Assembly (NCBI GenBank): GCA_964385255.1
Contig: CAYLOH010000001.1
Coordinates: 58,792-122,791, forward strand
DNA: 64,000 bases
Direction of reading: 5' to 3'
From: an uncultured Rubrivirga sp.
Lineage (GTDB): Bacteria > Actinomycetota > Actinomycetes > S36-B12
Shown here: one piece after another, positions 1 to 64,000 of the stretch
Position numbering within the stretch: position 1 is the stretch's first letter
How the letters are laid out: every line of letters starts with the position of its first letter
Program-made: the position numbers and the translations under genes
Notes under the pieces: model-generated
What the model was told of the DNA's origin: nothing
Databases searched by the model: none
Seen by the model: only the letters and a program-made list of their open reading frames with translations

Positions 1-51
1 CTCGGCGAGAATTCGACGCCGTCCGTTCCTCGGCTACGGAATAGTGGCCGC

Positions 52-1293
52 GTGACGTCGCTGAGTCCGGGACAGATCATGTTGGCCGCGGCACTGGTGA
101 TGGGACTTGCCACAGCGTGCCAAGTGGTCGCTCCACGGCTGCGCGTTCCCTCGCTGATCCTTCTGCTTCCCGCCGGCTTCCTCCTGGGCGCGGTGGCGCC
201 GCAGTTTCGATTCGACACGATCCTGGGCAACGCATTTCCCGTTGCCGTCGACCTGGTGGTCGCTGTGATCTTGTTCAACGGTGGTCTCGCGCTCAGCAGC
301 AACGCCCTGAGTGGGTCCGACCGCAGGGTTGCCCGGCGACTGGTCTGGATGGGTGCTCCGATCACGTGGCTCGCTGGCTCCGCGGCGGCGCACTACCTGG
401 TCGGCCTGACGTGGTCCATGGCACTCATGCTGGGCGCGTTCATCGTCGTCTCCGGACCGACCGTCGTGACCCCCATTCTCGACTTCGTTCGACCTCGCGG
501 CCGAGTACGAGGGATCCTGCAGTGGGAGGGCACGCTGCTCGACCCCATGGGCGCACTTCTTGCCGTCGTGGTCTTCCAGCTCATCAAGGCCAGTGGGGCA
601 TCCTCCGTCGCGGAGGGAGCGTGGCTGTTCTTCGGAGGACTACTCATCGGCACCGTCGCGGCGGTCTTCGGAGTTGCGCTCTTCGTCATCGGCGGACGAC
701 TCGTTCGCGGCAACAATCTGCTAGGCACGCAGGTCATCCTCGGTTCGGTCATTGTCACAGCCGGGGTTGCGAACTATTTCGTGAGCGAGACAGGCCTCAT
801 CGCAGCCCTGCTGATGGGCCTCGCGGCACCACGCATAGCCAAACGTTTCGGTGCGTCCTTGACGGATTCGAATCCCTTCTTCGATGCCGTCGTGTCCATA
901 GGCATCGGCGTTCTCTTCATTTCAATCGCAGCCCTTGTTCCGGGGGACGCCCTTGCTGCCATTGCGTTGCCGACCCTCGCCATGGCTGTCGTGCTCATCG
1001 TCATCGTCCGACCGATCGTCGCACTCGTGTGCACGACGAAAGCCGGGCTCACCCGCCAGGAGCGCACCTTTATCGCATGGATGGATCCTCGAGGCATCGT
1101 CGCCGCAGCATCGGCGTCCAGCATCGGTGCTGCACTCGTCGCCTCGAAGGTTCCCGGCGCCGAAAAGTTACTACCGGCGACGTTCATCATCATCGCCGCG
1201 ACGGTGGCCGTGTACGGCCTCACCGCCGTTCCCGTGGCTAGCGCCTTGAAACTTCGCGAGGACCAACCGCAGGAGGAGACTGCGGACAGCTAA
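52..1293 (+). CDS. Cation:proton antiporter (Na+/H+ exchanger family)
   Basis: 413-aa polytopic membrane ORF with strong GC3 bias. Its repeated hydrophobic segments (LLLPAGFLLGAV..., GPTVVTPIL) are typical of CPA1-type exchangers. Start is GTG at 52, with an alternative ATG at 79. Confidence 0.75.
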   Translation: MTSLSPGQIMLAAALVMGLATACQVVAPRLRVPSLILLLPAGFLLGAVAPQFRFDTILGNAFPVAVDLVVAVILFNGGLALSSNALSGSDRRVARRLVWMGAPITWLAGSAAAHYLVGLTWSMALMLGAFIVVSGPTVVTPILDFVRPRGRVRGILQWEGTLLDPMGALLAVVVFQLIKASGASSVAEGAWLFFGGLLIGTVAAVFGVALFVIGGRLVRGNNLLGTQVILGSVIVTAGVANYFVSETGLIAALLMGLAAPRIAKRFGASLTDSNPFFDAVVSIGIGVLFISIAALVPGDALAAIALPTLAMAVVLIVIVRPIVALVCTTKAGLTRQERTFIAWMDPRGIVAAASASSIGAALVASKVPGAEKLLPATFIIIAATVAVYGLTAVPVASALKLREDQPQEETADS

Positions 1294-2063
1294 CTCCGTA
1301 TTCGCCGGGCGAAGGAAGCCACCGCGATGACGACAGCAACGCCGAGCAACGTGATGGACGCCCGACTCAACGGTGTAAGGCCAACGATCATCGCTCCGAC
1401 ACTCCAAGCAGCAGGAAAAGCGAGGAAGTACTTCCACTTCGTTCGGAACTCCGGATCCTTGTAGAGGAAACTCGCCGCGAGGTAGCGGGTGCCGTCGACG
1501 AACGGACCCGTGATGGCGATCACCCCTGCCTTGAAGGCGCCGGCCGCGACGAACACCGTGGCGAGGGCACCGAGCGCGAAGGCCGACAACATCACCGACG
1601 CCGCGGCCGCAGCCCAGGCAAGGGACCACAACCTCAGGTCCTGGATCGGGGTGCCCCCGACGGAGGCGAAGAGTTGCCCTCCCAGTACCGACGTGACGGC
1701 CAAGATGAAGGCAACGAGAAACAGCAGGGTGCGGGACCCTTCTGCCCCGGAGAACCAGCGACGCCACCTGCGCACGAACACGACGAACGCGATACCCAGG
1801 GCCGCACCGATCATCGAGCCGAGAGACAAAAGCGCCACCGCCGGCTGCTCGGGCAGCTTGACCCACAGCAACACCATGTTGCCGGCTTGGTTCGCCGTGA
1901 AAACCCCAAAGGATTGGTAATCCCGGGCGTCCATCGCGCCAGCGACCGTGACAAGGACGAGCACCATCGCGAGCGGATGCCTCAGGACCACCGCGGCATC
2001 TGCGTTGACCAGTTGTGCGTCGCCTTGACCCCCGTCGGGCCCGGCTGCATCGACTGCACCCAT
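1290..2063 (-). CDS. DUF1275 (YoaK-like) membrane protein
   Basis: 257-aa multi-TM ORF containing ANQAGNMVLL, which resembles the YoaK/DUF1275 family. It converges on the antiporter gene with a 4-nt overlap. Confidence 0.6.
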   Translation of the reverse strand: MGAVDAAGPDGGQGDAQLVNADAAVVLRHPLAMVLVLVTVAGAMDARDYQSFGVFTANQAGNMVLLWVKLPEQPAVALLSLGSMIGAALGIAFVVFVRRWRRWFSGAEGSRTLLFLVAFILAVTSVLGGQLFASVGGTPIQDLRLWSLAWAAAAASVMLSAFALGALATVFVAAGAFKAGVIAITGPFVDGTRYLAASFLYKDPEFRTKWKYFLAFPAAWSVGAMIVGLTPLSRASITLLGVAVVIAVASFARRIRS

Positions 2064-2080
2064 GGGTTCCTACCTGCGGG

Positions 2081-2896
2081 TCAGACCCCGAAGCGGCGTT
2101 GCCTTTCCGCGTAGGCCCGAAGCGCGCGTAGGAAATCGACCTTCCGGAAATCAGGCCAGAAGGCCTCACAAAAGTAGAACTCCGAATGCGCGCTCTGCCA
2201 CATGAGGAATCCGGACAGGCGTTGCTCGCCGGACGTTCGGATTACCAGGTCCGGATCGGGTTGGCCGCGGGTGTAGAGGTGCTCGGCGATGTGTTCGACG
2301 TCTACCACCTGAGCGAGCTCATCCAGACTGGTTCCTTGACTCGCATGTTCCTGCAAGAGCGAGCGAACAGCGTCGACAACTTCGCGACGACCTCCGTAAC
2401 CGACAGCCACGTTCACCAACGAGCCGTCGATGCCCGCGGTCGCTTCTTCGGCCTCCTTCAGCACGCGAGCCGTGTGATCGGGAAGTAAGTCGAGTGCGCC
2501 CACCGGGTGCAAACGCCAACGTCCCTGCCCTACTAGGCCTTGCACCGTCGCCTCGATGATGCCCAGGAGGGCTTCGAGTTCGGGTTCGGGGCGTGCCAGG
2601 TTGTCCGTTGACAGCAGCCACAGCGTGACGACTTCCACGTTGGCGTCGTCACACCAACCGAGGAAGTCCACGATCTTCGCGGCCCCCGCCGCGTGGCCGA
2701 CGGACGAAGCCGAGCCCTGCGCGCTTGCCCACCTGCGATTGCCGTCCAGGATGACACCGACGTGCTTGGGGATGCGACCGCCTTCCGCGGCACCTGCGAG
2801 TTGGGCATGGAGTCTGCGTTCGTATACGCCGTACACGAGATCGGACAGACCCACATTCACCCCTTTCGACCGGTGGCCAGGTTCGGTAGCGCCCAC
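2081..2896 (-). CDS. uppS: Isoprenyl transferase (undecaprenyl/decaprenyl diphosphate synthase family)
   Basis: Shows the cis-prenyltransferase signatures HVGVILDGNRRWA and RTSGEQRLSGFLMWQSAHSEFYF. Confidence 0.9.
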   Translation of the reverse strand: MGATEPGHRSKGVNVGLSDLVYGVYERRLHAQLAGAAEGGRIPKHVGVILDGNRRWASAQGSASSVGHAAGAAKIVDFLGWCDDANVEVVTLWLLSTDNLARPEPELEALLGIIEATVQGLVGQGRWRLHPVGALDLLPDHTARVLKEAEEATAGIDGSLVNVAVGYGGRREVVDAVRSLLQEHASQGTSLDELAQVVDVEHIAEHLYTRGQPDPDLVIRTSGEQRLSGFLMWQSAHSEFYFCEAFWPDFRKVDFLRALRAYAERQRRFGV

Positions 2897-2918
2897 TCAG
2901 GCTACTCCTGTTCACCTG

Positions 2919-4946
2919 CTAGTCGGTCGCAGTACGCGCACGCACCCGTGATGCCAATTCCGCCACTTCCGTCACAGGGGCATCACATACGAACCCACGG
3001 CAGACGTACGCGGTCGCCCGATCTCCGATCAGTGGCCGGTCGCGCAGAAGCGGCTGGTCCTCGTCGGCGGGCAGCCCCCACGCCACCACGGTGCCCGGTG
3101 AGTTCGCTGCGAACGCGACATCCACGAGTTCGCGCGATCGCCCATCGACGACGACGGCCACCTCGAGTGGTCCGGCCACGAGCGCGCTACCGGCCACCAA
3201 TCCCCAGCCCACGGCGCGGGGGGCACGCTCGGCCAGGGTGGCGACGATGCCGAGTGCCCGCTCGGCGGCTTGCCGGTGGTCGATCGACCCGGTGAGCGCC
3301 GCATAGCTCACCAGAGCATTCGTCACGGCGAACCAGCCGGAGGGTTCGGCGTTGTCCGCGGGGTCCTTCGGGCGACGCACCAACTCCGGCGCATCGTCGG
3401 CGGTGTCGAAGAAGCCACCCGAATCATCCGCAAAGTGCTGGAGGGCGATGTCCAGCAAGATGCCTGCGAACTGGAGCCATGCGACTTCGCCTGTCACTTG
3501 CGCGAGGACGAGGAGTCCTTCAGCGAGACTGCCGTAGTCGTCGAGCACTCCCCGGTTGTTGCCGGCCACGCCATCCTTGGACGTTCGACACAGTCGATCG
3601 TCATCCTGGGCGCCGAGATGAACGGCGATCAGGAGATCGGCAGCTTCCACGGCGGCATCGATCCACGAGGGTTCACCCAAAAGTTGTCCGGCTTCGGCCA
3701 ACGCTGCTATCGCAAGGCCGTTCCAGGAGGCGACCACCTTGTCGTCGCGCCCTGGGTGCACCCTCTGCTCGCGCGCATCGAATAGTCGCCTGCGAACCGA
3801 CTTCCAGCGTTCCCAGTCGTCAGGGTCGCGCAACAACTGCAGCGTGGACGTGCCGTGTTCGAATGTGCCCGCTGAGGTCACATGGAACAGTTCGACAGCC
3901 CACGCGCCATCCTCCGGTCCGAGCACCGTCAGGAGTTGCTCGGGAGTCCAGGCGTAGAACTTGCCTTCCTCTCCTTCGCTGTCGGCGTCCAGGGCTGAGG
4001 CGAAACCACCGTGACGAGTGGCCATGTCCCGGACCAGGAACTCCGCAGTCTCCCGCGCCACGCGCTGGGCCAATGTCGAACCGGTCAGACGCCACCAGTG
4101 CACGTAGACGCGTAAGAGGAGCGCGTTGTCGTAGAGCATTTTCTCGAAGTGCGGCACCACCCAGCGGTCATCGACCGAGTAGCGCGCAAAGCCACCGCCG
4201 AGTTGGTCGTACATGCCACCGCGCGCCATGGCCTCAAGCGTCCACTCGGTCATATCGAGGGCAGCCTGTGCATTCGATGCGTCCGGCAACGCCGCATACC
4301 GGATCAAGAACTCGAGCACCATCGAAGGCGGGAACTTCGGCGCGCCACCGAATCCACCGAAACGCGGGTCGTAATCCTCCAACAGTGATGTGACGGCCGC
4401 GTCCATCTCGCGCAGGGTCGGAGGATGAGCCGCTCCCTCGGCGATCTGCCGACGCGAGAGGGCCTCGACGATGCGTTGTCCCGCCGCCTCGACTTCCTCG
4501 CGGCGTTCCTTCCACGCGTCCGTGATGGCTTGCAGCACCTGCGGGAAGGACGCCATCTGGTGGCGCGGCTCCGGGGGAAAGTACGTGCCGGTGTAGAAGG
4601 GGCGACCGTCATGGTCCAAGAAGACGCTCATCGGCCAACCACCGTGACCAGTCATGGCGACCGTCGCCTCCATGTAGATGGAGTCGATGTCCGGACGCTC
4701 CTCGCGGTCGACCTTGATCGACACGAAGTTCGAATTCAGATACTCCGCAGTTGCGACATCCTCGAAGGATTCATGCGCCATGACATGGCACCAATGACAG
4801 GCCGAGTAACCAATCGACAGGAAGATCGGCAGGCCCCGACGCTTTGCTTCGTCGAAGGCCTCCTCGCTCCATTCCCACCAGTCCACGGGATTGTCCGCAT
4901 GTTGAAGCAGGTACGGCGAGGTCGCATGTGTCAGACGATTGCTCAC
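2919..4946 (-). CDS. Thioredoxin-domain protein (DUF255 / YyaL-like, N-acyl-glucosamine-epimerase-like C-terminus)
   Basis: 675 aa. The N-terminus [17 protein letters not shown]...[11 protein letters not shown] is the hallmark of DUF255 thioredoxin-like proteins. Confidence 0.85.
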
Positions 4947-5016
4947 ACCCCGCTCCTCCCGCGGGCGACTATCGGCACCTTGTGCCTCGCGATCCCCGCT
5001 GTCTCATGACGTTAGC

Positions 5017-5337
5017 TCAGTGAGGAACCGCGACGTTCAGTAGCACAACGCCGATCACCACGAGCCCGATGCCGACAATGGCGAGGATCGGCAACTGTTC
5101 GCCGAAGATCACGACTCCCGCGATGGTCGCTCCGATGGTGCCGATGCCGGCCCAAATCGCGTAAGCGGTGCTGAGCCCGATGGTCCTGAGAGCGAGAGCC
5201 AGCATGAAGAACGAGAAGCTGTAGCCAACGACGACGGCTATGGCCGGCAGCAGTTTGCTGAACCCGTCGCTGACCTTGAGCATGATCGTTGCGAAGACTT
5301 CGCTCGCGATAGCTATAGCCAAGAGGACCCACGCCAT
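5017..5337 (-). CDS. SMR-family small multidrug/cation efflux protein
   Basis: 106 aa counted from ATG 5337, which is preceded by GGGAGG 5 nt upstream. It has four TM segments, the membrane Glu in IASEVFAT, and AYAIWAGIG. The ORF track's GTG at 5355 is probably too long. Confidence 0.85.
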   Translation of the reverse strand: MAWVLLAIAIASEVFATIMLKVSDGFSKLLPAIAVVVGYSFSFFMLALALRTIGLSTAYAIWAGIGTIGATIAGVVIFGEQLPILAIVGIGLVVIGVVLLNVAVPH

Positions 5338-5408
5338 GCCGCCTCCCGACGCCACAACATTTCAGCCACCGTTGGCCGAGACCATCCTGCCAGTGGCACA
5401 CTCGAGGC

Positions 5409-5609
5409 ATGCACAGGCTCACACATCTACGCGAGGTGAGAGACAAGGGCGCACCTACCCAAGCTCGACGAGCTGGCGAACTGATCGCGCTGTTGGAGTC
5501 AAACGCCGAGGATTACTCGTCCACCACCGAGGCCGATGAACTGATCGAGGCGTATATGCATGACCCGTACTTGACGCGGAACGTCGAGCCGATGGGGAGG
5601 GCTGACTAG
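5409..5609 (+). CDS. Small hypothetical ORF (questionable)
   Basis: 66-aa ORF ending immediately before ATG 5610. The first half has poor GC3 bias, so it may be only a leader region carrying the GGGAGG SD of the next gene. Confidence 0.25.
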   Translation: MHRLTHLREVRDKGAPTQARRAGELIALLESNAEDYSSTTEADELIEAYMHDPYLTRNVEPMGRAD

Positions 5610-6071
5610 ATGTTCGACGATGCCAAGTACATGGCCAAGGAAGCAGTCGACCAGAACAACGCCCTCGCCGCCTTGGACCAGATGCGTGAAGAGAAGACCA
5701 CTCCCGTATGGGCCAGACCGGTGCTGGTGCGCCGTCTCCTGGGCGTGGCCGTCGCGATCGCCGTAGTCGCGGCTCCCCTGGTCACCGCACTGGAGAACCC
5801 GCGATGGTTCATCGCCTACCTGCTCATCACGGTGCTGGCAATCGGTCTCGCGCGCAGTGCGACGCGCGCCGCGACCTCGCCGGTCGGCAGGGCCGAGATC
5901 GCAATCACCTCGATCCTCACCTTCCTATCGGTGCTCGTGGCACTCAGCGCCCAGACGGATACGAATCTGCAAGCGGGGGTCACCGCGACAGCAGGAATCG
6001 GCGTGACCGCCATCACCGGAGCGATCGCTGCCCCATCTCTGGGCCGCCTCTGGCGCGCCGCTACTTCGTAA
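5610..6071 (+). CDS. Hypothetical membrane protein
   Basis: 153 aa with strong GC3 bias, SD GGGAGG upstream, and 3-4 predicted TM helices. No family recognised. Confidence 0.6.
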   Translation: MFDDAKYMAKEAVDQNNALAALDQMREEKTTPVWARPVLVRRLLGVAVAIAVVAAPLVTALENPRWFIAYLLITVLAIGLARSATRAATSPVGRAEIAITSILTFLSVLVALSAQTDTNLQAGVTATAGIGVTAITGAIAAPSLGRLWRAATS

Positions 6072-6960
6072 AGCCTTCCTTCAGCCCATTGACCACCGAG
6101 GTCAACTCACTCGGAAGCACCCAGACCTTGCTCGCCTCACCGTTGGCGATCTCCGGCAGGGTCTCGAGGTAACGGTGCGCAAGCGCGGCCGACGACGGGT
6201 TCACCTCGTGGAGCGCGCCGTAGATCTTCTCGACGGCTAGCGCTTGTCCCTCCGCGCGGATGACCTCCGCCTTCGCATCTGCGTCTGCCCGCAAGACAGC
6301 GGCTTCGGCTTCGCCCTGAGCCGTGAGGATCGCCGACTGCTTAGCGCCCTCAGCAGTCAAGATTGCGGACTGCTTCTGCCCCTCGGCCGTCAGGATCGCA
6401 GCCCGGCGCTCGCGTTCTGCCTTCAACTGCTTCTCCATCGACTCTTGTACCGACGGTGGCGGATCGATGGCCTTCAACTCCACGCGATTGACCCGGATGC
6501 CCCACTTGCCCGTGGCTTCGTCGAGAACTCCGCGGAGCTGCCCATTGATCGCATCACGTGATGTGAGGGTCTCCTCCAAGTCCATCGAGCCGATGACGTT
6601 ACGCAAGGTGGTGACCGTCAATTGCTCGATGCCGAGTATGTAGCTGGAGATCTCGTATGTCGCGGCCTTCGGATCGGTCACCTGGAAGTAGACGACCGTA
6701 TCGATGGATACAACCAGGTTGTCCTCCGTGATGACCGGTTGCGGTGGAAACGAGGCAACCTGTTCGCGCATATCTACCCGCACTCGGATGCGATCGATGA
6801 AGGGAATGAGAATGCTCAAGCCCGGGCTGAGCGTCCGCTGGTAGCGACCGACGCGTTCCACGATCGCCGTGCTCGCCTGGTTGACGATGACGATCGTTCG
6901 CCACAGCAACAGGCCAACGACAATCAAAGCGAATATCGCACCGGATATGAAAGCGATCAT
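6061..6960 (-). CDS. SPFH/band-7 (stomatin-like) protein
   Basis: Has an N-terminal TM, an SPFH core (PPQPVITEDNLVVSIDTVVYFQVTDP) and a C-terminal AILTAEG-type coiled-coil repeat. Confidence 0.9.
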   Translation of the reverse strand: MIAFISGAIFALIVVGLLLWRTIVIVNQASTAIVERVGRYQRTLSPGLSILIPFIDRIRVRVDMREQVASFPPQPVITEDNLVVSIDTVVYFQVTDPKAATYEISSYILGIEQLTVTTLRNVIGSMDLEETLTSRDAINGQLRGVLDEATGKWGIRVNRVELKAIDPPPSVQESMEKQLKAERERRAAILTAEGQKQSAILTAEGAKQSAILTAQGEAEAAVLRADADAKAEVIRAEGQALAVEKIYGALHEVNPSSAALAHRYLETLPEIANGEASKVWVLPSELTSVVNGLKEGFTK

Positions 6961-6980
6961 GACCTACTCCTCGTGGGTTG

Positions 6981-7421
6981 CTAGTCGAGCGGATGGACCA
7001 GTGCGGTGGCACCGTCGATTCGTGTGACGACAAGGCGCGTGCCGGTGGGGACGACCTCGTCGGTGATGTCAGGGTCCAAGCGCGCGGACCATTCCTCCCC
7101 GCGCAACTTCATGCGTCCGTCGTGCACCGAGATCTCCGTGAGCGCCAGGCCTTCTGCTCCCGGGAGGGCATCGACACCGGTACGCGCGCCCGCGGGGACG
7201 CGGCGCACGTGGCGCAGCGCGATGGGTCGGACCAGCAGGATTCCCGCCAGGGCCACACCTGCGGCCACCACGACCGACAGCCACAGCGGTCCACCGGCCA
7301 GGGCCACACCGGCACCGGCGAGGGCTCCCACCCCGATGAGGGCGAAGGTGAGGTCCAGCGTGAAGACCTCGAGCCCGAGCGCGAGGGCCGCGACGATCGC
7401 CCAGACGACTGCTGCAGACAC
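6981..7421 (-). CDS. NfeD-family membrane protein
   Basis: 146 aa with TM helices followed by a C-terminal OB-like segment (GRMKLRGEEWSARLD). It sits in the classic NfeD-upstream-of-SPFH operon arrangement. Confidence 0.8.
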   Translation of the reverse strand: MSAAVVWAIVAALALGLEVFTLDLTFALIGVGALAGAGVALAGGPLWLSVVVAAGVALAGILLVRPIALRHVRRVPAGARTGVDALPGAEGLALTEISVHDGRMKLRGEEWSARLDPDITDEVVPTGTRLVVTRIDGATALVHPLD

Positions 7422-7561
7422 CGGAACCTCCTCTGCCGACCTCCCTCCAGGCTAACCGCGAACCGCACGGGCCACCCGTTGAGAGCGCCAGGCCCCCGGC
7501 CACCCAGCACTTCCCCCATTCGCCCATCGAACTCCGATTTTGCGGATTATTCTTCTAATTT

Positions 7562-7951
7562 ATGACTCAATTGCGGATCAGTGAGGTCGCCGAACTTCTC
7601 GGGGTGAGTGACGACACCGTGCGCCGCTGGATCGACAGTGGACGGTTGACCCCCAGTACCGGCCCCGGCCCGACCACCGTGCCCGGCCGTGAAGTGGCCG
7701 ATCTCATGCGCGAGTCCGCCCCGGAGTTGCCCCACCTGAACATCTCCGCCCGCAATCGCTTCCCCGGGATCGTCACCCGGGTGGAGAAGGACGGGGTCAT
7801 GGCCCTGGTCGAGATCCAGGCGGGGCCGCATCGCGTCATCTCGCTGATGACCCGGGAGGCCGCGGAGGATCTGGGGCTGGAGCCGGGCGTGCGCGCAGCA
7901 GCCTCGATCAAAGCGACGCACGTGGTCGTCGAGGGGATGGATCCCTCGTGA
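7562..7951 (+). CDS. HTH (MerR/excisionase-type) plus TOBE/Mop molybdate-binding regulator
   Basis: The N-terminal LRISEVAELLGVSDDTVRRWIDSGRL is an HTH. The C-terminal ISARNRFPGIVTRVEKDGVMALVEIQAG is a TOBE/Mop domain. GTGA overlap with modA. Confidence 0.8.
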   Translation: MTQLRISEVAELLGVSDDTVRRWIDSGRLTPSTGPGPTTVPGREVADLMRESAPELPHLNISARNRFPGIVTRVEKDGVMALVEIQAGPHRVISLMTREAAEDLGLEPGVRAAASIKATHVVVEGMDPS

Positions 7952-8730
7952 AGTTGCGGCTCCTCGTGGCCGCACTCACAACCGTGACCCTCACGAGTGC
8001 GCCCGCGATTGCAGGTGAGGACTCACCGAAACCATCCGTGCAAAGACTTCCGCCGACCACGATCACCGTGTCCGCGGCAGCATCGCTCAGCAACGTTTTT
8101 CCGGTGATCGGCAACGCCTTCACCAAGCGCCACCCGAACATCACCGTGAAGTTCAATTTCGGTCCATCGAACGGCCTCGTTGAGCAAGTCCGAGCCGGGG
8201 CACCCGTCGATGTCTTGGCAACGGCCGACGAGGCGTCGATGCGGGGGGCCACGGACGATGGACTCGCGGTTCGGCCGATCACATTCGCCCGCAACACGAT
8301 GATGATCGCCGTCCCGAAAGGCAACCCCGCGCAGATACGCAGCGTCGTCGATCTTCAAAGGCGAAATGTGTCGATCGCTTTGTGCAATACGCAGGTTCCC
8401 TGCGGACGCTTGGCAGCTCAGGTGATCGAGAAGAATTCCCTCACCGTGACTCCCGTGTCCCGCGAAGTCGATGTGCGCGGCGTACTCGGCAAGGTGATCG
8501 CCGACGAAGTCGACGCTGGGATCGTCTACTCCACCGACGTCAAGGCATTTCCACGGGACGTCGACGGGATCGTGATACCCATCTCCCGAAACGCAGTGAC
8601 GAACTACCCCATCGCCCGGGTGAGCGACTCTCGGAATCCAGCTGCCGCGGATGCGTTCGTGGACTACGTCCGAACGTCGCCATCCGCTCGACAGATCCTG
8701 CGGGCGTGGGGGTTCTCCACGCCATGGTGA
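7948..8730 (+). CDS. modA: Molybdate ABC transporter substrate-binding protein
   Basis: Has a signal peptide and ITVSAAASLSNVF...FNFGPSNGLVEQVRAGAPVDVLATAD, which is typical of ModA. Confidence 0.85.
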   Translation: MKLRLLVAALTTVTLTSAPAIAGEDSPKPSVQRLPPTTITVSAAASLSNVFPVIGNAFTKRHPNITVKFNFGPSNGLVEQVRAGAPVDVLATADEASMRGATDDGLAVRPITFARNTMMIAVPKGNPAQIRSVVDLQRRNVSIALCNTQVPCGRLAAQVIEKNSLTVTPVSREVDVRGVLGKVIADEVDAGIVYSTDVKAFPRDVDGIVIPISRNAVTNYPIARVSDSRNPAAADAFVDYVRTSPSARQILRAWGFSTPW

Positions 8731-9524
8731 TACCCCGACGACCAGCCTTCCTTCTGATTCCCGGTCTCATTGCCGTGTTCTTCCTCGTGCTTCCGCTCCT
8801 CGTGCTGTTCTTCGATGCCCAGTGGTCGGCGTTTCCCGAGATCCTTCGATCCTCCGTGGCTAGGGAGGCACTTCGGATCTCGATCATCACGTCGTTGTCC
8901 GCAACGGCATTCGCGACGCTCGTCGGCGCACCACTTGCCTGGCTGCTGTCCCGCGACGCACTGCCTGCCACGCGGGTAGTACGCGCCTTGGTGATCGTGC
9001 CGTTGCTTCTGCCGCCTGTCGTGTCGGGCGTTGCGCTCCTCAGCGCCTTCGGGCGTCGCGGATTCATCGGTGGCTGGATCTATCAGCAGACCGGGTGGCA
9101 GTTTCCCTTCAGCACGGCAGGAGTGGTCCTGGCAGCGGCATTCGTGTCCATGCCCTTCCTCGTGATCACGCTCGAGGGTGCCTTTCGCGCACAAGACCGG
9201 GAGATCGAGGAGGCAGCGGCGGTCGACGGTGCCTCACCGCGGGTGATCTTCAGCAAAGTCACCCTTCCCTTGGTGTTCCCGGCACTGATGGCTGGCATAA
9301 CGCTCACCTGGGCTCGCGCGATCGGGGAATTCGGCGCGACCATCACGTTCGCGGGCAATCTCGAGGGGGTGACGCAGACGATGCCCCTCGCCGTTTACAC
9401 GGCCCTCGATGTCGACCGCGACGTGGCGATCGCGTTGAGCATCATCTTGATCGTGGTGGCGGTCGCGATATTGGTTTCCCTGCGCGGGTACTACCTCCCC
9501 CGAGGGGAGCGACAGCGCTCCTAG
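8724..9524 (+). CDS. modB: Molybdate ABC transporter permease
   Basis: Start ATG 8724 (MVIPRRPAFLL) overlaps the modA stop as ATGGTGA. Carries the permease EAA loop EEAAAVDGASPRVIFSKVTLPL. The upstream 114 codons of the tracked ORF are discarded. Confidence 0.85.
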   Translation: MVIPRRPAFLLIPGLIAVFFLVLPLLVLFFDAQWSAFPEILRSSVAREALRISIITSLSATAFATLVGAPLAWLLSRDALPATRVVRALVIVPLLLPPVVSGVALLSAFGRRGFIGGWIYQQTGWQFPFSTAGVVLAAAFVSMPFLVITLEGAFRAQDREIEEAAAVDGASPRVIFSKVTLPLVFPALMAGITLTWARAIGEFGATITFAGNLEGVTQTMPLAVYTALDVDRDVAIALSIILIVVAVAILVSLRGYYLPRGERQRS

Positions 9525-9602
9525 TGGCGAGTGGGCGCCGAGAACGCCCCGCCCAGCACGCGATCTGCAACGTGATGGAACAACACGTGAAAGAGTCCTC
9601 CC

Positions 9603-10280
9603 GTGGCGCAGCAACTCGAGGAACTCGTGCACGAATCGTGGGTCGAGTACCTCGCGGATCAACGGGACAACCTCGCGGCCCTCGGGCGATTCCTTCGAGC
9701 CGAGAACGACGCCAGGCGTCCGTGGGCGCCCGGAGGTTCGAACATCCTTCGTGCCCTGACGCAGCCTCTCGACGACGTTCGTGTGCTCATCGTCGGGCAG
9801 GATCCGTACCCCACTCCCGGACATGCAGTCGGGTTGTCGTTCTCGGTAGACCCGAATGTCAAGCCGATTCCACGCAGCCTGTCGAACATCTACAAGGAAC
9901 TCACCAGCGATCTCGGACTGCCGACACCGGGTAACGGTGATCTCACGCCGTGGGCAGATCAAGGCGTGTTGCTCCTCAATCGTGTTCTCACGGTTCAACT
10001 GGGTCAACCCGGTAGCCATCGGGGCAAGGGCTGGGAGGAGTTCACCGCTGCCGCTATTCGGGCTGTTGCTGCGCGCCCCGATCAGCCGGTCGTCGGGATT
10101 CTCTGGGGTAAGGACGCCCAGGCTGCAGGGGACCTTCTCGACGATGCACCGGTCATCGCGAGCGCACACCCCAGTCCGATGTCAGCCGATCGTGGCTTCT
10201 TCGGCTCCCGGCCCTTCAGTCGCACAAACGAGATGCTCGAGGAGCTCGGGGCCGAACCGATCGACTGGGCCCTTCCGTGA
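9603..10280 (+). CDS. ung: Uracil-DNA glycosylase, family 1
   Basis: Shows the motifs [11 protein letters not shown] and AHPSPMSA. Confidence 0.9.
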
Positions 10281-10286
10281 TCACCG

Positions 10287-10637
10287 TCAGCTCGTTGGTG
10301 ATGCAGGTTCCAAGTGATGTGTCCGAACGTACTTGTGCAGTTGGTAGTCCGCGACGAAACTCATGAACGGAACGGTTCCAGCCAGGAGTACACCCAACGT
10401 CTTGATCACGCTCAACTTGATTCGAAAACACAAGTCCACGCCGGCGATGAGGTAGAACAGGTATAGCCACCCGTGGGCCGTCCACAACCAGCGGTAGAGG
10501 TCAGGCTTGACTTCGGTATTCGCGTAGTCCAAGAAGCCATAGCCCACGACGAGCCAGACGGTCAGTGCGCCCAGCACCACACCCGTCACCCAGGCCATGA
10601 TCCGAAATCGCAGCAACGCACCGGGGAGCTTCTCCAT
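10287..10637 (-). CDS. DUF3817-like small membrane protein
   Basis: 116 aa with 3-4 TM helices. LRFRIMAWVTGV resembles DUF3817. Confidence 0.55.
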   Translation of the reverse strand: MEKLPGALLRFRIMAWVTGVVLGALTVWLVVGYGFLDYANTEVKPDLYRWLWTAHGWLYLFYLIAGVDLCFRIKLSVIKTLGVLLAGTVPFMSFVADYQLHKYVRTHHLEPASPTS

Positions 10638-10660
10638 ATTCCGAACCTAACCCACGCCCG

Positions 10661-11575
10661 CTACGACGCCAGTTCGGCAGCAAAGGGTGGTTCGGCGCCC
10701 GCCCGCTGACACGTGATGCCAGCGACGCGGATGCCGAATTCGGCACCGGCAACAACCTTGTCGAGCTCGTGCAGGTCTCCAGGTCCCCAGCCCTGGTGCA
10801 CCCAGTGCGCTAGGAAGCCACCGCTGAAGGAATCTCCGGCTCCCACGGTGTCAACGACGGCAACGGCGGGTACCTCGAGAGCGCACTTGCCGCCGGCGCA
10901 GATCACCTCGACGGAATTCGCGCCATCGGTGAACAGAACCGTGGCACCGGTTCGCATGTGGATCTGCTCGGCCGCAGTGGACGGACGCTCACCGGGATAG
11001 AGGAAGGCGAGATCGTCACCACTGACCTTCACTACGTCCGCACGTGCCAACGCGGAGCCCAGCGTCTCCTGGAAGACGGCTGATCCCGCCATGACCGCCG
11101 GTCGACAATTCGGATCGACCATGACGATCCGAGAGGCTGGAGCGGCGTCCACTACGGCACGCGTCGCTTCCGCTAGCGGCTGCAGAACCAAGGCCAAGGT
11201 TCCGACGTGTAGCACCGAGCAATCGTGACCGACGGCCGCTAAAGCCTGCGAGGGCGTCACCAGCGTCGCGGAAGTGTCATCGAAGACGAACCGGTATGTG
11301 GCTGCCCCCGCGTCGTCCAACTCCGCGATCGCCAACGTCGTCGGTGCATCCATCGGCTGGCCCAGCGCATACGCGACACCATCGGATGCCAGCATTCGCG
11401 AGATGCGACGCCCGAACGCGTCCGTCGATACCCCACCGAGGAAGGAAACTGGTACGTCGAGTCGCGCCAACGTACGAGCCGTATTCAACGGGGCGCCTCC
11501 GATCGCCGCGGCCGTGACGTCGCCTTGCGGACTGACGATGATGTCGATGAGGGCCTCGCCCATCACGGTGATCAC
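10661..11575 (-). CDS. PfkB-family carbohydrate kinase (fructokinase-like)
   Basis: Has GEALIDIIV at the N-terminus and DTVGAGDSFSGGF near the C-terminus. The start is ambiguous (GTG 11575 or ATG 11563); the tracked start 11635 overlaps SURF1. Confidence 0.8.
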   Translation of the reverse strand: MITVMGEALIDIIVSPQGDVTAAAIGGAPLNTARTLARLDVPVSFLGGVSTDAFGRRISRMLASDGVAYALGQPMDAPTTLAIAELDDAGAATYRFVFDDTSATLVTPSQALAAVGHDCSVLHVGTLALVLQPLAEATRAVVDAAPASRIVMVDPNCRPAVMAGSAVFQETLGSALARADVVKVSGDDLAFLYPGERPSTAAEQIHMRTGATVLFTDGANSVEVICAGGKCALEVPAVAVVDTVGAGDSFSGGFLAHWVHQGWGPGDLHELDKVVAGAEFGIRVAGITCQRAGAEPPFAAELAS

Positions 11576-11585
11576 GAGCGGGAAC

Positions 11586-12365
11586 CTACTTCCTGGCGTC
11601 CAAGTAGAGCCAGCGCCCATAGACGAAGATGGCAAAGGCCGCGAAGATCCACCATTGGACCGCGTAGAAGAAGTTCTGCAGCGGGAAGGGGACGTCCCCC
11701 ACCTGGACCGTCGGCGGGACGATCACCGGGGCCGGCGCGTCGGCCGCTAGCAAGACCGGATCCTGGGTCTGCATCATCACGTACCCGTCGATGAGCTCGG
11801 TGTTCCACTGCTCGGCCAAGGCCGGGGCATCGACGGTGATCAGTTGCGAATCGTTTGCGCCCTCATAGAAGGCTTCGTTGGGGTGCAAAACCCCTGCAAT
11901 GCGCGTCGGATCCTGTCGAATCGGCGGGCTTTGCACGTCATCGGGCAACCAGCCGCGCACCACCGCGACGCTGCGTCCATTCTCGAGTTCGAATCGAGTG
12001 ATCGTCCACGTGCCCGCCCGACCCTCATACGCCCTATTCGGGAGCAGTAACTCGTCGCTGGTGAATGCACCGTCGAGAATGACGCTTCTGCCGATCTCGG
12101 CGTTGTTCCAGGTGCCGTCCTTTGCGACGATGTCCGCCAGGGCAACGGGTTCGGACGCAGCCGCACGTTCCGCAGCGAGGATGTCTTGTGTCCTATCCCA
12201 CTGCCAGCGACCCAGGACCACGCAGACCACGATGAAGATCACGAGAGCCGCCAGGGCGATCAGCCAGCGTGGGCGGATGGCGGTGCGCACCAGGTCCGTC
12301 GTCGAGGGGCGCACCCGGCTGTCAGGTGCGCTGGTCATCTCCGCTTGATTCCCCTTCTTCACCAC
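11586..12365 (-). CDS. SURF1-family protein (cytochrome oxidase assembly)
   Basis: Has RPRWLIALAALVIF...LGRWQWDR and a C-terminal TM, matching the SURF1 topology. ATG 12338 is an alternative start. Confidence 0.8.
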   Translation of the reverse strand: MVKKGNQAEMTSAPDSRVRPSTTDLVRTAIRPRWLIALAALVIFIVVCVVLGRWQWDRTQDILAAERAAASEPVALADIVAKDGTWNNAEIGRSVILDGAFTSDELLLPNRAYEGRAGTWTITRFELENGRSVAVVRGWLPDDVQSPPIRQDPTRIAGVLHPNEAFYEGANDSQLITVDAPALAEQWNTELIDGYVMMQTQDPVLLAADAPAPVIVPPTVQVGDVPFPLQNFFYAVQWWIFAAFAIFVYGRWLYLDARK

Positions 12366-12564
12366 GCAGCACGGCTTCCTCGGTGAAGTGTTCGTCTTCG
12401 GCTATCCGCTCGTCTTCCGGGCCCGGCGGCAGATCCACGTTGATCTTCTTGATTTGACGGTTCATGGACTTCCACAACAAGAAGACCGCGATGCCCAAGA
12501 TGAGCACGATGATCCCGACAATCTGAAGGCCACCATCGACGACCACACTCACATTGCTGTTCAT
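12322..12564 (-). CDS. Small single-TM hypothetical protein
   Basis: 80 aa with one TM (IVGIIVLILGIAVFLLW) and an acidic tail. Lies between mca and SURF1. Confidence 0.5.
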   Translation of the reverse strand: MNSNVSVVVDGGLQIVGIIVLILGIAVFLLWKSMNRQIKKINVDLPPGPEDERIAEDEHFTEEAVLRGEEGESSGDDQRT

Positions 12565-12570
12565 GGCGTT

Positions 12571-13449
12571 CTAACTCCTCAATCCAGCGAACAAATCGTC
12601 TTCCGGTGTTTCGACCTCGATCGCCGACCAGGCGAGTTCGAAGTCCTCTGTAGGCCACAGATCTTTCTGCATCTCCAGGGGAACGGCGAACCACATCCCA
12701 TTCGGGTCGATCTGGGTGGCATGGGCAAGGAGGGCCTGGTCGCGTACGTGGAAGTAATCCGCCGCGTGGACTTGGGTGGTGACGCGCCCGAAGTTGTCGT
12801 CACGATCGTCCCAATTCGTCAACCACTCCTCATAGGGCGACTCCAGACCAGCATCGAGCAGCGCATGGTGGAACGTGACAATCCGCTTCTTCGAGAACTG
12901 GTGATTGAAGTAGATCTTGGCCACCTGATGAGCCTCGCCCAAGTGAGGGTGTTGCCCCACGTCGGCGGCCTCCTTCACCGCGGCCATGGTGATCTCGTGG
13001 GTGCGGATGTGGTCGGGGTGCGGGTAGCCACCGTTCTCGTCGTACGTGGTTATCACCTGCGGCCGGAATTCGCGGATATGTCTCACCAGTGCCGGCGTCA
13101 CTTCGTGGAGCGGGAGGCCCGCGAACGAGCTCGCAGGCACCGGGGGCTTGGGGTCACCCTCCGGGAAGCCGGAGTCCTCGAAGCCGAGCCACGCGTGCTG
13201 GACCCGAAGGATCTCGGCAGCCCGCGCCATCTCGCGTTGACGGACAGCGAAGATGCCGTCGCGATCGACGATCTCGCGCATGGCCGGGTTGAGGATGTCA
13301 CCGCGCTCACCACCGGTGCACGTGACGACCATCACCTCGACGCCTTCGTCGACGTACTTGGCGGTGGTGGCTGCGCCCTTGCTGGACTCGTCGTCGGGGT
13401 GGGCGTGGACCGCCATGAGGCGCAGGGGTTGCTGGTCTATCGAGGGCAC
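12571..13449 (-). CDS. mca: Mycothiol S-conjugate amidase (LmbE/PIG-L deacetylase family)
   Basis: Has the AVHAHPDDES zinc motif. Its 292-aa length and its position next to DUF4307-greA match the mycobacterial mca locus as I recall it. Confidence 0.8.
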   Translation of the reverse strand: MPSIDQQPLRLMAVHAHPDDESSKGAATTAKYVDEGVEVMVVTCTGGERGDILNPAMREIVDRDGIFAVRQREMARAAEILRVQHAWLGFEDSGFPEGDPKPPVPASSFAGLPLHEVTPALVRHIREFRPQVITTYDENGGYPHPDHIRTHEITMAAVKEAADVGQHPHLGEAHQVAKIYFNHQFSKKRIVTFHHALLDAGLESPYEEWLTNWDDRDDNFGRVTTQVHAADYFHVRDQALLAHATQIDPNGMWFAVPLEMQKDLWPTEDFELAWSAIEVETPEDDLFAGLRS

Positions 13450-13506
13450 GGCCTTAGTCTCGCACTCGTGTCATCGCCCTTCTCTCCTGACCGACTATCG
13501 CCCACG

Positions 13507-13944
13507 ATGCGGGCCCGATACGGGCTCGATCGACGTCGCCTGTCGCCGTTGGTCGTCGGGGTAATCGTCGTCGTCGCCTTCCTCGCGGCAGTGGCGTTCG
13601 CCGGGATCATGTCCGTCCGCGACAACGTCGAATACCAACTCATCCGGTGGACCGTCGTGGGGCCCGACCGCGCAGACGCGACGTTCGACGTGACGCGGAA
13701 CGGGGCCGACGAGGTCGTGTGCATTCTTCGGGCACAGGACTCCAAGCGGATCGATGTCGGGTATGCGGAGATCGTCATCCCGCCCGGTGCAGCGACCGTC
13801 ACGACCGACTATTCGCTCCGAACCGTGGCTCCCGCCTACACGGTGGAGGTCCTCGCGTGCGAACGACCCGGGGAGCTACGCGTCCCAGGACCGCAATTCC
13901 CGCCCGGCATCGCGGTGCCCGAGCAGCCCTGGACCCCCGCCTAG
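13507..13944 (+). CDS. DUF4307-like membrane-anchored protein
   Basis: Starts at ATG 13507 (MRARYGLDRRR). Has one TM followed by a beta-rich domain. It occupies the conserved position upstream of greA. Confidence 0.65.
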   Translation: MRARYGLDRRRLSPLVVGVIVVVAFLAAVAFAGIMSVRDNVEYQLIRWTVVGPDRADATFDVTRNGADEVVCILRAQDSKRIDVGYAEIVIPPGAATVTTDYSLRTVAPAYTVEVLACERPGELRVPGPQFPPGIAVPEQPWTPA

Positions 13945-13998
13945 GGGGCCACTGCCGCGGATTGGCCCGATTTGCCAGGCCATTTACAGTGGTGCGTT

Positions 13999-14484
13999 AT
14001 GACTGACGTGACCTGGCTGACCCAAGAGGCGCACGACCGACTGGTCGACGAACTCGCCGAGCGGGAGGGCCCAACGCGAGTGGAGATCACCAAGCGGATC
14101 GAGGCTGCGCGTGAGGAAGGCGATCTCAAGGAGAACGGCGGGTATCACGCAGCCAAGGAAGAGCAGGGCAAGAACGAGGCCCGAATCCGTCAACTCAAAC
14201 AACTTCTAGAGAGCGCGCAGATCGGTGCACCGGAGGCAGCGGACGACGAAGTCGCTGCAGGCAAAGTCGTCACGATCAAGTTCGTGGAGTTCGGCGACGA
14301 AGAGACTTTCCTTCTCGGCTCGCGCGAGGAGGCTGCCCACGCGTCGGTCGAGGTTTACTCCCCCACCTCGCCGTTGGGAGCTGCCGTGAACGGCAAGAGG
14401 ATCGGCGACGTCGCAACCTATGAACTCGCCAACGGCAAGTCGATGAGCGTCGAGATCCTCAAGGTCGAGCCCTACGGCGGCTGA
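13999..14484 (+). CDS. greA: Transcription elongation factor GreA
   Basis: Contains LTQEAHDRLVDEL...AREEGDLKENGGYHAAKEEQGKNEARIRQL. Start chosen at ATG 13999. Confidence 0.92.
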   Translation: MTDVTWLTQEAHDRLVDELAEREGPTRVEITKRIEAAREEGDLKENGGYHAAKEEQGKNEARIRQLKQLLESAQIGAPEAADDEVAAGKVVTIKFVEFGDEETFLLGSREEAAHASVEVYSPTSPLGAAVNGKRIGDVATYELANGKSMSVEILKVEPYGG

Positions 14485-14515
14485 CCGTCGCTGTCTGTGC
14501 TACCCGCGTTCCCCG

Positions 14516-15367
14516 CTACTTGCGGGCTGCGGTGCGGTACTTGCGCACCGCCAGGGGCGCGAAGATCGCGATGACCACCAAACACGAGATGACCGTGTAG
14601 AGCGCGGCGTTGTTCAACGTCCAGAAGTCCGTCGGAGCCCCCGTCGGGTTACCGAAAAGCTCACGCGTGGCTTGAACCAGACTCGAGACGGGATTGAAGG
14701 CCGCGAAGTACTGCAGCCAGGTCGGTAGCGAGGTGATCGGTACGAACGCGTTGGACAAGAACGTGAGCGGGAATATCCAAATCAGACCGGCGGTGTTGGC
14801 TGTCTCGGTGTTGGGAACCGACAAGCCTACGAACGCCCCGACCCAGGTCACCGTGTAGGCGAAAAGCAACAACAGCAAGTACGCGTAGATGGCGTTGAGG
14901 ATCCCGTCGTTGATCCTCCATCCCACGATGAAGCCGGTAATGGAGAGGACCGTGAGAACCAGGATCTGTCTCAAGGCGTTGGCCAACGTGTTACCCAGCA
15001 GGACTGCCGGTTGGGACATCGGCAAGGCTCGGTACCGGTCGATGATGCCGCGTTGCATTGCTTCCGCGAGGCCGACGGTGCTGGCGGCCGCGGCGAAGGC
15101 GACCGTCTGTCCGAAGATTCCCGGCATCAAGTACTGGCGATACAAGGAGGCGTCTTCGGCGCTACCCGGCTCCGCTCCAGGAATGGGGATGGCGCCACCG
15201 AAGACGTAGGCGAAGAGCAGGACGAAGATCACCGGCTGGATCAATTGGAAGAACAGCGCTTCGGGAATACGGAAGGAGGCGGTGATCGTCGCGCGGGCGA
15301 TGACAAGAGCATCGTGGATGGTCCAGCCGAGAGCCGGCCGCCTGGCCTGAATCGCAGGATTGCTCAT
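14516..15367 (-). CDS. ABC-2 type exporter permease
   Basis: 283 aa with 6 TM helices. It overlaps the upstream ATPase gene by 4 nt. Confidence 0.8.
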   Translation of the reverse strand: MSNPAIQARRPALGWTIHDALVIARATITASFRIPEALFFQLIQPVIFVLLFAYVFGGAIPIPGAEPGSAEDASLYRQYLMPGIFGQTVAFAAAASTVGLAEAMQRGIIDRYRALPMSQPAVLLGNTLANALRQILVLTVLSITGFIVGWRINDGILNAIYAYLLLLLFAYTVTWVGAFVGLSVPNTETANTAGLIWIFPLTFLSNAFVPITSLPTWLQYFAAFNPVSSLVQATRELFGNPTGAPTDFWTLNNAALYTVISCLVVIAIFAPLAVRKYRTAARK

Positions 15368-16356
15368 CGACGCCCTCCTCGTCGTCCGCGCTTGGAGGGT
15401 TCCGGACGCTGGTCTTCCTCCGCGCCGTGTCCCGTGAGTGTCAAGAACACGTCGTCAAGAGTCGGGCGACGAAGACCGATGTCCGCAACGCTGACATTTG
15501 CTGAATCCAAGGCGCGCACCGCTTCGATGAGAACGGGTGATCCGCCGCTCACCGGAGCCGAGTAGCGACTGCCATCGACGCTCGCCTCCCCCGAGACGAT
15601 CGAGGTCAGCGCGGCAACTGCAGCCGGAGCCTGATTCGGATCCCCGAGGGTTATCTCCAGCCGATCCCCGCCGATCTGATCCTTGAGTTCGCTCGAGGTT
15701 CCGTGGGCAATCACCTTGCCGTGGTCGATGACGACGATGTCGTCCGCCAGCTGATCGGCTTCGTCCAGATACTGAGTAGTGAGCAATACCGTCGTTCCCT
15801 CGGCGACCAATTCGGCGATAACGTTCCATAAGCCGATGCGCGACCGAGGATCCAAGCCGGTGGTCGGTTCATCGAGAAACAAGATGCCCGGCTTTGCAAT
15901 GAGGCTCGCTGCCAGATCCAAGCGCCGGCGCATACCCCCCGAGTAGGTCTTGGCCGGACGGTTCGCCGCGTCGGTGAGATCGAATTTCTCGAGGAGTTCG
16001 TCGGCACGAGCGGACACATACGCCCTATCCAGGTGGAAGAGGGCGCCGAACATCGCCAGGTTTTCGCGTCCGGTCAAGAATTCATCGACTGCGGCGTACT
16101 GCCCGGTCAAACCGATGGAGCGCCGAACGTCGTCGGCCTGCTTCACCACGTCGAAGCCCGCCACCTTGGCGGTCCCGGCGTTGGCCTTGAGCAAAGTCGC
16201 CAGGATCCGGACCGTGGTCGTCTTGCCAGATCCGTTCGGACCGAGCAGCCCCACCACCTTGCCGCGCGGAACGACAAGGTCGATTCCGTTGAGTGCCTTG
16301 ACATCGCCGAATTCCTTGACGAGCCCGTGGGCTTCGACGGCGTAGTCGGACGTCAC
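15364..16356 (-). CDS. ABC transporter ATP-binding protein (DrrA-like)
   Basis: Shows Walker A GPNGSGKTT, the signature YSGGMRRRL and Walker B ILFLDEPTTGLD. Confidence 0.9.
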   Translation of the reverse strand: MTSDYAVEAHGLVKEFGDVKALNGIDLVVPRGKVVGLLGPNGSGKTTTVRILATLLKANAGTAKVAGFDVVKQADDVRRSIGLTGQYAAVDEFLTGRENLAMFGALFHLDRAYVSARADELLEKFDLTDAANRPAKTYSGGMRRRLDLAASLIAKPGILFLDEPTTGLDPRSRIGLWNVIAELVAEGTTVLLTTQYLDEADQLADDIVVIDHGKVIAHGTSSELKDQIGGDRLEITLGDPNQAPAAVAALTSIVSGEASVDGSRYSAPVSGGSPVLIEAVRALDSANVSVADIGLRRPTLDDVFLTLTGHGAEEDQRPEPSKRGRRGGRR

Positions 16357-16385
16357 AACTGCGAACAGTACGCCCGGGGCCTCGG

Positions 16386-17630
16386 TCAGCCGTCGAGGAC
16401 CTCGACTCGATAGCCGGCCGAGGACAGGGCATCGATGATGCGATCGCGTTGCTCGGCACTGCGTGTCTCCATCTGGATATCGATGCGAACGTCACCGATG
16501 GAGACGCGCGGGTCGGTTCGGTCATGAAAGACGTCCACCACATTGGCCTTGTGCTGCTTGAGTACGTCGAGCAGTCCGGCCAACGATCCCGGGAAATCAG
16601 GCGTCTGCACGCTTATCGACAAGTAGCGCCCCGCGGCCGCCATGCCATGGCGGATGATCCGAAGGAGGACGAGGGAATCGACGTTCCCACCCGAGATCGT
16701 GATGGCTACCGGCGGCTCGAAATCATGTGGGTGGTTCATGACGGCCGCCGTCGCAGCCGCGCCCGAAGGTTCCACCACCAGTTTGGCCCGCTCGAGCAAC
16801 ATCAAGACTGCCCTGGACAACTCGTCCTCGGTGACCGTGCGGAACTCATCCACATACGTCTGAATCAACTCGAACGGGATATCCCCCGGCCGGGCGATGG
16901 CGATGCCATCGGCCATCGTGTTCATCTGGGTTCGCGTGATGGGTCGCCCCTCCGCGATGCTCTGCGGGTAGGTGGCTGCTCCTTCTGCTTGGACTCCGAC
17001 CACCGTGACGTCGGGCTTGATCTGCTTGATCGCAAACGCGACTCCCGCGAGCAGTCCGCCACCGCCCGTGCACACGACCACGGTCTTGACATCGGGGATC
17101 TTCTCGATGATCTCCAAGCCCAGGGTGCCTTGTCCTGCCACGACATGCTCATGGTCGAAGGGGTGGATCAAGATCGCCCCGGTCTCATCTGCGAAGAGTC
17201 GCGCTTGCACGAGCGCCTCGTCGACCGTCGAGCCGTGGAATCGGACGTCGGCACCGTACCCGCGGGTGGCCTCGATCTTCGGAATCGACGCATCTACCGG
17301 CATGAACACCGTGACATTCACGCCAAGGAGTTGTCCAGCAAGCGCGACACCCTGAGCATGATTGCCCGCACTCGCCGCAACGACGCCCTTCGCGCGTTCG
17401 GCTTCGGTCAGTTGCGCGATGCGGTTGAAGGCTCCGCGAATCTTGAAGGAGCCAGCACGCTGCAGATTCTCCGGAATGAGATACACCGGTCCACCGACCT
17501 GGTCGCTGAGCCACCGCGCCCCCTGAACGGGCAGATCGCGAATCACTCCCTCGAGGCGCTCCGCGGCTCCCCGCACATCGTCGATCTCCACCCGCGCATC
17601 CTGACAGTCATCCCCGCAGCGCGCGACGAC
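16386..17630 (-). CDS. ilvA: Threonine ammonia-lyase (threonine dehydratase)
   Basis: Has the PLP lysine motif GSFKIRGA and a C-terminal ACT-like regulatory domain. The start is uncertain (GTG candidates at 17630, 17627 and 17591); the tracked start 17798 lies inside the upstream gene. Confidence 0.85.
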   Translation of the reverse strand, partial: VVARCGDDCQDARVEIDDVRGAAERLEGVIRDLPVQGARWLSDQVGGPVYLIPENLQRAGSFKIRGAFNRIAQLTEAERAKGVVAASAGNHAQGVALAGQLLGVNVTVFMPVDASIPKIEATRGYGADVRFHGSTVDEALVQARLFADETGAILIHPFDHEHVVAGQGTLGLEIIEKIPDVKTVVVCTGGGGLLAGVAFAIKQIKPDVTVVGVQAEGAATYPQSIAEGRPITRTQMNTMADGIAIARPGDIPFELIQTYVDEFRTVTEDELSRAVLMLLERAKLVVEPSGAAATAAVMNHPHDFEPPVAITISGGNVDSLVLLRIIRHGMAAAGRYLSISVQTPDFPGSLAGLLDVLKQHKANVVDVFHDRTDPRVSIGDVRIDIQMETRSAEQRDRIIDALSSAGYRVEVLDG

Positions 17631-18405
17631 CTCCCGGGAGCTGTGTGGCTGCCGTGAGGCGGGCACGCTCGGCCGCCGAGCGTCCCGCACCGGCGGCCGA
17701 GCCGGATCGTCCGTCGGCGGCTCCGCGATAGCCGCCCCATCGACCGCGAGCATCGGAGGTGCGTCGATGGAACGCGGTGACCTCCTTCTGCGAATCACGC
17801 AGCGCCAGAGCGGCCGAACCCGAGGCCCCGGCGTGTCGATCGTGCTCCTTGATCGCGTCCTCGCGAGCGGTCTGCAATCGCGCGTCGATCCTGTCGATGT
17901 AAGCCCGATAGAAGGCAGCGCGTGCAGTCTGCTTGGTGAAGGGTTTCGTCACCAGGAGCCCCGTTGCTCTCGAACGGATTCGATACGACTCCGATCTCCA
18001 CTCTCCGGCCTCGAGGTAGCTCTGTGCCGAGGTGGCCATCTGCACGGACAATGACGCGAAGAGAGTGTGTGTCGCATCGAGATCAGCTGGCATTCCGTAC
18101 GCAATCACATAGGTGGAGTCGATCGCCACATCAACCATCGTGAAGTTGTTGTGGGCTATGACTACGAAGAGCGACACCAGATGCGTGTTGGCCCTTCGTC
18201 CCTTGTCGCCGATGGTGACGGTCCGCGTGATCGGATCCTGGGGAGCCTCCGAGGCCATCGACCTGGCTCGAGCAGCGGCCAGGTCGATGCTGGCCAGAGT
18301 CGCCAGCGCCTGAGCCTTCATCAAGTAAGCCGCTGCCTCGTGCTCATTGTCCGTGCGTTCCGCCTTCATGAGGAGGGCACTGATGCGTTCGATCGCAGCA
18401 CTCAT
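17608..18405 (-). CDS. DUF2786-like protein with Arg/Gly-rich tail
   Basis: Starts at ATG 18405 (MSAAIERISALLMKAERTDNEHEAAAYLMKAQAL), which matches the DUF2786 N-terminal motif as I recall it. ATGA overlap with the upstream metallohydrolase gene. Confidence 0.6.
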   Translation of the reverse strand: MSAAIERISALLMKAERTDNEHEAAAYLMKAQALATLASIDLAAARARSMASEAPQDPITRTVTIGDKGRRANTHLVSLFVVIAHNNFTMVDVAIDSTYVIAYGMPADLDATHTLFASLSVQMATSAQSYLEAGEWRSESYRIRSRATGLLVTKPFTKQTARAAFYRAYIDRIDARLQTAREDAIKEHDRHAGASGSAALALRDSQKEVTAFHRRTSDARGRWGGYRGAADGRSGSAAGAGRSAAERARLTAATQLPGGRRALRG

Positions 18406-18875
18406 ACCGGGACCCCGGCCGCCTGATAACTCGTTCGAAGCAATAGCTCTGCCTCGTGGCCCAGGAACTCCTGAACCAAAGACAGCATCGAGGACGTGAA
18501 CACTCGATCGTGGAGGGCACTGGCGTGCACCGTGATCGCCATGTGATGTGCGATCTCGTGCAGAAGAACGGACTCTCGCATCGCCCATGGCTGATTCGTC
18601 GGGACGGCGATCACGCCACCGCTCGCTCGAACTTCGTAGTGCGCTCGCGTTCCACCTCGGCGATGCCGCACCTGGATTGCCGGGATTTCCCGCACTCGGC
18701 ATACCCGATCGACATAGACCCGAACATCGTTCATGTTGCCGAAACGCAATTGCACTGGGGCGGTGATGGAGGATCCGAAGAAATCAATGTGACCACCTCT
18801 ATCCATGAGGGCCGACCATTGATCCTCGGCCCGGTACACCGCTTGGCGGAGACTGTCAGGGGTCTTCGATGCCAT
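18402..18875 (-). CDS. Putative HExxH zinc metallohydrolase (recalled as the actinobacterial TIGR04338-type family)
   Basis: 157 aa containing LLHEIAHHM (HExxH). No signal peptide. Confidence 0.6.
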   Translation of the reverse strand: MASKTPDSLRQAVYRAEDQWSALMDRGGHIDFFGSSITAPVQLRFGNMNDVRVYVDRVCRVREIPAIQVRHRRGGTRAHYEVRASGGVIAVPTNQPWAMRESVLLHEIAHHMAITVHASALHDRVFTSSMLSLVQEFLGHEAELLLRTSYQAAGVPV

Positions 18876-18887
18876 GGTTGTCGACGT

Positions 18888-20225
18888 TCAGGAGGGCCAC
18901 GTCGGCGTCTCGTCAGCCGCCGGCCGTTGCATCACACCCGCAGCGATGGCACCGAACATCGCCGCCCCTAGCGCCCCGGCCTCATTCACCTCGCTCACGT
19001 CGAAACTCCCCATGGCTTCACGCTTGGCCTGAACCACCATGGCGTCGTGAATCCACCCTCCCGCAAGGACGGTGCGTTGGCGTGGAGCGCTGGTGGCTTC
19101 CATGAAGTTCAACAGTTCCGAACTCCGCGCCACCAAGTCGTACACGCTGGCGCGCCACAACGCTTCGGGGCTGGCATCGTCGTCGACGCCACTAATCGAG
19201 AGCCCCACATGATCGACATCGGCCAATCTGAGCTCGCCGACGCTGGCCGTCAGTGCCTTCGCAGCCAACTCCGCGCGCTGTTCATTGCTGTCCACACCCA
19301 GCAGCCGCCGAATTCGCTCGAGGGAAAGGCCCGTCACCAAGGCACCCAATACACATACGTGATTCGGGATGACACTCCACAGCACCGCGACGTCACGTTC
19401 GGCCAAGCGCACGAGTTCCTCGCGCGGCAACGGCCCGGGCGTGAATCGAAGCAGCGCCTCGGCAGTTCCCATCGAATCGAACAATGCGCCCGTCGTCGCC
19501 GCACCACAGGCGAAAGCAGCGGATTGATGATCCATTCCCGTTGCTGTGAGCACCGCCCCGCGCATCGACGCCGGTACGAGCGATGCCCTGCCGCAATCGT
19601 CTCCGGCATGGACTACGGGTCCGGGCAGAAGTGGGCCGACGAGATCCACGGTCGCGTGCCAGGGTGATCGTTCAACGACGTCGAATAGTCCCGTTCTGGA
19701 GACCAGCGAAATCTCACTGACACGCTCACCCCCCAACCTGTGGACTATCCATTCGGCGACACTGAGGAAGCACGTCGCCCTGGACGCGGCCGGGATGTTC
19801 TCGCGAAGCCACAAGATCTTGGCAACAGACGGCTTGTTGTTCAGCCGCATTCCGACATGACCGTGGAAGTCCTCGGCGGTGATGGCTTCCCTCAGAAGAT
19901 CCGCTCGGCCGCGAGGGTCGTGGAAGGCGATAATCGGCGCGAGCGGTTCACTACCTCCGTCCATCAACACGCCGGCCTCGGCCATGCTCGTGACCCCCAT
20001 ACCCACAACCCGGGCTCCATCGGGCCACGCGTCGGATCGTTCGAGGTGAGCTAGTACCGAGTGGACCACGTCCATCAATTCATTTGCGTCCATCTGCGCT
20101 TCCGCGCCCGAGCGCTGCCATGGAGTCGGTAGTGCAGCTTCGGCGAGCACACTGCCATCCAATGCGACCGCGAGGGCCTTGACACGGGTGGTTCCCGCGT
20201 CGATTCCCACTACCAGTTCGCGCAT
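18888..20225 (-). CDS. FGGY-family carbohydrate kinase
   Basis: Starts at ATG 20225 (MRELVVGIDAGTTRVKALAV). Shows the two-domain FGGY architecture. Confidence 0.8.
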   Translation of the reverse strand: MRELVVGIDAGTTRVKALAVALDGSVLAEAALPTPWQRSGAEAQMDANELMDVVHSVLAHLERSDAWPDGARVVGMGVTSMAEAGVLMDGGSEPLAPIIAFHDPRGRADLLREAITAEDFHGHVGMRLNNKPSVAKILWLRENIPAASRATCFLSVAEWIVHRLGGERVSEISLVSRTGLFDVVERSPWHATVDLVGPLLPGPVVHAGDDCGRASLVPASMRGAVLTATGMDHQSAAFACGAATTGALFDSMGTAEALLRFTPGPLPREELVRLAERDVAVLWSVIPNHVCVLGALVTGLSLERIRRLLGVDSNEQRAELAAKALTASVGELRLADVDHVGLSISGVDDDASPEALWRASVYDLVARSSELLNFMEATSAPRQRTVLAGGWIHDAMVVQAKREAMGSFDVSEVNEAGALGAAMFGAIAAGVMQRPAADETPTWPS

Positions 20226-20298
20226 CGGACTCCTTCGAGGACAACAGCTCTGCACTATCCACCGCGAGGATAGGCTGGTTCCACCTCAGGTGCACGTA

Positions 20299-20314
20299 GA
20301 TCGGGGACCCGATC
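20299..20314. promoter_or_regulatory. Dyad GATCGGG-GA-CCCGATC in a divergent promoter region (candidate operator)
   Basis: Perfect 7-2-7 inverted repeat read directly from the sequence. It lies between the FGGY kinase start (20225) and the aldolase start (20354). Confidence 0.35.
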
Positions 20315-20353
20315 GCGGCGCGCACAGACCTACGAGCCAAAGGTGGAATCCAC

Positions 20354-21196
20354 GTGTCCGATGTCAGTTATCGACTGAACCGGTTGTTCAACGCTGAATC
20401 GGGGCGTTGCCTGGATGTTGCGATCGACCACGGATTCTTCGGCGAGCGACACTTCTTGAACGGTATCGAGAATCTCCAAACAGCCATCGACACTCTCGTG
20501 GATGCAGCCCCCGACGCCATCCAGCTAACCCAGGGTCAAGCCCCGAAGCTGCAAAGGCACAAGGGTCGCCAGCGTCCGGCTTTGGTGATGCGAACAGATG
20601 TTGCAAATGTGTATGGGGCACCGCTACCAGACCACATGTTCTCGCTGATGATTCCCGAGCCGGCTAAGCGAGGTGTTCAACTTGACGCCGCGATCATCGT
20701 CGTCAACCTGCTCGATCTTCCTGGGCGACCGGAGGTCCGCGAGGCTTGCGTCCAGAACGTTTTGGAGGCCAAGGCCGACTGTGAGAAGTACGGCATGCCG
20801 CTGATGGTCGAACCATTGGTTATGAAGCCGGTCACCGCGGACGGGACCACCGGGTACACGGTCAACGGTGATCTCGACTTGATTCTCCCGATCGTCCGTC
20901 AAGCAGTGGAGTTGGGTGCTGACGTGATCAAGGCCGATCCCACAGACGATCCCACGGACTATCACCTTGTCGTTCAGATCGCTGGTGACATTCCCGTTCT
21001 CGTTCGAGGCGGAGGTCGCGTTCCCGACCGCGAACTGCTCGAGCGCACGGCGGTCGTCCTCGAACAGGGCGCAGCTGGAATCGTGTACGGGCGCAACATC
21101 GTCCAACACGACAATCCCGCAGGGATCACGCGAGCCCTCATGGCGATGTTGCACGCAGGTGCATCGGTGGACGAAGCGGAGAAGTTGATCGCATGA
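20354..21196 (+). CDS. Class I aldolase, DhnA/LsrF-type (DeoC/LacD superfamily)
   Basis: 280 aa. Has LDVAIDHG at the N-terminus and a Schiff-base lysine context GADVIKADP. GTG start preceded by AAAGGTGG. Confidence 0.75.
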   Translation: MSDVSYRLNRLFNAESGRCLDVAIDHGFFGERHFLNGIENLQTAIDTLVDAAPDAIQLTQGQAPKLQRHKGRQRPALVMRTDVANVYGAPLPDHMFSLMIPEPAKRGVQLDAAIIVVNLLDLPGRPEVREACVQNVLEAKADCEKYGMPLMVEPLVMKPVTADGTTGYTVNGDLDLILPIVRQAVELGADVIKADPTDDPTDYHLVVQIAGDIPVLVRGGGRVPDRELLERTAVVLEQGAAGIVYGRNIVQHDNPAGITRALMAMLHAGASVDEAEKLIA

Positions 21197-22326
21197 CCGA
21201 CGTGCGAATCGGGATCATCGGCGGCGGCCTGATGGGACGGGAACTTGCCGCCGTCTGTGGACGCTGGCTGCATCTGGTCGACCATCCCGTGCGTCCGTCG
21301 GTCGTCGCGGTCGCGGACCTGAACCCCGCGGCATTGAGTTGGTTCGAGCAGGTCCCGACGATCGAGACACTGACCGACTCATGGCGACAACTGGTGGAGG
21401 ATCCATCCCTGGACGTTCTCTACATCGCCGTGCCGCACGATGCCCACGAGGAGATCTACACGGCAGCGGCGGCCGCAGGTAAGGACTTCCTGGCCGAGAA
21501 GCCGTTCGGCATCGATCTCGCTGCCGCTGAGCGAATCGCCGAGGCCGTCGACTCCGCCGGCGTCTTCGTTCGCGTGAGTAGTGAGATGCCGTTCTTCCCT
21601 GGAGCGCTCCGCGCCTTCGACTTCGCGCGCAGCGGAGCGCTGGGCGAGATCATCGAGGTGCGCTCCGCCTTCTTGCATTCCTCGGACATCGACCGAGCCA
21701 AGCCCATCAATTGGAAGCGGCGAAGTCAGACCTGTGGAGCCATTGGCGTGATGGGTGATCTCGGTTTGCACGTCGCGCATGTTCCCTTGCGCCTGGGCTA
21801 CGCACCATCCGCAATCTACGCACTCCTCGAAGACATAGTCACCGAACGCCCTGCGTCAGCGGGATCCAGCGAGAAAGTGCGCTGCGATACGTGGGACAAC
21901 GCGCTCATCACCATGCGAGGTCGTCAATCGACCACCGATCGCACGTTCCCCATGGTGTGGGAGACCAAGCGCATCGCCCCGGGAAACATGAATACCTGGG
22001 TCTTCGAAGCCCAGGGCATGGATGGCGGTGTTCGCTTCAGCACGCGCACTCCTGCGTATTTCGAGCGTTTCCGTCGTGACGGCAGTGAACAGATCTGGGA
22101 ACAGATCCAGCCTGGCAATGTGTCGGCTTGGCCCATGGTGAGCGGAGCGATATTCGAGTTCGGCTTCGCGGACGCGCTCTTGCAGATGTGGGCCAGTTTC
22201 TTGGCCGAGAGAGCAGGCGCACTCGGCGACTCCTTCGGTACGGCCACAGTGGCGGAAGTAGTCGAATCGCACCGCGTATTCGACGCGGCAGCTCGCTCGA
22301 GCGCGGAACGCAGGGCCATCGACTGA
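21193..22326 (+). CDS. Gfo/Idh/MocA-family NAD(P) oxidoreductase
   Basis: Has the N-terminal Rossmann motif RIGIIGGGLMG and an EKP motif (FLAEKPF). ATGA overlap with the aldolase gene. Confidence 0.8.
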   Translation: MTDVRIGIIGGGLMGRELAAVCGRWLHLVDHPVRPSVVAVADLNPAALSWFEQVPTIETLTDSWRQLVEDPSLDVLYIAVPHDAHEEIYTAAAAAGKDFLAEKPFGIDLAAAERIAEAVDSAGVFVRVSSEMPFFPGALRAFDFARSGALGEIIEVRSAFLHSSDIDRAKPINWKRRSQTCGAIGVMGDLGLHVAHVPLRLGYAPSAIYALLEDIVTERPASAGSSEKVRCDTWDNALITMRGRQSTTDRTFPMVWETKRIAPGNMNTWVFEAQGMDGGVRFSTRTPAYFERFRRDGSEQIWEQIQPGNVSAWPMVSGAIFEFGFADALLQMWASFLAERAGALGDSFGTATVAEVVESHRVFDAAARSSAERRAID

Positions 22327-22328
22327 GG

Positions 22329-23597
22329 ATGCGTTCCCTCGGGCGTGCCATTCGAAGGACGCCCCTCCTTGCAGATCTACCGCGGGAGGTGGCGGTCCTC
22401 GCGACGATCGCCTTCTTCGTGGCACTGGGTTTCGGGATATTGATCCCCTCGCTGCCGATCTTCGCGAGCACGTTCGGTGTGAACGCCTTCCAAGCGGGAA
22501 TCGTGATTTCGGTCTTCGCGTTGGTCCGCTTCGTCACATCTCCTCTCGCCGGTGTAATGGTGAACAAATTCGGTGAGCGCTTGGTTCTCAGCAGCGGACT
22601 GTTCATCGTCGCCATTTCCTCACTGGCTGCCGGCTTCTCCCAAAGCTACGGCCAGCTGCTCGTTCTGCGCGGCGCCGGAGGACTGGGGTCCTCGATGTTC
22701 ACTGTGTCCGCGATGGCCCTGCTCCTTCGAGTGGTCTCCTCCCAACAACGCGGACGCGCATCGAGCGCCTTCCAAGGCGGGTTTCTCTTCGGTGGTGTGG
22801 CCGGCCCAGCGGTGGGTGGCCTCGTGGTGGCGTGGTCCATCCGAGCACCGTTCTTCGTGTATGCCGCGACCTTGCTAGTCGCGACAGCCGTGTCCTTGCT
22901 CTTCCTGTCTCGCGTGCGGCTGCACGACCTCGAGGAGGAGATCTCGGGTGGACGAGCGAGCAGACTCGAGGAGCTTCGAGCAGCACTCAAGGACAAGGCC
23001 TACCAAGCGGCCATCGGCAGCAACCTGATCACCGGGTTCGTGATCTTCGGGCTTCGCTCCTCCGTCGTCCCACTGTTCGTGATCGAGGGCCTGCAACGTG
23101 GTGCATCGCTGTCCGGCGTCGGGTTCCTCGTCGCGGCCGGGATCCAGGCGGTCTTCCTTCTGCCCGCAGGTCGACTTGCGGATACCCGAGGGCGCCGACC
23201 GGCGCTGCTTTTCGGGACGATCTCCACGGCCATCGGCATGGCTCTGCTCGCGCTGTCCGATCTAGCCGCCAACACGCTGGGAACGGCCGGGTTGGCAGGT
23301 GTCGTCCTGTTCCTCATGGCAATGGCCGTGCAAGGGTTCGGCGGGGCGTTCATGGGGTCCGCACCAGCAGCACTCGTGGGTGACATCATGGGTGGGCGCA
23401 AGGGAGGCGTCGTCATCGCGACCTTCCAGATGATGTCCGACGTGGGAGCGATAGTGGGTCCGTTGATCGCAGGTCTGCTCGTCGATGCATTCGATTACGA
23501 CTGGGCCTTCTTCGCTGGAGCCGTCTTGGCCCTCGTCCCCATCGTTCTGGTCGTTCGCATGCGTGAAACCCTGGTGCGCACAGGGGCTGCCGGATGA
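22329..23597 (+). CDS. MFS transporter
   Basis: Starts at ATG 22329 and has 12 TM helices. The upstream 67 codons of the tracked ORF overlap the oxidoreductase gene and are discarded. Confidence 0.8.
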   Translation: MRSLGRAIRRTPLLADLPREVAVLATIAFFVALGFGILIPSLPIFASTFGVNAFQAGIVISVFALVRFVTSPLAGVMVNKFGERLVLSSGLFIVAISSLAAGFSQSYGQLLVLRGAGGLGSSMFTVSAMALLLRVVSSQQRGRASSAFQGGFLFGGVAGPAVGGLVVAWSIRAPFFVYAATLLVATAVSLLFLSRVRLHDLEEEISGGRASRLEELRAALKDKAYQAAIGSNLITGFVIFGLRSSVVPLFVIEGLQRGASLSGVGFLVAAGIQAVFLLPAGRLADTRGRRPALLFGTISTAIGMALLALSDLAANTLGTAGLAGVVLFLMAMAVQGFGGAFMGSAPAALVGDIMGGRKGGVVIATFQMMSDVGAIVGPLIAGLLVDAFDYDWAFFAGAVLALVPIVLVVRMRETLVRTGAAG

Positions 23598-25252
23598 GGC
23601 AGGGCCACACCAGACGGCGAACGCTCACCGCCGTCACGAGCCTGCTCACCGTCCTGGCGGTCATCGCCGGTTTTCTCGCGCTCGGTGAGTACGGCTCTCG
23701 ACTGTCCCCGGCCTCGGCGGCGCCTTCACCGTCGGTCGACCGGACAGGGGCCATCGACGCACTGGGTGGAGAGCCCATCATCGACCCGGTCGAGCAGCCA
23801 ACCGACCTGCCCACCGCTCCTTCTATCCCGACTTTCCGCAACGTAGTGATGGTTCTGGCCGACGATCTCGATTGGACACTTTTCGATCAGATCCCGCGAT
23901 TGGCGGCTTTGAAGGACAAAGGAATGACGTTCACCAACCACACGGTGGTGGATTCGCTCTGCTGCCCCTCACGCGTGACGATCCTGCGGTCCCAGTACAT
24001 CCACAATCACAAGGTCATCTCGAACATCGAAGCCACCGGTGGCGGGTGGCCGACGTTCCAGCGACTCGGTGAACACAAGGACAACCTTCCCGTCTGGCTC
24101 TCCCGGGCTGGAGTCACCACCGCGCTCTTCGGCAAGTACTTGAACGAGTACCCCACACGACCCGGAGGTATTCGGTACGTGCCTCCGGGCTGGGATGAGT
24201 GGGCGGTCCCCATATCGCGGGGGGACTCATACTCCGGCTACAACTACACACTCAATGACAACGGTGAATTGGTTCGCTACGGGACGAAGCCAGAGGATTT
24301 CCTGAACGACGTTCTGAACGACAAGGCTCGCTCATTCATCTCGCAGACCGACGAACCTTTCTTCCTGTACCTGTCGACGTACAGTCCGCATAAGCCGTTC
24401 GCCACCGCGCCGCGCCATCTGGGGACGCACCTCGGAACTGTTGCGCCTCGAACACCCGCCTTCAACTCGATCGGAGAGAACGAGCCGAGGTGGCTTCGCA
24501 AGTTTCCACGTCTTGAAGACTGGAAGTTGTCCCGGCTGGACAAGACCTGGCGCAAACGAGCCCAGTCCGCAGAAACCGTCGCAGACTCCGTCGACACTGT
24601 CCTGGCGCAACTAGCTGCAACCGGCAAAGACAAGGACACTCTGGTGGTCGTGACGACGGACAACGGCTACCACGTGGGCAAGTACCGCATGCCCAAGGGA
24701 AAGCGCACTCCTTACGCAACCGACACGGTTGTCCCGATGATCGCCATCGGTCCGGGGATTCCTGCGGGCGTGACAGTGGATGCGATGACATCGACGATCG
24801 ACCTCGCCCCCACCTTCACTGAGGTCCTCGGTGCTCGCGTGCCAGCGTGGATCGACGGACGCTCTTTGGTTCCGTTCCTTGGCACGGGTGGCACTCCGGC
24901 CAATTGGCGTAATGCGGCTTTGTCCGAGTCGATCGGCGAGACGAAGAAGTCGGATCCGGACTACCTGCCCTTCATTCCCCCGCCATTCTCGGCGCTACGC
25001 ACGCAGCGCTGGATGTACGTCGAGTACGCCGATGGCAGCCGAGCGTTGTACGACCAGGTGACCGACCCCTACGAACTGCGCAACATCGTGGATTCGGTCG
25101 ATCCGGCGTTCGTCCGTGCGCTGAGCGCCCAGCTCACCCAACTCGAAAGGTGCGCGGGGCCGTCGTGTCGTCAAGCGGATGCCATAACGATCACCGATCC
25201 GCTACCGCAGCTCGGCGATCCAGTGCAGCCTGCACCCTTGCCGACTCCCTAG
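23594..25252 (+). CDS. Secreted or anchored Cys-type sulfatase (N-acetylglucosamine-6-sulfatase-like)
   Basis: Has an N-terminal RRR-containing signal/anchor. The segment VMVLADDLDW...SLCCPSRVTILRSQYIHNH carries the C-x-P-S-R formylglycine motif. Confidence 0.85.
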   Translation: MRQGHTRRRTLTAVTSLLTVLAVIAGFLALGEYGSRLSPASAAPSPSVDRTGAIDALGGEPIIDPVEQPTDLPTAPSIPTFRNVVMVLADDLDWTLFDQIPRLAALKDKGMTFTNHTVVDSLCCPSRVTILRSQYIHNHKVISNIEATGGGWPTFQRLGEHKDNLPVWLSRAGVTTALFGKYLNEYPTRPGGIRYVPPGWDEWAVPISRGDSYSGYNYTLNDNGELVRYGTKPEDFLNDVLNDKARSFISQTDEPFFLYLSTYSPHKPFATAPRHLGTHLGTVAPRTPAFNSIGENEPRWLRKFPRLEDWKLSRLDKTWRKRAQSAETVADSVDTVLAQLAATGKDKDTLVVVTTDNGYHVGKYRMPKGKRTPYATDTVVPMIAIGPGIPAGVTVDAMTSTIDLAPTFTEVLGARVPAWIDGRSLVPFLGTGGTPANWRNAALSESIGETKKSDPDYLPFIPPPFSALRTQRWMYVEYADGSRALYDQVTDPYELRNIVDSVDPAFVRALSAQLTQLERCAGPSCRQADAITITDPLPQLGDPVQPAPLPTP

Positions 25253-25259
25253 TCGGGTC

Positions 25260-26411
25260 CTAGGCGAGAGCCTTCTCGAGGTCGCCGACCAGATCCTCGG
25301 CGTCTTCGATCCCGACGCTCAAGCGGACCAGATCACCGGGTACTTCCAGAGGACTTCCGGCTGCCGAAGCATGGGTCATCCGACCAGGGTGTTCGATCAG
25401 GGATTCCACGCCCCCGAGGGACTCGCCGAGAGTGAAGACCTGCGTACGCCCACAGACGTCCACCGCAGCCCGCTCGCCGCCAACCACCCGGAACGAGACC
25501 ATGCCTCCGAAGTCGCGCATCTGTCGGACCGCGACGTCGTGCCCTGGATGGGATTCGAGGCCGGGCCACAGCACCGCCCCGACACTGGGGTGGTCACTCA
25601 AGAACTCGACGACCGCTCGCGCATTGGCCGAATGACGATCCATTCGCACGCCCAGAGTCTTGATACCGCGAAGCACCAACCAGCAGTCGAATGGCCCAGG
25701 GACCGCACCCATCGCGTTTTGATGGAATGCCAGGCGTTCAGCCAATTCCGAATTGCGAACGACGAGGGCACCACCAATCACGTCGCTGTGCCCTCCGAGG
25801 TACTTGGTGGTCGAGTGCACCACGACGTCGGCTCCTAGGAGCAACGGTTGCTGAAGATAGGGCGAAGCGAAAGTGTTGTCGACCACCAACAGCGCACCGG
25901 CATCGTGTGCGACGTCGGCGATAGCTGCAATGTCGGCGACGTTCAGTAGCGGATTGGTGGGCGTTTCTATCCACACGAGCTTGGTGCGTCCCGGTTGGAT
26001 AGCCGCGGCGATGGCGTGCGGGTCGGTCACCGGCGCGGGCGTGTGCTCGACACCCCAGGGCGCCGCGACTTTGGCGAAAAGCCGATACGTGCCACCGTAG
26101 GCGTCGTCGGGGATCACCGCGTGGGTACCCGGTGCCGTGATGGTGCGGATAAGGGTGTCTTCGGCCGCCAACCCAGATGCGAATGCCAATGCCCGTGCCT
26201 CGGGAATCTCAGGTGCCTCCAGGCTCGCGAGACACTCCTCGAGTGCGGTGCGAGTCGGATTCCCACTTCGCGAGTACTCGTACCCGTTTCGAAGGCCGCC
26301 CACGCCGTCCTGGGCATAGGTCGACACCTGATAGATCGGGGGCACCACGGCGCCGGTCAGCGGGTCGGGCTCTTGCCCTGCGTGAATTGCCCGAGTGTTG
26401 AATCCGTCCAC
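25260..26411 (-). CDS. metB: Cystathionine gamma-synthase/lyase (Cys/Met PLP family)
   Basis: Has the PLP lysine motif HSTTKYLGGHSDVIGG and is 383 aa long. Confidence 0.88.
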   Translation of the reverse strand: MDGFNTRAIHAGQEPDPLTGAVVPPIYQVSTYAQDGVGGLRNGYEYSRSGNPTRTALEECLASLEAPEIPEARALAFASGLAAEDTLIRTITAPGTHAVIPDDAYGGTYRLFAKVAAPWGVEHTPAPVTDPHAIAAAIQPGRTKLVWIETPTNPLLNVADIAAIADVAHDAGALLVVDNTFASPYLQQPLLLGADVVVHSTTKYLGGHSDVIGGALVVRNSELAERLAFHQNAMGAVPGPFDCWLVLRGIKTLGVRMDRHSANARAVVEFLSDHPSVGAVLWPGLESHPGHDVAVRQMRDFGGMVSFRVVGGERAAVDVCGRTQVFTLGESLGGVESLIEHPGRMTHASAAGSPLEVPGDLVRLSVGIEDAEDLVGDLEKALA

Positions 26412-26456
26412 AACGATTACCCTAAACCCGTGTTCGGATTCGGAGCGAAGTCACGC

Positions 26457-27083
26457 ATGGTGGACGCTGACACGGCCCTGCCGGGCCGACACGAGCCCAT
26501 CTTCACCGTGCCCTCAACACACGCCGTATTCGGAACGGACATGCAGCCCGAGGGGTCGGACATCACTGGCATCTATCTAGCGATGGGGTGCTTTTGGGGT
26601 GCCGAGGAGATCTATTGGCGGCTGCCGGGAGTGATCGCGACGTCCGTCGGTTACATGGGTGGCTTCACGCCGAATCCGACCTACGAGGAGGTGTGCACCG
26701 GCATGACCGGCCACACCGAGACGGTCTTCGTGGGCTACCGGAGCGACGAACTCGGCACCTACGACATCCTCAAGGTGTTCTGGGAGAACCACGACCCAAC
26801 GCAGGGGTACCGCCAGGGCAACGACATCGGCACGCAGTACCGCAGCGCGATCTTCTACACCACAGACGAGCAGCGCGAACTCGCCGAGGCGACCCGCCAT
26901 GCATACGCCGAGGTCATAGCCGCGCGCGGATACCCGGACATCACCACCGAGATCCTGCCTGCTCGCGACTTCACCTACTTCCCCGCCGAGGACTACCACC
27001 AGCAGTACCTCTACAAGGTTCCGAACGGCTACCGATGCCACGCCAACACGGGTGTGGCGTTACCCGCGCTCTCAGTCGGCTAA
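26457..27083 (+). CDS. msrA: Peptide-methionine (S)-S-oxide reductase
   Basis: Starts at ATG 26457. Has the catalytic motif MGCFWGAE. The tracked 362-aa ORF is extended antisense into metB. Confidence 0.9.
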   Translation: MVDADTALPGRHEPIFTVPSTHAVFGTDMQPEGSDITGIYLAMGCFWGAEEIYWRLPGVIATSVGYMGGFTPNPTYEEVCTGMTGHTETVFVGYRSDELGTYDILKVFWENHDPTQGYRQGNDIGTQYRSAIFYTTDEQRELAEATRHAYAEVIAARGYPDITTEILPARDFTYFPAEDYHQQYLYKVPNGYRCHANTGVALPALSVG

Positions 27084-28448
27084 GTAGCCCAGTACGTCCT
27101 GTCGGGTCAATACGCCCACGGGACGCCCATCTTCGATCACCACGATGGCGTCACTCGACTGGAGTGCTTCGATGGCCGCTTGGATCGCCTCACTGGAGCC
27201 CACGATGGGTAGCGGCGGGGACATGTGCGCATCGACGGTATCCGCGAGTTTGGCCTTTCCGGTGAAGAGCTCGTCGAGGAGATCGCGTTCAACCACGGCA
27301 CCGACTATCTCCGCTGCCATGACCGGTGGTTCGGCTCGAACCACCGGTACTTGGGAGACGCCATACTCGCGCAGGATTCCGATCGCATCCGCGATGGTCT
27401 CCGTTGGGTGCGTGTGCACGAACGAGGGCAACTCGCTCGACTTTCCACGCAAGACGTCTCCCACGGTGCGGTCAGTGCTCGGAGGGAGGAAGCCGTAGGA
27501 CGCGAGCCACTCGTCATTGAACACCTTGCTCAAGTAGCCGCGCCCGGAGTCCGGAAGCAGAACCACGATGACGTCATCCGGCGAGGCCGTACTCGCCACC
27601 CGTAAGGCGGCGACCACGGCCATCCCGCAGGACCCTCCGACGAGCAGCCCTTCCTCGCGGGCCAGCCGCCGCGTCATCTGGAAGGCTTCGGCATCCGAGA
27701 CTGCGATCACTTCGTCGCAGATCTCGCGGTCGTACGTGGTGGGCCAGAAGTCCTCACCTACACCCTCGACCAAGTACGGACGACCCGTGCCACCGGAGTA
27801 CACCGATCCCTCGGGATCGGCTCCGATGATCCGCACCCGGCCGTTACTGGCTTCCTTGAGGTACCTACCCGTTCCGCTGATCGTGCCACCCGTGCCGACC
27901 CCCGCGACGAAGTGCGTGATGCGCCCATCCGTCTGCGCCCAGATTTCCGGACCGGTCACCTCGTAGTGCGAACGAGGGTTGTTCGGGTTGGAGTACTGGT
28001 CGGGTTTCCAACCGCCAGGGGTCTCGCGGGCCAAACGGTCGCTCACCGAGTAATAGGAGCGCGGGTCCTCCGGATCGACGGCGGTCGGGCACACCACGAC
28101 CTCCGCGCCATAGGCTCGTAGGACATTGCGCTTGTCCTCACTGACCTTGTCGGGGCACACGAAGATGCAGTGGTAGCCCCGTTGCTGCGCCACCATCGCC
28201 AGTCCCACACCCGTGTTGCCGCTCGTCGGCTCCACGATGGTCCCTCCGGGGGTGAGGAGGCCTTCCTTCTCGGCCGCGTCGATCATGCGCACCGCGATGC
28301 GGTCCTTGACCGAGCCGCCCGGGTTCACGTATTCGACCTTGGCGAGCACCAACGGACCTGGGTCGGACACCACGCCCTTGGTGACCTTGCTCAACCGAAC
28401 CAGGGGCGTGTTACCGATGAGGTCGATGACGGACTCCGCGTACTGCAT
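27072..28448 (-). CDS. cbs: Cystathionine beta-synthase (PLP domain plus tandem CBS domains)
   Basis: Has NPGGSVKDR (PLP lysine) and GTGGTISG, plus a C-terminal CBS pair. The 3' ends of cbs and msrA overlap by 12 nt. Confidence 0.88.
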   Translation of the reverse strand: MQYAESVIDLIGNTPLVRLSKVTKGVVSDPGPLVLAKVEYVNPGGSVKDRIAVRMIDAAEKEGLLTPGGTIVEPTSGNTGVGLAMVAQQRGYHCIFVCPDKVSEDKRNVLRAYGAEVVVCPTAVDPEDPRSYYSVSDRLARETPGGWKPDQYSNPNNPRSHYEVTGPEIWAQTDGRITHFVAGVGTGGTISGTGRYLKEASNGRVRIIGADPEGSVYSGGTGRPYLVEGVGEDFWPTTYDREICDEVIAVSDAEAFQMTRRLAREEGLLVGGSCGMAVVAALRVASTASPDDVIVVLLPDSGRGYLSKVFNDEWLASYGFLPPSTDRTVGDVLRGKSSELPSFVHTHPTETIADAIGILREYGVSQVPVVRAEPPVMAAEIVGAVVERDLLDELFTGKAKLADTVDAHMSPPLPIVGSSEAIQAAIEALQSSDAIVVIEDGRPVGVLTRQDVLGYLAD

Positions 28449-28479
28449 TAGGTAAGCCTATGCGGCCTAGGCTCTCGGT

Positions 28480-29193
28480 ATGGCCGGGGTAGTAGTCCAG
28501 ATCGCCCCCTCGCTCTTTCGCATTCCCACCCTCGGAGACTTCATCAACTCCTATGCGTTCCTCGACGCCGATGGCCAGGTGGCACTGGTGGACTGCGGAC
28601 TCAAGCGAGCCCCGGCACGGATCGTTCGCGCGCTGGCAGCTCTCGGCAAACATCCGCAGGACGTCACTCGAATAATCCTCACTCACGCACATCACGATCA
28701 CGCCGGTGGGGCTGCGGAACTTGTTGCGACGTCGAGTTCGCCGTCGGTTCTCGCACACCACGACGACGCGGGATTCCTACGCACCGGAACGTTGCCGCCG
28801 CGGGACGCTGCCTCGGGGCTCGGGCGGCTACTGCACCGGCTGCCCGGTGGTTCCTTCTCCCCCCTACAACATGTCGAGGAGTTGCGCGACGGCCACATTC
28901 TCGATGTGGCGGGCGGAGTGCAGGTCATCCACACACCCGGCCACACACCCGGCCACATCAGCTTGCTCCATCACGACTCCGGGACCCTCATCACCGGCGA
29001 CGCGATCTTCAACATGAACGCATCGATGACCTGGCCGTTGTCCGCCTTTTGCACTTCCTTCTCCCAAACAAAACTCACCGCCAACGTCTTGGCCGACCTC
29101 GACTACCGAACCGCTGCCTTCACCCATGGACCGGAGATTCGCGACACCGGCCGCGACGCTATTCGATCGTTCCTCTCGCGCAAGGCAGCTTGA
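28480..29193 (+). CDS. MBL-fold metallo-hydrolase
   Basis: Has the HxHxDH motif (THAHHDHAGG) and a downstream HTPGHTPGH. Confidence 0.8.
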   Translation: MAGVVVQIAPSLFRIPTLGDFINSYAFLDADGQVALVDCGLKRAPARIVRALAALGKHPQDVTRIILTHAHHDHAGGAAELVATSSSPSVLAHHDDAGFLRTGTLPPRDAASGLGRLLHRLPGGSFSPLQHVEELRDGHILDVAGGVQVIHTPGHTPGHISLLHHDSGTLITGDAIFNMNASMTWPLSAFCTSFSQTKLTANVLADLDYRTAAFTHGPEIRDTGRDAIRSFLSRKAA

Positions 29194-29195
29194 TC

Positions 29196-29510
29196 GTGGA
29201 ACCGGATTCGGTCACCGTGGAATCAGTCTCCGTGGAAATAGAGCGCGTTGCAGCACGATTGGACACACTGCCGATCACCAAGGTGGACGACGACGTGTGC
29301 TCGCTGGTTCAGGCATCGGCGGCGCGAATCGTCGCCCTCACCCACGACCCGCATCGGCCCGAGGGCTCGCAGTTACCGATCGTGGGACCCACAGCCCTCG
29401 CGGCACAGCTGCGTTTGGTCGTCCGCGACTACCTGGAAATGCGAACGGCGGCGTCCGAGGACGCCGCCGTTGCGCAGATCTTGATCGATCTTCGCCGATC
29501 GCTACCGTGA
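29196..29510 (+). CDS. Hypothetical protein
   Basis: 104 aa counted from GTG 29196, which lies 2 nt after the MBL stop. GC3-biased; no family recognised. Confidence 0.45.
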   Translation: MEPDSVTVESVSVEIERVAARLDTLPITKVDDDVCSLVQASAARIVALTHDPHRPEGSQLPIVGPTALAAQLRLVVRDYLEMRTAASEDAAVAQILIDLRRSLP

Positions 29511-30392
29511 CTAATCGCGCCCGGACAAGATGGCGAACATGCGCAGGAACTCCAGGTACAGCCACACGAGCGTGACCAGGAGGCCGAAGGACATCCGCCA
29601 CGATTCACGCTCGGGCAGTCCCATCGCGACACCTTGCTTGATCGCTTCGAAGTCCAGAGCCAGGAAGAACGCGGCGATGGCCACACCCGCGATAGAGATG
29701 ATGATGCCAATGCCGTCGACTCCGTAGAAGCCCCAACCGCCGCCAACACCGAACATAGCGGCAACCAGCGACGCGAGGGCGAGGACGATGTACGAGACGG
29801 CAGCCACCATGAGCACCTGGGTGAAGCGCTTGGTGACCTTGATGACCCCAGTCAGGTAGAGAGTGAGCATCACGCCGAAGGTCGTCATGGTGGCAACGAC
29901 GGCTTGGAGCACGATGCCGTCCCAGCCGTTGACGACGGCGTAGGAGTTGTACCAGTTGCTGATGCCACCGAGCATCAAGCCCTCGGCGACCGCAAAGATG
30001 ACCATGAGAGCCGGCGACACGTTCTTCTTGAGCGCGTTGACGAAACCGAGGGCGATCGCAGCGATGAACACCGGGAACATCAATCCCGGGGCGGCGGCGA
30101 TCAGGTTCCAGCCGACGAACGCGAAGACCACAACCAAGCCGAACATGATCGCCGACTTCACGACGACGTCGTTCAAGGTGACGCGGACGCCACCGCCCGC
30201 CGTGATCGTCTGGAAGCGGACGTCGTCATCGGTGGGGGGTGCACCTGCGGGCTGGGAGGCCGGCTGGGGGGCGGGCACCGCCGTGGGTGCCTCGCCGGCA
30301 GCCTGGGCGAAGGCCGATCGGCCCTCCGCGTAGGCGAATCCGGGGGCATCGGCCTTCTCATAGCGCGACAGGACAGGGTTATTCGTCTGCAT
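29511..30392 (-). CDS. Bax inhibitor-1/YccA-family membrane protein
   Basis: Starts at ATG 30392 (MQTNNPVLSRYE). Has a Pro/Ala-rich linker followed by 7 TM helices. The tracked N-terminal extension runs across the tRNA and is discarded. Confidence 0.8.
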   Translation of the reverse strand: MQTNNPVLSRYEKADAPGFAYAEGRSAFAQAAGEAPTAVPAPQPASQPAGAPPTDDDVRFQTITAGGGVRVTLNDVVVKSAIMFGLVVVFAFVGWNLIAAAPGLMFPVFIAAIALGFVNALKKNVSPALMVIFAVAEGLMLGGISNWYNSYAVVNGWDGIVLQAVVATMTTFGVMLTLYLTGVIKVTKRFTQVLMVAAVSYIVLALASLVAAMFGVGGGWGFYGVDGIGIIISIAGVAIAAFFLALDFEAIKQGVAMGLPERESWRMSFGLLVTLVWLYLEFLRMFAILSGRD

Positions 30393-30466
30393 ACGTCCAC
30401 GGTAACCCATGGGGGCCGAGCCGCCAAGTGAACGCGCACCCCGATCGGCTCGCCCTCGGCGAAGGG

Positions 30467-30540
30467 TGCCCTCGATGGGATTCGAACCCATACTGTGCCG
30501 GGTTTAAGCCGGGTGTCTCTACCAGTTGGACTACGAGGGC
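30467..30540 (-). tRNA. 74-nt class I tRNA with UAA at the anticodon position (nominally Leu UUA/UUG)
   Basis: Minus-strand read: GCCCTCG-TA-GTCC-AACTGGTAG-AGAC-A-CCCGG-CTTAAAC-CCGGC-ACAGT-ATGGG-TTCGAAT-CCCAT-CGAGGGC-A. It has a perfect 7-bp acceptor stem, a perfect T arm, GG in the D loop, U33, A37 and a 5-nt variable loop. There are C13:A22 and C27:C43 mismatches, and no encoded CCA. Confidence 0.8.
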
Positions 30541-30602
30541 TAGCACCTGGTCTGCCACATGATCCCGTACCCGCGGATGCGAACTCCCCTACCCTGGCCG
30601 TC

Positions 30603-31142
30603 ATGTCCGGCGGTACGCGAAGCATCGGCACCTGGGTGCTCCTGGTGGCGCTGGGGGTGGGCTCGGTGGCCGGTGGATTCGGGGCGGGCACCTGGTGGCA
30701 GTCGAGAGATACCGGGCCCGAGCGCGCCCTGTGGGTGCTCGCCCACAACGCCGATGCCGCGCAATTGACGCCCGCTGCCGAGGGGCTGTTCACCCTGAGC
30801 ATGTCGCCATCGGACGCACAGGTCCTGGCGGTTCGCAAGGACGCCGGGGGCGCCAGTGAACTCATCCCGTTGCCGCGACTGGAGAGCGAGTGGCAAGACA
30901 TGTTCGGTGACGAGTCGGTGGCCCTGACGCTTCTCGTCCACGAGGCACCCGACGATGCCGATCCCGACTCGCCCTCGGCCGCACGCATCGAATTGCTGTC
31001 AGCAGCGCCCGTCGTGGACGGTGATCTCGTCACCTATCCGGTCGAGGTCGTTCGTCCGTCGGTTATCGCTGATGATGCGGTCCTGCGCGCCTTCACCCGC
31101 GTGACGCTGCTACTACCCGAGGCGGAGCGAACGGTCGACTAG
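30603..31142 (+). CDS. Hypothetical membrane-anchored/secreted protein
   Basis: Starts at ATG 30603. Has an N-terminal TM (IGTWVLLVALGVGSVAGGF). No recognised domain. Confidence 0.5.
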   Translation: MSGGTRSIGTWVLLVALGVGSVAGGFGAGTWWQSRDTGPERALWVLAHNADAAQLTPAAEGLFTLSMSPSDAQVLAVRKDAGGASELIPLPRLESEWQDMFGDESVALTLLVHEAPDDADPDSPSAARIELLSAAPVVDGDLVTYPVEVVRPSVIADDAVLRAFTRVTLLLPEAERTVD

Positions 31143-31870
31143 TCCCCGGCGCGCGCAGCCTCCGCGAAGATCGTGTCGAGCATGTCCTGCGTCAGCTTGC
31201 CGGTGAAGGTGTTCTGCTGGCTGGGGTGGTAACTGCCCATCACTCGAATGCGGTGCGGACGCGAAACCTCGAAGTGGACACCATGGCCGAACTTCGGCCG
31301 CGGAGAGGGGACGTCGCACCCGGCGTTGGACAGCGCGTCCATGGCCGCCGTCCAGGCCAGCGAACCGAGTGCCACGACCACGCGGATATCCGGCAGCACG
31401 ATCTCGGCCTCTCGGCGCAGCCAGTGACGACAGGTCACACGCTCCTGCGTGGTGGGTTTGTTGTCCGGAGGCGCGCAGTGCACCGCCGCAGTTATCCGTA
31501 CATTGCGGAGTTGTTGACCATCGTCGCGACGCACGGACGTCGAAAGAGCGGCGAGCCCGGCCCGATGAAGAGACGCATAGAGCCAATCACCACTTCGGTC
31601 CCCCGTGAACATGCGACCGGTGCGGTTCGCGCCGTGGGCACCTGGCGCGAGTCCGACGATCCATACCCTCGGCTGGGAGCTGCCGAACCCCGGCACCGGG
31701 CCGCCCCAATAGTCCTCGTCTCGGTAGGCCGCTCGCTTATCGCGCGCAACCTGTTGGCACCAGTCGATCAATCGAGGGCAGGCGCGACAGTCGACGATTC
31801 CCTGATCGAGTTCGGCGAGTGTGGTCACCGCCGAAACGCGGTCAGCCAAGTCGAGTTGTGAGGAAGTCAA
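31139..31870 (-). CDS. Uracil-DNA glycosylase, family 4/5 (UdgB-like, Fe-S)
   Basis: Has CRACPRL cysteines and GLAPGAHGANRTGRMFTGD. Confidence 0.8.
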   Translation of the reverse strand: MTSSQLDLADRVSAVTTLAELDQGIVDCRACPRLIDWCQQVARDKRAAYRDEDYWGGPVPGFGSSQPRVWIVGLAPGAHGANRTGRMFTGDRSGDWLYASLHRAGLAALSTSVRRDDGQQLRNVRITAAVHCAPPDNKPTTQERVTCRHWLRREAEIVLPDIRVVVALGSLAWTAAMDALSNAGCDVPSPRPKFGHGVHFEVSRPHRIRVMGSYHPSQQNTFTGKLTQDMLDTIFAEAARAGD

Positions 31871-32522
31871 TGCTGCGCTGCCACGCGGTCGCGGCGTATT
31901 CGGGGTGGAAGACCTCTGGCCGATCGTCGTTGAAGAACGCGTGTTGCGAACCGGGATAGTCCAGGATGCTCACTTCACCACCTGCAGAGCGAATCGCCTC
32001 CGCGTACTCGGCTATCCGAGGACCAGCGTGTCCTTCATCGGACTCGGCTTTGTGCACGAGTGCCGCCTTACCCCGGTAGCGAGACCAATCCGGGTGGTAA
32101 TCCGGCCACGGCATCGCCGGATAGAACGCGACTGCGGCCGAAATCGCACCAACCGTGGGTGCCAGGAGAGATAGCCCACCACCCATGCAGAATCCGATCG
32201 AGCCCACGCTGGCGCCGGTGACGTCGTCACGGGAGAGTAGGTAGTCCGCACCGGCGGCGATATCCGCGGCCACCGCGTCGACCTTCAGACCCATCATCAA
32301 CTTCTTCGCCTCGTCCGGTTCCACGGTCTCGACTCCGCGGTAATGGTCGATCGCCATGGCGGTGAATCCGACGCGGGCGAGGCGGTCGACGACGGATCGG
32401 ATGTGAGGAACCAGACCCCACCATTCTTGAATGACGAGCACACCAGGTCCACTCCCGGCGTCCGGACGCGCGAGGTAGCCCTCCACGGGTGCGTCGTGAA
32501 CGTCCATGCTCACCACGCTCAT
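31842..32522 (-). CDS. Dienelactone hydrolase family protein
   Basis: Starts at ATG 32522, with an ATGA overlap on the bglB stop. Has VLVIQEWWGL and the nucleophile motif GFCMGG. Confidence 0.8.
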   Translation of the reverse strand: MSVVSMDVHDAPVEGYLARPDAGSGPGVLVIQEWWGLVPHIRSVVDRLARVGFTAMAIDHYRGVETVEPDEAKKLMMGLKVDAVAADIAAGADYLLSRDDVTGASVGSIGFCMGGGLSLLAPTVGAISAAVAFYPAMPWPDYHPDWSRYRGKAALVHKAESDEGHAGPRIAEYAEAIRSAGGEVSILDYPGSQHAFFNDDRPEVFHPEYAATAWQRSIDFLTTRLG

Positions 32523-33892
32523 GCCTTCCTCCTCAGGATCTGCCTGCGGTACCACTGCGCGCTGTCCTTGGGGGTGCGCTCGCCCGTGGCGGGATCCACT
32601 CTGACGATGCCGAACTTCTTCGTCCACCCCGAAGCCCATTCAAGGTTGTCCATCAGACTCCACGCGAAGTAGCCGCGCACATCGATTCCATCTCGGCGCG
32701 CCGCGAGCACTCGGTCGATGTGGTCATGCAGGTACCGCGTGCGGATCGGATCGTGGACCCCGCCTTCGTCAATCGACTCCTCGACCGCGGCCCCGTTCTC
32801 GCAGATCCAGATGGGTGTGCCCGGGAGGGCACGGTCGATCTGGCGCAGCGCATCGACGATGCCATCCGGCACGATCTCCCAACCCATGTCGGTGAAGGGT
32901 GGCCGGGGCCCGAACGCATGGGGTGGCGCACCCGGGAACATCCGCGAATCCTGACCGATCGCCGCGCTACCCGCGCGATCCACGGCGACCACCCGATTCA
33001 CCGAGTAGTAGTTCTCACCGATCCAATCGACGGGTGCCGCGATGGCCGCGAAGTCCTCATCCCGGACGAACCCCCAGTCAGTGATGTCCGCGCAGTTCTC
33101 ACGTAAGTCGGCGGGAATGCCGCGACCAGCCAACAGGTCCAACCACAGCCGATTTTGTATGCCGTCCACATGGCGGGCAGCAGCGTCCATCGCTGGATCA
33201 TCCGCATAGGTCGGGATGATGTTGAGCACGATCCCCACATTCCGTGCTCCCGCGGATCGCAGGCGTTGAACGGCCCAGCCATGGCCGAGCATCAAGTGGT
33301 ACGCGGCAGCGAAGGCAGCATCGGCTTCGGTTCGACCAGGAGCGAAATAGCCGGCTGCATACCCGAGAAAGGCAGGACACCACGGTTCGTTCAGCGTGGC
33401 CCAACGATCCACTCGGTCAGCGAAACGTTCACCGAGAATGGCCGCGTACTCGGCGAACGCCTCGGCAGTCGACCGGACGGTCCACCCTCCGGCACGTTCC
33501 ACCGTGGAGGGGGTGTCCCAATGGAAGAGCGTCGCGACCGGCGAGATGCCGCGTTCGAGCAGTCCGTCGACAAGCCGGTCGTAGAAGTCCAGGCCCGCGG
33601 GATTGACCGCACCGATGCCGTCGGGAAGGACGCGTGGCCAACTGAAGGAGAAGCGGTACGCGTCCACGCCGAACCAAGACAACAGTTGCAGGTCCTCGTC
33701 GAGCCGATGGACGTGATCGCACGCTGGTTCTCCCGTGGCCCCATCCACGATCGCGCCCGGAGTATCGGCGAAGTCATCCCAATTGCAGCGACCGCGACCC
33801 GCCACATCACCTTCGATCTGCCAGGCCGACGTTGCCACGCCCAACTCGAAGTCCTCGGGGATGGCAAGGTCGGGAACGGTGTCATCGTTCAT
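32519..33892 (-). CDS. GH1 beta-glucosidase
   Basis: Starts at ATG 33892. Has FELGVATSAWQIEG, the acid/base motif TLNEPW and the nucleophile motif WICENGAA. Confidence 0.9.
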   Translation of the reverse strand: MNDDTVPDLAIPEDFELGVATSAWQIEGDVAGRGRCNWDDFADTPGAIVDGATGEPACDHVHRLDEDLQLLSWFGVDAYRFSFSWPRVLPDGIGAVNPAGLDFYDRLVDGLLERGISPVATLFHWDTPSTVERAGGWTVRSTAEAFAEYAAILGERFADRVDRWATLNEPWCPAFLGYAAGYFAPGRTEADAAFAAAYHLMLGHGWAVQRLRSAGARNVGIVLNIIPTYADDPAMDAAARHVDGIQNRLWLDLLAGRGIPADLRENCADITDWGFVRDEDFAAIAAPVDWIGENYYSVNRVVAVDRAGSAAIGQDSRMFPGAPPHAFGPRPPFTDMGWEIVPDGIVDALRQIDRALPGTPIWICENGAAVEESIDEGGVHDPIRTRYLHDHIDRVLAARRDGIDVRGYFAWSLMDNLEWASGWTKKFGIVRVDPATGERTPKDSAQWYRRQILRRKA

Positions 33893-33926
33893 CGCTGTCT
33901 CAGTCTTTCTGAGCGTCGGTTCAGGT

Positions 33927-34913
33927 TCAGCCCTTGACCGAACCGGCGAGCAGACCTCGGACGAAATAGCGCTGCAGGGCGAAGAACACGATGAGCGGGA
34001 CGATGATGGCGATGAACGCACCCGCCGTTATCAAGTGAAGCTGGGCGCCATACGTTCCCTTGATACTCGCCAGATAGGCCGTCACTGGCGCAACATCCGG
34101 CGTGCCTCCCGCGAAGGTCAAGGCGACCAAGAGGTCGTTCCACACCCACAGGAACTGGAAGATCGCGAAGGAGGCGATAGCCGGGATCGACAGGGGGAGG
34201 ACGATCTTGCGGAAGATCAGGAAGTGGCTCGCTCCATCGACTCGCGCGGCTTCCATCAAATCCCGAGGCAATTGCGCGATGAAGTTGTGGATGAGGAAGA
34301 TCGCCAGCGGTAGCGCGAACATGGTGTGCGCTATCCACAGCGGTATGTAGGTGCCCGCGAGCAATGATTGCTCCGAACCCGGGCGGTTGAGATCCGGGAA
34401 GATCGGTATCGGACCGATACTCCACCCGAGATTGAACATCTGCAGCAACGGCAGCAGTGACATCTGAAGCGGAATGACTTGCAGCGCGAAGATGGCGAAG
34501 AACACCGCCGTGGACCACTTGAAGCGAACCCACGCGAGCGCGTAAGCGGCCATACAGGCCAACGTGAGCGGGAAGATCGCTGCCGGAATGGCGATCGCGA
34601 AGGAGTTGAAGAAGTAGGGCGTGATGCCGCTGGGAATGGTGCTTCCTCCGGTGATCACCTCGGCGTAGTTGCTCCACGTCACGGCTGGGTTGGTGAAGAA
34701 GGTCCACCAACCGGAGTTCTGTGCATCGGCTGCCGGGCGCATCGAGGTGATCAAGAGTCCCAGAGTCGGAATCGTCCACAAGAACGTGATCACGATGACA
34801 ACGAAGGACGCCCATGGGCTGCTCAGTTTCCGTCGAGCCGCCTGCGGGATCGACTCCTTCTCGAGCGGGTCGACATCCGGGAGACGAGGAATTTCCTGCG
34901 CTTCGACGCTCAT
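33927..34913 (-). CDS. Carbohydrate ABC transporter permease (MalG/CebG-like)
   Basis: Has 6 TM helices and an EAA-type loop (MEAARVDGASHFLIFRKIVLPL). Confidence 0.85.
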   Translation of the reverse strand: MSVEAQEIPRLPDVDPLEKESIPQAARRKLSSPWASFVVIVITFLWTIPTLGLLITSMRPAADAQNSGWWTFFTNPAVTWSNYAEVITGGSTIPSGITPYFFNSFAIAIPAAIFPLTLACMAAYALAWVRFKWSTAVFFAIFALQVIPLQMSLLPLLQMFNLGWSIGPIPIFPDLNRPGSEQSLLAGTYIPLWIAHTMFALPLAIFLIHNFIAQLPRDLMEAARVDGASHFLIFRKIVLPLSIPAIASFAIFQFLWVWNDLLVALTFAGGTPDVAPVTAYLASIKGTYGAQLHLITAGAFIAIIVPLIVFFALQRYFVRGLLAGSVKG

Positions 34914-35884
34914 CGAGTGGCCCTGTCCTTCCTGAGTTGATGAACGTTGAAGATGATCAGCGGGATCACTGCAACGAAGAGGACAACGGCCAGCGCACTG
35001 CCCCTGCCGATGTCGAACTGGACGAACGCTTGCGCGTACATCTCGTTCGGAACGATCTGCGTACCGAAGTTACCGTTCGTCATCACGCGCACGATGTCGA
35101 AGATCTTCAGCACCGCGAACATGATGGTGGTCACGACCACGATCAATGTCGCCCTGATCATCGGAATGGTGACCTTGGAGAACAACTTCCAACCGGTGGC
35201 GCCATCGAGCTCCGCAGCTTCGACGACATCGGCGGGAATCGCCTTGATGGCGGCGGACAGGACGACCATGGCGAACCCGACCTGGATCCAGACCATGATG
35301 ACCATCAAGAGGTAGTTGTTGAACGGCTGCCACAGCAGCCACTTGGGTGGATCGGCGACACCGAGCCACATGACGATTTGACTGAGCAGACCCACCTGCG
35401 GCTTGTCGGGGGCGCGATATTCGTAGATGAGACTCCAGATGATCGACGCTCCGACGAAGGAGATCGCCATCGGCATGAAGATGAGCGATTTGGCGACGGA
35501 TTCCCGTCGCATCCGATCGAGCAGCAAGGCCAGTGTGAGTCCGAGGGCCGTGGAGGCGATCGGAGTGATCACGATCCACAGAAGGGAGTTCACGATGATG
35601 TCGAACTGGGATTCGAAGATCCATTGGTAATTGGCCAAGCCCACGAACTCGTTGCCCGAGGAGTCAAGCGTGCTGTCCATGATGGTGCGGACAGCCGGGA
35701 CGATCAGCCCCACGATCAGCAAGATGACCGCCGGGCCGAGGAAGATCAGGAGAGCAGCGGGGTGACTGAGTCGGCCACGGAAGCGGGAGCCGACGAAGAA
35801 CAGCGCGACGATGAGCAGAGCGAAGACGGCTATGCCCAAGAAGCCGGACCAGAGTTTCTCCAGACCGACGAGCAGTTCCTCCAC
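34910..35884 (-). CDS. Carbohydrate ABC transporter permease (MalF/CebF-like)
   Basis: Has 6 TM helices and the loop VEAAELDGATGWKLFSKVTIPM. GTG start preceded by GAGGAGAGG. Confidence 0.85.
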   Translation of the reverse strand: MEELLVGLEKLWSGFLGIAVFALLIVALFFVGSRFRGRLSHPAALLIFLGPAVILLIVGLIVPAVRTIMDSTLDSSGNEFVGLANYQWIFESQFDIIVNSLLWIVITPIASTALGLTLALLLDRMRRESVAKSLIFMPMAISFVGASIIWSLIYEYRAPDKPQVGLLSQIVMWLGVADPPKWLLWQPFNNYLLMVIMVWIQVGFAMVVLSAAIKAIPADVVEAAELDGATGWKLFSKVTIPMIRATLIVVVTTIMFAVLKIFDIVRVMTNGNFGTQIVPNEMYAQAFVQFDIGRGSALAVVLFVAVIPLIIFNVHQLRKDRATR

Positions 35885-35917
35885 GTTCCGCCTCTCCTCG
35901 ACCGTTCCAAGAAAGCC

Positions 35918-35964
35918 GACTGCCGGGGCCTTTGCGACGGTATACCCGTCAGGCCCCGGCAGTC
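35918..35964 (-). terminator. Intercistronic stem-loop (possible partial terminator or mRNA stabiliser) between the SBP and permease genes
   Basis: A perfect 13-bp inverted repeat, GACTGCCGGGGCC (35918-35930) and GGCCCCGGCAGTC (35952-35964), with a 21-nt loop. On the transcript it is followed by GGCTTTCTT. Confidence 0.45.
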
Positions 35965-35998
35965 AGCGATTCACGAAACTGTGATCGTCATCCGGTGA

Positions 35999-37423
35999 TC
36001 AGGATGCCGGCCACGCTGCGTCGATGTCCGCGAGCACCTCGGACGTGGGCTTGTCCTCGGCGAACCAGGCGGTCATCTCCGTCCACATCGCACCTGCACC
36101 GACCGGGGCCGGCATGAGATCCGAGGCATCGAAACGGAAGATGCCATTCGGATTCGTCAGGAACTCAGCGGACAGCTGGTCGATGGAACCAGCCGCATAG
36201 GTATCCAGCGGCACACCACTGTTGGCGGAGACCCAGTTGCCCAGGGCGGCCTTGTTGGTGTGGAAGTCCGGGCTGGCCAGGTAGGTCTGGACGGCCTGAA
36301 CCTCGGGACGATCGGCGAATGCGGCGACGAACTCACCACCACCGACGACTGGCTGCGGGAACTCCGAGCTGATCTCCGGCAGGTAGAACGCGTACGCGGT
36401 GCCTTCCGGACCCACGACTGCGCTCGGGTCGAAGTTCTGCCAGAAGTTGGCGTAGAACGACGCCTGCTGCAACATGCCGCACTCACCCGAGGCGATACCG
36501 GCACCGGCATCCTGGAACGGAGTGATCGCGATCGTCTGGACGTCGCCGTAACCGCCATTGACGTACTCGGGGTTCTTCATCCAACCCGCGATGACGTCCA
36601 TCGCAGCCTCGACCTCAGGCGACTGGAAGGTGATCTCGTGGTTCACCCACTGGTCGTAGACCTCGCCGCCGTACAGGCGGAGCATGACCTGCTCGAGCCA
36701 GTCGGTTGCCGGCCATCCCGTCGCGCCACCGGACTCCAAGCCACCGCACCACGGCTTGATGCCGTCGGCGACCATCTGATCGGAGAGAGCCCAGAGCTCA
36801 TCCCACGTGGTGGGAACGGTGTAGCCCTTCTCGGCGAAGACCTGCGGGTTGTACCAAACGAAGGACTTCATGTTGGAGCCGAGCGGAGCGGCGTAGAAGG
36901 TGCCGTCCACGGTTCCGTACTGCTTCCATGCCGGATTCCAGTACTGATCCACCAGCGCGGTGGTCGCGGCCGGAGCGGCAACCGGTCCGCCATCGGCAAC
37001 GAGCTTGGCGAGCAAGCCCGGCTGCGGGATGAATGCGATGTCGGGAGCGTTGCCGCCGGCGATGCGGGTCGGCAACTGGGCCTCGAACTGGTCGCTGCCC
37101 TCGTAGACGATGTCGATGCCGGTGCACTCTTCGAACTGTGCCCAGGCTTCCTCGAACAGTTGCTGCTCGGGGGGAAGGATCGAGGTGAAGATGCTGACCG
37201 AGGTTCCCTCGTTGCCCATGTAATCGGCGTAGGCATCGCAGCCCGCCGCCATGTCGCCACCCTCGGTGGCCTCCTCAGCCGCGGTTTCCTCCGCAGCTGC
37301 GGTTTCCTCGGCCGTGGTTTCGCTCGCGGAATCGTCGCTGCCACCGCACGCGGCGAGCAGCATGCCAGCTGCCAGCCCACCTGCGAGGAGCGTCATCCCA
37401 CGACGCCGCTTGATTGCGGTCAT
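35999..37423 (-). CDS. Sugar ABC transporter substrate-binding lipoprotein (CebE-like)
   Basis: Has a signal peptide with lipobox LLAAC and a Glu/Thr/Ala-rich linker. It shows the family-1 solute-binding fold length of 474 aa. Confidence 0.85.
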   Translation of the reverse strand: MTAIKRRRGMTLLAGGLAAGMLLAACGGSDDSASETTAEETAAAEETAAEEATEGGDMAAGCDAYADYMGNEGTSVSIFTSILPPEQQLFEEAWAQFEECTGIDIVYEGSDQFEAQLPTRIAGGNAPDIAFIPQPGLLAKLVADGGPVAAPAATTALVDQYWNPAWKQYGTVDGTFYAAPLGSNMKSFVWYNPQVFAEKGYTVPTTWDELWALSDQMVADGIKPWCGGLESGGATGWPATDWLEQVMLRLYGGEVYDQWVNHEITFQSPEVEAAMDVIAGWMKNPEYVNGGYGDVQTIAITPFQDAGAGIASGECGMLQQASFYANFWQNFDPSAVVGPEGTAYAFYLPEISSEFPQPVVGGGEFVAAFADRPEVQAVQTYLASPDFHTNKAALGNWVSANSGVPLDTYAAGSIDQLSAEFLTNPNGIFRFDASDLMPAPVGAGAMWTEMTAWFAEDKPTSEVLADIDAAWPAS

Positions 37424-37510
37424 GGATTCTCCTTGCCTGACGTCACGCCCAGGAAGGTCCTCGGCGCGTAAACGTGTTCATGGTGGCTCGCCGAGGCCGT
37501 GGAAGCAACC

Positions 37511-37545
37511 TGTAACGATGCAACATGCCTATGTAACGCATCACG
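37511..37545. promoter_or_regulatory. Two TGTAACG-containing sites in the SBP/msiK divergent region (candidate LacI-family operators)
   Basis: TGTAACGATGCAACA (37511-37525) and TGTAACGCATCACG (37532-37545) sit in the only AT-richer patch of the 309-bp intergenic region. Their palindromy is imperfect. Confidence 0.3.
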
Positions 37546-37732
37546 ATTTGGTATCCCTGCGCGCTCGCCCCTGGAATCGGCCGCTCGCCGGACGACAGGA
37601 AGCTTTCGACGAATCCCTGCCAACGCTTGCAGACCGCTGGGTAGGCTGCCGGCACAACCGAATACGTGCATGTCGCACGCCCACTCTTACAACGGATCGT
37701 CCGGCACGTTCCTGCCGGTGAGAGGAACCACC

Positions 37733-38809
37733 ATGAGTCAGCCTGTTCGCTTCGACGACGTATCACTCGTCTACCCCGGCACCACCGCACCCGCCGTCTC
37801 GCATCTGAACCTGGACATCGGCGAAGGCGAGTTCCTCGTCCTCGTCGGTCCCTCCGGATGCGGCAAGTCGACATCGCTGCGGATGCTCGCAGGGTTGGAA
37901 CCCATCAGCGCCGGTCACATCTACATCGGTGACCGCGACGTCACCAACGTCGCGGCAAAAGACCGCGATATCGCGATGGTCTTCCAGAACTACGCCCTCT
38001 ACCCGCACATGTCCGTCGCCGAGAACATGGCCTTCGCCCTCAAGATCCAGAAGGTGTCCAAGGATGAAATCGACAGGCGGGTAAAGGAAGCCGCGGCCCT
38101 CCTGGATCTCACCGAGTACCTCGATCGAAAGCCCAAGGCACTCTCGGGTGGACAACGGCAGCGCGTGGCAATGGGGCGTGCGATCGTGCGCGAGCCACAG
38201 GTGTTCTTGATGGACGAACCGCTATCGAACCTCGATGCGAAGCTGCGCGTGCAAACGCGCACCCAGATTGCGGCCCTGCAGCGTCGACTGGGAACCACCA
38301 CCGTCTACGTCACGCATGATCAGGTCGAGGCCATGACGATGGGTGACAGGGTCGCGGTGTTGAAGGCGGGGGTCTTGCAGCAGGTCGACACCCCACGCGC
38401 GCTGTACGACGAGCCGGCCAATGCCTTCGTGGCGACCTTCATCGGATCCCCGTCGATGAACATCGTTCCGTGTGCCGTCACGCCAGACGGGTTGAGGATG
38501 GGCGAGCACACGGTCCCGATCGAGCGCTCACGCCTCGACCAGGTTCGCGGCGGCACAGCGCTGCTCGGAATACGTCCCGAGGATTTGCATATCGCGCAGG
38601 ACGGTGCCCCGATGACAGTGACACTCGTCGAGGAGTTGGGGGCGGACACGTTCGTCTACGGGGACATGAGCACCTCGGACGGGACGACCGTGAACCTCGT
38701 CGCTCGGGATCGGTCGCAGACATCTCCCCGTATGGGTGATGTGGTGCGGGTGCGTCCGGAGCGGACCTATGTCTTCCACAGTGACGGAGCGCAAGAGCGC
38801 ATCGTCTGA
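37733..38809 (+). CDS. Sugar ABC transporter ATP-binding protein (MsiK/MalK/UgpC-like)
   Basis: Starts at ATG 37733. Shows Walker A GPSGCGKST, the signature LSGGQRQRVAMGRA and a C-terminal TOBE-like domain. Confidence 0.9.
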   Translation: MSQPVRFDDVSLVYPGTTAPAVSHLNLDIGEGEFLVLVGPSGCGKSTSLRMLAGLEPISAGHIYIGDRDVTNVAAKDRDIAMVFQNYALYPHMSVAENMAFALKIQKVSKDEIDRRVKEAAALLDLTEYLDRKPKALSGGQRQRVAMGRAIVREPQVFLMDEPLSNLDAKLRVQTRTQIAALQRRLGTTTVYVTHDQVEAMTMGDRVAVLKAGVLQQVDTPRALYDEPANAFVATFIGSPSMNIVPCAVTPDGLRMGEHTVPIERSRLDQVRGGTALLGIRPEDLHIAQDGAPMTVTLVEELGADTFVYGDMSTSDGTTVNLVARDRSQTSPRMGDVVRVRPERTYVFHSDGAQERIV

Positions 38810-38811
38810 TC

Positions 38812-40512
38812 TCAGGTGTGCAGCCACACTGTTGTGTCGGGCCCGACGCGAACACCGGCTTGACTCGTCTCGACCAGGCCGGACGCCAGGATCACGCTGC
38901 CCGTCAGCGGTGAGTCGATCCATGACGTCGTCGTGTTCGCCACGACCGCGAAGCCCACGCCACGCCGGAAGGCGAGGACTCCAGGAGTGTCGACGTCGAC
39001 GAGGGAGAAGTCCTCGCCTACCAAGTCGCGTCGGCGAATGGACAGACTGGATCGGTACAGGTTCAGCGTGCTGGTGGGGTCGACTTCCTGCGCCGCGATG
39101 GTGTCGGACGCCCAGTCATCGGGTTGCGGCAACCACAGTGCGACGTCGGTGCGATCGGTGAATCCGTAAGGCGGCGCATCGCCCGACCACGGGAGGGGCA
39201 CCCGGGCCCCATCTCGACCCTTCTGCTGACCGGCCGACCGAAACCACACCGGATCCTGACGGGCTGCGTCGGGGATCTCCACGTCCGACAGACCCAACTC
39301 CTCGCCTTGATATACGTAGACCGAGCCCGGCAGCGCGTGTGCGACGAGGGCAAGTGCTCGCGCCCTCGCCCGCCCCAGCTCGCCACCACCCAGTCGCGTC
39401 ACGACTCTCGGGGAATCGTGGTTGCTCAACGCCCATGTTGGCGGAGCGCCGACGACCGATACCGCGTCGATCGCGCGCGCAATGACCTTCCGCATGGTCG
39501 GTGCATCCCACGGAACGACGAGGAAGTCGAAGCCGAAGATCTGATGCAAGGTGTCCGGCGCGACGTAGCGCGCGGCTCTCTCCGGGGGCACCCACGCCTC
39601 CACGACAGCCATCTTGTCGTCGCCGTAGGAGTCCAAGACGCTTCGCCACTGACGATAGATGTCCTGCACTTCGTCCCGATCGAATAGCGCCGAGTTCGCC
39701 AGGCCCGCCCGACGCTGCACCGCCTCCTCGGACGTGGGGTCGAGGTCGAAACGCAATGACTGACTCAAACCGACGGGGTCGATCAGATCGGGGTAGGCCA
39801 TGTCCTTCGCCAACCCGAGAGCGACGTCCACCCGGAAGCCATCGACCCCCAGGTCCAACCAGAAGCGGAGGGTTTCCAGCGCATCGGCCCGAACCTCCGC
39901 GTTGTCCCAATTGAGGTCCGGCTGAGTCGAATCGAACAGGTGCAAGTACCACTGACCTGCGGTCCCATCGTGTTCCTCGATGCGCGTCCATGCCGAGCCA
40001 CCGAATATCGACTCCCAATTGTTCGGCGGCAACTCCCCGAGCGGTCCCCTCCCGTCCCGGAAGTGGAAGCGCCCTCGAGCGAGCGAACCGGGAGCCGAAG
40101 CAACGGCTTCGACGAACCAGGGATGACTCGCAGACACGTGGTTCGGGACGATATCCACGATCACACGCAATCCCCGCTCGTGCGCCTGCTGCACCAAATC
40201 TGCGAAGTCCTGCAAGGAACCGAACATCGGATCGACCGCACGGGGGTCACTGACGTCGTACCCCGCGTCCTTCTGTGGCGACGGATAGAAGGGAGACAAC
40301 CACAAAGCATCGATGCCGAGCGATGCGAGATAGGGCAGGCCGTCGATCACACCACGCAAATCCCCACGGCCGTCGGAGTTTCCGTCGCGGAATGAGCGCG
40401 GATACACCTGGTACACCGCGGCGCTGCTCCACCAGGGTCGATGACGAGCAGCGCCGTCCGCCGCATCACCCACGTATCGAGCCCGAAGTCGATACCGGCC
40501 CCGTCGAGCCAC
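38812..40512 (-). CDS. GH13 alpha-glucosidase (oligo-1,6-glucosidase/trehalose-6-P hydrolase-like)
   Basis: Has YQVYPRSFRD, GVDGFRVDVA, VVEAW and SNHD. The true start may be GTG 40473, because 40512 overlaps the LacI gene by 47 nt. Confidence 0.88.
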   Translation of the reverse strand: MARRGRYRLRARYVGDAADGAARHRPWWSSAAVYQVYPRSFRDGNSDGRGDLRGVIDGLPYLASLGIDALWLSPFYPSPQKDAGYDVSDPRAVDPMFGSLQDFADLVQQAHERGLRVIVDIVPNHVSASHPWFVEAVASAPGSLARGRFHFRDGRGPLGELPPNNWESIFGGSAWTRIEEHDGTAGQWYLHLFDSTQPDLNWDNAEVRADALETLRFWLDLGVDGFRVDVALGLAKDMAYPDLIDPVGLSQSLRFDLDPTSEEAVQRRAGLANSALFDRDEVQDIYRQWRSVLDSYGDDKMAVVEAWVPPERAARYVAPDTLHQIFGFDFLVVPWDAPTMRKVIARAIDAVSVVGAPPTWALSNHDSPRVVTRLGGGELGRARARALALVAHALPGSVYVYQGEELGLSDVEIPDAARQDPVWFRSAGQQKGRDGARVPLPWSGDAPPYGFTDRTDVALWLPQPDDWASDTIAAQEVDPTSTLNLYRSSLSIRRRDLVGEDFSLVDVDTPGVLAFRRGVGFAVVANTTTSWIDSPLTGSVILASGLVETSQAGVRVGPDTTVWLHT

Positions 40513-41491
40513 GGACTACCAACTGGGTTGCAGCCCTGATCGGTTCGACACTCGGTGCGCCGTCACGCATCTGAGCGAGCAGCGACTCCGCGGCGATGCG
40601 ACCCAGCTCGGCGACCGGCTGCACGACCGTGGTCAGATCGAGGTGCTCGGACATGTCGTGCCCGTCCACACCGACGATCGACACGTCCACTCCCGGTCGC
40701 AGTCCATGCGCCCGCAAGGCTCGGAGTGCGCCGAAAGCCATCTCGTCACTGAGTGCGAAGACCGCCGTAGGCGGTGTTGGTTGCGTCAGTAGCGCCGTCA
40801 TGGCGGCCTCTCCACCTTCGATGGTGAAGTACCCGAAGGCCTCGAGCAAAGGGTCGACGTCGAGTCCAGCCGCGGACATCGCCTGCGCGAAACCCGTCTC
40901 CCGGTCGAACTCGGCGGTGAACGGAGCTTCCGAGGGAGACCCGCCGATGATGCCGATCCGTCGATGGCCGAGATTGATCAAATGCTGAGTCGCCAACCGC
41001 GCGGCAGCGACATCGTCGATCGTCACGCTCGGCACACCCACCACCGTCAGCCCGATGGTCGACGTCGGCATACCCAGATCGATGATCGCGCGCAGTTGGG
41101 GATCCGACGGTGGAACAGCGATCACCAGGACGCCATCCACGCGACGCCGGAGTCGCGGCGCAACGGGCGACGACTTCAACTGATTGTTGTGGTCGCCGAT
41201 ACAGGTGAGCAGCAGGTCCATGTCCGCTTCCTGCAGGACATCCTCCACACCGGACAGGACGGTGGAGAAGAACCAGCGGGCGATGTACGGGGTAACGACC
41301 GCGATGCTGCCCGTGCGCCCCGAGGCCAGGCGAGAGGCGCTGGGCGAGATGACGTAGTCCAGTTCGCTTGCCACCTGCTGCACCCGCCTACGCGTGCGCT
41401 CATCCACGTTGGGGAGACCGCGCAGCGCACGGGAGACGGTGGCGGTCGACACGCCTGCCGCTTCCGCGACGTCGCGGATGGTGATCCCCAT
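40466..41491 (-). CDS. LacI-family transcriptional regulator
   Basis: Starts at ATG 41491 (MGITIRDVAEAAGVSTATVSRALRG) and has a periplasmic-binding-like effector domain. Confidence 0.88.
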   Translation of the reverse strand: MGITIRDVAEAAGVSTATVSRALRGLPNVDERTRRRVQQVASELDYVISPSASRLASGRTGSIAVVTPYIARWFFSTVLSGVEDVLQEADMDLLLTCIGDHNNQLKSSPVAPRLRRRVDGVLVIAVPPSDPQLRAIIDLGMPTSTIGLTVVGVPSVTIDDVAAARLATQHLINLGHRRIGIIGGSPSEAPFTAEFDRETGFAQAMSAAGLDVDPLLEAFGYFTIEGGEAAMTALLTQPTPPTAVFALSDEMAFGALRALRAHGLRPGVDVSIVGVDGHDMSEHLDLTTVVQPVAELGRIAAESLLAQMRDGAPSVEPIRAATQLVVRGSTGPVSTSGSIRG

Positions 41492-41540
41492 CGGTCCCTC
41501 CCGTTCCTGGAGCGATGCTAGGCGGGGGTTGGGGGGAGAC

Positions 41541-41554
41541 CACAAGCGATTACA
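41541..41554. promoter_or_regulatory. Candidate LacI-type operator upstream of the LacI gene
   Basis: The plus strand reads CACAAGCGATTACA (minus strand TGTAATCGCTTGTG), a 14-mer with a central CG and a TGTAA half-site, about 50 nt upstream of ATG 41491. Imperfect palindrome. Confidence 0.3.
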
Positions 41555-41573
41555 TGGAATATCCCTGTGAGAT

Positions 41574-42518
41574 CTAGGCCACTTCGGCCGCGAGACTGTA
41601 AACGATGCCATCCAGCAGGTCAGTCTCGCTGGCCACCACGAAGTCGATGGGAAGCCGGCGCATCGTCTGGCGGAGCACCAAGGCCCCGCCGGCGATGACG
41701 TCCACCCTCCCGGGGTGCATGACTGGCTCGGCGGCACGCTCGCCGCGGGTCATCTGGAGGAGCCGGTCAGTGACGCGCTCGACCTGCGCCCGGGTGACGA
41801 GAGAACCATGGATCGCATCCGCGTCGTAGGTCGGCAGCCCATGGGCGAGTGCGGCCACGGTGGTGACCGAGCCGGCGAGGCCGACGAAGGTGCGGATGTC
41901 GCTGACGTCCACCTGGGCGAAAGCTCGATCGAGCAAGCGATCAATGGTGCTGACGGTCTGTTCGATCTGCTGCGGGGTCGGTGGGTCGTCGTGCAGATGA
42001 CGCTCGGTCATTCGGACGCACCCCACATCCACGCTGCACATGGCGGCTATCGATCCGGTACGAGCGTCGCCGCGCACGAACTCGGTGGACCCACCACCTA
42101 TGTCGCAGACCAGTACAGGTGACTCGAGCAAAACCGCGGGTAAGCCTCGGATGGCCCCAGTGAAGGACAGTTCTGCTTCCTCGTCCCCCGGCACGACTTC
42201 CGGTTCGATGCCCAACCGGTTACGTACGCCTTGCACGAACTGTTCAGCGTTACGTGCATCCCGTGAGGCCGAAGTTGCCACCATGCGAATCCGTCGTACG
42301 CCATTGTCGTTGATCAACCGGGCATATTCATCCACGGCGTCGAAGGTGCGCTGTAGCGCCTGCGCAGAGAACTCGCCTGTGGCGTCCACCCCTTCCCCCA
42401 AGCGCACGGTGAGCATGCGTCGAGTCACTTCGGTGATGCGACCGTCGATGACATCCGCGATCAGTAGCCGAATTGCGTTTGTGCCACAGTCGATTGCTGC
42501 GTAGCGGGTCATGAACAC
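41574..42518 (-). CDS. ppx: Ppx/GppA-family phosphatase (exopolyphosphatase)
   Basis: Has AAIDCGTNAIRLL and DIGGGSTEF. Confidence 0.85.
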   Translation of the reverse strand: MFMTRYAAIDCGTNAIRLLIADVIDGRITEVTRRMLTVRLGEGVDATGEFSAQALQRTFDAVDEYARLINDNGVRRIRMVATSASRDARNAEQFVQGVRNRLGIEPEVVPGDEEAELSFTGAIRGLPAVLLESPVLVCDIGGGSTEFVRGDARTGSIAAMCSVDVGCVRMTERHLHDDPPTPQQIEQTVSTIDRLLDRAFAQVDVSDIRTFVGLAGSVTTVAALAHGLPTYDADAIHGSLVTRAQVERVTDRLLQMTRGERAAEPVMHPGRVDVIAGGALVLRQTMRRLPIDFVVASETDLLDGIVYSLAAEVA

Positions 42519-43018
42519 CCCGCATCATCGGAGCAGTTGCGCGGACTCCACCATTCGCCGATCTCCTCGAGAGCTTCGTCGCCAAAAGGATTCACGCCCG
42601 GTCCATCGGCAAGGCTCTGACCAACGAGCACGTGCAAGCACTTCACTCGAGTCGGCATACCCCCCGCGCTCACTCCGTCGATCTCGGGGACAACACCGAG
42701 GGCTGAGCGTTCCAGCAGATAACGCTCGTGGGCGGCGCGGTAACGGTTCTTCACATCGTCGTCGACTGCGAGTCGCTGCTCCATGTCGCGCATCCGCCCA
42801 CTGCCCTCGATGCGACCTACCGCGCTGGCCAATGAGGGGCACGTGACGTAGTAGGTGGTGGGGAAAGGTGTGCCGTCATCCAGACGTGGCGCCGTGGTCA
42901 CCACACACGGTTCCCCGCAGGGACACCGATGCGCGATGCCCACCACTCCACGCGGAGTGCGTCCGAGTTGACGTTCGATCGCATCGAGGTCAGCGGGGTC
43001 GATGTCCTCAGAACGCAT
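42509..43018 (-). CDS. DUF501 domain protein
   Basis: 169 aa with Cys-rich motifs. It occupies the conserved position between ftsB-like and ppx genes in actinobacteria. Confidence 0.65.
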   Translation of the reverse strand: MRSEDIDPADLDAIERQLGRTPRGVVGIAHRCPCGEPCVVTTAPRLDDGTPFPTTYYVTCPSLASAVGRIEGSGRMRDMEQRLAVDDDVKNRYRAAHERYLLERSALGVVPEIDGVSAGGMPTRVKCLHVLVGQSLADGPGVNPFGDEALEEIGEWWSPRNCSDDAGCS

Positions 43019-43057
43019 GGCTCGACAATAGGACTACGTCGAGAGGGGTTGACTCGA

Positions 43058-43510
43058 TCAGGTGCGCTCGTCGGCCACCAGCGGTGGGCCGTCGGCTCGT
43101 TCGATGGACTCCCACACGAGCGAATGCCAGCCCCGGGGGGCCTGCGTGGCAGCCTCCGACAGGACCGCCTCGGCTGGTCGACCGTCTCGGGAGATGGTGA
43201 CGTATCCGATCTCCCCGGGTAGCACGAAGTGCAGTCGACGCCTGGCTTCGGTAGACACGAAGGCAGGATCCGACCACCGGGCGAGTTCGGTCTGCAATTC
43301 ACCGATCCGCTCACTCGAGGCGGCGATGTCGGCACGCAATGCCGTCACCTCCGCACGCTGGGCCAACCAGTTGCGCACGGGAACCGACAAGGCAAGGACC
43401 AGGAGTGCGACGACGGCCACGAGGATGAGCGCTCGACCCGTGAGGTTGCCCCCCTCCCGAGTACCCGGGGTGCCCGAGGTACCGGGGCTATCGGGGGAAG
43501 CTGACGACAC
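43058..43510 (-). CDS. Septum formation initiator (FtsB/DivIC-like)
   Basis: Has a single TM plus a coiled coil (VRNWLAQRAEVTALRADIAASSERIGELQTELARW). Lies downstream of eno. Confidence 0.7.
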   Translation of the reverse strand: MSSASPDSPGTSGTPGTREGGNLTGRALILVAVVALLVLALSVPVRNWLAQRAEVTALRADIAASSERIGELQTELARWSDPAFVSTEARRRLHFVLPGEIGYVTISRDGRPAEAVLSEAATQAPRGWHSLVWESIERADGPPLVADERT

Positions 43511-43562
43511 GGCCCGATCGTGTCACGGGAACCCCAATTTTCCCAGCAGCCCCACCGGTGGA

Positions 43563-44861
<1,299 letters not shown>

Positions 44862-44891
44862 CTATTGACCGGGATCGACGTGCCACCCGAA

Positions 44892-44975
44892 GCCGAACCT
44901 CCAGAGCCGAGCCTCCAGAGCCGACCCTCCAGAGCCGACCCTCCAGAGCCGACTCTCCAGAGCCGATCGTCCAGA
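44892..44975. repeat. Tandem repeat, 14 bp x 6 (GCCGANNNTCCAGA)
   Basis: Six head-to-tail copies at 44892, 44906, 44920, 44934, 44948 and 44962. The 5-nt head GCCGA and 6-nt tail TCCAGA are invariant; positions 6-8 vary (ACC, GCC, CCC, CCC, CTC, TCG). It lies between the eno start (44852) and ATG 44984. Confidence 0.9.
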
Positions 44976-44983
44976 CTGGGGGC

Positions 44984-45355
44984 ATGGAGCACCGACCTGT
45001 CGAGTTGATCGGTGTGTACGCGGCGGATGGCGGCGTCATCGGTGAGTTGCGCTACATCGTTGGCAAAGTTCGCGGTACGACCCATTGCGCCTTATGCGAC
45101 ATCACCCATGGGTTCGCGCGGCGCAAGTCCAGTTGGGACCGCGCCTGCGGAGACTTCGACATCCCCATCAGGTTGGTTCATTTGAACGAGCGCAGTTCCG
45201 CGGAGACGGCGGCGTGCACCCTGGGAACACCGACCATCCTCGCCCGATGGCCCGATGGCGGGCTCACCGCGATCCTGGGACCGGACGATCTCGAACTGAA
45301 CGGCTCGGTCTCCACGTTCTTCGATCGACTGTCGACGGCTGTGTCCAAGCCATGA
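44984..45355 (+). CDS. Hypothetical CxxC protein
   Basis: 123 aa counted from ATG 44984. Has THCALCDITH. ATGA overlap with the TspO gene. Family not recognised. Confidence 0.55.
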   Translation: MEHRPVELIGVYAADGGVIGELRYIVGKVRGTTHCALCDITHGFARRKSSWDRACGDFDIPIRLVHLNERSSAETAACTLGTPTILARWPDGGLTAILGPDDLELNGSVSTFFDRLSTAVSKP

Positions 45356-45834
45356 CGAGTGTGGACACGTGGCGCATCGGAGCGGTGGCCCTGGTCATCG
45401 CCGCGGTCATCGCCTACGCGGTTCTCTCGGGAGTCTGGGTCGGCACGGATTCCTCGTGGTACCGATCCCTGCAACAACCCTCCTGGCAACCACCGCCGTG
45501 GGTGTTCGGAGTCATCTGGCCGTACAACTTCCTCGCACTGGCGACCGTCTCGTCCGTCATCGCCTGGCAGGCGCCGGCGCAGCGCGTGATCGTGCTGATC
45601 ATCTTCCTGTTGGCCAGCATCGCCTGTGCCGTCGCATGGGCGTATCTGTTCTACGTTCCCCACGATCTCGTCTTCGCGGCGATCACCCTGTCTGCTGCCG
45701 CGGTGCTCACCGTGCCCATCGTGGTGATTGGCTTCCTCACCGTTGCCCTGTGGGGGTTAGCGCTCGTGCCCTACGTGGTGTGGCTGGCCCTCGCGGCCTC
45801 ACTGTCGTGGGGGTACGTCCGCTTGCACGGCTGA
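45352..45834 (+). CDS. tspO: TspO/MBR tryptophan-rich sensory protein
   Basis: Starts at ATG 45352 and has 5 TM helices. Contains WYRSLQQPSWQPPPWVFGVIWPYNF. Confidence 0.85.
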   Translation: MTSVDTWRIGAVALVIAAVIAYAVLSGVWVGTDSSWYRSLQQPSWQPPPWVFGVIWPYNFLALATVSSVIAWQAPAQRVIVLIIFLLASIACAVAWAYLFYVPHDLVFAAITLSAAAVLTVPIVVIGFLTVALWGLALVPYVVWLALAASLSWGYVRLHG

Positions 45835-45835
45835 A

Positions 45836-46132
45836 TCAGGATCCCAACTGATCCAGATAGTCGGTCAACGTCGCCTCGTCCCACTGCTCTTCCAAGGCCG
45901 CCGCGCGCTGGGCTGCGGCGGTCGCGGCGTCATCGGGGACCGATTCCCAGTCGGAGCGGACCCAGCCAGCGAGATAGGCGTCGGCATCGGTGTCGCCCAG
46001 CCGCATTGCAGCCTCATCGATCGCCTCTTGGAAGCGTTGCGCGAGGGGGACTTTGACCACTTGGTCACCTTCCCGGGCAGCGACCAGGGACGGAATATCC
46101 CGCCAATAGGTGACCTGAACGTCCGCCATCAA
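45836..46132 (-). CDS. Small conserved protein of unknown function (recalled as the so-called 'virulence factor' Pfam family)
   Basis: 98 aa beginning VQVTYWRDIPSLV. Its start overlaps the fdsD stop. It is the last gene of the minus-strand C1 gene train. Confidence 0.5.
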   Translation of the reverse strand: MMADVQVTYWRDIPSLVAAREGDQVVKVPLAQRFQEAIDEAAMRLGDTDADAYLAGWVRSDWESVPDDAATAAAQRAAALEEQWDEATLTDYLDQLGS

Positions 46133-46365
46133 TGCCTCCGCAGTGAGTCCAGCGCCGCATGGACCTCCGGCACGAGAGCCTCAGGGTAGTCCTGGGCGAT
46201 GGATTCGAGGTCGCTGCGCATGTGCGGCGTCCAGAAGCTCCGCATGTGCGCCGCAACCTGTTCGGGCACCGCATGCCGGTTGGGCACGTTGGCAGCGATC
46301 TGGTTGATCATCTTCACCAGGTGGGCCTGCTCGTAGTTCAATTCGGCACCCGATACCGCGGTCAC
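46129..46365 (-). CDS. fdsD: Formate dehydrogenase delta subunit (FdsD-like)
   Basis: 78 aa containing LVKMINQIAANV. Coupled by 4-nt overlaps on both sides. Confidence 0.7.
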   Translation of the reverse strand: MTAVSGAELNYEQAHLVKMINQIAANVPNRHAVPEQVAAHMRSFWTPHMRSDLESIAQDYPEALVPEVHAALDSLRRH

Positions 46366-49139
46366 GCCTGCGCCTTCGAGGATGGACGAACCTCTACCGC
46401 CGTCACCTTGTATTCCGGGCAGTTCGTGGCCCAGTCGGAGTTATCCGTGGTGACGACGTTCGTGCCACTGACGGGATGGTGGAACGTGGTGTAGACGACA
46501 CCCGCGGGAATCTCCGAGCTGATGCGCACGCGTAGTCGGGTGGTGCCCGCGCGGCTGGCGATCTCCGCCCATTCCCCGTCTCGGATTCCTCGGGCTTGTG
46601 CGTCCGCCTCATGCATGTCCAGGACATCTTCGGCGTGCCACACCACATTGCTTGTCCGACGTGTCTGGGCACCCACGTTGTACTGACTGAGAATCCGCCC
46701 GGTGGTGAGCAAGAGCGGGAACTTTCGCGTCGAGCGTTCGTCGGTGGGCACGTACGGTGTGGTGATGAACTGTCCCTTGCCGCGCACGAACGCATCGACG
46801 TGCATGACCGGGGTCCCCAGCGGTGCGCTCTCATTGCAGGGCCACTGAACGCTTCCGACCTCGTCAAGCAGTTCGAAGGAAACCCCCGAGAAGGTCGGTG
46901 TCACAGCCGCGATCTCGTCCATGATCTGACTTGCGCGGTCGTAGTGCATCGCGTAGCCCATCGCAGTCGCCAACGCACACGTCACTTCCCATTCCGCCAT
47001 TCCCGTTCGCGACGGCATCACCGGGCGCACCCGGTTGATTCGACGCTCGGCGTTGGTGAAGGTGCCGTCCTTCTCCAGGAATGAGGTACCCGGAAGGAAG
47101 ACGTGGGCGTACTTGGCCGTTTCATTGAGGAACAGGTCCTGGACGATCACGCAGTCCATGGATCGCAGGGCTTCGGTCACATGCGCGGTATTCGGGTCCG
47201 ACTGCGCGATGTCCTCACCCTGAATATAGATTCCCTTGAACTGGCCAACCGTTGCTGCATCGAGCATGTTCGGGATTCGCATTCCGGGTTCGGACCGCAT
47301 CTGCGCGCCCCACAGGGCCTCGAACTGCTCGCGGACGGTGTCATCGGAAACGTGTCGGTACCCACTGAATTCATGCGGGAATGAGCCCATGTCGCAGGAG
47401 CCCTGCACGTTGTTCTGGCCGCGGAGCGGATTGACGCCCACGCCCTCACGTCCGATGTTTCCGGTAGCCATCGCGAGATTCGCCATGGCCATGACCATCG
47501 TGGAGCCCTGCGAATGCTCGGTGACGCCGAGCCCGTAGTAGATCGCTGCGTTATCGGCCATCGCGTACGACCGAGCAGCGGCACGAAGTTGATCCGCCGG
47601 AACTCCCGTCACTTCTGCTAGCGCCTCCGGGCTGTTCTCCGGCAGTCGGATGAACTCTTCCCAGGCACGGAAAGATTCACCGTCACAGCGCTGGTCGACG
47701 AATTCGCGATCGATCCATCCTTCGGTGGCGATGACGTGAGCCATGGCATTGACGATGGCCACATTGGTACCTGGCATCAACTGCAGGTGATGGCTTGCCG
47801 CGACGTGGGCGGATCGCACGAGATCGATGGTGCGTGGGTCGATCACGATCAGCTCTGCGCCCTGGCGTAGTCGACGCTTCATCCGAGAGGCGAAGACCGG
47901 ATGCGCATCGGTGGGGTTGGCTCCGATGACCACGATGACGTCGGCCTTCTCGACCGACTTGAAGTCCTGGGTACCGGCGCTGGTTCCGAAAGTCTGCTTC
48001 AGTCCGTACCCGGTCGGTGAATGGCATACGCGCGCACAGGTATCGACGTTGTTCGTGCCGAACGCTGCGCGCACCATCTTTTGAACGACGTACACCTCTT
48101 CGTTAGTGCACCGTGAGGAAGTGATACCACCGATCGCGTCGACACCGAATTGGCGCTGAATCGAGGTGAGTCTCTCGGCAGCGAAGTCGATCGCCTCGTC
48201 CCAGCTAACGACTTTCCACTCGTCATCGATGGACTCGCGGATCATGGGCTCGACGACGCGATCTTCGTGACTGGCATACCCCCAGGCGAAACGACCCTTC
48301 ACGCACGAGTGGCCAGCATTCGCCCCGCCCGTCTTGTCCGGAACCATTCGAACGAGTTCGTTTCCACGGAGCTCCGCCACGAAGGAGCAGCCGACCCCGC
48401 AGTAGGCACACGTGGTCTTGACCTTGCGCGTGGGAACCCCCAGGTCGATGACGGTCTTCTCCTGCAAAGTGGCCGTGGGGCATGCCTGCACACATGCTCC
48501 GCACGAGACGCACTCGCTTTCCAGGAAGGGGACACCCTCGCTCGCCGCGACCTTGGATGCGAAGCCGCGACCGGCGATCGTCAAGGCGAAGGTTCCCTGC
48601 ACCTCCGAACATGCGCGCACGCACCTGCTGCAGGCGATGCACTTGCTCTCGTCGAACGTGAAGTACGGATTCGATTCATCTTTCGGGGCATCCAGGTGAT
48701 TGACGCCATCTGGGTAGCGCACATCCCGAAGGCCCACTACACCCGCCATGTCCTGAAGCTCGCAATCACCGTTGGCAGGACACGTCAGACAATCGAGCGG
48801 GTGATCGGATATGTACAGCTCCATCACACCCTTGCGCAGTTTGTCCAGGCGCGGAGTCTGAGTCCTGACGGACATGCCATCGACGCACGGAGTGGTGCAG
48901 GAAGCAGGTGTACCCGGCCTTCCATCGATCTCCACCAAGCACAAGCGGCAGGAACCAAACGCGTTGAGCGAATCGGTTGCACACAGTTTGGGAATGTCGG
49001 TGCCGGCCAGGGCGGCGGCGCGCATGATCGAGGTGCCATCGGGGACGTGAATCTCCACGCCGTCGACGAGCACCGTGACGATCGATGGCGAATCGACCGC
49101 CGGGGTGCCGAGATCGCGCTGGTCGTCGAGCACCGTCAT
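46362..49139 (-). CDS. fdsA: NAD-type formate dehydrogenase alpha subunit (Mo/W-bisPGD, Cys type)
   Basis: 925 aa. Has an N-terminal 2Fe-2S domain (SCRLCLVEIDG), 4Fe-4S clusters (CIACSRCVRAC, CVSCGACVQACP), a molybdopterin domain with ARVCHSPTGYG (Cys where FdhF has Sec) and no in-frame stop. Confidence 0.9.
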   Translation of the reverse strand: MTVLDDQRDLGTPAVDSPSIVTVLVDGVEIHVPDGTSIMRAAALAGTDIPKLCATDSLNAFGSCRLCLVEIDGRPGTPASCTTPCVDGMSVRTQTPRLDKLRKGVMELYISDHPLDCLTCPANGDCELQDMAGVVGLRDVRYPDGVNHLDAPKDESNPYFTFDESKCIACSRCVRACSEVQGTFALTIAGRGFASKVAASEGVPFLESECVSCGACVQACPTATLQEKTVIDLGVPTRKVKTTCAYCGVGCSFVAELRGNELVRMVPDKTGGANAGHSCVKGRFAWGYASHEDRVVEPMIRESIDDEWKVVSWDEAIDFAAERLTSIQRQFGVDAIGGITSSRCTNEEVYVVQKMVRAAFGTNNVDTCARVCHSPTGYGLKQTFGTSAGTQDFKSVEKADVIVVIGANPTDAHPVFASRMKRRLRQGAELIVIDPRTIDLVRSAHVAASHHLQLMPGTNVAIVNAMAHVIATEGWIDREFVDQRCDGESFRAWEEFIRLPENSPEALAEVTGVPADQLRAAARSYAMADNAAIYYGLGVTEHSQGSTMVMAMANLAMATGNIGREGVGVNPLRGQNNVQGSCDMGSFPHEFSGYRHVSDDTVREQFEALWGAQMRSEPGMRIPNMLDAATVGQFKGIYIQGEDIAQSDPNTAHVTEALRSMDCVIVQDLFLNETAKYAHVFLPGTSFLEKDGTFTNAERRINRVRPVMPSRTGMAEWEVTCALATAMGYAMHYDRASQIMDEIAAVTPTFSGVSFELLDEVGSVQWPCNESAPLGTPVMHVDAFVRGKGQFITTPYVPTDERSTRKFPLLLTTGRILSQYNVGAQTRRTSNVVWHAEDVLDMHEADAQARGIRDGEWAEIASRAGTTRLRVRISSEIPAGVVYTTFHHPVSGTNVVTTDNSDWATNCPEYKVTAVEVRPSSKAQA

Positions 49140-50704
49140 CCGTGCACCTCCTGAGCGGAACGTCCGTCGCTGGACCGGAAATCGTCGGGAAAGTTATCCA
49201 GGGCGCTGAGCACGGGCATGGGCGTCAGCCCACCCATGGCACACAGCGAACCGTCGGTCATCACCTCGCACAAGTCGCGCAGCAGCATCTCATTGGATTC
49301 AGGATCCACCCCACGTCGGATCAGGTCAATGACTTCGGCGCCTCGAACCGAGCCGATGCGACACGGAGTGCACTTGCCGCAGGACTCCTCGGCGCAGAAT
49401 TCCATGGCGAAATGGGCTTGTTCGGCCATGTCGACCGTCTCGTCGAACACGACGAGACCACCGTGACCGAGCATGCCGCCGGCCTCGGCCAAGGACTCGT
49501 AGGCCATTGGCACCTCGAGCCGGTCCGCTGGTAGGTAAGCGCCGAGTGGGCCGCCGATCTGCACCGCCTTGACCGGTCGTTCGGATCGAGTGCCACCTCC
49601 GAATCCATAGACGAGTTCGCTCGCCGTCACACCGAATGCCACCTCGACGATGCCACCGCGCGCGATGTTCCCCGCCAATTGGAAGACCTGGGTTCCCTGA
49701 GAGCGTCCGATACCGAGGGCTGCGTAGTCCTGCGCACCTCGCGCCAGGATCGATGGAACACTCGCGATGGTCAAGACATTGTTCACAACCGTCGGTGTAC
49801 CGAAGAGGCCTTCGACGGCCGGTATCGGCGGCTTGGCGCGAACCATTCCGCGTCTGCCTTCGATGCTCTCCAACATCGCGGTTTCCTCGCCGCACACATA
49901 CGAACCCGCGCCGACTCGCACCTCGACGTCGAAGGGCACGTTCGAATCCAGAATGGATTCACCGATCCAACCCTGCTGGTAGGCGATCGCGATGGCCTTC
50001 TCGACGGTGGCGATGGCATCGGGGTACTCCGAGCGGATGTAAATGATGCCCCTGTCCGCTCCGACGGCGTACGCGGCGATCGCCATTCCCTCGAGCAGCG
50101 TGAAGGGATCGCCTTCCATCAGCATCCGATCCGCGAACGTTCCGCTGTCACCCTCGTCGGCGTTTACGCACACGTACTTGTGCGCCGGAGCCGACGGGTG
50201 GTCACCTCGGTGGCGACGCGCGGGCGTCTGAGCGACGGTTCGCCACTTGATGCCCGCAGGAAAACCAGCGCCTCCACGTCCGCGCAACCCGGACTCGATC
50301 ACCTCGTCGACCACGGCTTCCGGCTTCACCTTCACAGCCGCACGCAGACCCTCGATGCCGCCGTGCGTTCGATAAGCATCGGGGTCGAGCGGATCGATCA
50401 CGCCGACGCGGGAGAAGAGCCACCGATCTTGACGCGCGAAGAAGTCGATCTGCTCGACCGGCCCGAGGAAAGAAGGCGATGCCTCGTCGAGCACGGCATT
50501 CGTTACGTCGGCTGCGGCCACGTTCCCCCAGCCGACTCGCGCACCCGTCCGCTCGTCGATGCGTTCGACGAGCGGTTCGAGCCACAGCATGCCGCGACTG
50601 CCCGTTCGCACGATTGACTCCCCGCGCTGGATGAGCGCGTCGGCGACCTCGTCGGCACCCACCGAGCGCGCAGCGGAATCTCCTGGAACGAACCACACGC
50701 TCAC
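49136..50704 (-). CDS. fdsB: Formate dehydrogenase beta subunit (NuoF-like, FMN/NAD-binding)
   Basis: Has GLRGRGGAGFPAGIKW and ESCGKCTPCR. Confidence 0.88.
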   Translation of the reverse strand: MSVWFVPGDSAARSVGADEVADALIQRGESIVRTGSRGMLWLEPLVERIDERTGARVGWGNVAAADVTNAVLDEASPSFLGPVEQIDFFARQDRWLFSRVGVIDPLDPDAYRTHGGIEGLRAAVKVKPEAVVDEVIESGLRGRGGAGFPAGIKWRTVAQTPARRHRGDHPSAPAHKYVCVNADEGDSGTFADRMLMEGDPFTLLEGMAIAAYAVGADRGIIYIRSEYPDAIATVEKAIAIAYQQGWIGESILDSNVPFDVEVRVGAGSYVCGEETAMLESIEGRRGMVRAKPPIPAVEGLFGTPTVVNNVLTIASVPSILARGAQDYAALGIGRSQGTQVFQLAGNIARGGIVEVAFGVTASELVYGFGGGTRSERPVKAVQIGGPLGAYLPADRLEVPMAYESLAEAGGMLGHGGLVVFDETVDMAEQAHFAMEFCAEESCGKCTPCRIGSVRGAEVIDLIRRGVDPESNEMLLRDLCEVMTDGSLCAMGGLTPMPVLSALDNFPDDFRSSDGRSAQEVHG

Positions 50705-51186
50705 GAGCCACCCCCAGGAGCCATCGTCCGGACGCGACGCTCGATCGACTCCACGCTGGCTCGGCCGAGCAGTTCCCCGCCAATGGAAGCCGCCGGCCCC
50801 AGGGCGCAGTTGCCCAAGCAGAAGACGGGTTCGTCGACGCCCGTCAGTGCAGCGAGATCGGGGTCCGCTTCACATGCTCGGCGCCACTGACGCTCGAGCT
50901 CGCGGGCTCCGACGGCCTGGCACGCCTCGGCCGCGCACAGTCGGACCGGCACGGCAGCCGGTGGAGTGGTTCGAAGATCGGAGTAGAACGTCAGCACGCC
51001 GTGAACGTCCGCGCGCGAAACGTTGCAGCTCTCGGCGACGATCCCGATGGCCTCGGCGGGCACGTATCCGAAGCGCTCCTGGATGCCCTGAAGGCACCGA
51101 AGGACGGGCCCGGGTTCATCACAGATCCCCGAGACGACATCCCGGGCTGCTTCTTCAGACCACGAGTCGAAGTGAGTTCCGGTCAT
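50701..51186 (-). CDS. fdsG: Formate dehydrogenase gamma subunit (NuoE-like 2Fe-2S)
   Basis: Start ATG 51186 shares one nt with the fdhD stop (TGATG). Shows NuoE-type cysteines (CAAEACQAVG, CLGNCALGP). Confidence 0.8.
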   Translation of the reverse strand: MTGTHFDSWSEEAARDVVSGICDEPGPVLRCLQGIQERFGYVPAEAIGIVAESCNVSRADVHGVLTFYSDLRTTPPAAVPVRLCAAEACQAVGARELERQWRRACEADPDLAALTGVDEPVFCLGNCALGPAASIGGELLGRASVESIERRVRTMAPGGGS

Positions 51187-52037
51187 CACGCTCGCACCCA
51201 CTCACCGCCGGAGTAGACGTTCATCCGGTCTTCTCGAGCGAAGCCGATGAGAAGGAGGTCGTACCGGCGGGCTACTTCCACCGCCAAGGTCGTTGGACCG
51301 GACACCGCGACGATCGAACCGATGCAAGCGCTCAAAGCCTTGGCGACGATCTCGTAGGAGACGCGACCGCTGACCACCAACACGTGATTGGTGAGAGGGA
51401 GCAGACCGTCCATCAGAGCACGGCCGATCACCTTGTCCACTGCGTTGTGCCGACCGACGTCCTCGCGCACGAAAAGCACCTCGGAGTCCGGGCCTACGAG
51501 TGCGGCAGCGTGCAGTGCACCCGTGAGGTCGAACATCTTCTGACGAGACCGCATCTGCTCTATCAGGTCCAATGCCTGCTGTGGCTCGAGCCGCCACCCC
51601 GGCGTATGGAGCTCCGCGTACGGATCCGGGACGGCGTCGATGACGTCGGCGCTGCATACGCCGCATGAACTGGACGTCACATAAGCACGTGGACGTGGAG
51701 GGACTATGCCCGGAGCTATCCGCACGCGGACCGTGTCGACCTCATCGGCCTCGGATCCATTCGAGGATTCCGCACCCGAGCTCGAGGACGCGGCGAGTGC
51801 CTTCATCTCCACGATGTCGTCGGCGTGACGAAGGCCGGCCTCGCTCACCAACCAACCCGCGGCAAGATCCAGATCGTGACCGGGCGTCCTCATCGTGGTC
51901 GCGACAACCTCACCCTGGACCACGAGCGTCAAGGGTGACTCGACCACTATTCGATCGATGCGGTCGATGCGCTTGGAGCCGCGGCGCGTGACATCCTCGA
52001 GCCGAATGGTCGGCCGTGGACTCGTGGTGTGGCCCAC
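51186..52037 (-). CDS. fdhD: Formate dehydrogenase accessory sulfurtransferase FdhD
   Basis: Has TMRTPGHDLDLAAGWL, SSSCGVCS and GRHNAVDK. Confidence 0.88.
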   Translation of the reverse strand: MGHTTSPRPTIRLEDVTRRGSKRIDRIDRIVVESPLTLVVQGEVVATTMRTPGHDLDLAAGWLVSEAGLRHADDIVEMKALAASSSSGAESSNGSEADEVDTVRVRIAPGIVPPRPRAYVTSSSCGVCSADVIDAVPDPYAELHTPGWRLEPQQALDLIEQMRSRQKMFDLTGALHAAALVGPDSEVLFVREDVGRHNAVDKVIGRALMDGLLPLTNHVLVVSGRVSYEIVAKALSACIGSIVAVSGPTTLAVEVARRYDLLLIGFAREDRMNVYSGGEWVRA

Positions 52038-52039
52038 GG

Positions 52040-53725
52040 CTAGAACAACCCCACTACCTGACCGTCGAGGATGTCGATGCGTTCGCTCGACGGCACCTTC
52101 GGCAAACCGGGCATCGTCATGATGTCCCCGCAGACAGCGACGATGAACCCGGCGCCGGCCGAGAGCCGAACCTCACGGATATTCATGGAGTGGCCAGACG
52201 GAGCGCCACGCAAGGAAGGGTCGGTGGAGAAGGAGTACTGCGTCTTCGCGATGCACACGGGCAGGTGGCCGTACCCCTCCTCGGCCAACTCACGCATGCG
52301 AGATCGGACTTTGGAATCGGCGGTGACCTCCGACGCCCCGTAGATCTTCGTCGCGATGGCCTCCACCTTCTCCCATAACGTCGCGTTGTCGGGATAGACG
52401 AAAGATCCGTGACCGGCATCAACCGGACGCTCATCCTCGTCGCAGATGCCTGCCACGATGCGCGCCAACTCTGCCGCGCCCGCCCCACCATCAGCCCAGT
52501 GACTCGCGAGCACGATCGGCACACCGAGAGATTCCACGTGGGATCGCAGAAGTTCGATTTCCGCCGGTGTGTCGGTGACGAATTGATTGATCGAGACCAC
52601 AGGTGGGACGCCATAGTGATCACGCACATTGGCAATGTGCCTTTCCAGATTCACCATTCCGGCCTTCAGCGCATCCAGGTCTTCGTTAGTCAAGTGCTTG
52701 GCGTCGGCCCCCCCGTGATACTTCAATGCCCGGATGGTCGCGACGATCACTGCTGCGGAGGGGTGGAGCCCCGCACTTCGACACGTGATGTCGATGAACT
52801 TTTCCGCACCGAGGTCGGCTCCGAACCCGGCCTCCGTCACGACGTAGTCCGCCAGCCGCAGCGCGCCGGTTGTCGCGATGACACTGTTGCACCCGTGTGC
52901 GATGTTCGCGAAAGGTCCACCGTGGACGAAGGCAGGCGTCCCGTCGAGGGTTTGCACCAGGTTCGGTGACAGTGCGTCCTTGAGCAGGACCGTCATGGCG
53001 CCCTCGGCGCTTAGATCGCTCGCTCGGATGGGGTGCTTGTCTCGCGTGTATCCGACGACGATTCGCCCTATGCGCTCCTTGAGATCCGCGAGATCGGTGG
53101 CCAGGCAGAAGATCGCCATGATCTCCGATGCGACGACGATGTCGAAACCGTCCTGACGTGGGAAGCCGTTTCCAGGACCACCGAGCGCAACGGTGATGTC
53201 TCGGAGAGCGCGATCGTTCATGTCCACGACACGCTTCCACGTCACGCGTCGGACATCGATTCCCAGTGAATTGCCGTGGTGGATGTGATTGTCGATCAGC
53301 GCTGCCAGGAGGTTGTTCGCGAGAGCTATCGCGTTGAAGTCCCCCGTGAAGTGCAGGTTGATGTCCTCCATCGGCACCACCTGGGCTCGACCGCCACCAG
53401 CGGCGCCTCCCTTCATGCCGAAGACCGGCCCAAGCGAGGGTTCCCTCAGGCAGATCATCGCGTTCTTGCCGATATGCCGCAGGCCGTCACCCAGTCCGAC
53501 GGTCGTGGTGGTCTTGCCTTCTCCGGGTGGAGTCGGACTGATGGCGGTGACCAGCACCATGCGTGCATGTGATCGAACGGGCTGTTGCAGCAACCAGTCA
53601 AGGCGGACTTTGGCCTTCGTTCGACCGTACGGTTCCAACGCGTCTTCGGGGATGCCGATCAAGGCGGCGATCTCAGGTATCGGCGTCAGCGTCGCCGCCT
53701 GGGCGATCTCGATGTCGGTAGGCAT
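52040..53725 (-). CDS. fhs: Formate--tetrahydrofolate ligase
   Basis: 561 aa. Has [15 protein letters not shown] and matches the FTHFS family along its full length. Confidence 0.95.
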
Positions 53726-53737
53726 AGGTATTCCTCG

Positions 53738-54700
53738 TCACGCGCCCTGTGCGGCGCGTGCCTTCTCGATCAAGATGGGCAGCAGGGAATGCAGGTTGTC
53801 CACCACCGCGTAGTCCGCGTGGGCCATGATCGGCGCCTGCGCGTCGGTATTGATGGCGATCAAGGTCTTAGCGGACTTGCACCCCGCTATGTGCTGGGTC
53901 GCCCCGCTGATGCCGAACGCGAGATACAACTCGGGTGCCACCTTCGTGCCCGTTTGCCCGACCTGCTCCGCATGTGGACGCCAGCCAGCCGCGGTCACGA
54001 CCCGCGAGCACCCCACCGCACCGCCGAGGATGTCGGCGAGCTCTTCGAGCATCGCGAATGCCTCAGGACCGTCCATACCGCGACCACCCGAGACGACGAC
54101 CTTCGCTTCGGCCAATCCGACGCCGGTCGCTAGGGCTCCCGTTCGATCCTCGATCCGAACCACCAGATCCGCATCGGACAGAGGTACGTCGAACATCTGC
54201 GTTGTGGCCGATCCCGGGTTCTCCTGGGCGGCTACGGAATGCGCCTGCACCGAGGCCAACAGCGGACTTCCCGTCACCTTGCTGTTCTCCAATAGGTTGC
54301 CGCCCCAGCGCGCCCGGGTGACTTCGGCGGTCTCCGGCGAGGTCAGGGTGATCCCGCTGCACTCGGCAACGAATGCCACATCTCGGACGGCGGCGACGTG
54401 GGCGAGCACTTCGTTGCCACGTGGCGTACTGGCTGCGAGAACAACTCGGGGCGACGTTTGCTCCATGACCGAGAGCACCGCGCGCGCATTTGCCAGCGGG
54501 GTGTAGTCCGCGAGTCGATCATCGACTCCGTGATGCACGGTACGCACGCCGTACTTGGCAAGTTCGTCGGCGCATTTCTCCGCATTAGCGCCGACAACCA
54601 CGGCCTGGACGTCGTCGTCGATGGAACGCGCCATAGTCGCTACTTGACCGGCGAGAGGGTCGATCTCTCCCCGATCGTGATCGACATACATCAAGATCAT
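53738..54700 (-). CDS. etfA: Electron transfer flavoprotein alpha subunit
   Basis: Starts at ATG 54700 (MILMYVDHD), with an ATGA overlap on the etfB stop. Has the C-terminal FAD motif LYLAFGISGATQHIAG. The tracked 631-aa ORF is a frame artefact upstream of 54700. Confidence 0.9.
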   Translation of the reverse strand: MILMYVDHDRGEIDPLAGQVATMARSIDDDVQAVVVGANAEKCADELAKYGVRTVHHGVDDRLADYTPLANARAVLSVMEQTSPRVVLAASTPRGNEVLAHVAAVRDVAFVAECSGITLTSPETAEVTRARWGGNLLENSKVTGSPLLASVQAHSVAAQENPGSATTQMFDVPLSDADLVVRIEDRTGALATGVGLAEAKVVVSGGRGMDGPEAFAMLEELADILGGAVGCSRVVTAAGWRPHAEQVGQTGTKVAPELYLAFGISGATQHIAGCKSAKTLIAINTDAQAPIMAHADYAVVDNLHSLLPILIEKARAAQGA

Positions 54701-55455
54701 GACAACACTCCGATCTGCTTCATCACATCGACGAGGGCTTCGGCCGCCTGCTCGCCAGCGCCGAGGTTTTGAGCACCCTTGGATTCGCGGACCGGTGCCG
54801 TCAGGTTCAGCAGTTCGATGCGCGGTGCATCGAGATTCGCCTGCACTTCGTCGATGGGCTTCTTGCGGGCCTTGATGCGTCCGGGCACCGACGGGTAGCG
54901 AGGAATGTTCAATCCATCCTTCACGGTCACGACTGCCGGCAAAGGAACCCGATACACCTCGCGCATGCTTCCCACGGCCCGCTCGCACGTGGCGACGCCG
55001 TCGGTGATGCGCATGCCCTTGACCGCCGTGACGACGGGCCGCCCGAGCCGGTGCGCCAATCGCACCCCGGTCTGGGAATTCGCGTTGTCCGCGCTCTCCG
55101 ATCCCAGCAGGATCAGATCGAAGGGGGTGCCGTCGGCTTCGATCGCGTCGCCGAGCGCCTTGGCTGCGGCCTGAGGATCCACGTCGGTCGAATCGGAACG
55201 GATCCAGATCGCCCGATCGGCGCCGATGGCGAACTGCTCGCGGATCTGCTCCTCGACTCCCTCCGGTCCCAAGGACACCAGCGTGACCGTTCCCCCGAAC
55301 TCCTCCTTCAGTTGCACGGCGGCTTCGACGGCGCATTCCTCGTGCGGACTCAAGGTGAATCCCAACTTGTCGGTGTCGATCGCCATAGCGTCGTCGGTCA
55401 GCATGATGGCGCTGCCGAGTAGCGGGTACCTCTTGATGCAGACGCAGATCTCCAT
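54697..55455 (-). CDS. etfB: Electron transfer flavoprotein beta subunit
   Basis: 252 aa beginning MEICVCIKRYP. The start shares one nt with the stop of the upstream dehydrogenase gene (TGATG). Confidence 0.9.
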   Translation of the reverse strand: MEICVCIKRYPLLGSAIMLTDDAMAIDTDKLGFTLSPHEECAVEAAVQLKEEFGGTVTLVSLGPEGVEEQIREQFAIGADRAIWIRSDSTDVDPQAAAKALGDAIEADGTPFDLILLGSESADNANSQTGVRLAHRLGRPVVTAVKGMRITDGVATCERAVGSMREVYRVPLPAVVTVKDGLNIPRYPSVPGRIKARKKPIDEVQANLDAPRIELLNLTAPVRESKGAQNLGAGEQAAEALVDVMKQIGVLS

Positions 55456-57983
55456 CAGCCGGTGATCCGTTCGTTAGCAGGGTCGAACAACGGGGTTGCG
55501 CCCACTCGTTCGACGACGACGGGGTAGCGCTCGCCGAGGTACTCCACCAGCAGGTCCGTGCCTTCGACCGCATGCTCCGGCGGCAGGTAGGCCATGAGTA
55601 GGTGCTTGCCGAGCGAGGGAGCCGATCCCGCACTGGTCACGAACGACCGTCGTCCGTGCTTGTCCGTGATCGGCGCTCCGTCGAGGGTCAGTACGGGCTC
55701 CATGCCGAGCATGTAGCGCTTCTCCCCCGTGGAACTCGTGTGGTCCGTGACCGACAACGTGCACATCACGGCAATCGGATCCTCGTCCCGCTGGGCGAGG
55801 TAGGCCTCCTTGCCGATGAACTCCTGATCCTTCACCTTCTTCAGGGCCATGCCGGCTTCGACGAGGTTGTACTCGCTGTCCAGCTCGGCACCGTAGGCGC
55901 GGTAGCCCTTCTCCAGCCGCCCTGTCGTGCCGTAGACGCCGATGCCTACCGGGATCAGCCCGTGTTGCTGGCCTGCATGCCACACCATGTCCCACAACTT
56001 GGCGCCTTGTTCCATGGGCAGGTACAACTCCCAGCCGAGGTCGCCCACGTAGGAGATGCGCGACGCGAGCACCCGTAGCGGACCCATCTCGATCACCCGA
56101 CAGGTTCCGAAGGGGTGACCCTCGTTGGACATGTCGGCCTTCGTGAGGGATTGGATGATCGCGCGCGCGTTCGGACCCCACACGCCGAGGGTCGTCATGG
56201 CGGACGTCAGATCCTGGATCTGTGCGCTGCCATCCGCCGGCAACTGATCGGCGAACCACTTCTTGTCCGCCATGCCGTGAGCGCCACCGGTCACCACACG
56301 GAAGTGATGGGTTCCCAAACGCATGATGGTGAGGTCTGACTTGAAGCCGCCTCGCGGAGTGAGTACCGGCGTGTAGATGACCTTGCCCACCGCGACGTCC
56401 ATTTGACGAACCGCAGTCCGTTGTACGACATCCAGTGCCCCTGGGCCGACGATGTCGAAGATCGCGAACGCGGTGAGATCGATCATGCCGGCCGTCTCCC
56501 GCATCTGGAGGTGCTCGGCATTGATGATCGGCGACCACCAGCGCGAATCCCATTCGGCCGTCCGCGGCATCACCGCGTCGCCGAACTTCTCCACCAAGGC
56601 GGCGTTGCTCTCGTACCAGAACGGGCGTTCCCAGCCGACGGTCTCGTAGAAGACCGCACCGAGAGCCTTCTCCTGTTCGTAGTAGGGCGAGAGCCGAACG
56701 TTGCGATTACTGCCCCATTGCTCCCCCGGATGGATGATCCCGTAGGTCTTGATGAAGCCCTCGGAGGTACGCGCGACGATGTGCTCGCGAGTCTTGTGAT
56801 GTTCGTAGAAGCGGGAAACGTCGGCGCCGTGCAGGTCGATCTCCGGCTCGCCCAGCACGATCCACTCGGCGATCGATTTGCCCACTCCCGGACCTTCCTT
56901 GATCCAGACGGCTGCGGCGGACCACAGTCCCTTGACTTCGGGCGTCTCGCCGAGGATCGGTGCACCATCGGGTGTCAAGGAGAGCAAGCCGTTGCAGGCG
57001 TACTTCTCCCCAACGCTTTCGTCGCCCACGATGTCGGGCATCAATTCCAGCGCGTGCTCGTCTTGGAGATCGAAGTCCTCCTGCGTGAACGGCATCTCCG
57101 TCGGCGAGAGTGCTGCTTGCTCGTTGGAGGGAATCTCATCGGCTTCGTACAGGATCGCCCGGTGGGCGTACGACCCGATTTCCAGTCCGGTGCCGTGCTG
57201 CCGCTCGTACATGAACGTGTCCATGTCGCGGATGATCGGCCACTCGATGTCGCCTTTGGTATCGGCGAAGAAGGGCACCGGGCCGATGTCCTTCATCTGG
57301 TGCACGGCCGGCGTCAGCGGGATGGCAGCCCCCGCCATGGCGGCTATTCGCGGACTCCACACCCCGCAGGCGACCACGACGCACTCCGTGGCGATGGTGC
57401 CGCGGTCGGTGACGACCGCCGAGACTTTCCCATCGGTCACTTCGATGTCCAAGACTTCGGTATTGGACAAGCTCGTCAGCGCACCCAGTTCTTGGGCACG
57501 CTCGCGCATGATCGTGCCGGCGCGTAACGAATCCACCACACCTACGGACGGGGTCCAGAATCCACCGAGGATCACAGACTCGTCGATGTAGGGAACCTTC
57601 TCCTTCACCTGTTCGGGTGTGAGTAACTCGGTGTCATTGATGTCGAAGGACTTCGCCGACTGCATACGACGGGTCAGTTCCTGCATGCGGTCCTCTGTGC
57701 GAGCGACTTCGATGCCGCCACACTCCGTGAAGACACCCATCTCCTTGTACTGCTTCATGCTTTCGAGCGTGAGTTGGGTGATCTCCTTGCTGTGATCGGT
57801 GGGGAAGATGAAGTTGGACGCATGGCCGGTGGAGCCACCGGGATTGGGCAATGGACCCTTGTCCACTTGCACGATGTCCCTCCAACCCAACCGTGCTAGG
57901 TGGTACACGATCGAGTTGCCGACGATGCCCGCGCCGATGACGACACACTGTGCGCTGGTGGGCGCCTTCGGTTCTTCTGCCAT
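55455..57983 (-). CDS. Dimethylglycine/sarcosine dehydrogenase-family flavoenzyme (DAO domain plus GcvT folate-binding domain)
   Basis: Has the N-terminal motif CVVIGAGIVGNS and a C-terminal aminomethyltransferase-like half, about 840 aa in all. Start taken as ATG 57983 (AAGGA upstream); ATG 58016 is possible. Confidence 0.85.
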   Translation of the reverse strand: MAEEPKAPTSAQCVVIGAGIVGNSIVYHLARLGWRDIVQVDKGPLPNPGGSTGHASNFIFPTDHSKEITQLTLESMKQYKEMGVFTECGGIEVARTEDRMQELTRRMQSAKSFDINDTELLTPEQVKEKVPYIDESVILGGFWTPSVGVVDSLRAGTIMRERAQELGALTSLSNTEVLDIEVTDGKVSAVVTDRGTIATECVVVACGVWSPRIAAMAGAAIPLTPAVHQMKDIGPVPFFADTKGDIEWPIIRDMDTFMYERQHGTGLEIGSYAHRAILYEADEIPSNEQAALSPTEMPFTQEDFDLQDEHALELMPDIVGDESVGEKYACNGLLSLTPDGAPILGETPEVKGLWSAAAVWIKEGPGVGKSIAEWIVLGEPEIDLHGADVSRFYEHHKTREHIVARTSEGFIKTYGIIHPGEQWGSNRNVRLSPYYEQEKALGAVFYETVGWERPFWYESNAALVEKFGDAVMPRTAEWDSRWWSPIINAEHLQMRETAGMIDLTAFAIFDIVGPGALDVVQRTAVRQMDVAVGKVIYTPVLTPRGGFKSDLTIMRLGTHHFRVVTGGAHGMADKKWFADQLPADGSAQIQDLTSAMTTLGVWGPNARAIIQSLTKADMSNEGHPFGTCRVIEMGPLRVLASRISYVGDLGWELYLPMEQGAKLWDMVWHAGQQHGLIPVGIGVYGTTGRLEKGYRAYGAELDSEYNLVEAGMALKKVKDQEFIGKEAYLAQRDEDPIAVMCTLSVTDHTSSTGEKRYMLGMEPVLTLDGAPITDKHGRRSFVTSAGSAPSLGKHLLMAYLPPEHAVEGTDLLVEYLGERYPVVVERVGATPLFDPANERITG

Positions 57984-58031
57984 GTCTTTCCGATCCTTTT
58001 CTCGTAGGACTTGCATTGCTCGACTTGCTAC

Positions 58032-58673
58032 TTACAGGGCGCGACGCATCTCCGCCTCGAACCCCTCGATGTGCTTGCTCATGACAACCGCGGCTCGCTC
58101 GGCGTCACCATCACGGATGGCTTCCAATATCTCGCGGTGCTCGAGGACCGCTTGCTGCAGGTGCGTGACCTTCGTCAGACCGAGAAACCAGATGCGAAGT
58201 GCGTGCGTGTAGTAGTTGTCCAGATCATGGGCGAGATAGGCGTTGTGACTCGCCTGATACACGCAATGGTGGATTCGCTCGTCGAGGTCCATCAGAACCG
58301 TCCGGTGCTCGTCGACACCACTTCGCTCGAAGATCTCCAGGTCCGCCAACAGGCCGTCGATGACAGCGAGGTCATCCGCGTCGCGGCGACTAGCGGCCAA
58401 GGAGGCAGCGAACGGTTCGAGTTGTTCACGCACCTCGCTGATCGCGCGCAGATCTCTCGGGTCAACCCCCGCCACGAACATGCCACGGCGCGGGTACACC
58501 TCGATGAGGTGCTCGGACGCCAGTGCGCGCAGGGCTTCGCGCACTGGCGTCCGGCCCAGTCCGAGTTGTTCACACAACCCGGATTCACTGATCACCGCTC
58601 CGGGCTCGAGCTCGGCGGTGCAGATCATGCGGCGAAGACGCCCATAGGCCTGGTCGGCTAGGGACTGCGTCAT
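58032..58673 (-). CDS. GntR-family (FadR-like) transcriptional regulator
   Basis: Starts at ATG 58673. Has the wHTH segment ISESGLCEQLGLGRTPVREALRAL and an all-helical C-terminal domain. Confidence 0.85.
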   Translation of the reverse strand: MTQSLADQAYGRLRRMICTAELEPGAVISESGLCEQLGLGRTPVREALRALASEHLIEVYPRRGMFVAGVDPRDLRAISEVREQLEPFAASLAASRRDADDLAVIDGLLADLEIFERSGVDEHRTVLMDLDERIHHCVYQASHNAYLAHDLDNYYTHALRIWFLGLTKVTHLQQAVLEHREILEAIRDGDAERAAVVMSKHIEGFEAEMRRAL

Positions 58674-58686
58674 CGCGGGAGCCACG

Positions 58687-58721
58687 TGTACAGATATATC
58701 AGTTCGCAGTGTTCTTGTACA
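58687..58721 (-). promoter_or_regulatory. Candidate gntR promoter with two TGTACA palindromes
   Basis: Minus-strand read: TGTACA (58721-58716), 17 nt, TATATC (58698-58693), TGTACA (58692-58687), 13 nt, then ATG 58673. This is consistent with a -35/-10 pair plus an operator overlapping +1. TGTACA also fits the GT..AC core of GntR-type boxes. Confidence 0.45.
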
Positions 58722-58761
58722 CCAGATTCCGGAAAGAGCCCCGCCTCCCGCCGTTTCGGCC

Positions 58762-59370
58762 TTAGTCGTGGGCCAGGAGGGCCTCGACCTCGTCCGCCAG
58801 ACCACCCCGCCCCACCGGGACGACGGTCAAGGGCAGTCCCAGCGCATCGGCCGCTTCGCGCGCCGCCGCCGCAAGATCGGGGTCATCCGGTCGGGTCGCC
58901 AGCCACACCACATTCCGATAGTTCCCGAAGTAGTCCTCCCGCAAGTGCGGGTAGCGATCCAGGCCCAGTTCCACGATGACCGATCGGTGGAATCCACGAA
59001 CAAGGAAATCGGTCAGCAGATAGGTGCCCGGCTCCTTCGCCATGAGGTCGCGCACCCGTTCCGGGCCGGCATACACGTCGTAGCAATGCTGCCCACCGAG
59101 TCGAGTGACGCCGTGGCGCTCGCACACATCATCGAGCGACCCGTAGGTGCCACAGTCGGCATAGGCGATACCGACTCGCTCGTAGTCGTTCTTGATACGA
59201 AGCAACAACTCCTCCACGGCCGAGGAAATCCGCTCCGGATGGTTGTGTAGCAGTGGCGGCAAGGGGTAGACGGTGACCCCCCAACCATGTTGCCGGTCGA
59301 GTTCGATCAGGTCGGAGGCCAGAGCCCCGCACGCGATGAGTGCGACATTGGCCCGCGCTGGATCGTTCAC
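58762..59370 (-). CDS. DUF1638 domain protein
   Basis: 202 aa containing VALIACGALASDL...YADCGTYG. Overlaps the upstream activase gene by 4 nt. As I recall, this family is usually found in corrinoid methyltransferase loci. Confidence 0.6.
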   Translation of the reverse strand: MNDPARANVALIACGALASDLIELDRQHGWGVTVYPLPPLLHNHPERISSAVEELLLRIKNDYERVGIAYADCGTYGSLDDVCERHGVTRLGGQHCYDVYAGPERVRDLMAKEPGTYLLTDFLVRGFHRSVIVELGLDRYPHLREDYFGNYRNVVWLATRPDDPDLAAAAREAADALGLPLTVVPVGRGGLADEVEALLAHD

Positions 59371-61295
59371 GAGACTGGGAAGGCCAGTTCCTCGACGAAT
59401 CGATCGTTGAAGTCCTCACGGTCGGACAATTCGACGTAGGTGATCACGTTGAGCAGTGAGTGGGCGCCGTTGCGCTCAGAGCCCGACAGCAGGACCATCT
59501 TCGCGCCCTCGCCGGCCACGTTCCCCGCACTGACCACGCGAGAGGCCGCGATCTTCGGAACCAAGCCGATTCGGATCGCGTTCTTCGGCGAGAGGTAACT
59601 GCCGAACGAGCCGGCCAGCAGTACCTGCTGAACGTCCTGCTCCTTGATTCCAAACTCCTCCAACAAGATCGCCCATCCGGTCGAGATGGCCGCCTTCGCG
59701 AACTGAAGTTCCCGCACATCGCGCTGCGAGAGATACACACCGTTCCCGGCGACCGGATCGCCGCTCAGAACGAAGATACGTTCCTGTCCACGCATCACCA
59801 GCCGATCGGCAACGTGCGGAGCCACTTTCGTCGCTTGCTCATCGGAGACGAATCGTCCCGACTCATCCAAAATGCCCACGCGTACCAATTCGGCGACCGC
59901 GTCGACGAGACCGGACCCGCAGATGCCCACCGCGTCGGCGCCGTCGATGCATTCGACGTGAACCCCGGATTCGTCGATGCGGACGACTTCGATGGCACCG
60001 GGGGCCGCTCGCATTCCGCACGCGATGGAGGCCGCTTCGAACGCCGGGCCCGCGGGTGCTGCGGTAGCCAGCAGTCGCTCACCGTTGCCCAGGATCATTT
60101 CGCAGTTGGTGCCCACGTCGATGAACAGCCGAACACGCTGATCCCGATCCATGCCGCACGCCAGGCCACCGGACACGATGTCGCCACCAACGTACGCACC
60201 CAAAGCTGGGAACAAGCACGCGCGAGCGCGCGGATTGACGTTGATGCCGAGTTCATCCGCCCTAGCGTCCGGGTAGTCCTCGGCCGCCAAGATAAAGGGA
60301 GCGACGCCCAGTGGCTCCGGGTCTATCCCCAGCGCGATCTGGACCATGGTGGCATTGCCCGCCACCGCGACCTGGTAGACCTCGGAGCGCTCTACGCCGG
60401 CTTCATCGCAGACCTCACCGGTCAATTCATCCAGCGTCTGATGCGCGAGCGATTGAAGTGTGTTCAACGCATCCGGGTCGAGCATGGTGGCGCTGATCCG
60501 ACTGATCACGTCAGCACCGAACCTTTGCTGCTTATTGAGCATCGACGAGACGGCCAGCGGCATGCCATTGGTCAGATCCAGCAACGTGGCCACCACCGTG
60601 GTGGTGCCGAGGTCGTAGGCGATTCCGAAGACCCGGCCGGATGTGTCGCCGGGCTCCACCGCGACGAGAACGTCATCGACCACGACGGCCGTCACCTGGA
60701 AGGAGGCAGAACGCAGTACTCGCGGCAGGGTGCGCAACACCATCGGATCGGCACTCGACGCGATATCCGTGATCGCATCCATGACACGGCGCAGGTCAGG
60801 GCGCTGATCGGTCAGCGTTGGCTCAGCCAGTTCCACGAAGCGCTTGAGGACTGTGGGTCGATGGATGACCTGTCGACCGACGCCCACGGTCGAGGCCTTG
60901 GGCCGGGTGGTGAGCGGAGGGACATGTACCCGAAGGTCGCCACTCGCCACCGCTTGGCAAGCCAGCCGCCACCCGGCCTGCAGCTCCTCTTCGGTGAAGG
61001 CGCGTGCGTCGACGCTGCCTACGGGTACGTCTCCGCGAAGGATCTGCACGCGACACTTTCGGCACGTTCCATGGCCCCCGCACGTCGAATCCACGGCGAT
61101 CGCGTTCCAACTCGCGACATCGAAGACGTTCACACCGACGGGAGCGCGGACGTGCTTGCCGGATGGCTCGAAGTCAATCGCCACGCGCGCGAGGTCCTCG
61201 TGACCACCGCCTTCGATATGGGGAATCTCGGGTCCGGGTTGGTCGACGAGGACGGTGGAGTCCTGGTTCCCCAAATCGGGGTGCTGATCGGCCAT
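59367..61295 (-). CDS. Corrinoid reductive activase (RACo-type: N-terminal 2Fe-2S ferredoxin plus ASKHA ATPase domain)
   Basis: Starts at ATG 61295. Has a plant-type ferredoxin motif (CGGHGTCRKCRV) and a long ASKHA-like C-terminal region (DLGTTTV, DVGTNCE). Confidence 0.8.
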   Translation of the reverse strand: MADQHPDLGNQDSTVLVDQPGPEIPHIEGGGHEDLARVAIDFEPSGKHVRAPVGVNVFDVASWNAIAVDSTCGGHGTCRKCRVQILRGDVPVGSVDARAFTEEELQAGWRLACQAVASGDLRVHVPPLTTRPKASTVGVGRQVIHRPTVLKRFVELAEPTLTDQRPDLRRVMDAITDIASSADPMVLRTLPRVLRSASFQVTAVVVDDVLVAVEPGDTSGRVFGIAYDLGTTTVVATLLDLTNGMPLAVSSMLNKQQRFGADVISRISATMLDPDALNTLQSLAHQTLDELTGEVCDEAGVERSEVYQVAVAGNATMVQIALGIDPEPLGVAPFILAAEDYPDARADELGINVNPRARACLFPALGAYVGGDIVSGGLACGMDRDQRVRLFIDVGTNCEMILGNGERLLATAAPAGPAFEAASIACGMRAAPGAIEVVRIDESGVHVECIDGADAVGICGSGLVDAVAELVRVGILDESGRFVSDEQATKVAPHVADRLVMRGQERIFVLSGDPVAGNGVYLSQRDVRELQFAKAAISTGWAILLEEFGIKEQDVQQVLLAGSFGSYLSPKNAIRIGLVPKIAASRVVSAGNVAGEGAKMVLLSGSERNGAHSLLNVITYVELSDREDFNDRFVEELAFPVS

Positions 61296-61309
61296 TGGTC
61301 GATGATCCC

Positions 61310-62167
61310 CTAGCCAGCGGCCTCGCGCGCGCGATGGGCCGCGATCCAATTCATGCCCCATTCGTCATTGCCGAGCATCAAGTCGGCTGCCTTGACGGCG
61401 GTGACGATCTGCGGGGTGCGCGCATCCATGATCGCGCTGGTCAATCCAGCGCCCATGGCCATCGGCAAGAACACCGAGTTCAGCGTGTGGCGATCCGGCA
61501 TCCCGAAGGACACATTGGAAGCGCCGAGCGTCATATTGACCCCGATATTGGTGGCGATCAGTTCGATCGTCTCCAACGTGCGAACGACCATCTGGGAGTC
61601 CGCGCCGATAGGCATCGCGAGGGGATCGATGACGATGTCCTCGATGGGGATTCCGTACTTCGAGGTTGCCGTGTCGACGAGGTATTGCGTCAACTCAAAA
61701 CGCCTCTGCGGGTCCTCGGGGATCTCCTTATCGTCGTTCGGCAGGGCGATAACCGCAGCTTGGTACTTCTTGACCAAGGGAAGGATCAGTTCCATGCGTT
61801 CGTCTTCGGCCGTGACCGAGTTGACGAGCGCCTTGCCCTCGTAGGCAGCTAGGCCGGCTTCGAGTGCCTCGACCACGGACGAGTCGATGCACAGCGGGAT
61901 ATCCGTGATTCCCTGGATCAGCCGAACTGCCTGGGCGAGTAGTGCGGCTTCGTCCACCAGCGGGGCACCCATGTTGACGTCGAGCATCATCGCGCCACCT
62001 GCAATCTGGTCGGCGACGTCCTTCTCGACGGCCGATAGATCCCCGGCGCGAAGTTGCTCCTGGAAGGTCTTGCGGCCGGTCGGATTGATTCGCTCCCCGA
62101 TGATGCAGAAGGGCTGATCCGGGCCGATGGTCACGGACTGGTTAGCCGAACTGACGATGGTGTGCAT
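61310..62167 (-). CDS. Methyl-THF:corrinoid methyltransferase (pterin-binding, MtgA/AcsE/MetH-module-like)
   Basis: 285 aa. Has IIGERINPTGRK, LDVNMG and GASNVSFG, the pterin-binding TIM-barrel signatures. Confidence 0.8.
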   Translation of the reverse strand: MHTIVSSANQSVTIGPDQPFCIIGERINPTGRKTFQEQLRAGDLSAVEKDVADQIAGGAMMLDVNMGAPLVDEAALLAQAVRLIQGITDIPLCIDSSVVEALEAGLAAYEGKALVNSVTAEDERMELILPLVKKYQAAVIALPNDDKEIPEDPQRRFELTQYLVDTATSKYGIPIEDIVIDPLAMPIGADSQMVVRTLETIELIATNIGVNMTLGASNVSFGMPDRHTLNSVFLPMAMGAGLTSAIMDARTPQIVTAVKAADLMLGNDEWGMNWIAAHRAREAAG

Positions 62168-62216
62168 GATGCTCCTGCCGTTGATGTGTGCTTCGACTGA
62201 TACGTGATTCAGGTTC

Positions 62217-63143
62217 CTAGGCGCTGCGCGCCGTTGTGCCAGATGCTGATGGACCGATGGCGACGTCCGTCACCAGGCGCTCCACGGTTCCGTCGTGGCG
62301 GAAATCCGTGACGTGGACACCGGCCACCCCCGGCAGCGCGAGTGCATGCTCCACCTGTTCGCGAACAACACGGTACGACTCCTCAGCCGGGTCAGCTGCC
62401 TGGGCGACGCGTTCGATGATCGATGCAGGTACGTGGATGCCCGGCACGTTCGACTCCATGAAGCGCAATGCACCCGCGGACTTGGTCAAGATCACGGTGG
62501 GCATCAATGCAGCCTCGTCAGCAACCCCGTTCTCCCGACACCCGTTCACGAAGGCTTCGAGCAATTCGGGTTGGTAGCCGATCTGCAGTTGCACGAAACG
62601 CGCACCCGCGTCCACCTTCATGCGCGCTCGGCGGATCCGCACATCGGCTGGCGGTGCGTAGGGGTTCTCCACTGCACCGATCAGCAGCTCAGTCGGATGC
62701 TTGAGGCGGCGACCCGAAAGGTAGTTACCGTCGGAAAGCCCCGACATGATCGAGATCAATTGCGGTCCGTCGATGTCGAAGACCCGGCGCGCCTCCGGTT
62801 CGTCACCGGCGGTCACGTCGTCGCCGGTGAGGGCGCAGAAAGTGGTGACCCCGTGCATCGAAGCGCCAACGACGTCGGCCTGGACGGCGATCCGATTCTT
62901 GTCACGACATACGACCTGCATGATGGGTTCAACGCCGAGTTGCTTCACCGCGATCGCCATGGCGACGTTGCTGGCATGTGCGTGGGCAGCAGGGTTATCG
63001 GTGATGTTCACCGCGTCCACGAACCCCCGGTACTGCATGAGGGTCTGGTCGACCGTCGACAGATCACCACCGTCCATGGCGGGGAACTCAGCCGTGACGA
63101 TGGGTCGCTCACGGGTGCGGACGAGATCACGAAAGGAGGACAT
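62217..63143 (-). CDS. metF: Methylenetetrahydrofolate reductase family protein (MetF-like)
   Basis: Starts at ATG 63143, sharing one nt with the upstream stop (TGATG). Shows MTHFR-fold features (VNITDNP, QLQIGY). Confidence 0.75.
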   Translation of the reverse strand: MSSFRDLVRTRERPIVTAEFPAMDGGDLSTVDQTLMQYRGFVDAVNITDNPAAHAHASNVAMAIAVKQLGVEPIMQVVCRDKNRIAVQADVVGASMHGVTTFCALTGDDVTAGDEPEARRVFDIDGPQLISIMSGLSDGNYLSGRRLKHPTELLIGAVENPYAPPADVRIRRARMKVDAGARFVQLQIGYQPELLEAFVNGCRENGVADEAALMPTVILTKSAGALRFMESNVPGIHVPASIIERVAQAADPAEESYRVVREQVEHALALPGVAGVHVTDFRHDGTVERLVTDVAIGPSASGTTARSA

Positions 63144-63517
63144 CAGTGGGTGCCCTGCCAGCCGGCCGGCGTTTGGCGGTCCTTGCCATTCATCAGGTTG
63201 ACCCACGACGAGTCGCCCTTGAGTTGATTGTTCACCGGTGGGCGCAGGTGCCCCACTTCCTCCCGCCAGGATTTCGGTAGCAGTGGCATGTTCTCCGCGC
63301 GATCATTCGCTTTGACCCACACGCATCGCATCTCCGGCTTCACCTCGCAATTGCCGTCTGTGCGAACTCCTCCGCATGGACCGTTTCGGAGGGTCTTGGG
63401 GCACGTCATCGGGCACGTCATGCCAGTGGAGTGCAAGACGCACTGTCCGCACATTTGGCAATCCCAGATGGGACCTTTGACGGCGTGCTCGACGATGGGA
63501 AGCAAGGAACGCAGCAT
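63143..63517 (-). CDS. Cys-rich MTHFR C-terminal-domain protein (MetV-like small subunit)
   Basis: 124 aa containing WDCQMCGQCVLHSTGMTCPMTCPKTLRNGPCGG. Confidence 0.7.
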   Translation of the reverse strand: MLRSLLPIVEHAVKGPIWDCQMCGQCVLHSTGMTCPMTCPKTLRNGPCGGVRTDGNCEVKPEMRCVWVKANDRAENMPLLPKSWREEVGHLRPPVNNQLKGDSSWVNLMNGKDRQTPAGWQGTH

Positions 63518-63519
63518 GA

Positions 63520-64000
63520 TCAGCTACCGGTTCGCGCCGCGAGCAGTTCCTTGGCCCGCCGTACCGCGGTCGCTGCGTCTGCGGCATAACCATCGGCACC
63601 GCAGACATCCGCGTACTCCTGCGTGACGGGAGCACCGCCCACCATGATGACGATGTCGTCGCGCAGGCCAGCCTTCTCGATCGCGTTGATGTTGACCTTG
63701 AACATCGGCATCGTGGTCGTCAAGAAGGCGGACATTCCAACGATGTCTGGCTTGTGTTCCTGAATCGCCTCGATGAACTTCTCCGGTGGGGCCTGCACGC
63801 CGATGTCGATGACGTGGAAACCCGCTCCTTCGAGCATGATGTTGACGAGGTTCTTCCCGATGTCATGGACGTCACCCTTGACGGTGCCCATCAAGAACGT
63901 GCCGACCGTTTCGGCACCGGTCTGCGCCAGAAGCGGACGAAGAACGTCGAGCGCGCCGGACATCGCCTTGCCCGCGATCAACATCTCCGGCACGAAGAAG
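63520..64000 (-). CDS. B12-binding corrinoid protein (5' end cut by the window edge)
   Basis: Has the DxHxxG motif (GDVHDIGKN), S-x-L (MSAFLTTT) and GG (VMVGGAPV). The reading frame stays open to position 64000, so the N-terminal cap domain is outside the window. Confidence 0.85.
   Translation of the reverse strand, partial: FFVPEMLIAGKAMSGALDVLRPLLAQTGAETVGTFLMGTVKGDVHDIGKNLVNIMLEGAGFHVIDIGVQAPPEKFIEAIQEHKPDIVGMSAFLTTTMPMFKVNINAIEKAGLRDDIVIMVGGAPVTQEYADVCGADGYAADAATAVRRAKELLAARTGS

What the first reader, a model, noticed from the sequence alone, without database searches (positions are those of the whole stretch)
30467..30540. Well-formed class I tRNA carrying a UAA anticodon, a specificity normally held by long-arm class II tRNA-Leu
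The fold is textbook: a 7-bp perfect acceptor stem, a TTCGAAT T-loop, GG in the D-loop, U8, A14 and discriminator A. The anticodon loop reads C-U-UAA-A-C, so positions 34-36 are UAA, which decodes UUA/UUG.

Bacterial tRNA-Leu species have a long variable arm. This one has a 5-nt variable loop and is 74 nt long. It also has C13:A22 and C27:C43 mismatches.

UUA should be among the rarest codons in this GC-rich genome, although it is used: there is an in-frame TTA at 1168-1170 in the antiporter gene. In Streptomyces the UUA tRNA (bldA) acts as a regulatory device.

Possibilities include a non-canonical Leu decoder, a Phe- or Lys-like body that has acquired a new anticodon (a mistranslation or recoding risk), a tRNA used outside translation, or a decaying gene.
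Basis: seen in the sequence. Interest (0 to 1): 0.55.

Follow-up and report, generated by a model that had tools for sequence, protein, structure and literature searches.

The report
Ordinary actinobacterial short-arm leucine tRNA
This is a real, well-conserved leucine tRNA that lacks the usual long extra arm, but that short form turns out to be the normal UUA-reading leucine tRNA across Actinobacteria (Mycobacterium tuberculosis has the same one), so it is ordinary, not an anomaly.

Summary
Window 30467-30540 (minus strand) encodes a 74-nt cloverleaf tRNA with anticodon UAA and a 5-nt variable loop (ARAGORN; Rfam tRNA 57.4 bits).

The premise that bacterial tRNA-Leu always has a long arm does not hold in this phylum. 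The body carries the leucine identity set: A73, A14, A15:U48, and a Leu-type D-arm with a 3-bp stem, C13·A22 and A20a.

It aligns without gaps to M. tuberculosis H37Rv tRNA-Leu(TAA) and tRNA-Leu(CAA). Both are 74 nt and short-armed, and they are its two best matches among 40 Mtb tRNAs.

The same gene sits upstream of the Bax-inhibitor gene in relatives down to 60% protein identity, and in other actinobacterial orders. Covariation is strong (99% paired; 16 of 20 pairs with double changes).

Fan et al. 2019 showed that Streptomyces coelicolor LeuRS leucylates a type I tRNA-Leu(CAA) with a near-identical variable loop. TTA occurs at about 1 per 1000 codons here, so this looks like a housekeeping UUA/UUG decoder.

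Decay, a Phe/Lys-derived body and recent phage origin are rejected. A role outside translation and a bldA-like switch have no support. Charging was not tested here. Interest is low.

The parts
30467..30540 (-). tRNA-Leu(UAA), type I (short variable loop), 74 nt from G1 to discriminator A73
   Evidence: ARAGORN. Rfam RF00005 at 57.4 bits, full-length. An identical tRNA occurs in a Candidatus Nanopelagicales genome, L200. Orthologues are found in L008 and L011-L017.
30534..30540 (-). Acceptor stem, 5' strand (GCCCUCG). It pairs with 30468-30474.
   Evidence: All 7 pairs are Watson-Crick. Six of the 7 pairs show changes on both sides across 109 distinct homologues.
30515..30531 (-). D-arm of tRNA-Leu type: 3-bp stem GUC/GAC, C13·A22, loop AACUGGUAG with A14, A15, G18G19 and A20a
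   Evidence: Direct reading. The same architecture is seen in Mtb and M. smegmatis Leu-TAA and Leu-CAA. It matches the E. coli Leu identity elements listed in PMC9976931.
30497..30513 (-). Anticodon arm CCCGG-CUUAAAC-CCGGC. The top pair C27·C43 is mismatched.
   Evidence: Rfam alignment. The arm is invariant in seven of the eight sequences of alignment A2 (the window plus seven relatives' loci); L011 alone has U43 in place of C43. All 5 pairs covary across the wider set.
30504..30506 (-). Anticodon UAA (the + strand reads TTA). It decodes UUA, and UUG by wobble.
   Evidence: ARAGORN places the anticodon at position 35. The Rfam loop placement agrees.
30492..30496 (-). 5-nt variable loop ACAGU (positions 44-48). 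U48 is the partner of A15 in the Levitt pair.
   Evidence: U48 is present in 106 of 109 distinct homologues and was not fixed by the search pattern. S. coelicolor type I tRNA-Leu(CAA) has ACAGC at the same positions (PMC6614811).
30475..30491 (-). T-arm AUGGG-UUCGAAU-CCCAU
   Evidence: Four of the 5 pairs show changes on both sides.
30467..30467 (-). Discriminator A73
   Evidence: A73 is present in 119 of 119 genomic homologues and was not fixed by the search pattern.
29511..30410 (-). Bax-inhibitor-1/YccA family gene (299 aa), directly downstream of the tRNA on the same strand. It serves as the synteny anchor and is not part of the tRNA.
   Evidence: P0001 is 100% identical and carries Pfam PF01027 and PF12811. 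The tRNA-BaxI linkage is seen in L008 and L011-L017 and in 23 genome loci from several orders.

Best explanation
This is the housekeeping tRNA-Leu(UAA) of an uncultured actinobacterium close to Candidatus Nanopelagicales. It belongs to the natively short-armed (type I) UUR-reading leucine tRNAs that are the normal form in the phylum Actinomycetota.

Inferred mechanism:
- The single LeuRS charges it with leucine. Recognition would rest on the acceptor end and on the tertiary core built by the Leu-type D-arm (A14, A15:U48, G18G19, A20a), not on a long variable arm.
- It then decodes UUA, and UUG by wobble from U34, which is probably modified.

What is shown here: the gene and its fold, the leucine identity elements, vertical conservation with compensatory changes, orthology to the mycobacterial tRNA-Leu(TAA), and real use of TTA codons in the window.

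What is inferred: expression, leucylation, and that it is the only UUA decoder in this particular genome.
For: The gene and its fold:
- ARAGORN and Rfam agree on the tRNA call and on UAA at positions 34-36.
- On 124 homologues (109 distinct), 99.0% of cells are paired. Sixteen of 20 pairs have changes on both sides. The covariation score is 0.631, against 0.165 for shuffles and at most 0.19 for slid partners.

Leucine identity:
- A73 is present in 119 of 119 homologues and U48 in 106 of 109. Neither position was constrained by the search pattern.
- The D-arm has the tRNA-Leu architecture. The review PMC9976931 lists A73, A14, A15-U48, G18G19 and A20a as the E. coli determinants and reports that the long arm is dispensable there.

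Vertical inheritance:
- The same tRNA lies upstream of the BaxI gene in relatives with 91% to 60% BaxI identity.
- The same linkage appears in 23 genome loci from Nanopelagicales, Dermatophilaceae, Arthrobacter, Demequina, Nonomuraea, Blastococcus, Propionibacteriaceae and others.
- In 109 of 120 genome loci it is the only tRNA within 8 kb.

Reference genomes:
- The tRNA lists in supplementary file 5 of PMC11541572 show that M. tuberculosis H37Rv and M. smegmatis each have one Leu-TAA (74 bp) and one Leu-CAA, both short-armed. Their Leu-CAG, Leu-GAG and Leu-TAG are long-armed.
- The window tRNA aligns to these without gaps, at 70% identity to Leu-TAA and 80% to Leu-CAA.
- They are its two best matches among 40 Mtb tRNAs.

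Biochemical precedent:
- S. coelicolor LeuRS leucylates its type I tRNA-Leu(CAA), whose variable loop is ACAGC, with kcat/Km about half that for the type II UAA species. The authors could not delete the CAA gene (PMC6614811).

Codon use:
- TTA makes up 19 of 17,670 codons in 50 ORFs of the window, spread over 17 ORFs.
Against: - Nothing here measures expression or which amino acid is attached.
- The complete tRNA set of the source genome could not be inspected, so a second, long-armed tRNA-Leu(UAA) cannot be excluded for this organism. Streptomyces has such a gene, bldA.
- No promoter-like or terminator-like site was found within 30300-30750. The scan covers only the sigma-70 consensus and is weak for high-GC actinobacteria.
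- The single-sequence fold is not by itself better than shuffles (z = -1.79).
- The top anticodon-stem pair is a C·C mismatch.
- One relative, L009 (BaxI 85%), has no tRNA within 5 kb upstream of BaxI, in a rearranged context.
- Fan et al. report that not every bacterial LeuRS charges a type I tRNA-Leu. The LeuRS of this organism was not examined.
Confidence: 0.9

Rival explanations
1. It is a mischarging or recoding tRNA: a Phe-, Lys- or other class I body that acquired a UAA anticodon, so UUA/UUG would be read as a non-leucine amino acid.
For: The tRNA has class I geometry. One base change (G34U) would turn a Phe(GAA) anticodon loop into this one (sequence reasoning only). Deliberately mistranslating tRNAs are, as I recall, described in Streptomyces relatives.
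Against: - The nearest of 40 Mtb tRNAs are Leu-CAA (61 of 74 identical) and Leu-TAA (55 of 74). Phe is not in the top 12, and Lys-CTT and Lys-TTT rank tenth and twelfth.
- The D-arm is Leu-type (3-bp stem, A20a) and A15:U48 is conserved.
- The UAA anticodon is tied to this body across a phylum, and in Mtb and M. smegmatis it is the only Leu-TAA gene.
- The sister type I tRNA-Leu(CAA) is leucylated in vitro.
Confidence: 0.02
2. It is a phage-derived or horizontally acquired tRNA, either a prophage remnant or an integration-site duplicate, and not a native core gene.
For: Full-length matches at 75-81% identity to short tRNA-Leu genes occur in Pseudomonas, Microcystis, Bacillus and Rhodococcus phages, and partial matches (82% of the query, 77% identity) in Streptomyces phages. 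A viral-contig scan hit its 120-locus limit with 107 UAA and 12 CAA short-arm tRNAs.
Against: - The gene sits in conserved chromosomal synteny (DLH, UDG, tRNA, BaxI, cystathionine beta-synthase) in relatives down to 60% BaxI identity, and next to BaxI in several orders.
- No integrase or phage gene was seen among the called neighbours.
- GC content is flat across the region.
- The viral loci are mostly low-GC (median 0.40), so they come from other hosts.
- An ancient exchange between phages and the actinobacterial ancestor is not excluded, but it would not change what the gene is today.
Confidence: 0.04
3. It is a bldA-like regulatory tRNA, whose limited or timed supply gates translation of a few TTA-containing regulators.
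For: It has the same anticodon as Streptomyces bldA. The genome is GC-rich (about 63%), so TTA is the rarest Leu codon.
Against: - TTA runs at 1.08 per 1000 codons and is present in 17 of 50 ORFs, including ordinary metabolic and transport genes.
- S. coelicolor has only 145 TTA codons in its whole genome (PMC6614811).
- bldA is a type II tRNA, which is a different structure.
- Timing of expression cannot be tested here.
Confidence: 0.03
4. It is a tRNA used outside ribosomal translation (for example as an aminoacyl donor for cell-wall or natural-product synthesis), or a decaying pseudogene.
For: Only the two non-Watson-Crick positions (C13·A22 and C27·C43) and the unusual class point this way.
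Against: - Decay is refuted. The anticodon arm is invariant in seven of the eight aligned sequences (the window and seven relatives' loci), and compensatory changes elsewhere are abundant.
- The T-loop and D-loop elements needed for the ribosome and EF-Tu are canonical.
- There is no biosynthetic cluster around it.
- In the reference mycobacterial sets it is the only tRNA able to read UUA.
Confidence: 0.01

Closest known systems
Mycobacterium tuberculosis H37Rv tRNA-Leu(TAA) (74 bp, 1177396-1177469) and its M. smegmatis counterpart, as listed in supplementary file 5 of PMC11541572
   Same: Same anticodon, same 74-nt length, a 5-nt variable loop, the same Leu-type D-arm, A73 and U48. They align without gaps at 70-72% identity. 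In those genomes it is the only Leu-TAA gene.
   Different: The anticodon-stem sequence differs. Mtb has A7-U66 where the window has G7-C66. The window lineage has C27·C43. The genomic neighbourhood in mycobacteria was not compared.
Streptomyces coelicolor type I tRNA-Leu(CAA) (Fan et al., Nucleic Acids Res 2019; PMC6614811)
   Same: It is a short-arm bacterial tRNA-Leu from an actinobacterium, with variable loop ACAGC against ACAGU here. It is charged by the organism's only LeuRS, and a 5-nt loop length is required for charging. The window tRNA is 80% identical to the mycobacterial Leu-CAA of the same kind.
   Different: It is a different isoacceptor (CAA against UAA). In Streptomyces the UAA isoacceptor (bldA) is type II and dispensable. 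The S. coelicolor sequence itself was not available for alignment.
Phage-encoded short tRNA-Leu genes (for example Bacillus phage P59 UAA, Pseudomonas phage vB_PseuGesM_254 UAG and CAA, Streptomyces phage JXY1 UAG)
   Same: Same overall design: GUAG(Y)CCAA..GGYAGAG(R)C D-arm, a 5-nt variable loop ending in U48, and A73. Identity is 68-81%.
   Different: They lie in phage tRNA clusters, mostly in low-GC phages of unrelated hosts, and carry several anticodons. The window gene is a solitary, syntenic chromosomal gene.
Animal mitochondrial tRNA-Leu(UUR)
   Same: It is a type I tRNA-Leu with anticodon UAA, with A73 and A14 as identity elements (PMC9976931).
   Different: It is an organellar, structurally relaxed tRNA with its own LeuRS. 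S. coelicolor LeuRS does not charge it. No specific sequence relationship was tested.
Canonical bacterial type II tRNA-Leu(UAA) (E. coli leuZ, Streptomyces bldA)
   Same: Same anticodon, A73, D-loop sequence pattern (AAYYGGUAGA), 3-bp D-stem with a 13·22 mismatch, and A15:U48. The E. coli sequence is from my own knowledge; the identity set is.
   Different: It has a long variable stem-loop (17 nt in bldA) where this tRNA has 5 nt.

Membership tests
tRNA (Rfam RF00005) | Covariance-model score above the curated gathering score, over the full length of the model | tested here: met
   57.4 bits against 29, model positions 1-71 of 71, E 9e-10. ARAGORN agrees.
tRNA (Rfam RF00005) | Cloverleaf helices maintained by compensatory substitutions in homologues | tested here: met
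   99.0% of cells paired. Sixteen of 20 pairs have double changes. Covariation score 0.631 against 0.165 for shuffles and at most 0.19 for slid partners.
Bacterial tRNA-Leu (LeuRS identity set defined in E. coli) | Discriminator A73 | tested here: met
   A73 is in the window and in 119 of 119 genomic homologues. It was not constrained by the search pattern.
Bacterial tRNA-Leu (LeuRS identity set defined in E. coli) | A14, the A15:U48 Levitt pair, and G18G19 with A20a in a D-loop on a 3-bp D-stem | tested here: met
   All are present in the window sequence. U48 is present in 106 of 109 homologues. The D-arm positions were fixed by the search pattern, so their invariance in the sample is not independent evidence, but Mtb and M. 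smegmatis Leu-TAA and Leu-CAA, which came from another source, share them. The determinants are as listed in PMC9976931.
Bacterial tRNA-Leu (LeuRS identity set defined in E. coli) | Long variable arm (class II architecture) | tested here: not met
   The variable loop is 5 nt, ACAGU. This feature is typical but was shown to be dispensable for leucylation in E. coli and in S. coelicolor.
Bacterial tRNA-Leu (LeuRS identity set defined in E. coli) | Aminoacylation with leucine by LeuRS | not testable with these tools
   This needs a charging assay. The only support is precedent, namely the S. coelicolor type I tRNA-Leu(CAA).
Actinobacterial type I (short-arm) UUR-reading tRNA-Leu | 5-nt variable loop combined with a Leu-type D-arm and A73 | tested here: met
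   The loop ACAGU differs by one base from the S. coelicolor CAA loop ACAGC.
Actinobacterial type I (short-arm) UUR-reading tRNA-Leu | Closest relatives within a complete reference tRNA set are the type I Leu-TAA and Leu-CAA | tested here: met
   Among 40 of the 45 Mtb tRNAs, the top two matches are Leu-CAA (61 of 74 identical) and Leu-TAA (55 of 74). Next come Arg-CCT and Glu-CTC.
Actinobacterial type I (short-arm) UUR-reading tRNA-Leu | Vertically inherited chromosomal gene across the phylum | tested here: met
   Synteny with BaxI holds in 8 close loci and in 23 loci from several orders. About 102 of 120 sampled genome hits are Actinomycetota.
Actinobacterial type I (short-arm) UUR-reading tRNA-Leu | Sole tRNA with anticodon UAA in its genome | not testable with these tools
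   Only 64 kb of the source genome is available. The feature holds in the Mtb and M. smegmatis lists.
bldA-type regulatory tRNA-Leu(UAA) of Streptomyces | Type II structure with a long variable arm | tested here: not met
   The loop here is 5 nt. bldA has 17 nt.
bldA-type regulatory tRNA-Leu(UAA) of Streptomyces | TTA codons nearly absent and confined to a few regulatory or developmental genes | tested here: not met
   Nineteen TTA in 17,670 codons, in 17 of 50 ORFs.
Phage-encoded tRNA | Located in a phage or prophage genome or in a tRNA cluster | tested here: not met
   It is the only tRNA in 64 kb, the neighbours are conserved housekeeping genes, and there is no compositional break.

The most novel reading that the evidence does not exclude
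The single gene is ordinary, but the pattern behind it may be under-described. The UUR-reading leucine tRNAs (UAA and CAA) appear to be natively short-armed across nearly the whole phylum Actinomycetota. They also occur in some Planctomycetota and other phyla, and the same design is very common in phages of unrelated, mostly low-GC hosts.

This contradicts the statement, still made in a 2023 review, that tRNA-Leu has a long arm everywhere except animal mitochondria.

It also raises a question: do phages favour this compact Leu tRNA because it is chargeable by many LeuRS enzymes, or because it escapes host tRNA-targeting defences?
Probability: 0.3. Interest if true: 0.4.

Novelty: new member of a known kind. 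Interest (0 to 1): 0.15.

Why it matters
For this window it matters little. The gene should simply be annotated as tRNA-Leu(UAA).

The general point is more useful. Automated or manual screens that flag a class I tRNA with a Leu anticodon as anomalous will fire on essentially every actinobacterial genome. The textbook rule "bacterial tRNA-Leu is class II" has a phylum-sized exception for the UUR isoacceptors.

That exception bears on LeuRS recognition studies, on orthogonal tRNA design, and on the interpretation of phage tRNA repertoires.

Tried and rejected
- An exact look-up of the 293-aa BaxI reading (start at MQTNNP) found nothing, because the gene call on record starts 6 codons upstream. 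This was solved through the homologue search.
- A promoter and terminator scan around the gene found nothing. It is uninformative for a high-GC actinobacterium.
- The single-sequence MFE z-score is only -1.79. The structure was therefore supported by covariation instead.
- The first literature searches, on 'class I tRNA', 'UAA anticodon' and 'short variable' with bacteriophage, returned nothing relevant. The relevant paper surfaced with 'tRNALeu' plus 'variable arm' plus 'Actinobacteria'.
- Supplementary files of PMC6614811 are not held, so the S. coelicolor tRNA-Leu(CAA) sequence could not be aligned.
- The Phe- or Lys-derived body was considered and rejected.
- A prophage remnant was considered and rejected.
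- A pseudogene was considered and rejected.
- L009, a relative with 85% BaxI identity but no tRNA within 5 kb upstream, was judged a local rearrangement and not evidence of loss, because its upstream genes differ entirely.
- The search pattern required GTAG at positions 7-10, so it misses Mycobacterium itself, which has ATAG.

Full report
**1. Is it there?**

Yes. ARAGORN finds exactly one tRNA in the 64-kb window, at 30465-30540 on the minus strand, and calls it tRNA-Leu with anticodon taa. Rfam's tRNA model matches 30540-30467 end to end at 57.4 bits (gathering score 29). It aligns C-U-U-A-A-A-C as the anticodon loop, so positions 34-36 are UAA.

Read on the minus strand, the gene is GCCCUCG-UA-GUC-CAACUGGUAGA-GAC-A-CCCGG-CUUAAAC-CCGGC-ACAGU-AUGGG-UUCGAAU-CCCAU-CGAGGGC-A. 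It is 74 nt long with a 5-nt variable loop.

The 3' flank reads CCC, so the terminal A of CCA is not encoded. The thermodynamic fold of the single sequence gives the cloverleaf but is not by itself better than shuffles (z = -1.79). Structural support had to come from comparison with homologues.

**2. What the body looks like**

The D-arm is not a damaged class I D-arm. It has a 3-bp stem (G10-C25, U11-A24, C12-G23), an unpaired 13·22, and the loop A14-A15-Y-Y-G18-G19-Y20-A20a-G. This is the architecture of bacterial tRNA-Leu. E. coli tRNA-Leu has ..GG AAUCGGUAGA C.. at the same place (from my own knowledge).

Together with A73 and U48, the partner of A15, the tRNA carries every element that the review of Giegé and Eriani lists as decisive for E. 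coli leucine identity: A73, A14, A15-U48, G18G19 and A20a. The same review reports that the long variable arm is dispensable there (PMC9976931).

**3. Relatives at the same locus**

The gene downstream on the same strand encodes a Bax-inhibitor-1/YccA protein. I fetched contigs that encode homologues of this protein at 91%, 76%, 72%, 66%, 62% and 60% identity.

- All of them carry a 74-75-nt tRNA(UAA) just upstream of the BaxI gene, within a conserved DLH-UDG-tRNA-BaxI-MBL hydrolase-CBS neighbourhood. In L008 a SOUL-domain gene and one other gene separate the two.
- In the alignment of the eight sequences, the window plus these seven loci, the anticodon arm is invariant, including C27·C43; L011 alone has U43. 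The acceptor and T stems change by compensatory substitutions.
- One relative, L009 (85%), has a different upstream context and no tRNA within 5 kb. I read this as a rearrangement.

**4. How widespread is it?**

I scanned one genome per species with a pattern that demands the Leu-type D-arm, CTTAAA in the anticodon loop, and class I spacing to GTTC.

- By record title, about 102 loci are Actinomycetota from many orders. Examples are Arcanobacterium, Actinomyces, Microbacterium, Arthrobacter, Cellulomonas, Demequina, Dermatophilaceae, Nocardia, Gordonia, Corynebacterium, Amycolatopsis, Saccharopolyspora, Nonomuraea, Streptosporangium, Nocardioides, Aeromicrobium, Blastococcus, Frankiaceae, Nanopelagicales and Acidimicrobiales.
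- Eighteen loci come from other phyla: Planctomycetota, Poribacteria, Rokubacteria, Methylomirabilia, Chloroflexi, Cyanobacteria, Verrucomicrobia and others.
- ARAGORN recovers 119 short tRNA(UAA) genes of 73-78 nt. All have A73, and 118 have a perfect 7-bp acceptor stem.
- In 109 loci this is the only tRNA within 8 kb.
- In 23 loci a BaxI homologue lies next to it in the same arrangement as in the window, from Nanopelagicales to Nonomuraea, Arthrobacter, Demequina, Blastococcus and Propionibacteriaceae.
- L200, a Candidatus Nanopelagicales genome with 86.7% BaxI identity, has a tRNA identical to the window's. This places the window organism near that order.

On 124 sequences (109 distinct) the cloverleaf is paired in 99.0% of cells, and 16 of 20 pairs show changes on both sides. 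The covariation score is 0.631, against 0.165 in shuffles and at most 0.19 with slid partners. U48 is kept in 106 of 109.

**5. Reference organisms and literature**

The supplementary tRNA tables of Xu et al. (PMC11541572) list the tRNA sets of M. tuberculosis H37Rv and M. smegmatis.

- In both, Leu-TAA (Mtb 1177396-1177469, 74 bp) and Leu-CAA are short-armed. Leu-CAG, Leu-GAG and Leu-TAG are 83-89 bp and long-armed.
- Each genome has one Leu-TAA gene. The main text says the same indirectly: only Leu-2, Leu-3 and Leu-5 have long loops.
- The window tRNA aligns to these without a gap, at 70% identity to Mtb Leu-TAA and 80% to Mtb Leu-CAA.
- Among 40 Mtb tRNAs these two are its best matches. Phe and Lys are not close.

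Fan et al. 2019 (PMC6614811) showed that S. coelicolor has a type I tRNA-Leu(CAA) with variable loop ACAGC. Its single LeuRS leucylates it with about half the efficiency seen for the type II UAA species (bldA). A 5-nt loop length is required for charging, and the authors could not delete the gene.

So a short-armed bacterial tRNA-Leu is a known kind, and the UAA version is present in every standard annotation of mycobacterial genomes. General reviews still state that tRNA-Leu has a long arm everywhere except animal mitochondria.

**6. Function**

In 50 ORFs chosen by GC3, covering 83% of the window, TTA occurs 19 times in 17,670 codons (1.08 per 1000), in 17 ORFs. TTG occurs 331 times.

A UUA decoder is therefore needed for ordinary genes. 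This is unlike Streptomyces, where Fan et al. count 145 TTA codons in the whole genome.

The best explanation is a housekeeping tRNA-Leu(UAA) charged by LeuRS through the acceptor end and the tertiary core. Leucylation and expression are inferred, not shown. Whether this genome also has a long-armed UAA tRNA could not be checked.

**7. Phages**

The same design is common in phages.

- GenBank phages of Pseudomonas, Microcystis, Bacillus and Rhodococcus carry 74-78-nt tRNA-Leu genes that match the window tRNA over its full length at 75-81% identity; Streptomyces phages match over 82% of it at 77%. Their anticodons are UAG, UAA and CAA.
- A scan of viral contigs hit its 120-locus limit with 107 UAA and 12 CAA short-arm tRNAs, mostly on low-GC contigs (median 0.40) and often in tRNA clusters.

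This is a resemblance of kind. The window gene itself is chromosomal, solitary and syntenic, and there is no compositional break around it.

**8. Verdict**

The gene is a new member, in an uncultured Nanopelagicales-like actinobacterium, of a known kind, the actinobacterial type I UUR-reading tRNA-Leu. Interest is low.

The one aspect that may deserve separate attention is the breadth of the short-arm tRNA-Leu design across Actinomycetota, a few other phyla and many phages. I did not find a systematic description of it in the searchable literature.

Noticed in passing
window 37675-37733 (+): An msiK RNA element (Rfam RF01747, cis-regulatory) matches at 55.5 bits against a gathering score of 33. 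I recall this family as actinobacterial, which would fit the other evidence on the organism.
   Followed up: no
L139 3550-3912 (Planctomycetota MAG JBCCHQ010000007.1): Three short-arm tRNA-Leu genes lie in tandem, with anticodons CAG (77 nt), UAA (75 nt) and GAG (75 nt). An odd 100-nt 'tRNA-Tyr' call follows them. CUN-reading Leu tRNAs can therefore also be short-armed outside Actinomycetota.
   Followed up: no
L201 1815-4535 (Cylindrospermum sp. NIES-4074) and L183 56-4411 (Chloroflexaceae MAG): Both loci hold arrays of 26 tRNA genes. The Cylindrospermum array carries short-arm tRNA-Leu of five anticodons (TAG, GAG, CAG, TAA, CAA). The Chloroflexaceae array mixes short (CAA, TAA) and long (GAG, CAG) Leu tRNAs.
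   Followed up: no
window 28480-29193 (+); L008 6222-6935, L011 6146-6838, L014 6190-6909, L017 6155-6865: A conserved 230-239-aa metallo-beta-lactamase-fold gene lies two genes from BaxI. Its product hits the Pfam family Anti-Pycsar_Apyc1 (PF23023) as well as Lactamase_B. It is chromosomal and syntenic in all relatives examined.
   Followed up: no
L008 3637-4897: In the 91%-identity relative, a SOUL-domain gene and a hypothetical gene are inserted between the tRNA and the BaxI gene. The tRNA may mark a variable or integration-prone spot.
   Followed up: partly
L150 237-310 (contig binned as a Bifidobacterium breve MAG, CAMAWO010000186.1): This contig carries a tRNA 95% identical to the window's, including the lineage-specific C27·C43 anticodon stem. 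Either Bifidobacterium shares this exact arm or the 7-kb contig is mis-binned.
   Followed up: no
window 30495-31142 (+): The mechanical ORF (215 aa, GTG start) overlaps the tRNA on the opposite strand and is probably over-extended. An ATG that begins the residues MSGGTRS, 36 codons into this ORF, is a likelier start for this small gene of unknown function with a hydrophobic N-terminal stretch. A relative has a 182-aa gene without a Pfam hit between UDG and the tRNA.
   Followed up: no

Follow-up and report, generated by a model that had tools for sequence, protein, structure and literature searches.

We consider it likely that the stretch of DNA analyzed here (the window, 64,000 nucleotides) ends inside a gene island for corrinoid-dependent glycine betaine demethylation and C1 oxidation in an aerobic actinobacterium. 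A corrinoid carrier with a DxHxxG motif, a pterin-binding methyltransferase and a RACo-type activase that contains a 2Fe-2S domain are encoded on the minus strand at 59367-64000, and Pfam confirmed all three as they had been named in the original prediction. The substrate-specific methyltransferase (MT1) which that prediction placed just past the edge was also found there, as an MttB-family protein (P0254), but it is encoded on the other strand and is not part of the same operon. Since an MT1 is present past the edge, the locus is an unexceptional actinobacterial instance of a pathway known from other bacteria, a further MtgBC-type system of a kind that is already known.

Methyl-transfer genes at the window edge

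The genes at the end of the window, in the order in which they follow from the edge inward, are:

63520-64000 (cut by the window end), minus strand: corrinoid (B12-binding) carrier, MtgC-like; Pfam B12-binding, E 5e-30
63143-63517, minus strand: MetV-like small Cys-rich protein (DUF5981, "MTHFR C-terminal" family), 124 aa; Pfam PF12225, E 1e-24, residues 10-78
62217-63143, minus strand: methylenetetrahydrofolate reductase MetF, 308 aa; Pfam MTHFR (PF02219), E 4e-22
61310-62167, minus strand: pterin-binding methylcorrinoid:tetrahydrofolate methyltransferase (MT2), 285 aa; Pfam Pterin_bind (PF00809), E 8e-28
59367-61295, minus strand: RACo/RamA-type ATP-dependent reductive activase with an N-terminal 2Fe-2S ferredoxin domain; Pfam
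58762-59370, minus strand: DUF1638 protein, 202 aa; Pfam PF07796, E 5e-24

The corrinoid gene is cut at 64000, as had been stated: its first 61 codons fall outside the window, which holds only the C-terminal 157-160 of 218 residues. The His-on motif reads D-V-H-D-I-G (63856-63873). On the same-strain contig L082 the full 218-aa protein combines a B12-binding_2 cap (PF02607) with a Rossmann B12-binding domain (PF02310). Its top NCBIfam model is MtgC_2 (NF047996) at 198.9 bits, under the cut-off of 370, and with 155.3 bits against NF047995 (cut-off 310) the MtgC models are not reached. Among solved structures 1y80 is nearest to it, with the MttC chain of 7xcn second.

The description of this module as complete except for MT1 had overlooked three genes: MetV and MetF, which separate the corrinoid gene from the pterin gene, and DUF1638, which comes next after RACo. 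The start of MetV differs between gene callers (124 aa versus 62 aa), and the 124-aa version is favored because the Pfam match supports it; a sequence search returned no PDB relative of this protein. Its stop codon shares 1 nt with the ATG of MetF, which shows distant kinship to the Thermus MTHFR structures 3apt and 1v93 (E about 1e-7) and was called as the exact 308-aa protein on contigs L082 and L083 as well. An MTHFR-domain protein adjoining a DUF5981 protein is the mark of MetV/MetF-type reductases, and this is the arrangement found here.

MT2, which appears in the literature as MtgA or MtgD, scores 322 bits against NF005719 (methyl-THF:corrinoid methyltransferase), over the cut-off of 259. 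The activase contains Fer2, RACo_linker, Raco_middle and RACo_C_ter domains with E values down to 2.5e-77, while its score against the NCBIfam model AcsV (437 bits) lies under the 800 cut-off. Its start is probably at 61295, giving 642 aa as called on same-strain contigs, and not at the longest-ORF start of 61361. The DUF1638 gene, which shares 4 nt with the end of the RACo gene, is the conserved final gene of the module, following RACo in most related loci. A role in corrinoid reactivation has been predicted for DUF1638, which is induced on N-osmolytes in Ruegeria (PMC12478193). The statement that the window contains no MT1 held up, as tblastn of the 64 kb with orthologous MttB gave no match at E<=1e-3 and Pfam detected no MTTB, MtaB, MtmB, MtbB or URO-D domain in about 60 ORFs of the whole window.

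Gene order beyond position 64000

The gene order past the edge was pieced together from two short Logan contigs which are separated by a 33-nt gap and bridged by one protein record. It consists of the remainder of the corrinoid gene, an IclR regulator, a 136-nt gap, the divergent MttB-family gene and a choline dehydrogenase. The first contig, L082, has 2 mismatches to the window in 5,396 nt (99.96% identical) and extends 508 nt further, into which fall the rest of the complete corrinoid gene and the last 111 aa of the IclR gene; the two genes lie on the same strand with a 4-nt ATGA overlap. The second contig, L191, comes from the same sequencing run and carries the first 147 aa of IclR, the 136-nt spacer, the divergent gene for the 479-aa MTTB protein P0254 and the beginning of a gene for a GMC oxidoreductase. 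The P0254 gene (L191:578-2017) would occupy window-equivalent positions of about 65119-66558 on the plus strand, starting about 1.1 kb past the edge.

The minus-strand operon therefore does continue upstream, as predicted, with the corrinoid remainder and IclR, but the immediate upstream gene is not the MT1. The IclR regulator would be co-transcribed with the corrinoid gene, and the 136-nt spacer would be a divergent promoter region. A gene on the other strand leading into unrelated functions, the outcome held to speak against an MT1, was not what we found: the opposite-strand gene is itself a methyltransferase and is followed by choline dehydrogenase.

This order could in principle be a stitching artefact, with L191 derived from a closely related, co-occurring organism and the genome of the window differing beyond IclR. 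The two contigs do not overlap, at least two lineages with about 9% DNA difference and an identical corrinoid protein are present in the samples, and a shared NCBI contig size is indirect evidence. We nevertheless consider an artefact highly improbable, because a single record, the 269-aa IclR protein P0224 on a 170,918-nt NCBI contig, agrees exactly with L191 in residues 1-147 and with L082 in residues 159-269, whereas the sister-lineage IclR P0219 departs from it at 5 of the final 111 residues. P0254 and the exact MT2, MetF, RACo and corrinoid proteins of the window are likewise each recorded on a 170,918-nt NCBI contig, and the gene order is identical in the sister lineage.

The sister-lineage locus, L187, has about 91% DNA identity to the window and an identical corrinoid protein. 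Its order continues from MttB to choline dehydrogenase, aldehyde dehydrogenase, ABC ATPase, permease and OpuAC. The choline dehydrogenase scores 839 bits against TIGR01810, over the cut-off of 732, and the best match of the aldehyde dehydrogenase is betaine-aldehyde dehydrogenase (BADH). The suggested search for betaine transporters was answered in part by this OpuAC-type ABC transporter of a close relative; within the window itself, Pfam found neither BCCT nor OpuAC among the approximately 60 ORFs.

The MttB-family methyltransferase and its likely substrate

P0254 matches PF06253 with an E value of 5.9e-189 and is the MttB-superfamily member that a search of the genes beyond 64000 had been expected to reveal. 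Its ORF is continuous over 479 codons with no in-frame stop or UAG, and the protein is therefore of the non-pyrrolysine type, which settles the question of an in-frame TAG. Against TIGR02369, the model for pyrrolysine MttB, it scores 299.5 bits, under the cut-off of 525. A pyrrolysine-dependent trimethylamine enzyme is excluded by these two results. P0254 is 46% identical to the Sinorhizobium meliloti MttB homolog 4yyc, with which the MT1 has the motif AGWLEGGL in common, and 40% identical to Desulfitobacterium hafniense MtgB. For a 77%-identical ortholog (L002), the closest structures are again 4yyc and D. hafniense MtgB (2qne, 9yce), with E values of 1e-116 to 1e-134, while pyrrolysine MttB (7xcl) reaches 4e-39 only.

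In D. hafniense MtgB, glycine betaine is contacted by Y97 and F356 through cation-pi interactions and by R312 and H348 at the carboxylate (PMC13080624). P0254 and all 120 close homologs in the alignment retain Y97 (Y98 in P0254), R312 and H348. The position of F356 is Gly in the same sequences, and W352, four residues earlier, is invariant. S. meliloti 4yyc follows this pattern, with three contacts kept, Gly at 356 and W352. As a guess from the alignment, Trp 352 may stand in for F356.

Glycine betaine, which had been put forward as the compound fitting the dimethylglycine dehydrogenase, is the likely substrate of P0254, judged from its sequence and neighbors; the choline dehydrogenase after MT1 and the retention of three of the four MtgB contacts support it. 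It is unlikely that the enzyme takes its methyl group from another donor (proline betaine, carnitine, gamma-butyrobetaine, choline or trimethylamine) and that the island feeds on that compound. Such a specificity would be compatible with the several that are proven for the MttB superfamily (PMC13080624), with an identity of just 40% to the characterised enzyme, and with the replacement of one of the two cation-pi residues by Gly; R312 and H348 are conserved in non-betaine members too (PMC13080624). Y97, however, belongs to an aromatic pair reported as non-conserved in MtcB, MtpB, MthB and MtyB (PMC13080624), and it is retained here. The choline dehydrogenase over its equivalog cut-off directly after MT1 and the BADH-like aldehyde dehydrogenase following it in L187 would together make glycine betaine, and an enzyme of the type that would consume the dimethylglycine product is encoded 3 kb away in the window. 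Trimethylamine is further disfavored by the missing UAG and the low TIGR02369 score.

Catabolic neighbors and proposed pathway

The minus strand continues from the methyl-transfer module into a second set of genes:

58032-58805, minus strand: GntR/FCD-family transcriptional regulator; Pfam GntR (E 1e-17) and FCD (E 1e-24)
55455-58016, minus strand: dimethylglycine/sarcosine dehydrogenase-type enzyme (DMGDH; FAD oxidase and folate-binding GcvT domain), 853 aa; Pfam DAO, FAO_M, GCV_T, GCV_T_C
54697-55455, minus strand: electron-transfer flavoprotein EtfB; Pfam ETF
53738-54700, minus strand: electron-transfer flavoprotein EtfA; Pfam ETF and ETF_alpha
52040-53725, minus strand: formate-tetrahydrofolate ligase, 561 aa; assigned from translation alone
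51186-52037, minus strand: FdhD; assigned from translation alone
50701-51201, minus strand: FdsG; Pfam 2Fe-2S_thioredx
49136-50704, minus strand: FdsB; Pfam Complex1_51K and NADH_4Fe-4S
46362-49139, minus strand: FdsA; Pfam Molybdopterin, Molydop_binding, Fer2_4
46129-46365, minus strand: FdsD; Pfam FdsD

Apart from FdhD and formate-tetrahydrofolate ligase, the genes at 46-64 kb are backed by Pfam or NCBIfam matches. The GntR domain starts at residue 49 of the longest regulator ORF, and translation probably begins at the ATG at 58673. The 853-aa DMGDH-type enzyme reached no NCBIfam equivalog. FdhD, FdsG, FdsB, FdsA and FdsD form an NAD-linked formate dehydrogenase set spanning 46129-52037, and orthologs of the formate-tetrahydrofolate ligase (tblastn) adjoin MttB in two further loci, L085 and L087. 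A FolD gene was not found within the window. The host is an aerobic, probably freshwater, actinobacterium; a SURF1 cytochrome oxidase assembly gene at 11589-12365 (Pfam) counts in favor of aerobic life.

From the gene content observed here, we infer a chemistry in which choline is probably converted to betaine and on to dimethylglycine, with the methyl groups oxidized through THF to CO2. BetA and the aldehyde dehydrogenase would oxidize choline to glycine betaine, from which the MttB-family enzyme would move one N-methyl group onto the Co(I) of the corrinoid, leaving dimethylglycine. The pterin-binding MT2 could then pass the methyl group from the corrinoid to tetrahydrofolate, MetV/MetF could oxidize methyl-THF to methylene-THF, and formate-THF ligase and the Fds formate dehydrogenase could carry the carbon onward to formate and CO2. 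Further methyl groups would be taken off dimethylglycine, and perhaps sarcosine, as methylene-THF by the DAO-GcvT dehydrogenase with ETF. RACo, together with DUF1638, would re-reduce corrinoid that has become oxidized to Co(II), and the IclR and GntR regulators may govern the two halves of the island.

Comparison with known systems

MtgB/C/D together with RamA, DUF1638 and MetF2 allow aerobic growth of Ruegeria pomeroyi DSS-3 on glycine betaine (Mausz et al., PNAS 2025, PMC12478193). The locus described here resembles that system in its non-pyrrolysine PF06253 MT1, small corrinoid protein, pterin-binding methyltransferase, RamA/RACo, DUF1638 and dedicated MetF, and, likewise in an aerobe, in its link to genes for choline, dimethylglycine and THF C1 oxidation. 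It differs from this system of R. pomeroyi and other marine Proteobacteria in its actinobacterial host (Actinomycetota account for 5% of ocean mtgC reads; PMC12478193) and in its single tight operon, which is led by an IclR regulator with MT1 divergent and in which MetF is partnered by MetV, a protein unmentioned in PMC12478193. MtgE, the homocysteine module, was also not seen, either in the ORFs of the window or in the gene tables of L187 and L191. The MtgC proteins of aerobes are phylogenetically distinct from the anaerobe type (PMC12478193).

For MtgB, MtgC and MtgA of D. hafniense Y51, glycine betaine:corrinoid:THF methyl transfer is biochemically proven, and structures are available (2qne, 9yce; PMC13080624). 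The three-component logic and protein families are the same here, with the MT1 identity of 40% extending over the full length and Y97, R312 and H348 conserved. The differences are the change of F356 to Gly with Trp at 352, a corrinoid protein under the NCBIfam MtgC cut-offs, and an aerobic host, in contrast to an anaerobe in which methyl-THF feeds anaerobic metabolism. Methanogen MttB/MttC (7xcl, 7xcn) resemble our locus in PF06253, in the TIM-barrel fold of MT1 and in having a homologous corrinoid protein as partner; our locus differs by having no in-frame UAG and a predicted methyl acceptor of THF instead of coenzyme M.

MetV/MetF-type methylenetetrahydrofolate reductases are found in acetogens such as Acetobacterium and Moorella. 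The likeness lies in the position of MetF, an MTHFR-domain protein whose gene immediately follows that of a small Cys-rich DUF5981 protein (MetV). Unlike in acetogens, the pair occurs here in an aerobic actinobacterium inside a methyl-oxidizing operon, and we therefore presume that it works in the oxidative direction.

A broader reading, tentative and in our view rather unlikely, is that the set IclR-Cor-(MetVF)-MT2-RACo-DUF1638 forms a general methyl-oxidation chassis of Actinomycetota from soil and freshwater, whose divergent slot accepts exchangeable substrate-specific methyltransferases. The large actinobacterial Gly356/Trp352 clade of MttB may bind the quaternary amine in a manner unlike MtgB, or prefer a substrate other than glycine betaine.

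Conservation of the locus

Orthologous loci were retrieved through the corrinoid protein. The divergent MttB / IclR-Cor arrangement occurs in 26 of the 32 informative ones, and an MttB gene is present in every informative locus that also carries a DMGDH gene (10 of 10). This conservation bears on whether the corrinoid protein and MT2 could instead be mainly a split methionine synthase, passing methyl groups from methyl-THF through the corrinoid to homocysteine, with MttB secondary or an unrelated neighbor. Both proteins do match MetH modules (E 1e-38 to 1e-44), and a MetE-like Meth_synt_2 gene lies downstream in the related locus L105. We nonetheless find a methionine synthase improbable, as the operon is conserved together with MttB and sits among genes for DMGDH, ETF, formate-THF ligase, formate dehydrogenase and choline dehydrogenase, and as neither a homocysteine-binding S-methyltransferase nor a Meth_synt domain appears in the ORFs of the window or in the genes tabulated for L187 and L191. 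A dual role of the corrinoid protein and MT2, in betaine demethylation and methionine synthesis, may also exist.

In most loci the divergent slot is taken by an MttB-family gene, and in L105 by a URO-D-family gene; the slot is therefore not invariant.

Corrinoid operon and one-carbon island

The question left by the corrinoid cluster at the window edge can now be closed: the missing substrate-specific methyltransferase (MT1) exists, it is a non-pyrrolysine MttB-family enzyme, and the genes beside it suggest a link to choline and glycine betaine. A corrinoid carrier with a DxHxxG motif, a pterin methyltransferase (MT2) and a RACo-type reductive activase had been predicted on the minus strand at 59367-64000, and all were borne out by Pfam and NCBIfam searches. 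The original prediction named these parts correctly; three further members of this operon, encoding a MetV-like DUF5981 protein, MetF and a DUF1638 protein, had escaped it.

Genes of the corrinoid operon and adjoining island
46129-53725, minus: FdsGBAD and FdhD (a complete NAD-linked formate dehydrogenase set) and formate-THF ligase, directly after the DMGDH/ETF genes
58765-59370, minus: DUF1638 protein, overlapping the RACo stop
59370-61361, minus: RACo-type activase with Fer2, linker, middle and ASKHA C-terminal domains (Pfam)
61313-62167, minus: Pterin_bind protein, MT2 (Pfam E 8e-28; NCBIfam 322 against a cut-off of 259 bits)
62220-63143, minus: MTHFR/MetF, between the corrinoid and pterin genes
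63146-63517, minus: MetV-like DUF5981 protein, between the corrinoid and pterin genes
63520-64000, minus: corrinoid protein, B12-binding domain (Pfam E 5e-30), running off the window
63856-63873, minus: corrinoid DxHxxG motif, DVHDIG in translation

The NCBIfam label of the pterin protein, above cut-off, is methyl-THF:corrinoid methyltransferase. Gene callers differ on the start of MetV (62 or 124 aa).

The island related to one-carbon metabolism spans about 46.1-64 kb of the window. Read in operon direction, the corrinoid protein, MetV, MetF, MT2, RACo and DUF1638 are followed by a GntR/FCD regulator, a DAO-GcvT dehydrogenase of the dimethylglycine/sarcosine dehydrogenase type (DMGDH), EtfB and EtfA, and then by formate-THF ligase, FdhD and FdsGBAD. 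Together the ligase and the Fds enzyme give a route from THF-bound one-carbon units to CO2; the window showed no FolD gene. Below 46 kb lie housekeeping and sugar genes with no relation to the island, among them enolase, DivIC and Ppx, and the SURF1 gene at 11589-12365 points to a host with aerobic respiration. At the island boundary, a small ORF matching PF13769 'Virulence_fact' (45839-46132, minus) abuts FdsD and is adjoined by a TspO/MBR family gene (45085-45831, plus).

As first noted, the window itself contains no MT1: an orthologous MttB used as tblastn query had no match at E<=1e-3, and Pfam searches of about 60 ORFs, which together span the 64 kb, gave no MTTB, MtaB, MtmB, MtbB or URO-D domain and no BCCT or OpuAC transporter.

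Extension beyond the window edge

Exact-protein look-ups with the MetV, MT2 and MetF of the window returned only contigs of at most 5.9 kb. The Logan contig L082 (run SRR14454014) has 2 differences from the window in 5,396 aligned bases and adds 508 nt past the edge. It completes the corrinoid protein (218 aa, window-equivalent 63520-64176). Immediately upstream, overlapping it by ATGA in the same orientation, comes the 3' end (111 codons) of a gene for an IclR-family regulator (PF01614), so that the next gene encodes a regulator and not MT1. An NCBI contig of 170,918 nt, evidently the one the window comes from, is the source record of four proteins identical to those of the window (corrinoid protein, MT2, MetF and the 642-aa RACo), and it is also recorded for a 269-aa IclR protein (P0224). 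An NCBI contig of equal length is recorded for a 479-aa PF06253 protein (P0254), found with the MttB of a close relative as query. P0254 is encoded on a second Logan contig from the same run, L191, which holds the first 147 IclR codons on one strand, a 136-nt spacer and P0254 on the opposite strand, with the start of a GMC oxidoreductase gene 9 nt after it. P0224 is identical to L191 over residues 1-147 and to L082 over its last 111; the 11 residues (33 nt) between them lie outside the DNA of both contigs.

Layout past the edge (window-equivalent positions), reconstructed from several records rather than one DNA record
64173-64982, minus: IclR regulator
64983-65118: IclR/MttB spacer, 136 nt
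65119-66558, plus: MttB-family gene (P0254)
from 66568, plus: choline dehydrogenase

In this reconstruction, where the join across the 33 nt is indirect, MT1 starts about 1.1 kb beyond the window edge and is transcribed divergently. The expectation of a substrate-specific methyltransferase just past the edge was thus right as to the enzyme and its proximity and wrong as to the next gene, which encodes the IclR regulator. The operon does not continue to MT1 on the minus strand, as had been supposed, since on L191 P0254 lies on the other strand.

When the 111-aa IclR fragment served as query in a word-indexed homolog search, the best match was 69% identical, and the 95-100% identical 269-aa IclR proteins P0219 and P0224 were missed; a short-query negative of such a search is therefore unreliable. 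The strain's own MttB was also sought among Logan and ENA matches to the ortholog from the related locus L002 (P0118, P0128, P0133, P0143, P0151 and P0164). All belong to other species, and their loci have the same divergent MttB/IclR layout.

Identity and likely substrate of the methyltransferase

No internal stop interrupts P0254, and with the pyrrolysine MttB model it reaches 299.5 bits where 525 are required; it is therefore a non-pyrrolysine member. Its family is very large, with 7,771 proteins at E<=1e-100; nearly all of the 120 matches listed are 479 aa long, and those that carry a source name are called trimethylamine methyltransferase, from Actinomycetes, Nanopelagicales and Nocardioides. 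When the 77%-identical ortholog of P0254 from L002 was compared with solved structures by sequence, the closest were an S. meliloti homolog (4yyc) and D. hafniense MtgB (2qne and 9yce, the latter named 'Glycine betaine methyltransferase'); a much more remote match was 7xcl, the pyrrolysine enzyme. For P0254, identity is 46% with 4yyc and 40% with MtgB.

Mutagenesis and a substrate-bound structure have assigned Y97 and F356 to holding the quaternary nitrogen and R312 and H348 to holding the carboxylate (Picking et al., PMC13080624); the aromatic pair is not conserved in enzymes for carnitine, proline betaine, gamma-butyrobetaine and choline. The chain numbering of 9yce is offset by 2 from that paper, and all four residues align once this is corrected. 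The Y, R and H contacts are kept in P0254 and in all 120 close homologs aligned, in which Gly at 356 and Trp at 352 are likewise invariant. Residues 348-357 read H-x-A-G-W-L-E-G-G-L in P0254, the 120 homologs and 4yyc (the AGWLEGGL motif), against H-T-A-G-I-L-Q-Y-F-M in D. hafniense MtgB, so that the proven cation-pi residue F356 is replaced by Gly in the actinobacterial clade and the S. meliloti homolog, with a Trp four residues earlier. Since the aromatic pair is not conserved in the enzymes for those four compounds, the retained Y97 argues for betaine; the change at F356 leaves room for doubt about the predicted betaine specificity.

The neighbouring genes favour betaine from both the substrate and the product side. 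Glycine betaine would be made by choline dehydrogenase and, in the close relative L187, an aldehyde dehydrogenase; dimethylglycine would be the substrate of the DAO-GcvT dehydrogenase and ETF. L187 is an ENA contig of 46.6 kb with about 91% DNA identity to the window, an identical corrinoid protein and an IclR matching at 106 of 111 residues. IclR and the corrinoid gene lie on one strand, and MttB and the genes after it run divergently on the other: choline dehydrogenase (TIGR01810, 839 bits against a cut-off of 732), aldehyde dehydrogenase (best match betaine-aldehyde dehydrogenase), ABC ATPase, permease and OpuAC binding protein. Glycine betaine, among the substrates first proposed, is most likely the one used by the MttB-family enzyme.

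Layout of related loci

GTDB genomes and JGI metagenomes, neither of which contained the window's own genome, were searched with the corrinoid protein (best identities 84% and 86%) and yielded 32 loci with enough flank for comparison. MttB is divergent from IclR and the corrinoid gene in 26 of them, follows DUF1638 on the same strand in three (L013, L102 and L104) and is replaced in the divergent slot by a URO-D-family gene in one (L105); MT1 was not seen in two, where flanking sequence was sufficient. The arrangement with MT1 after DUF1638 is ruled out for the window, where GntR and DMGDH directly follow DUF1638; the window order DUF1638, GntR, DMGDH, EtfB is that of L002, a divergent-type locus. 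All 10 informative loci with a DMGDH gene also have an MttB gene. In L013, L102 and L104 (at about 14-16.5 kb of each locus), aldehyde dehydrogenase and choline dehydrogenase come after MttB, and GntR-DMGDH-EtfBA lies upstream of IclR.

L105 encodes a corrinoid protein 82% identical to that of the window and has MetV/MetF, a MetE-like Meth_synt_2 gene downstream and no DMGDH nearby.

Methyltransferase-related genes of L105
7809-9125, minus: URO-D-family gene beside IclR
15082-16326, plus: Meth_synt_2 gene

With URO-D in place of MttB, the methyltransferase slot looks exchangeable. A 1,079-aa ORF upstream of IclR in L105 has no Pfam match and was dismissed as a shadow ORF over real minus-strand genes. 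In L018, a 4.2-Mb MAG contig, the MttB and corrinoid genes each align as two pieces in different frames (7665-9099, 9968-10619), which could reflect assembly frameshift errors or pseudogenes.

Two lineages about 9% apart in DNA (L187, L188 and L189 versus the window and L082) co-occur in related lake-type metagenomes (MUNK22-1 and the ERZ151858xx series). The identical 218-aa corrinoid protein despite this divergence implies strong purifying selection on it.

Proposed pathway, regulation and comparison with known systems

From the observed gene content, family knowledge and PMC12478193 we infer the following chemistry. Betaine would methylate Co(I) of the corrinoid protein via the MttB-family enzyme, and the pterin protein would move the methyl group to THF. 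MetV/MetF would oxidise methyl-THF, and formate-THF ligase and Fds formate dehydrogenase would finish the oxidation to CO2. Further methyl groups would be taken off by the DMGDH-type enzyme, and oxidised corrinoid would be repaired by RACo and DUF1638.

IclR heads the operon and faces the MT1 gene, which suggests one regulator for both arms. The perfect palindrome TGGAAC-N4-GTTCCA occurs in the divergent IclR/MttB spacer of L191 (442-577) and of 9 of 21 other loci examined, including L002, L003, L085, L087, L095, L096, L111 and L187. Only about 30 sites of this kind exist across the 2.3 Mb of all loci retrieved, and the window lacks them. The palindrome is a candidate IclR operator.

Among described systems, that of the aerobic Ruegeria pomeroyi comes nearest, with MtgB/C/D, RamA, DUF1638 and MetF2; there mtgC and mtgD knock-outs abolished growth on betaine, and the authors pointed out co-located operons in other bacteria (PMC12478193). 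D. hafniense MtgBCA is the original biochemical precedent. The present locus belongs to this already known kind of system. It differs in its actinobacterial host, in the IclR gene leading the operon with MT1 divergent, in having no visible homocysteine module and in a corrinoid protein that scores under the NCBIfam MtgC cut-offs. No study devoted to MttB, betaine and dimethylglycine in Actinobacteria came up in a literature search. With more than 7,700 homologs of MT1, the B12-dependent route of betaine demethylation, which was established recently for marine Proteobacteria, is predicted to be widespread among Actinomycetota; in the actinobacterial loci it is gathered in a single compact, regulated island that brings MetV/MetF and formate oxidation genes of its own. 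The result is relevant to annotating osmolyte turnover and B12 demand of soil and lake bacteria.

A further difference is the MetV partner of MetF inside the operon, as MetV is not mentioned beside MetF2 in PMC12478193. The MetV and MetF genes (62217-63517, minus) here lie within a corrinoid operon of an apparently aerobic actinobacterium, and the pair is found in only some of the orthologous loci (L002, L013, L085, L087, L096, L100, L102, L103 and L105).
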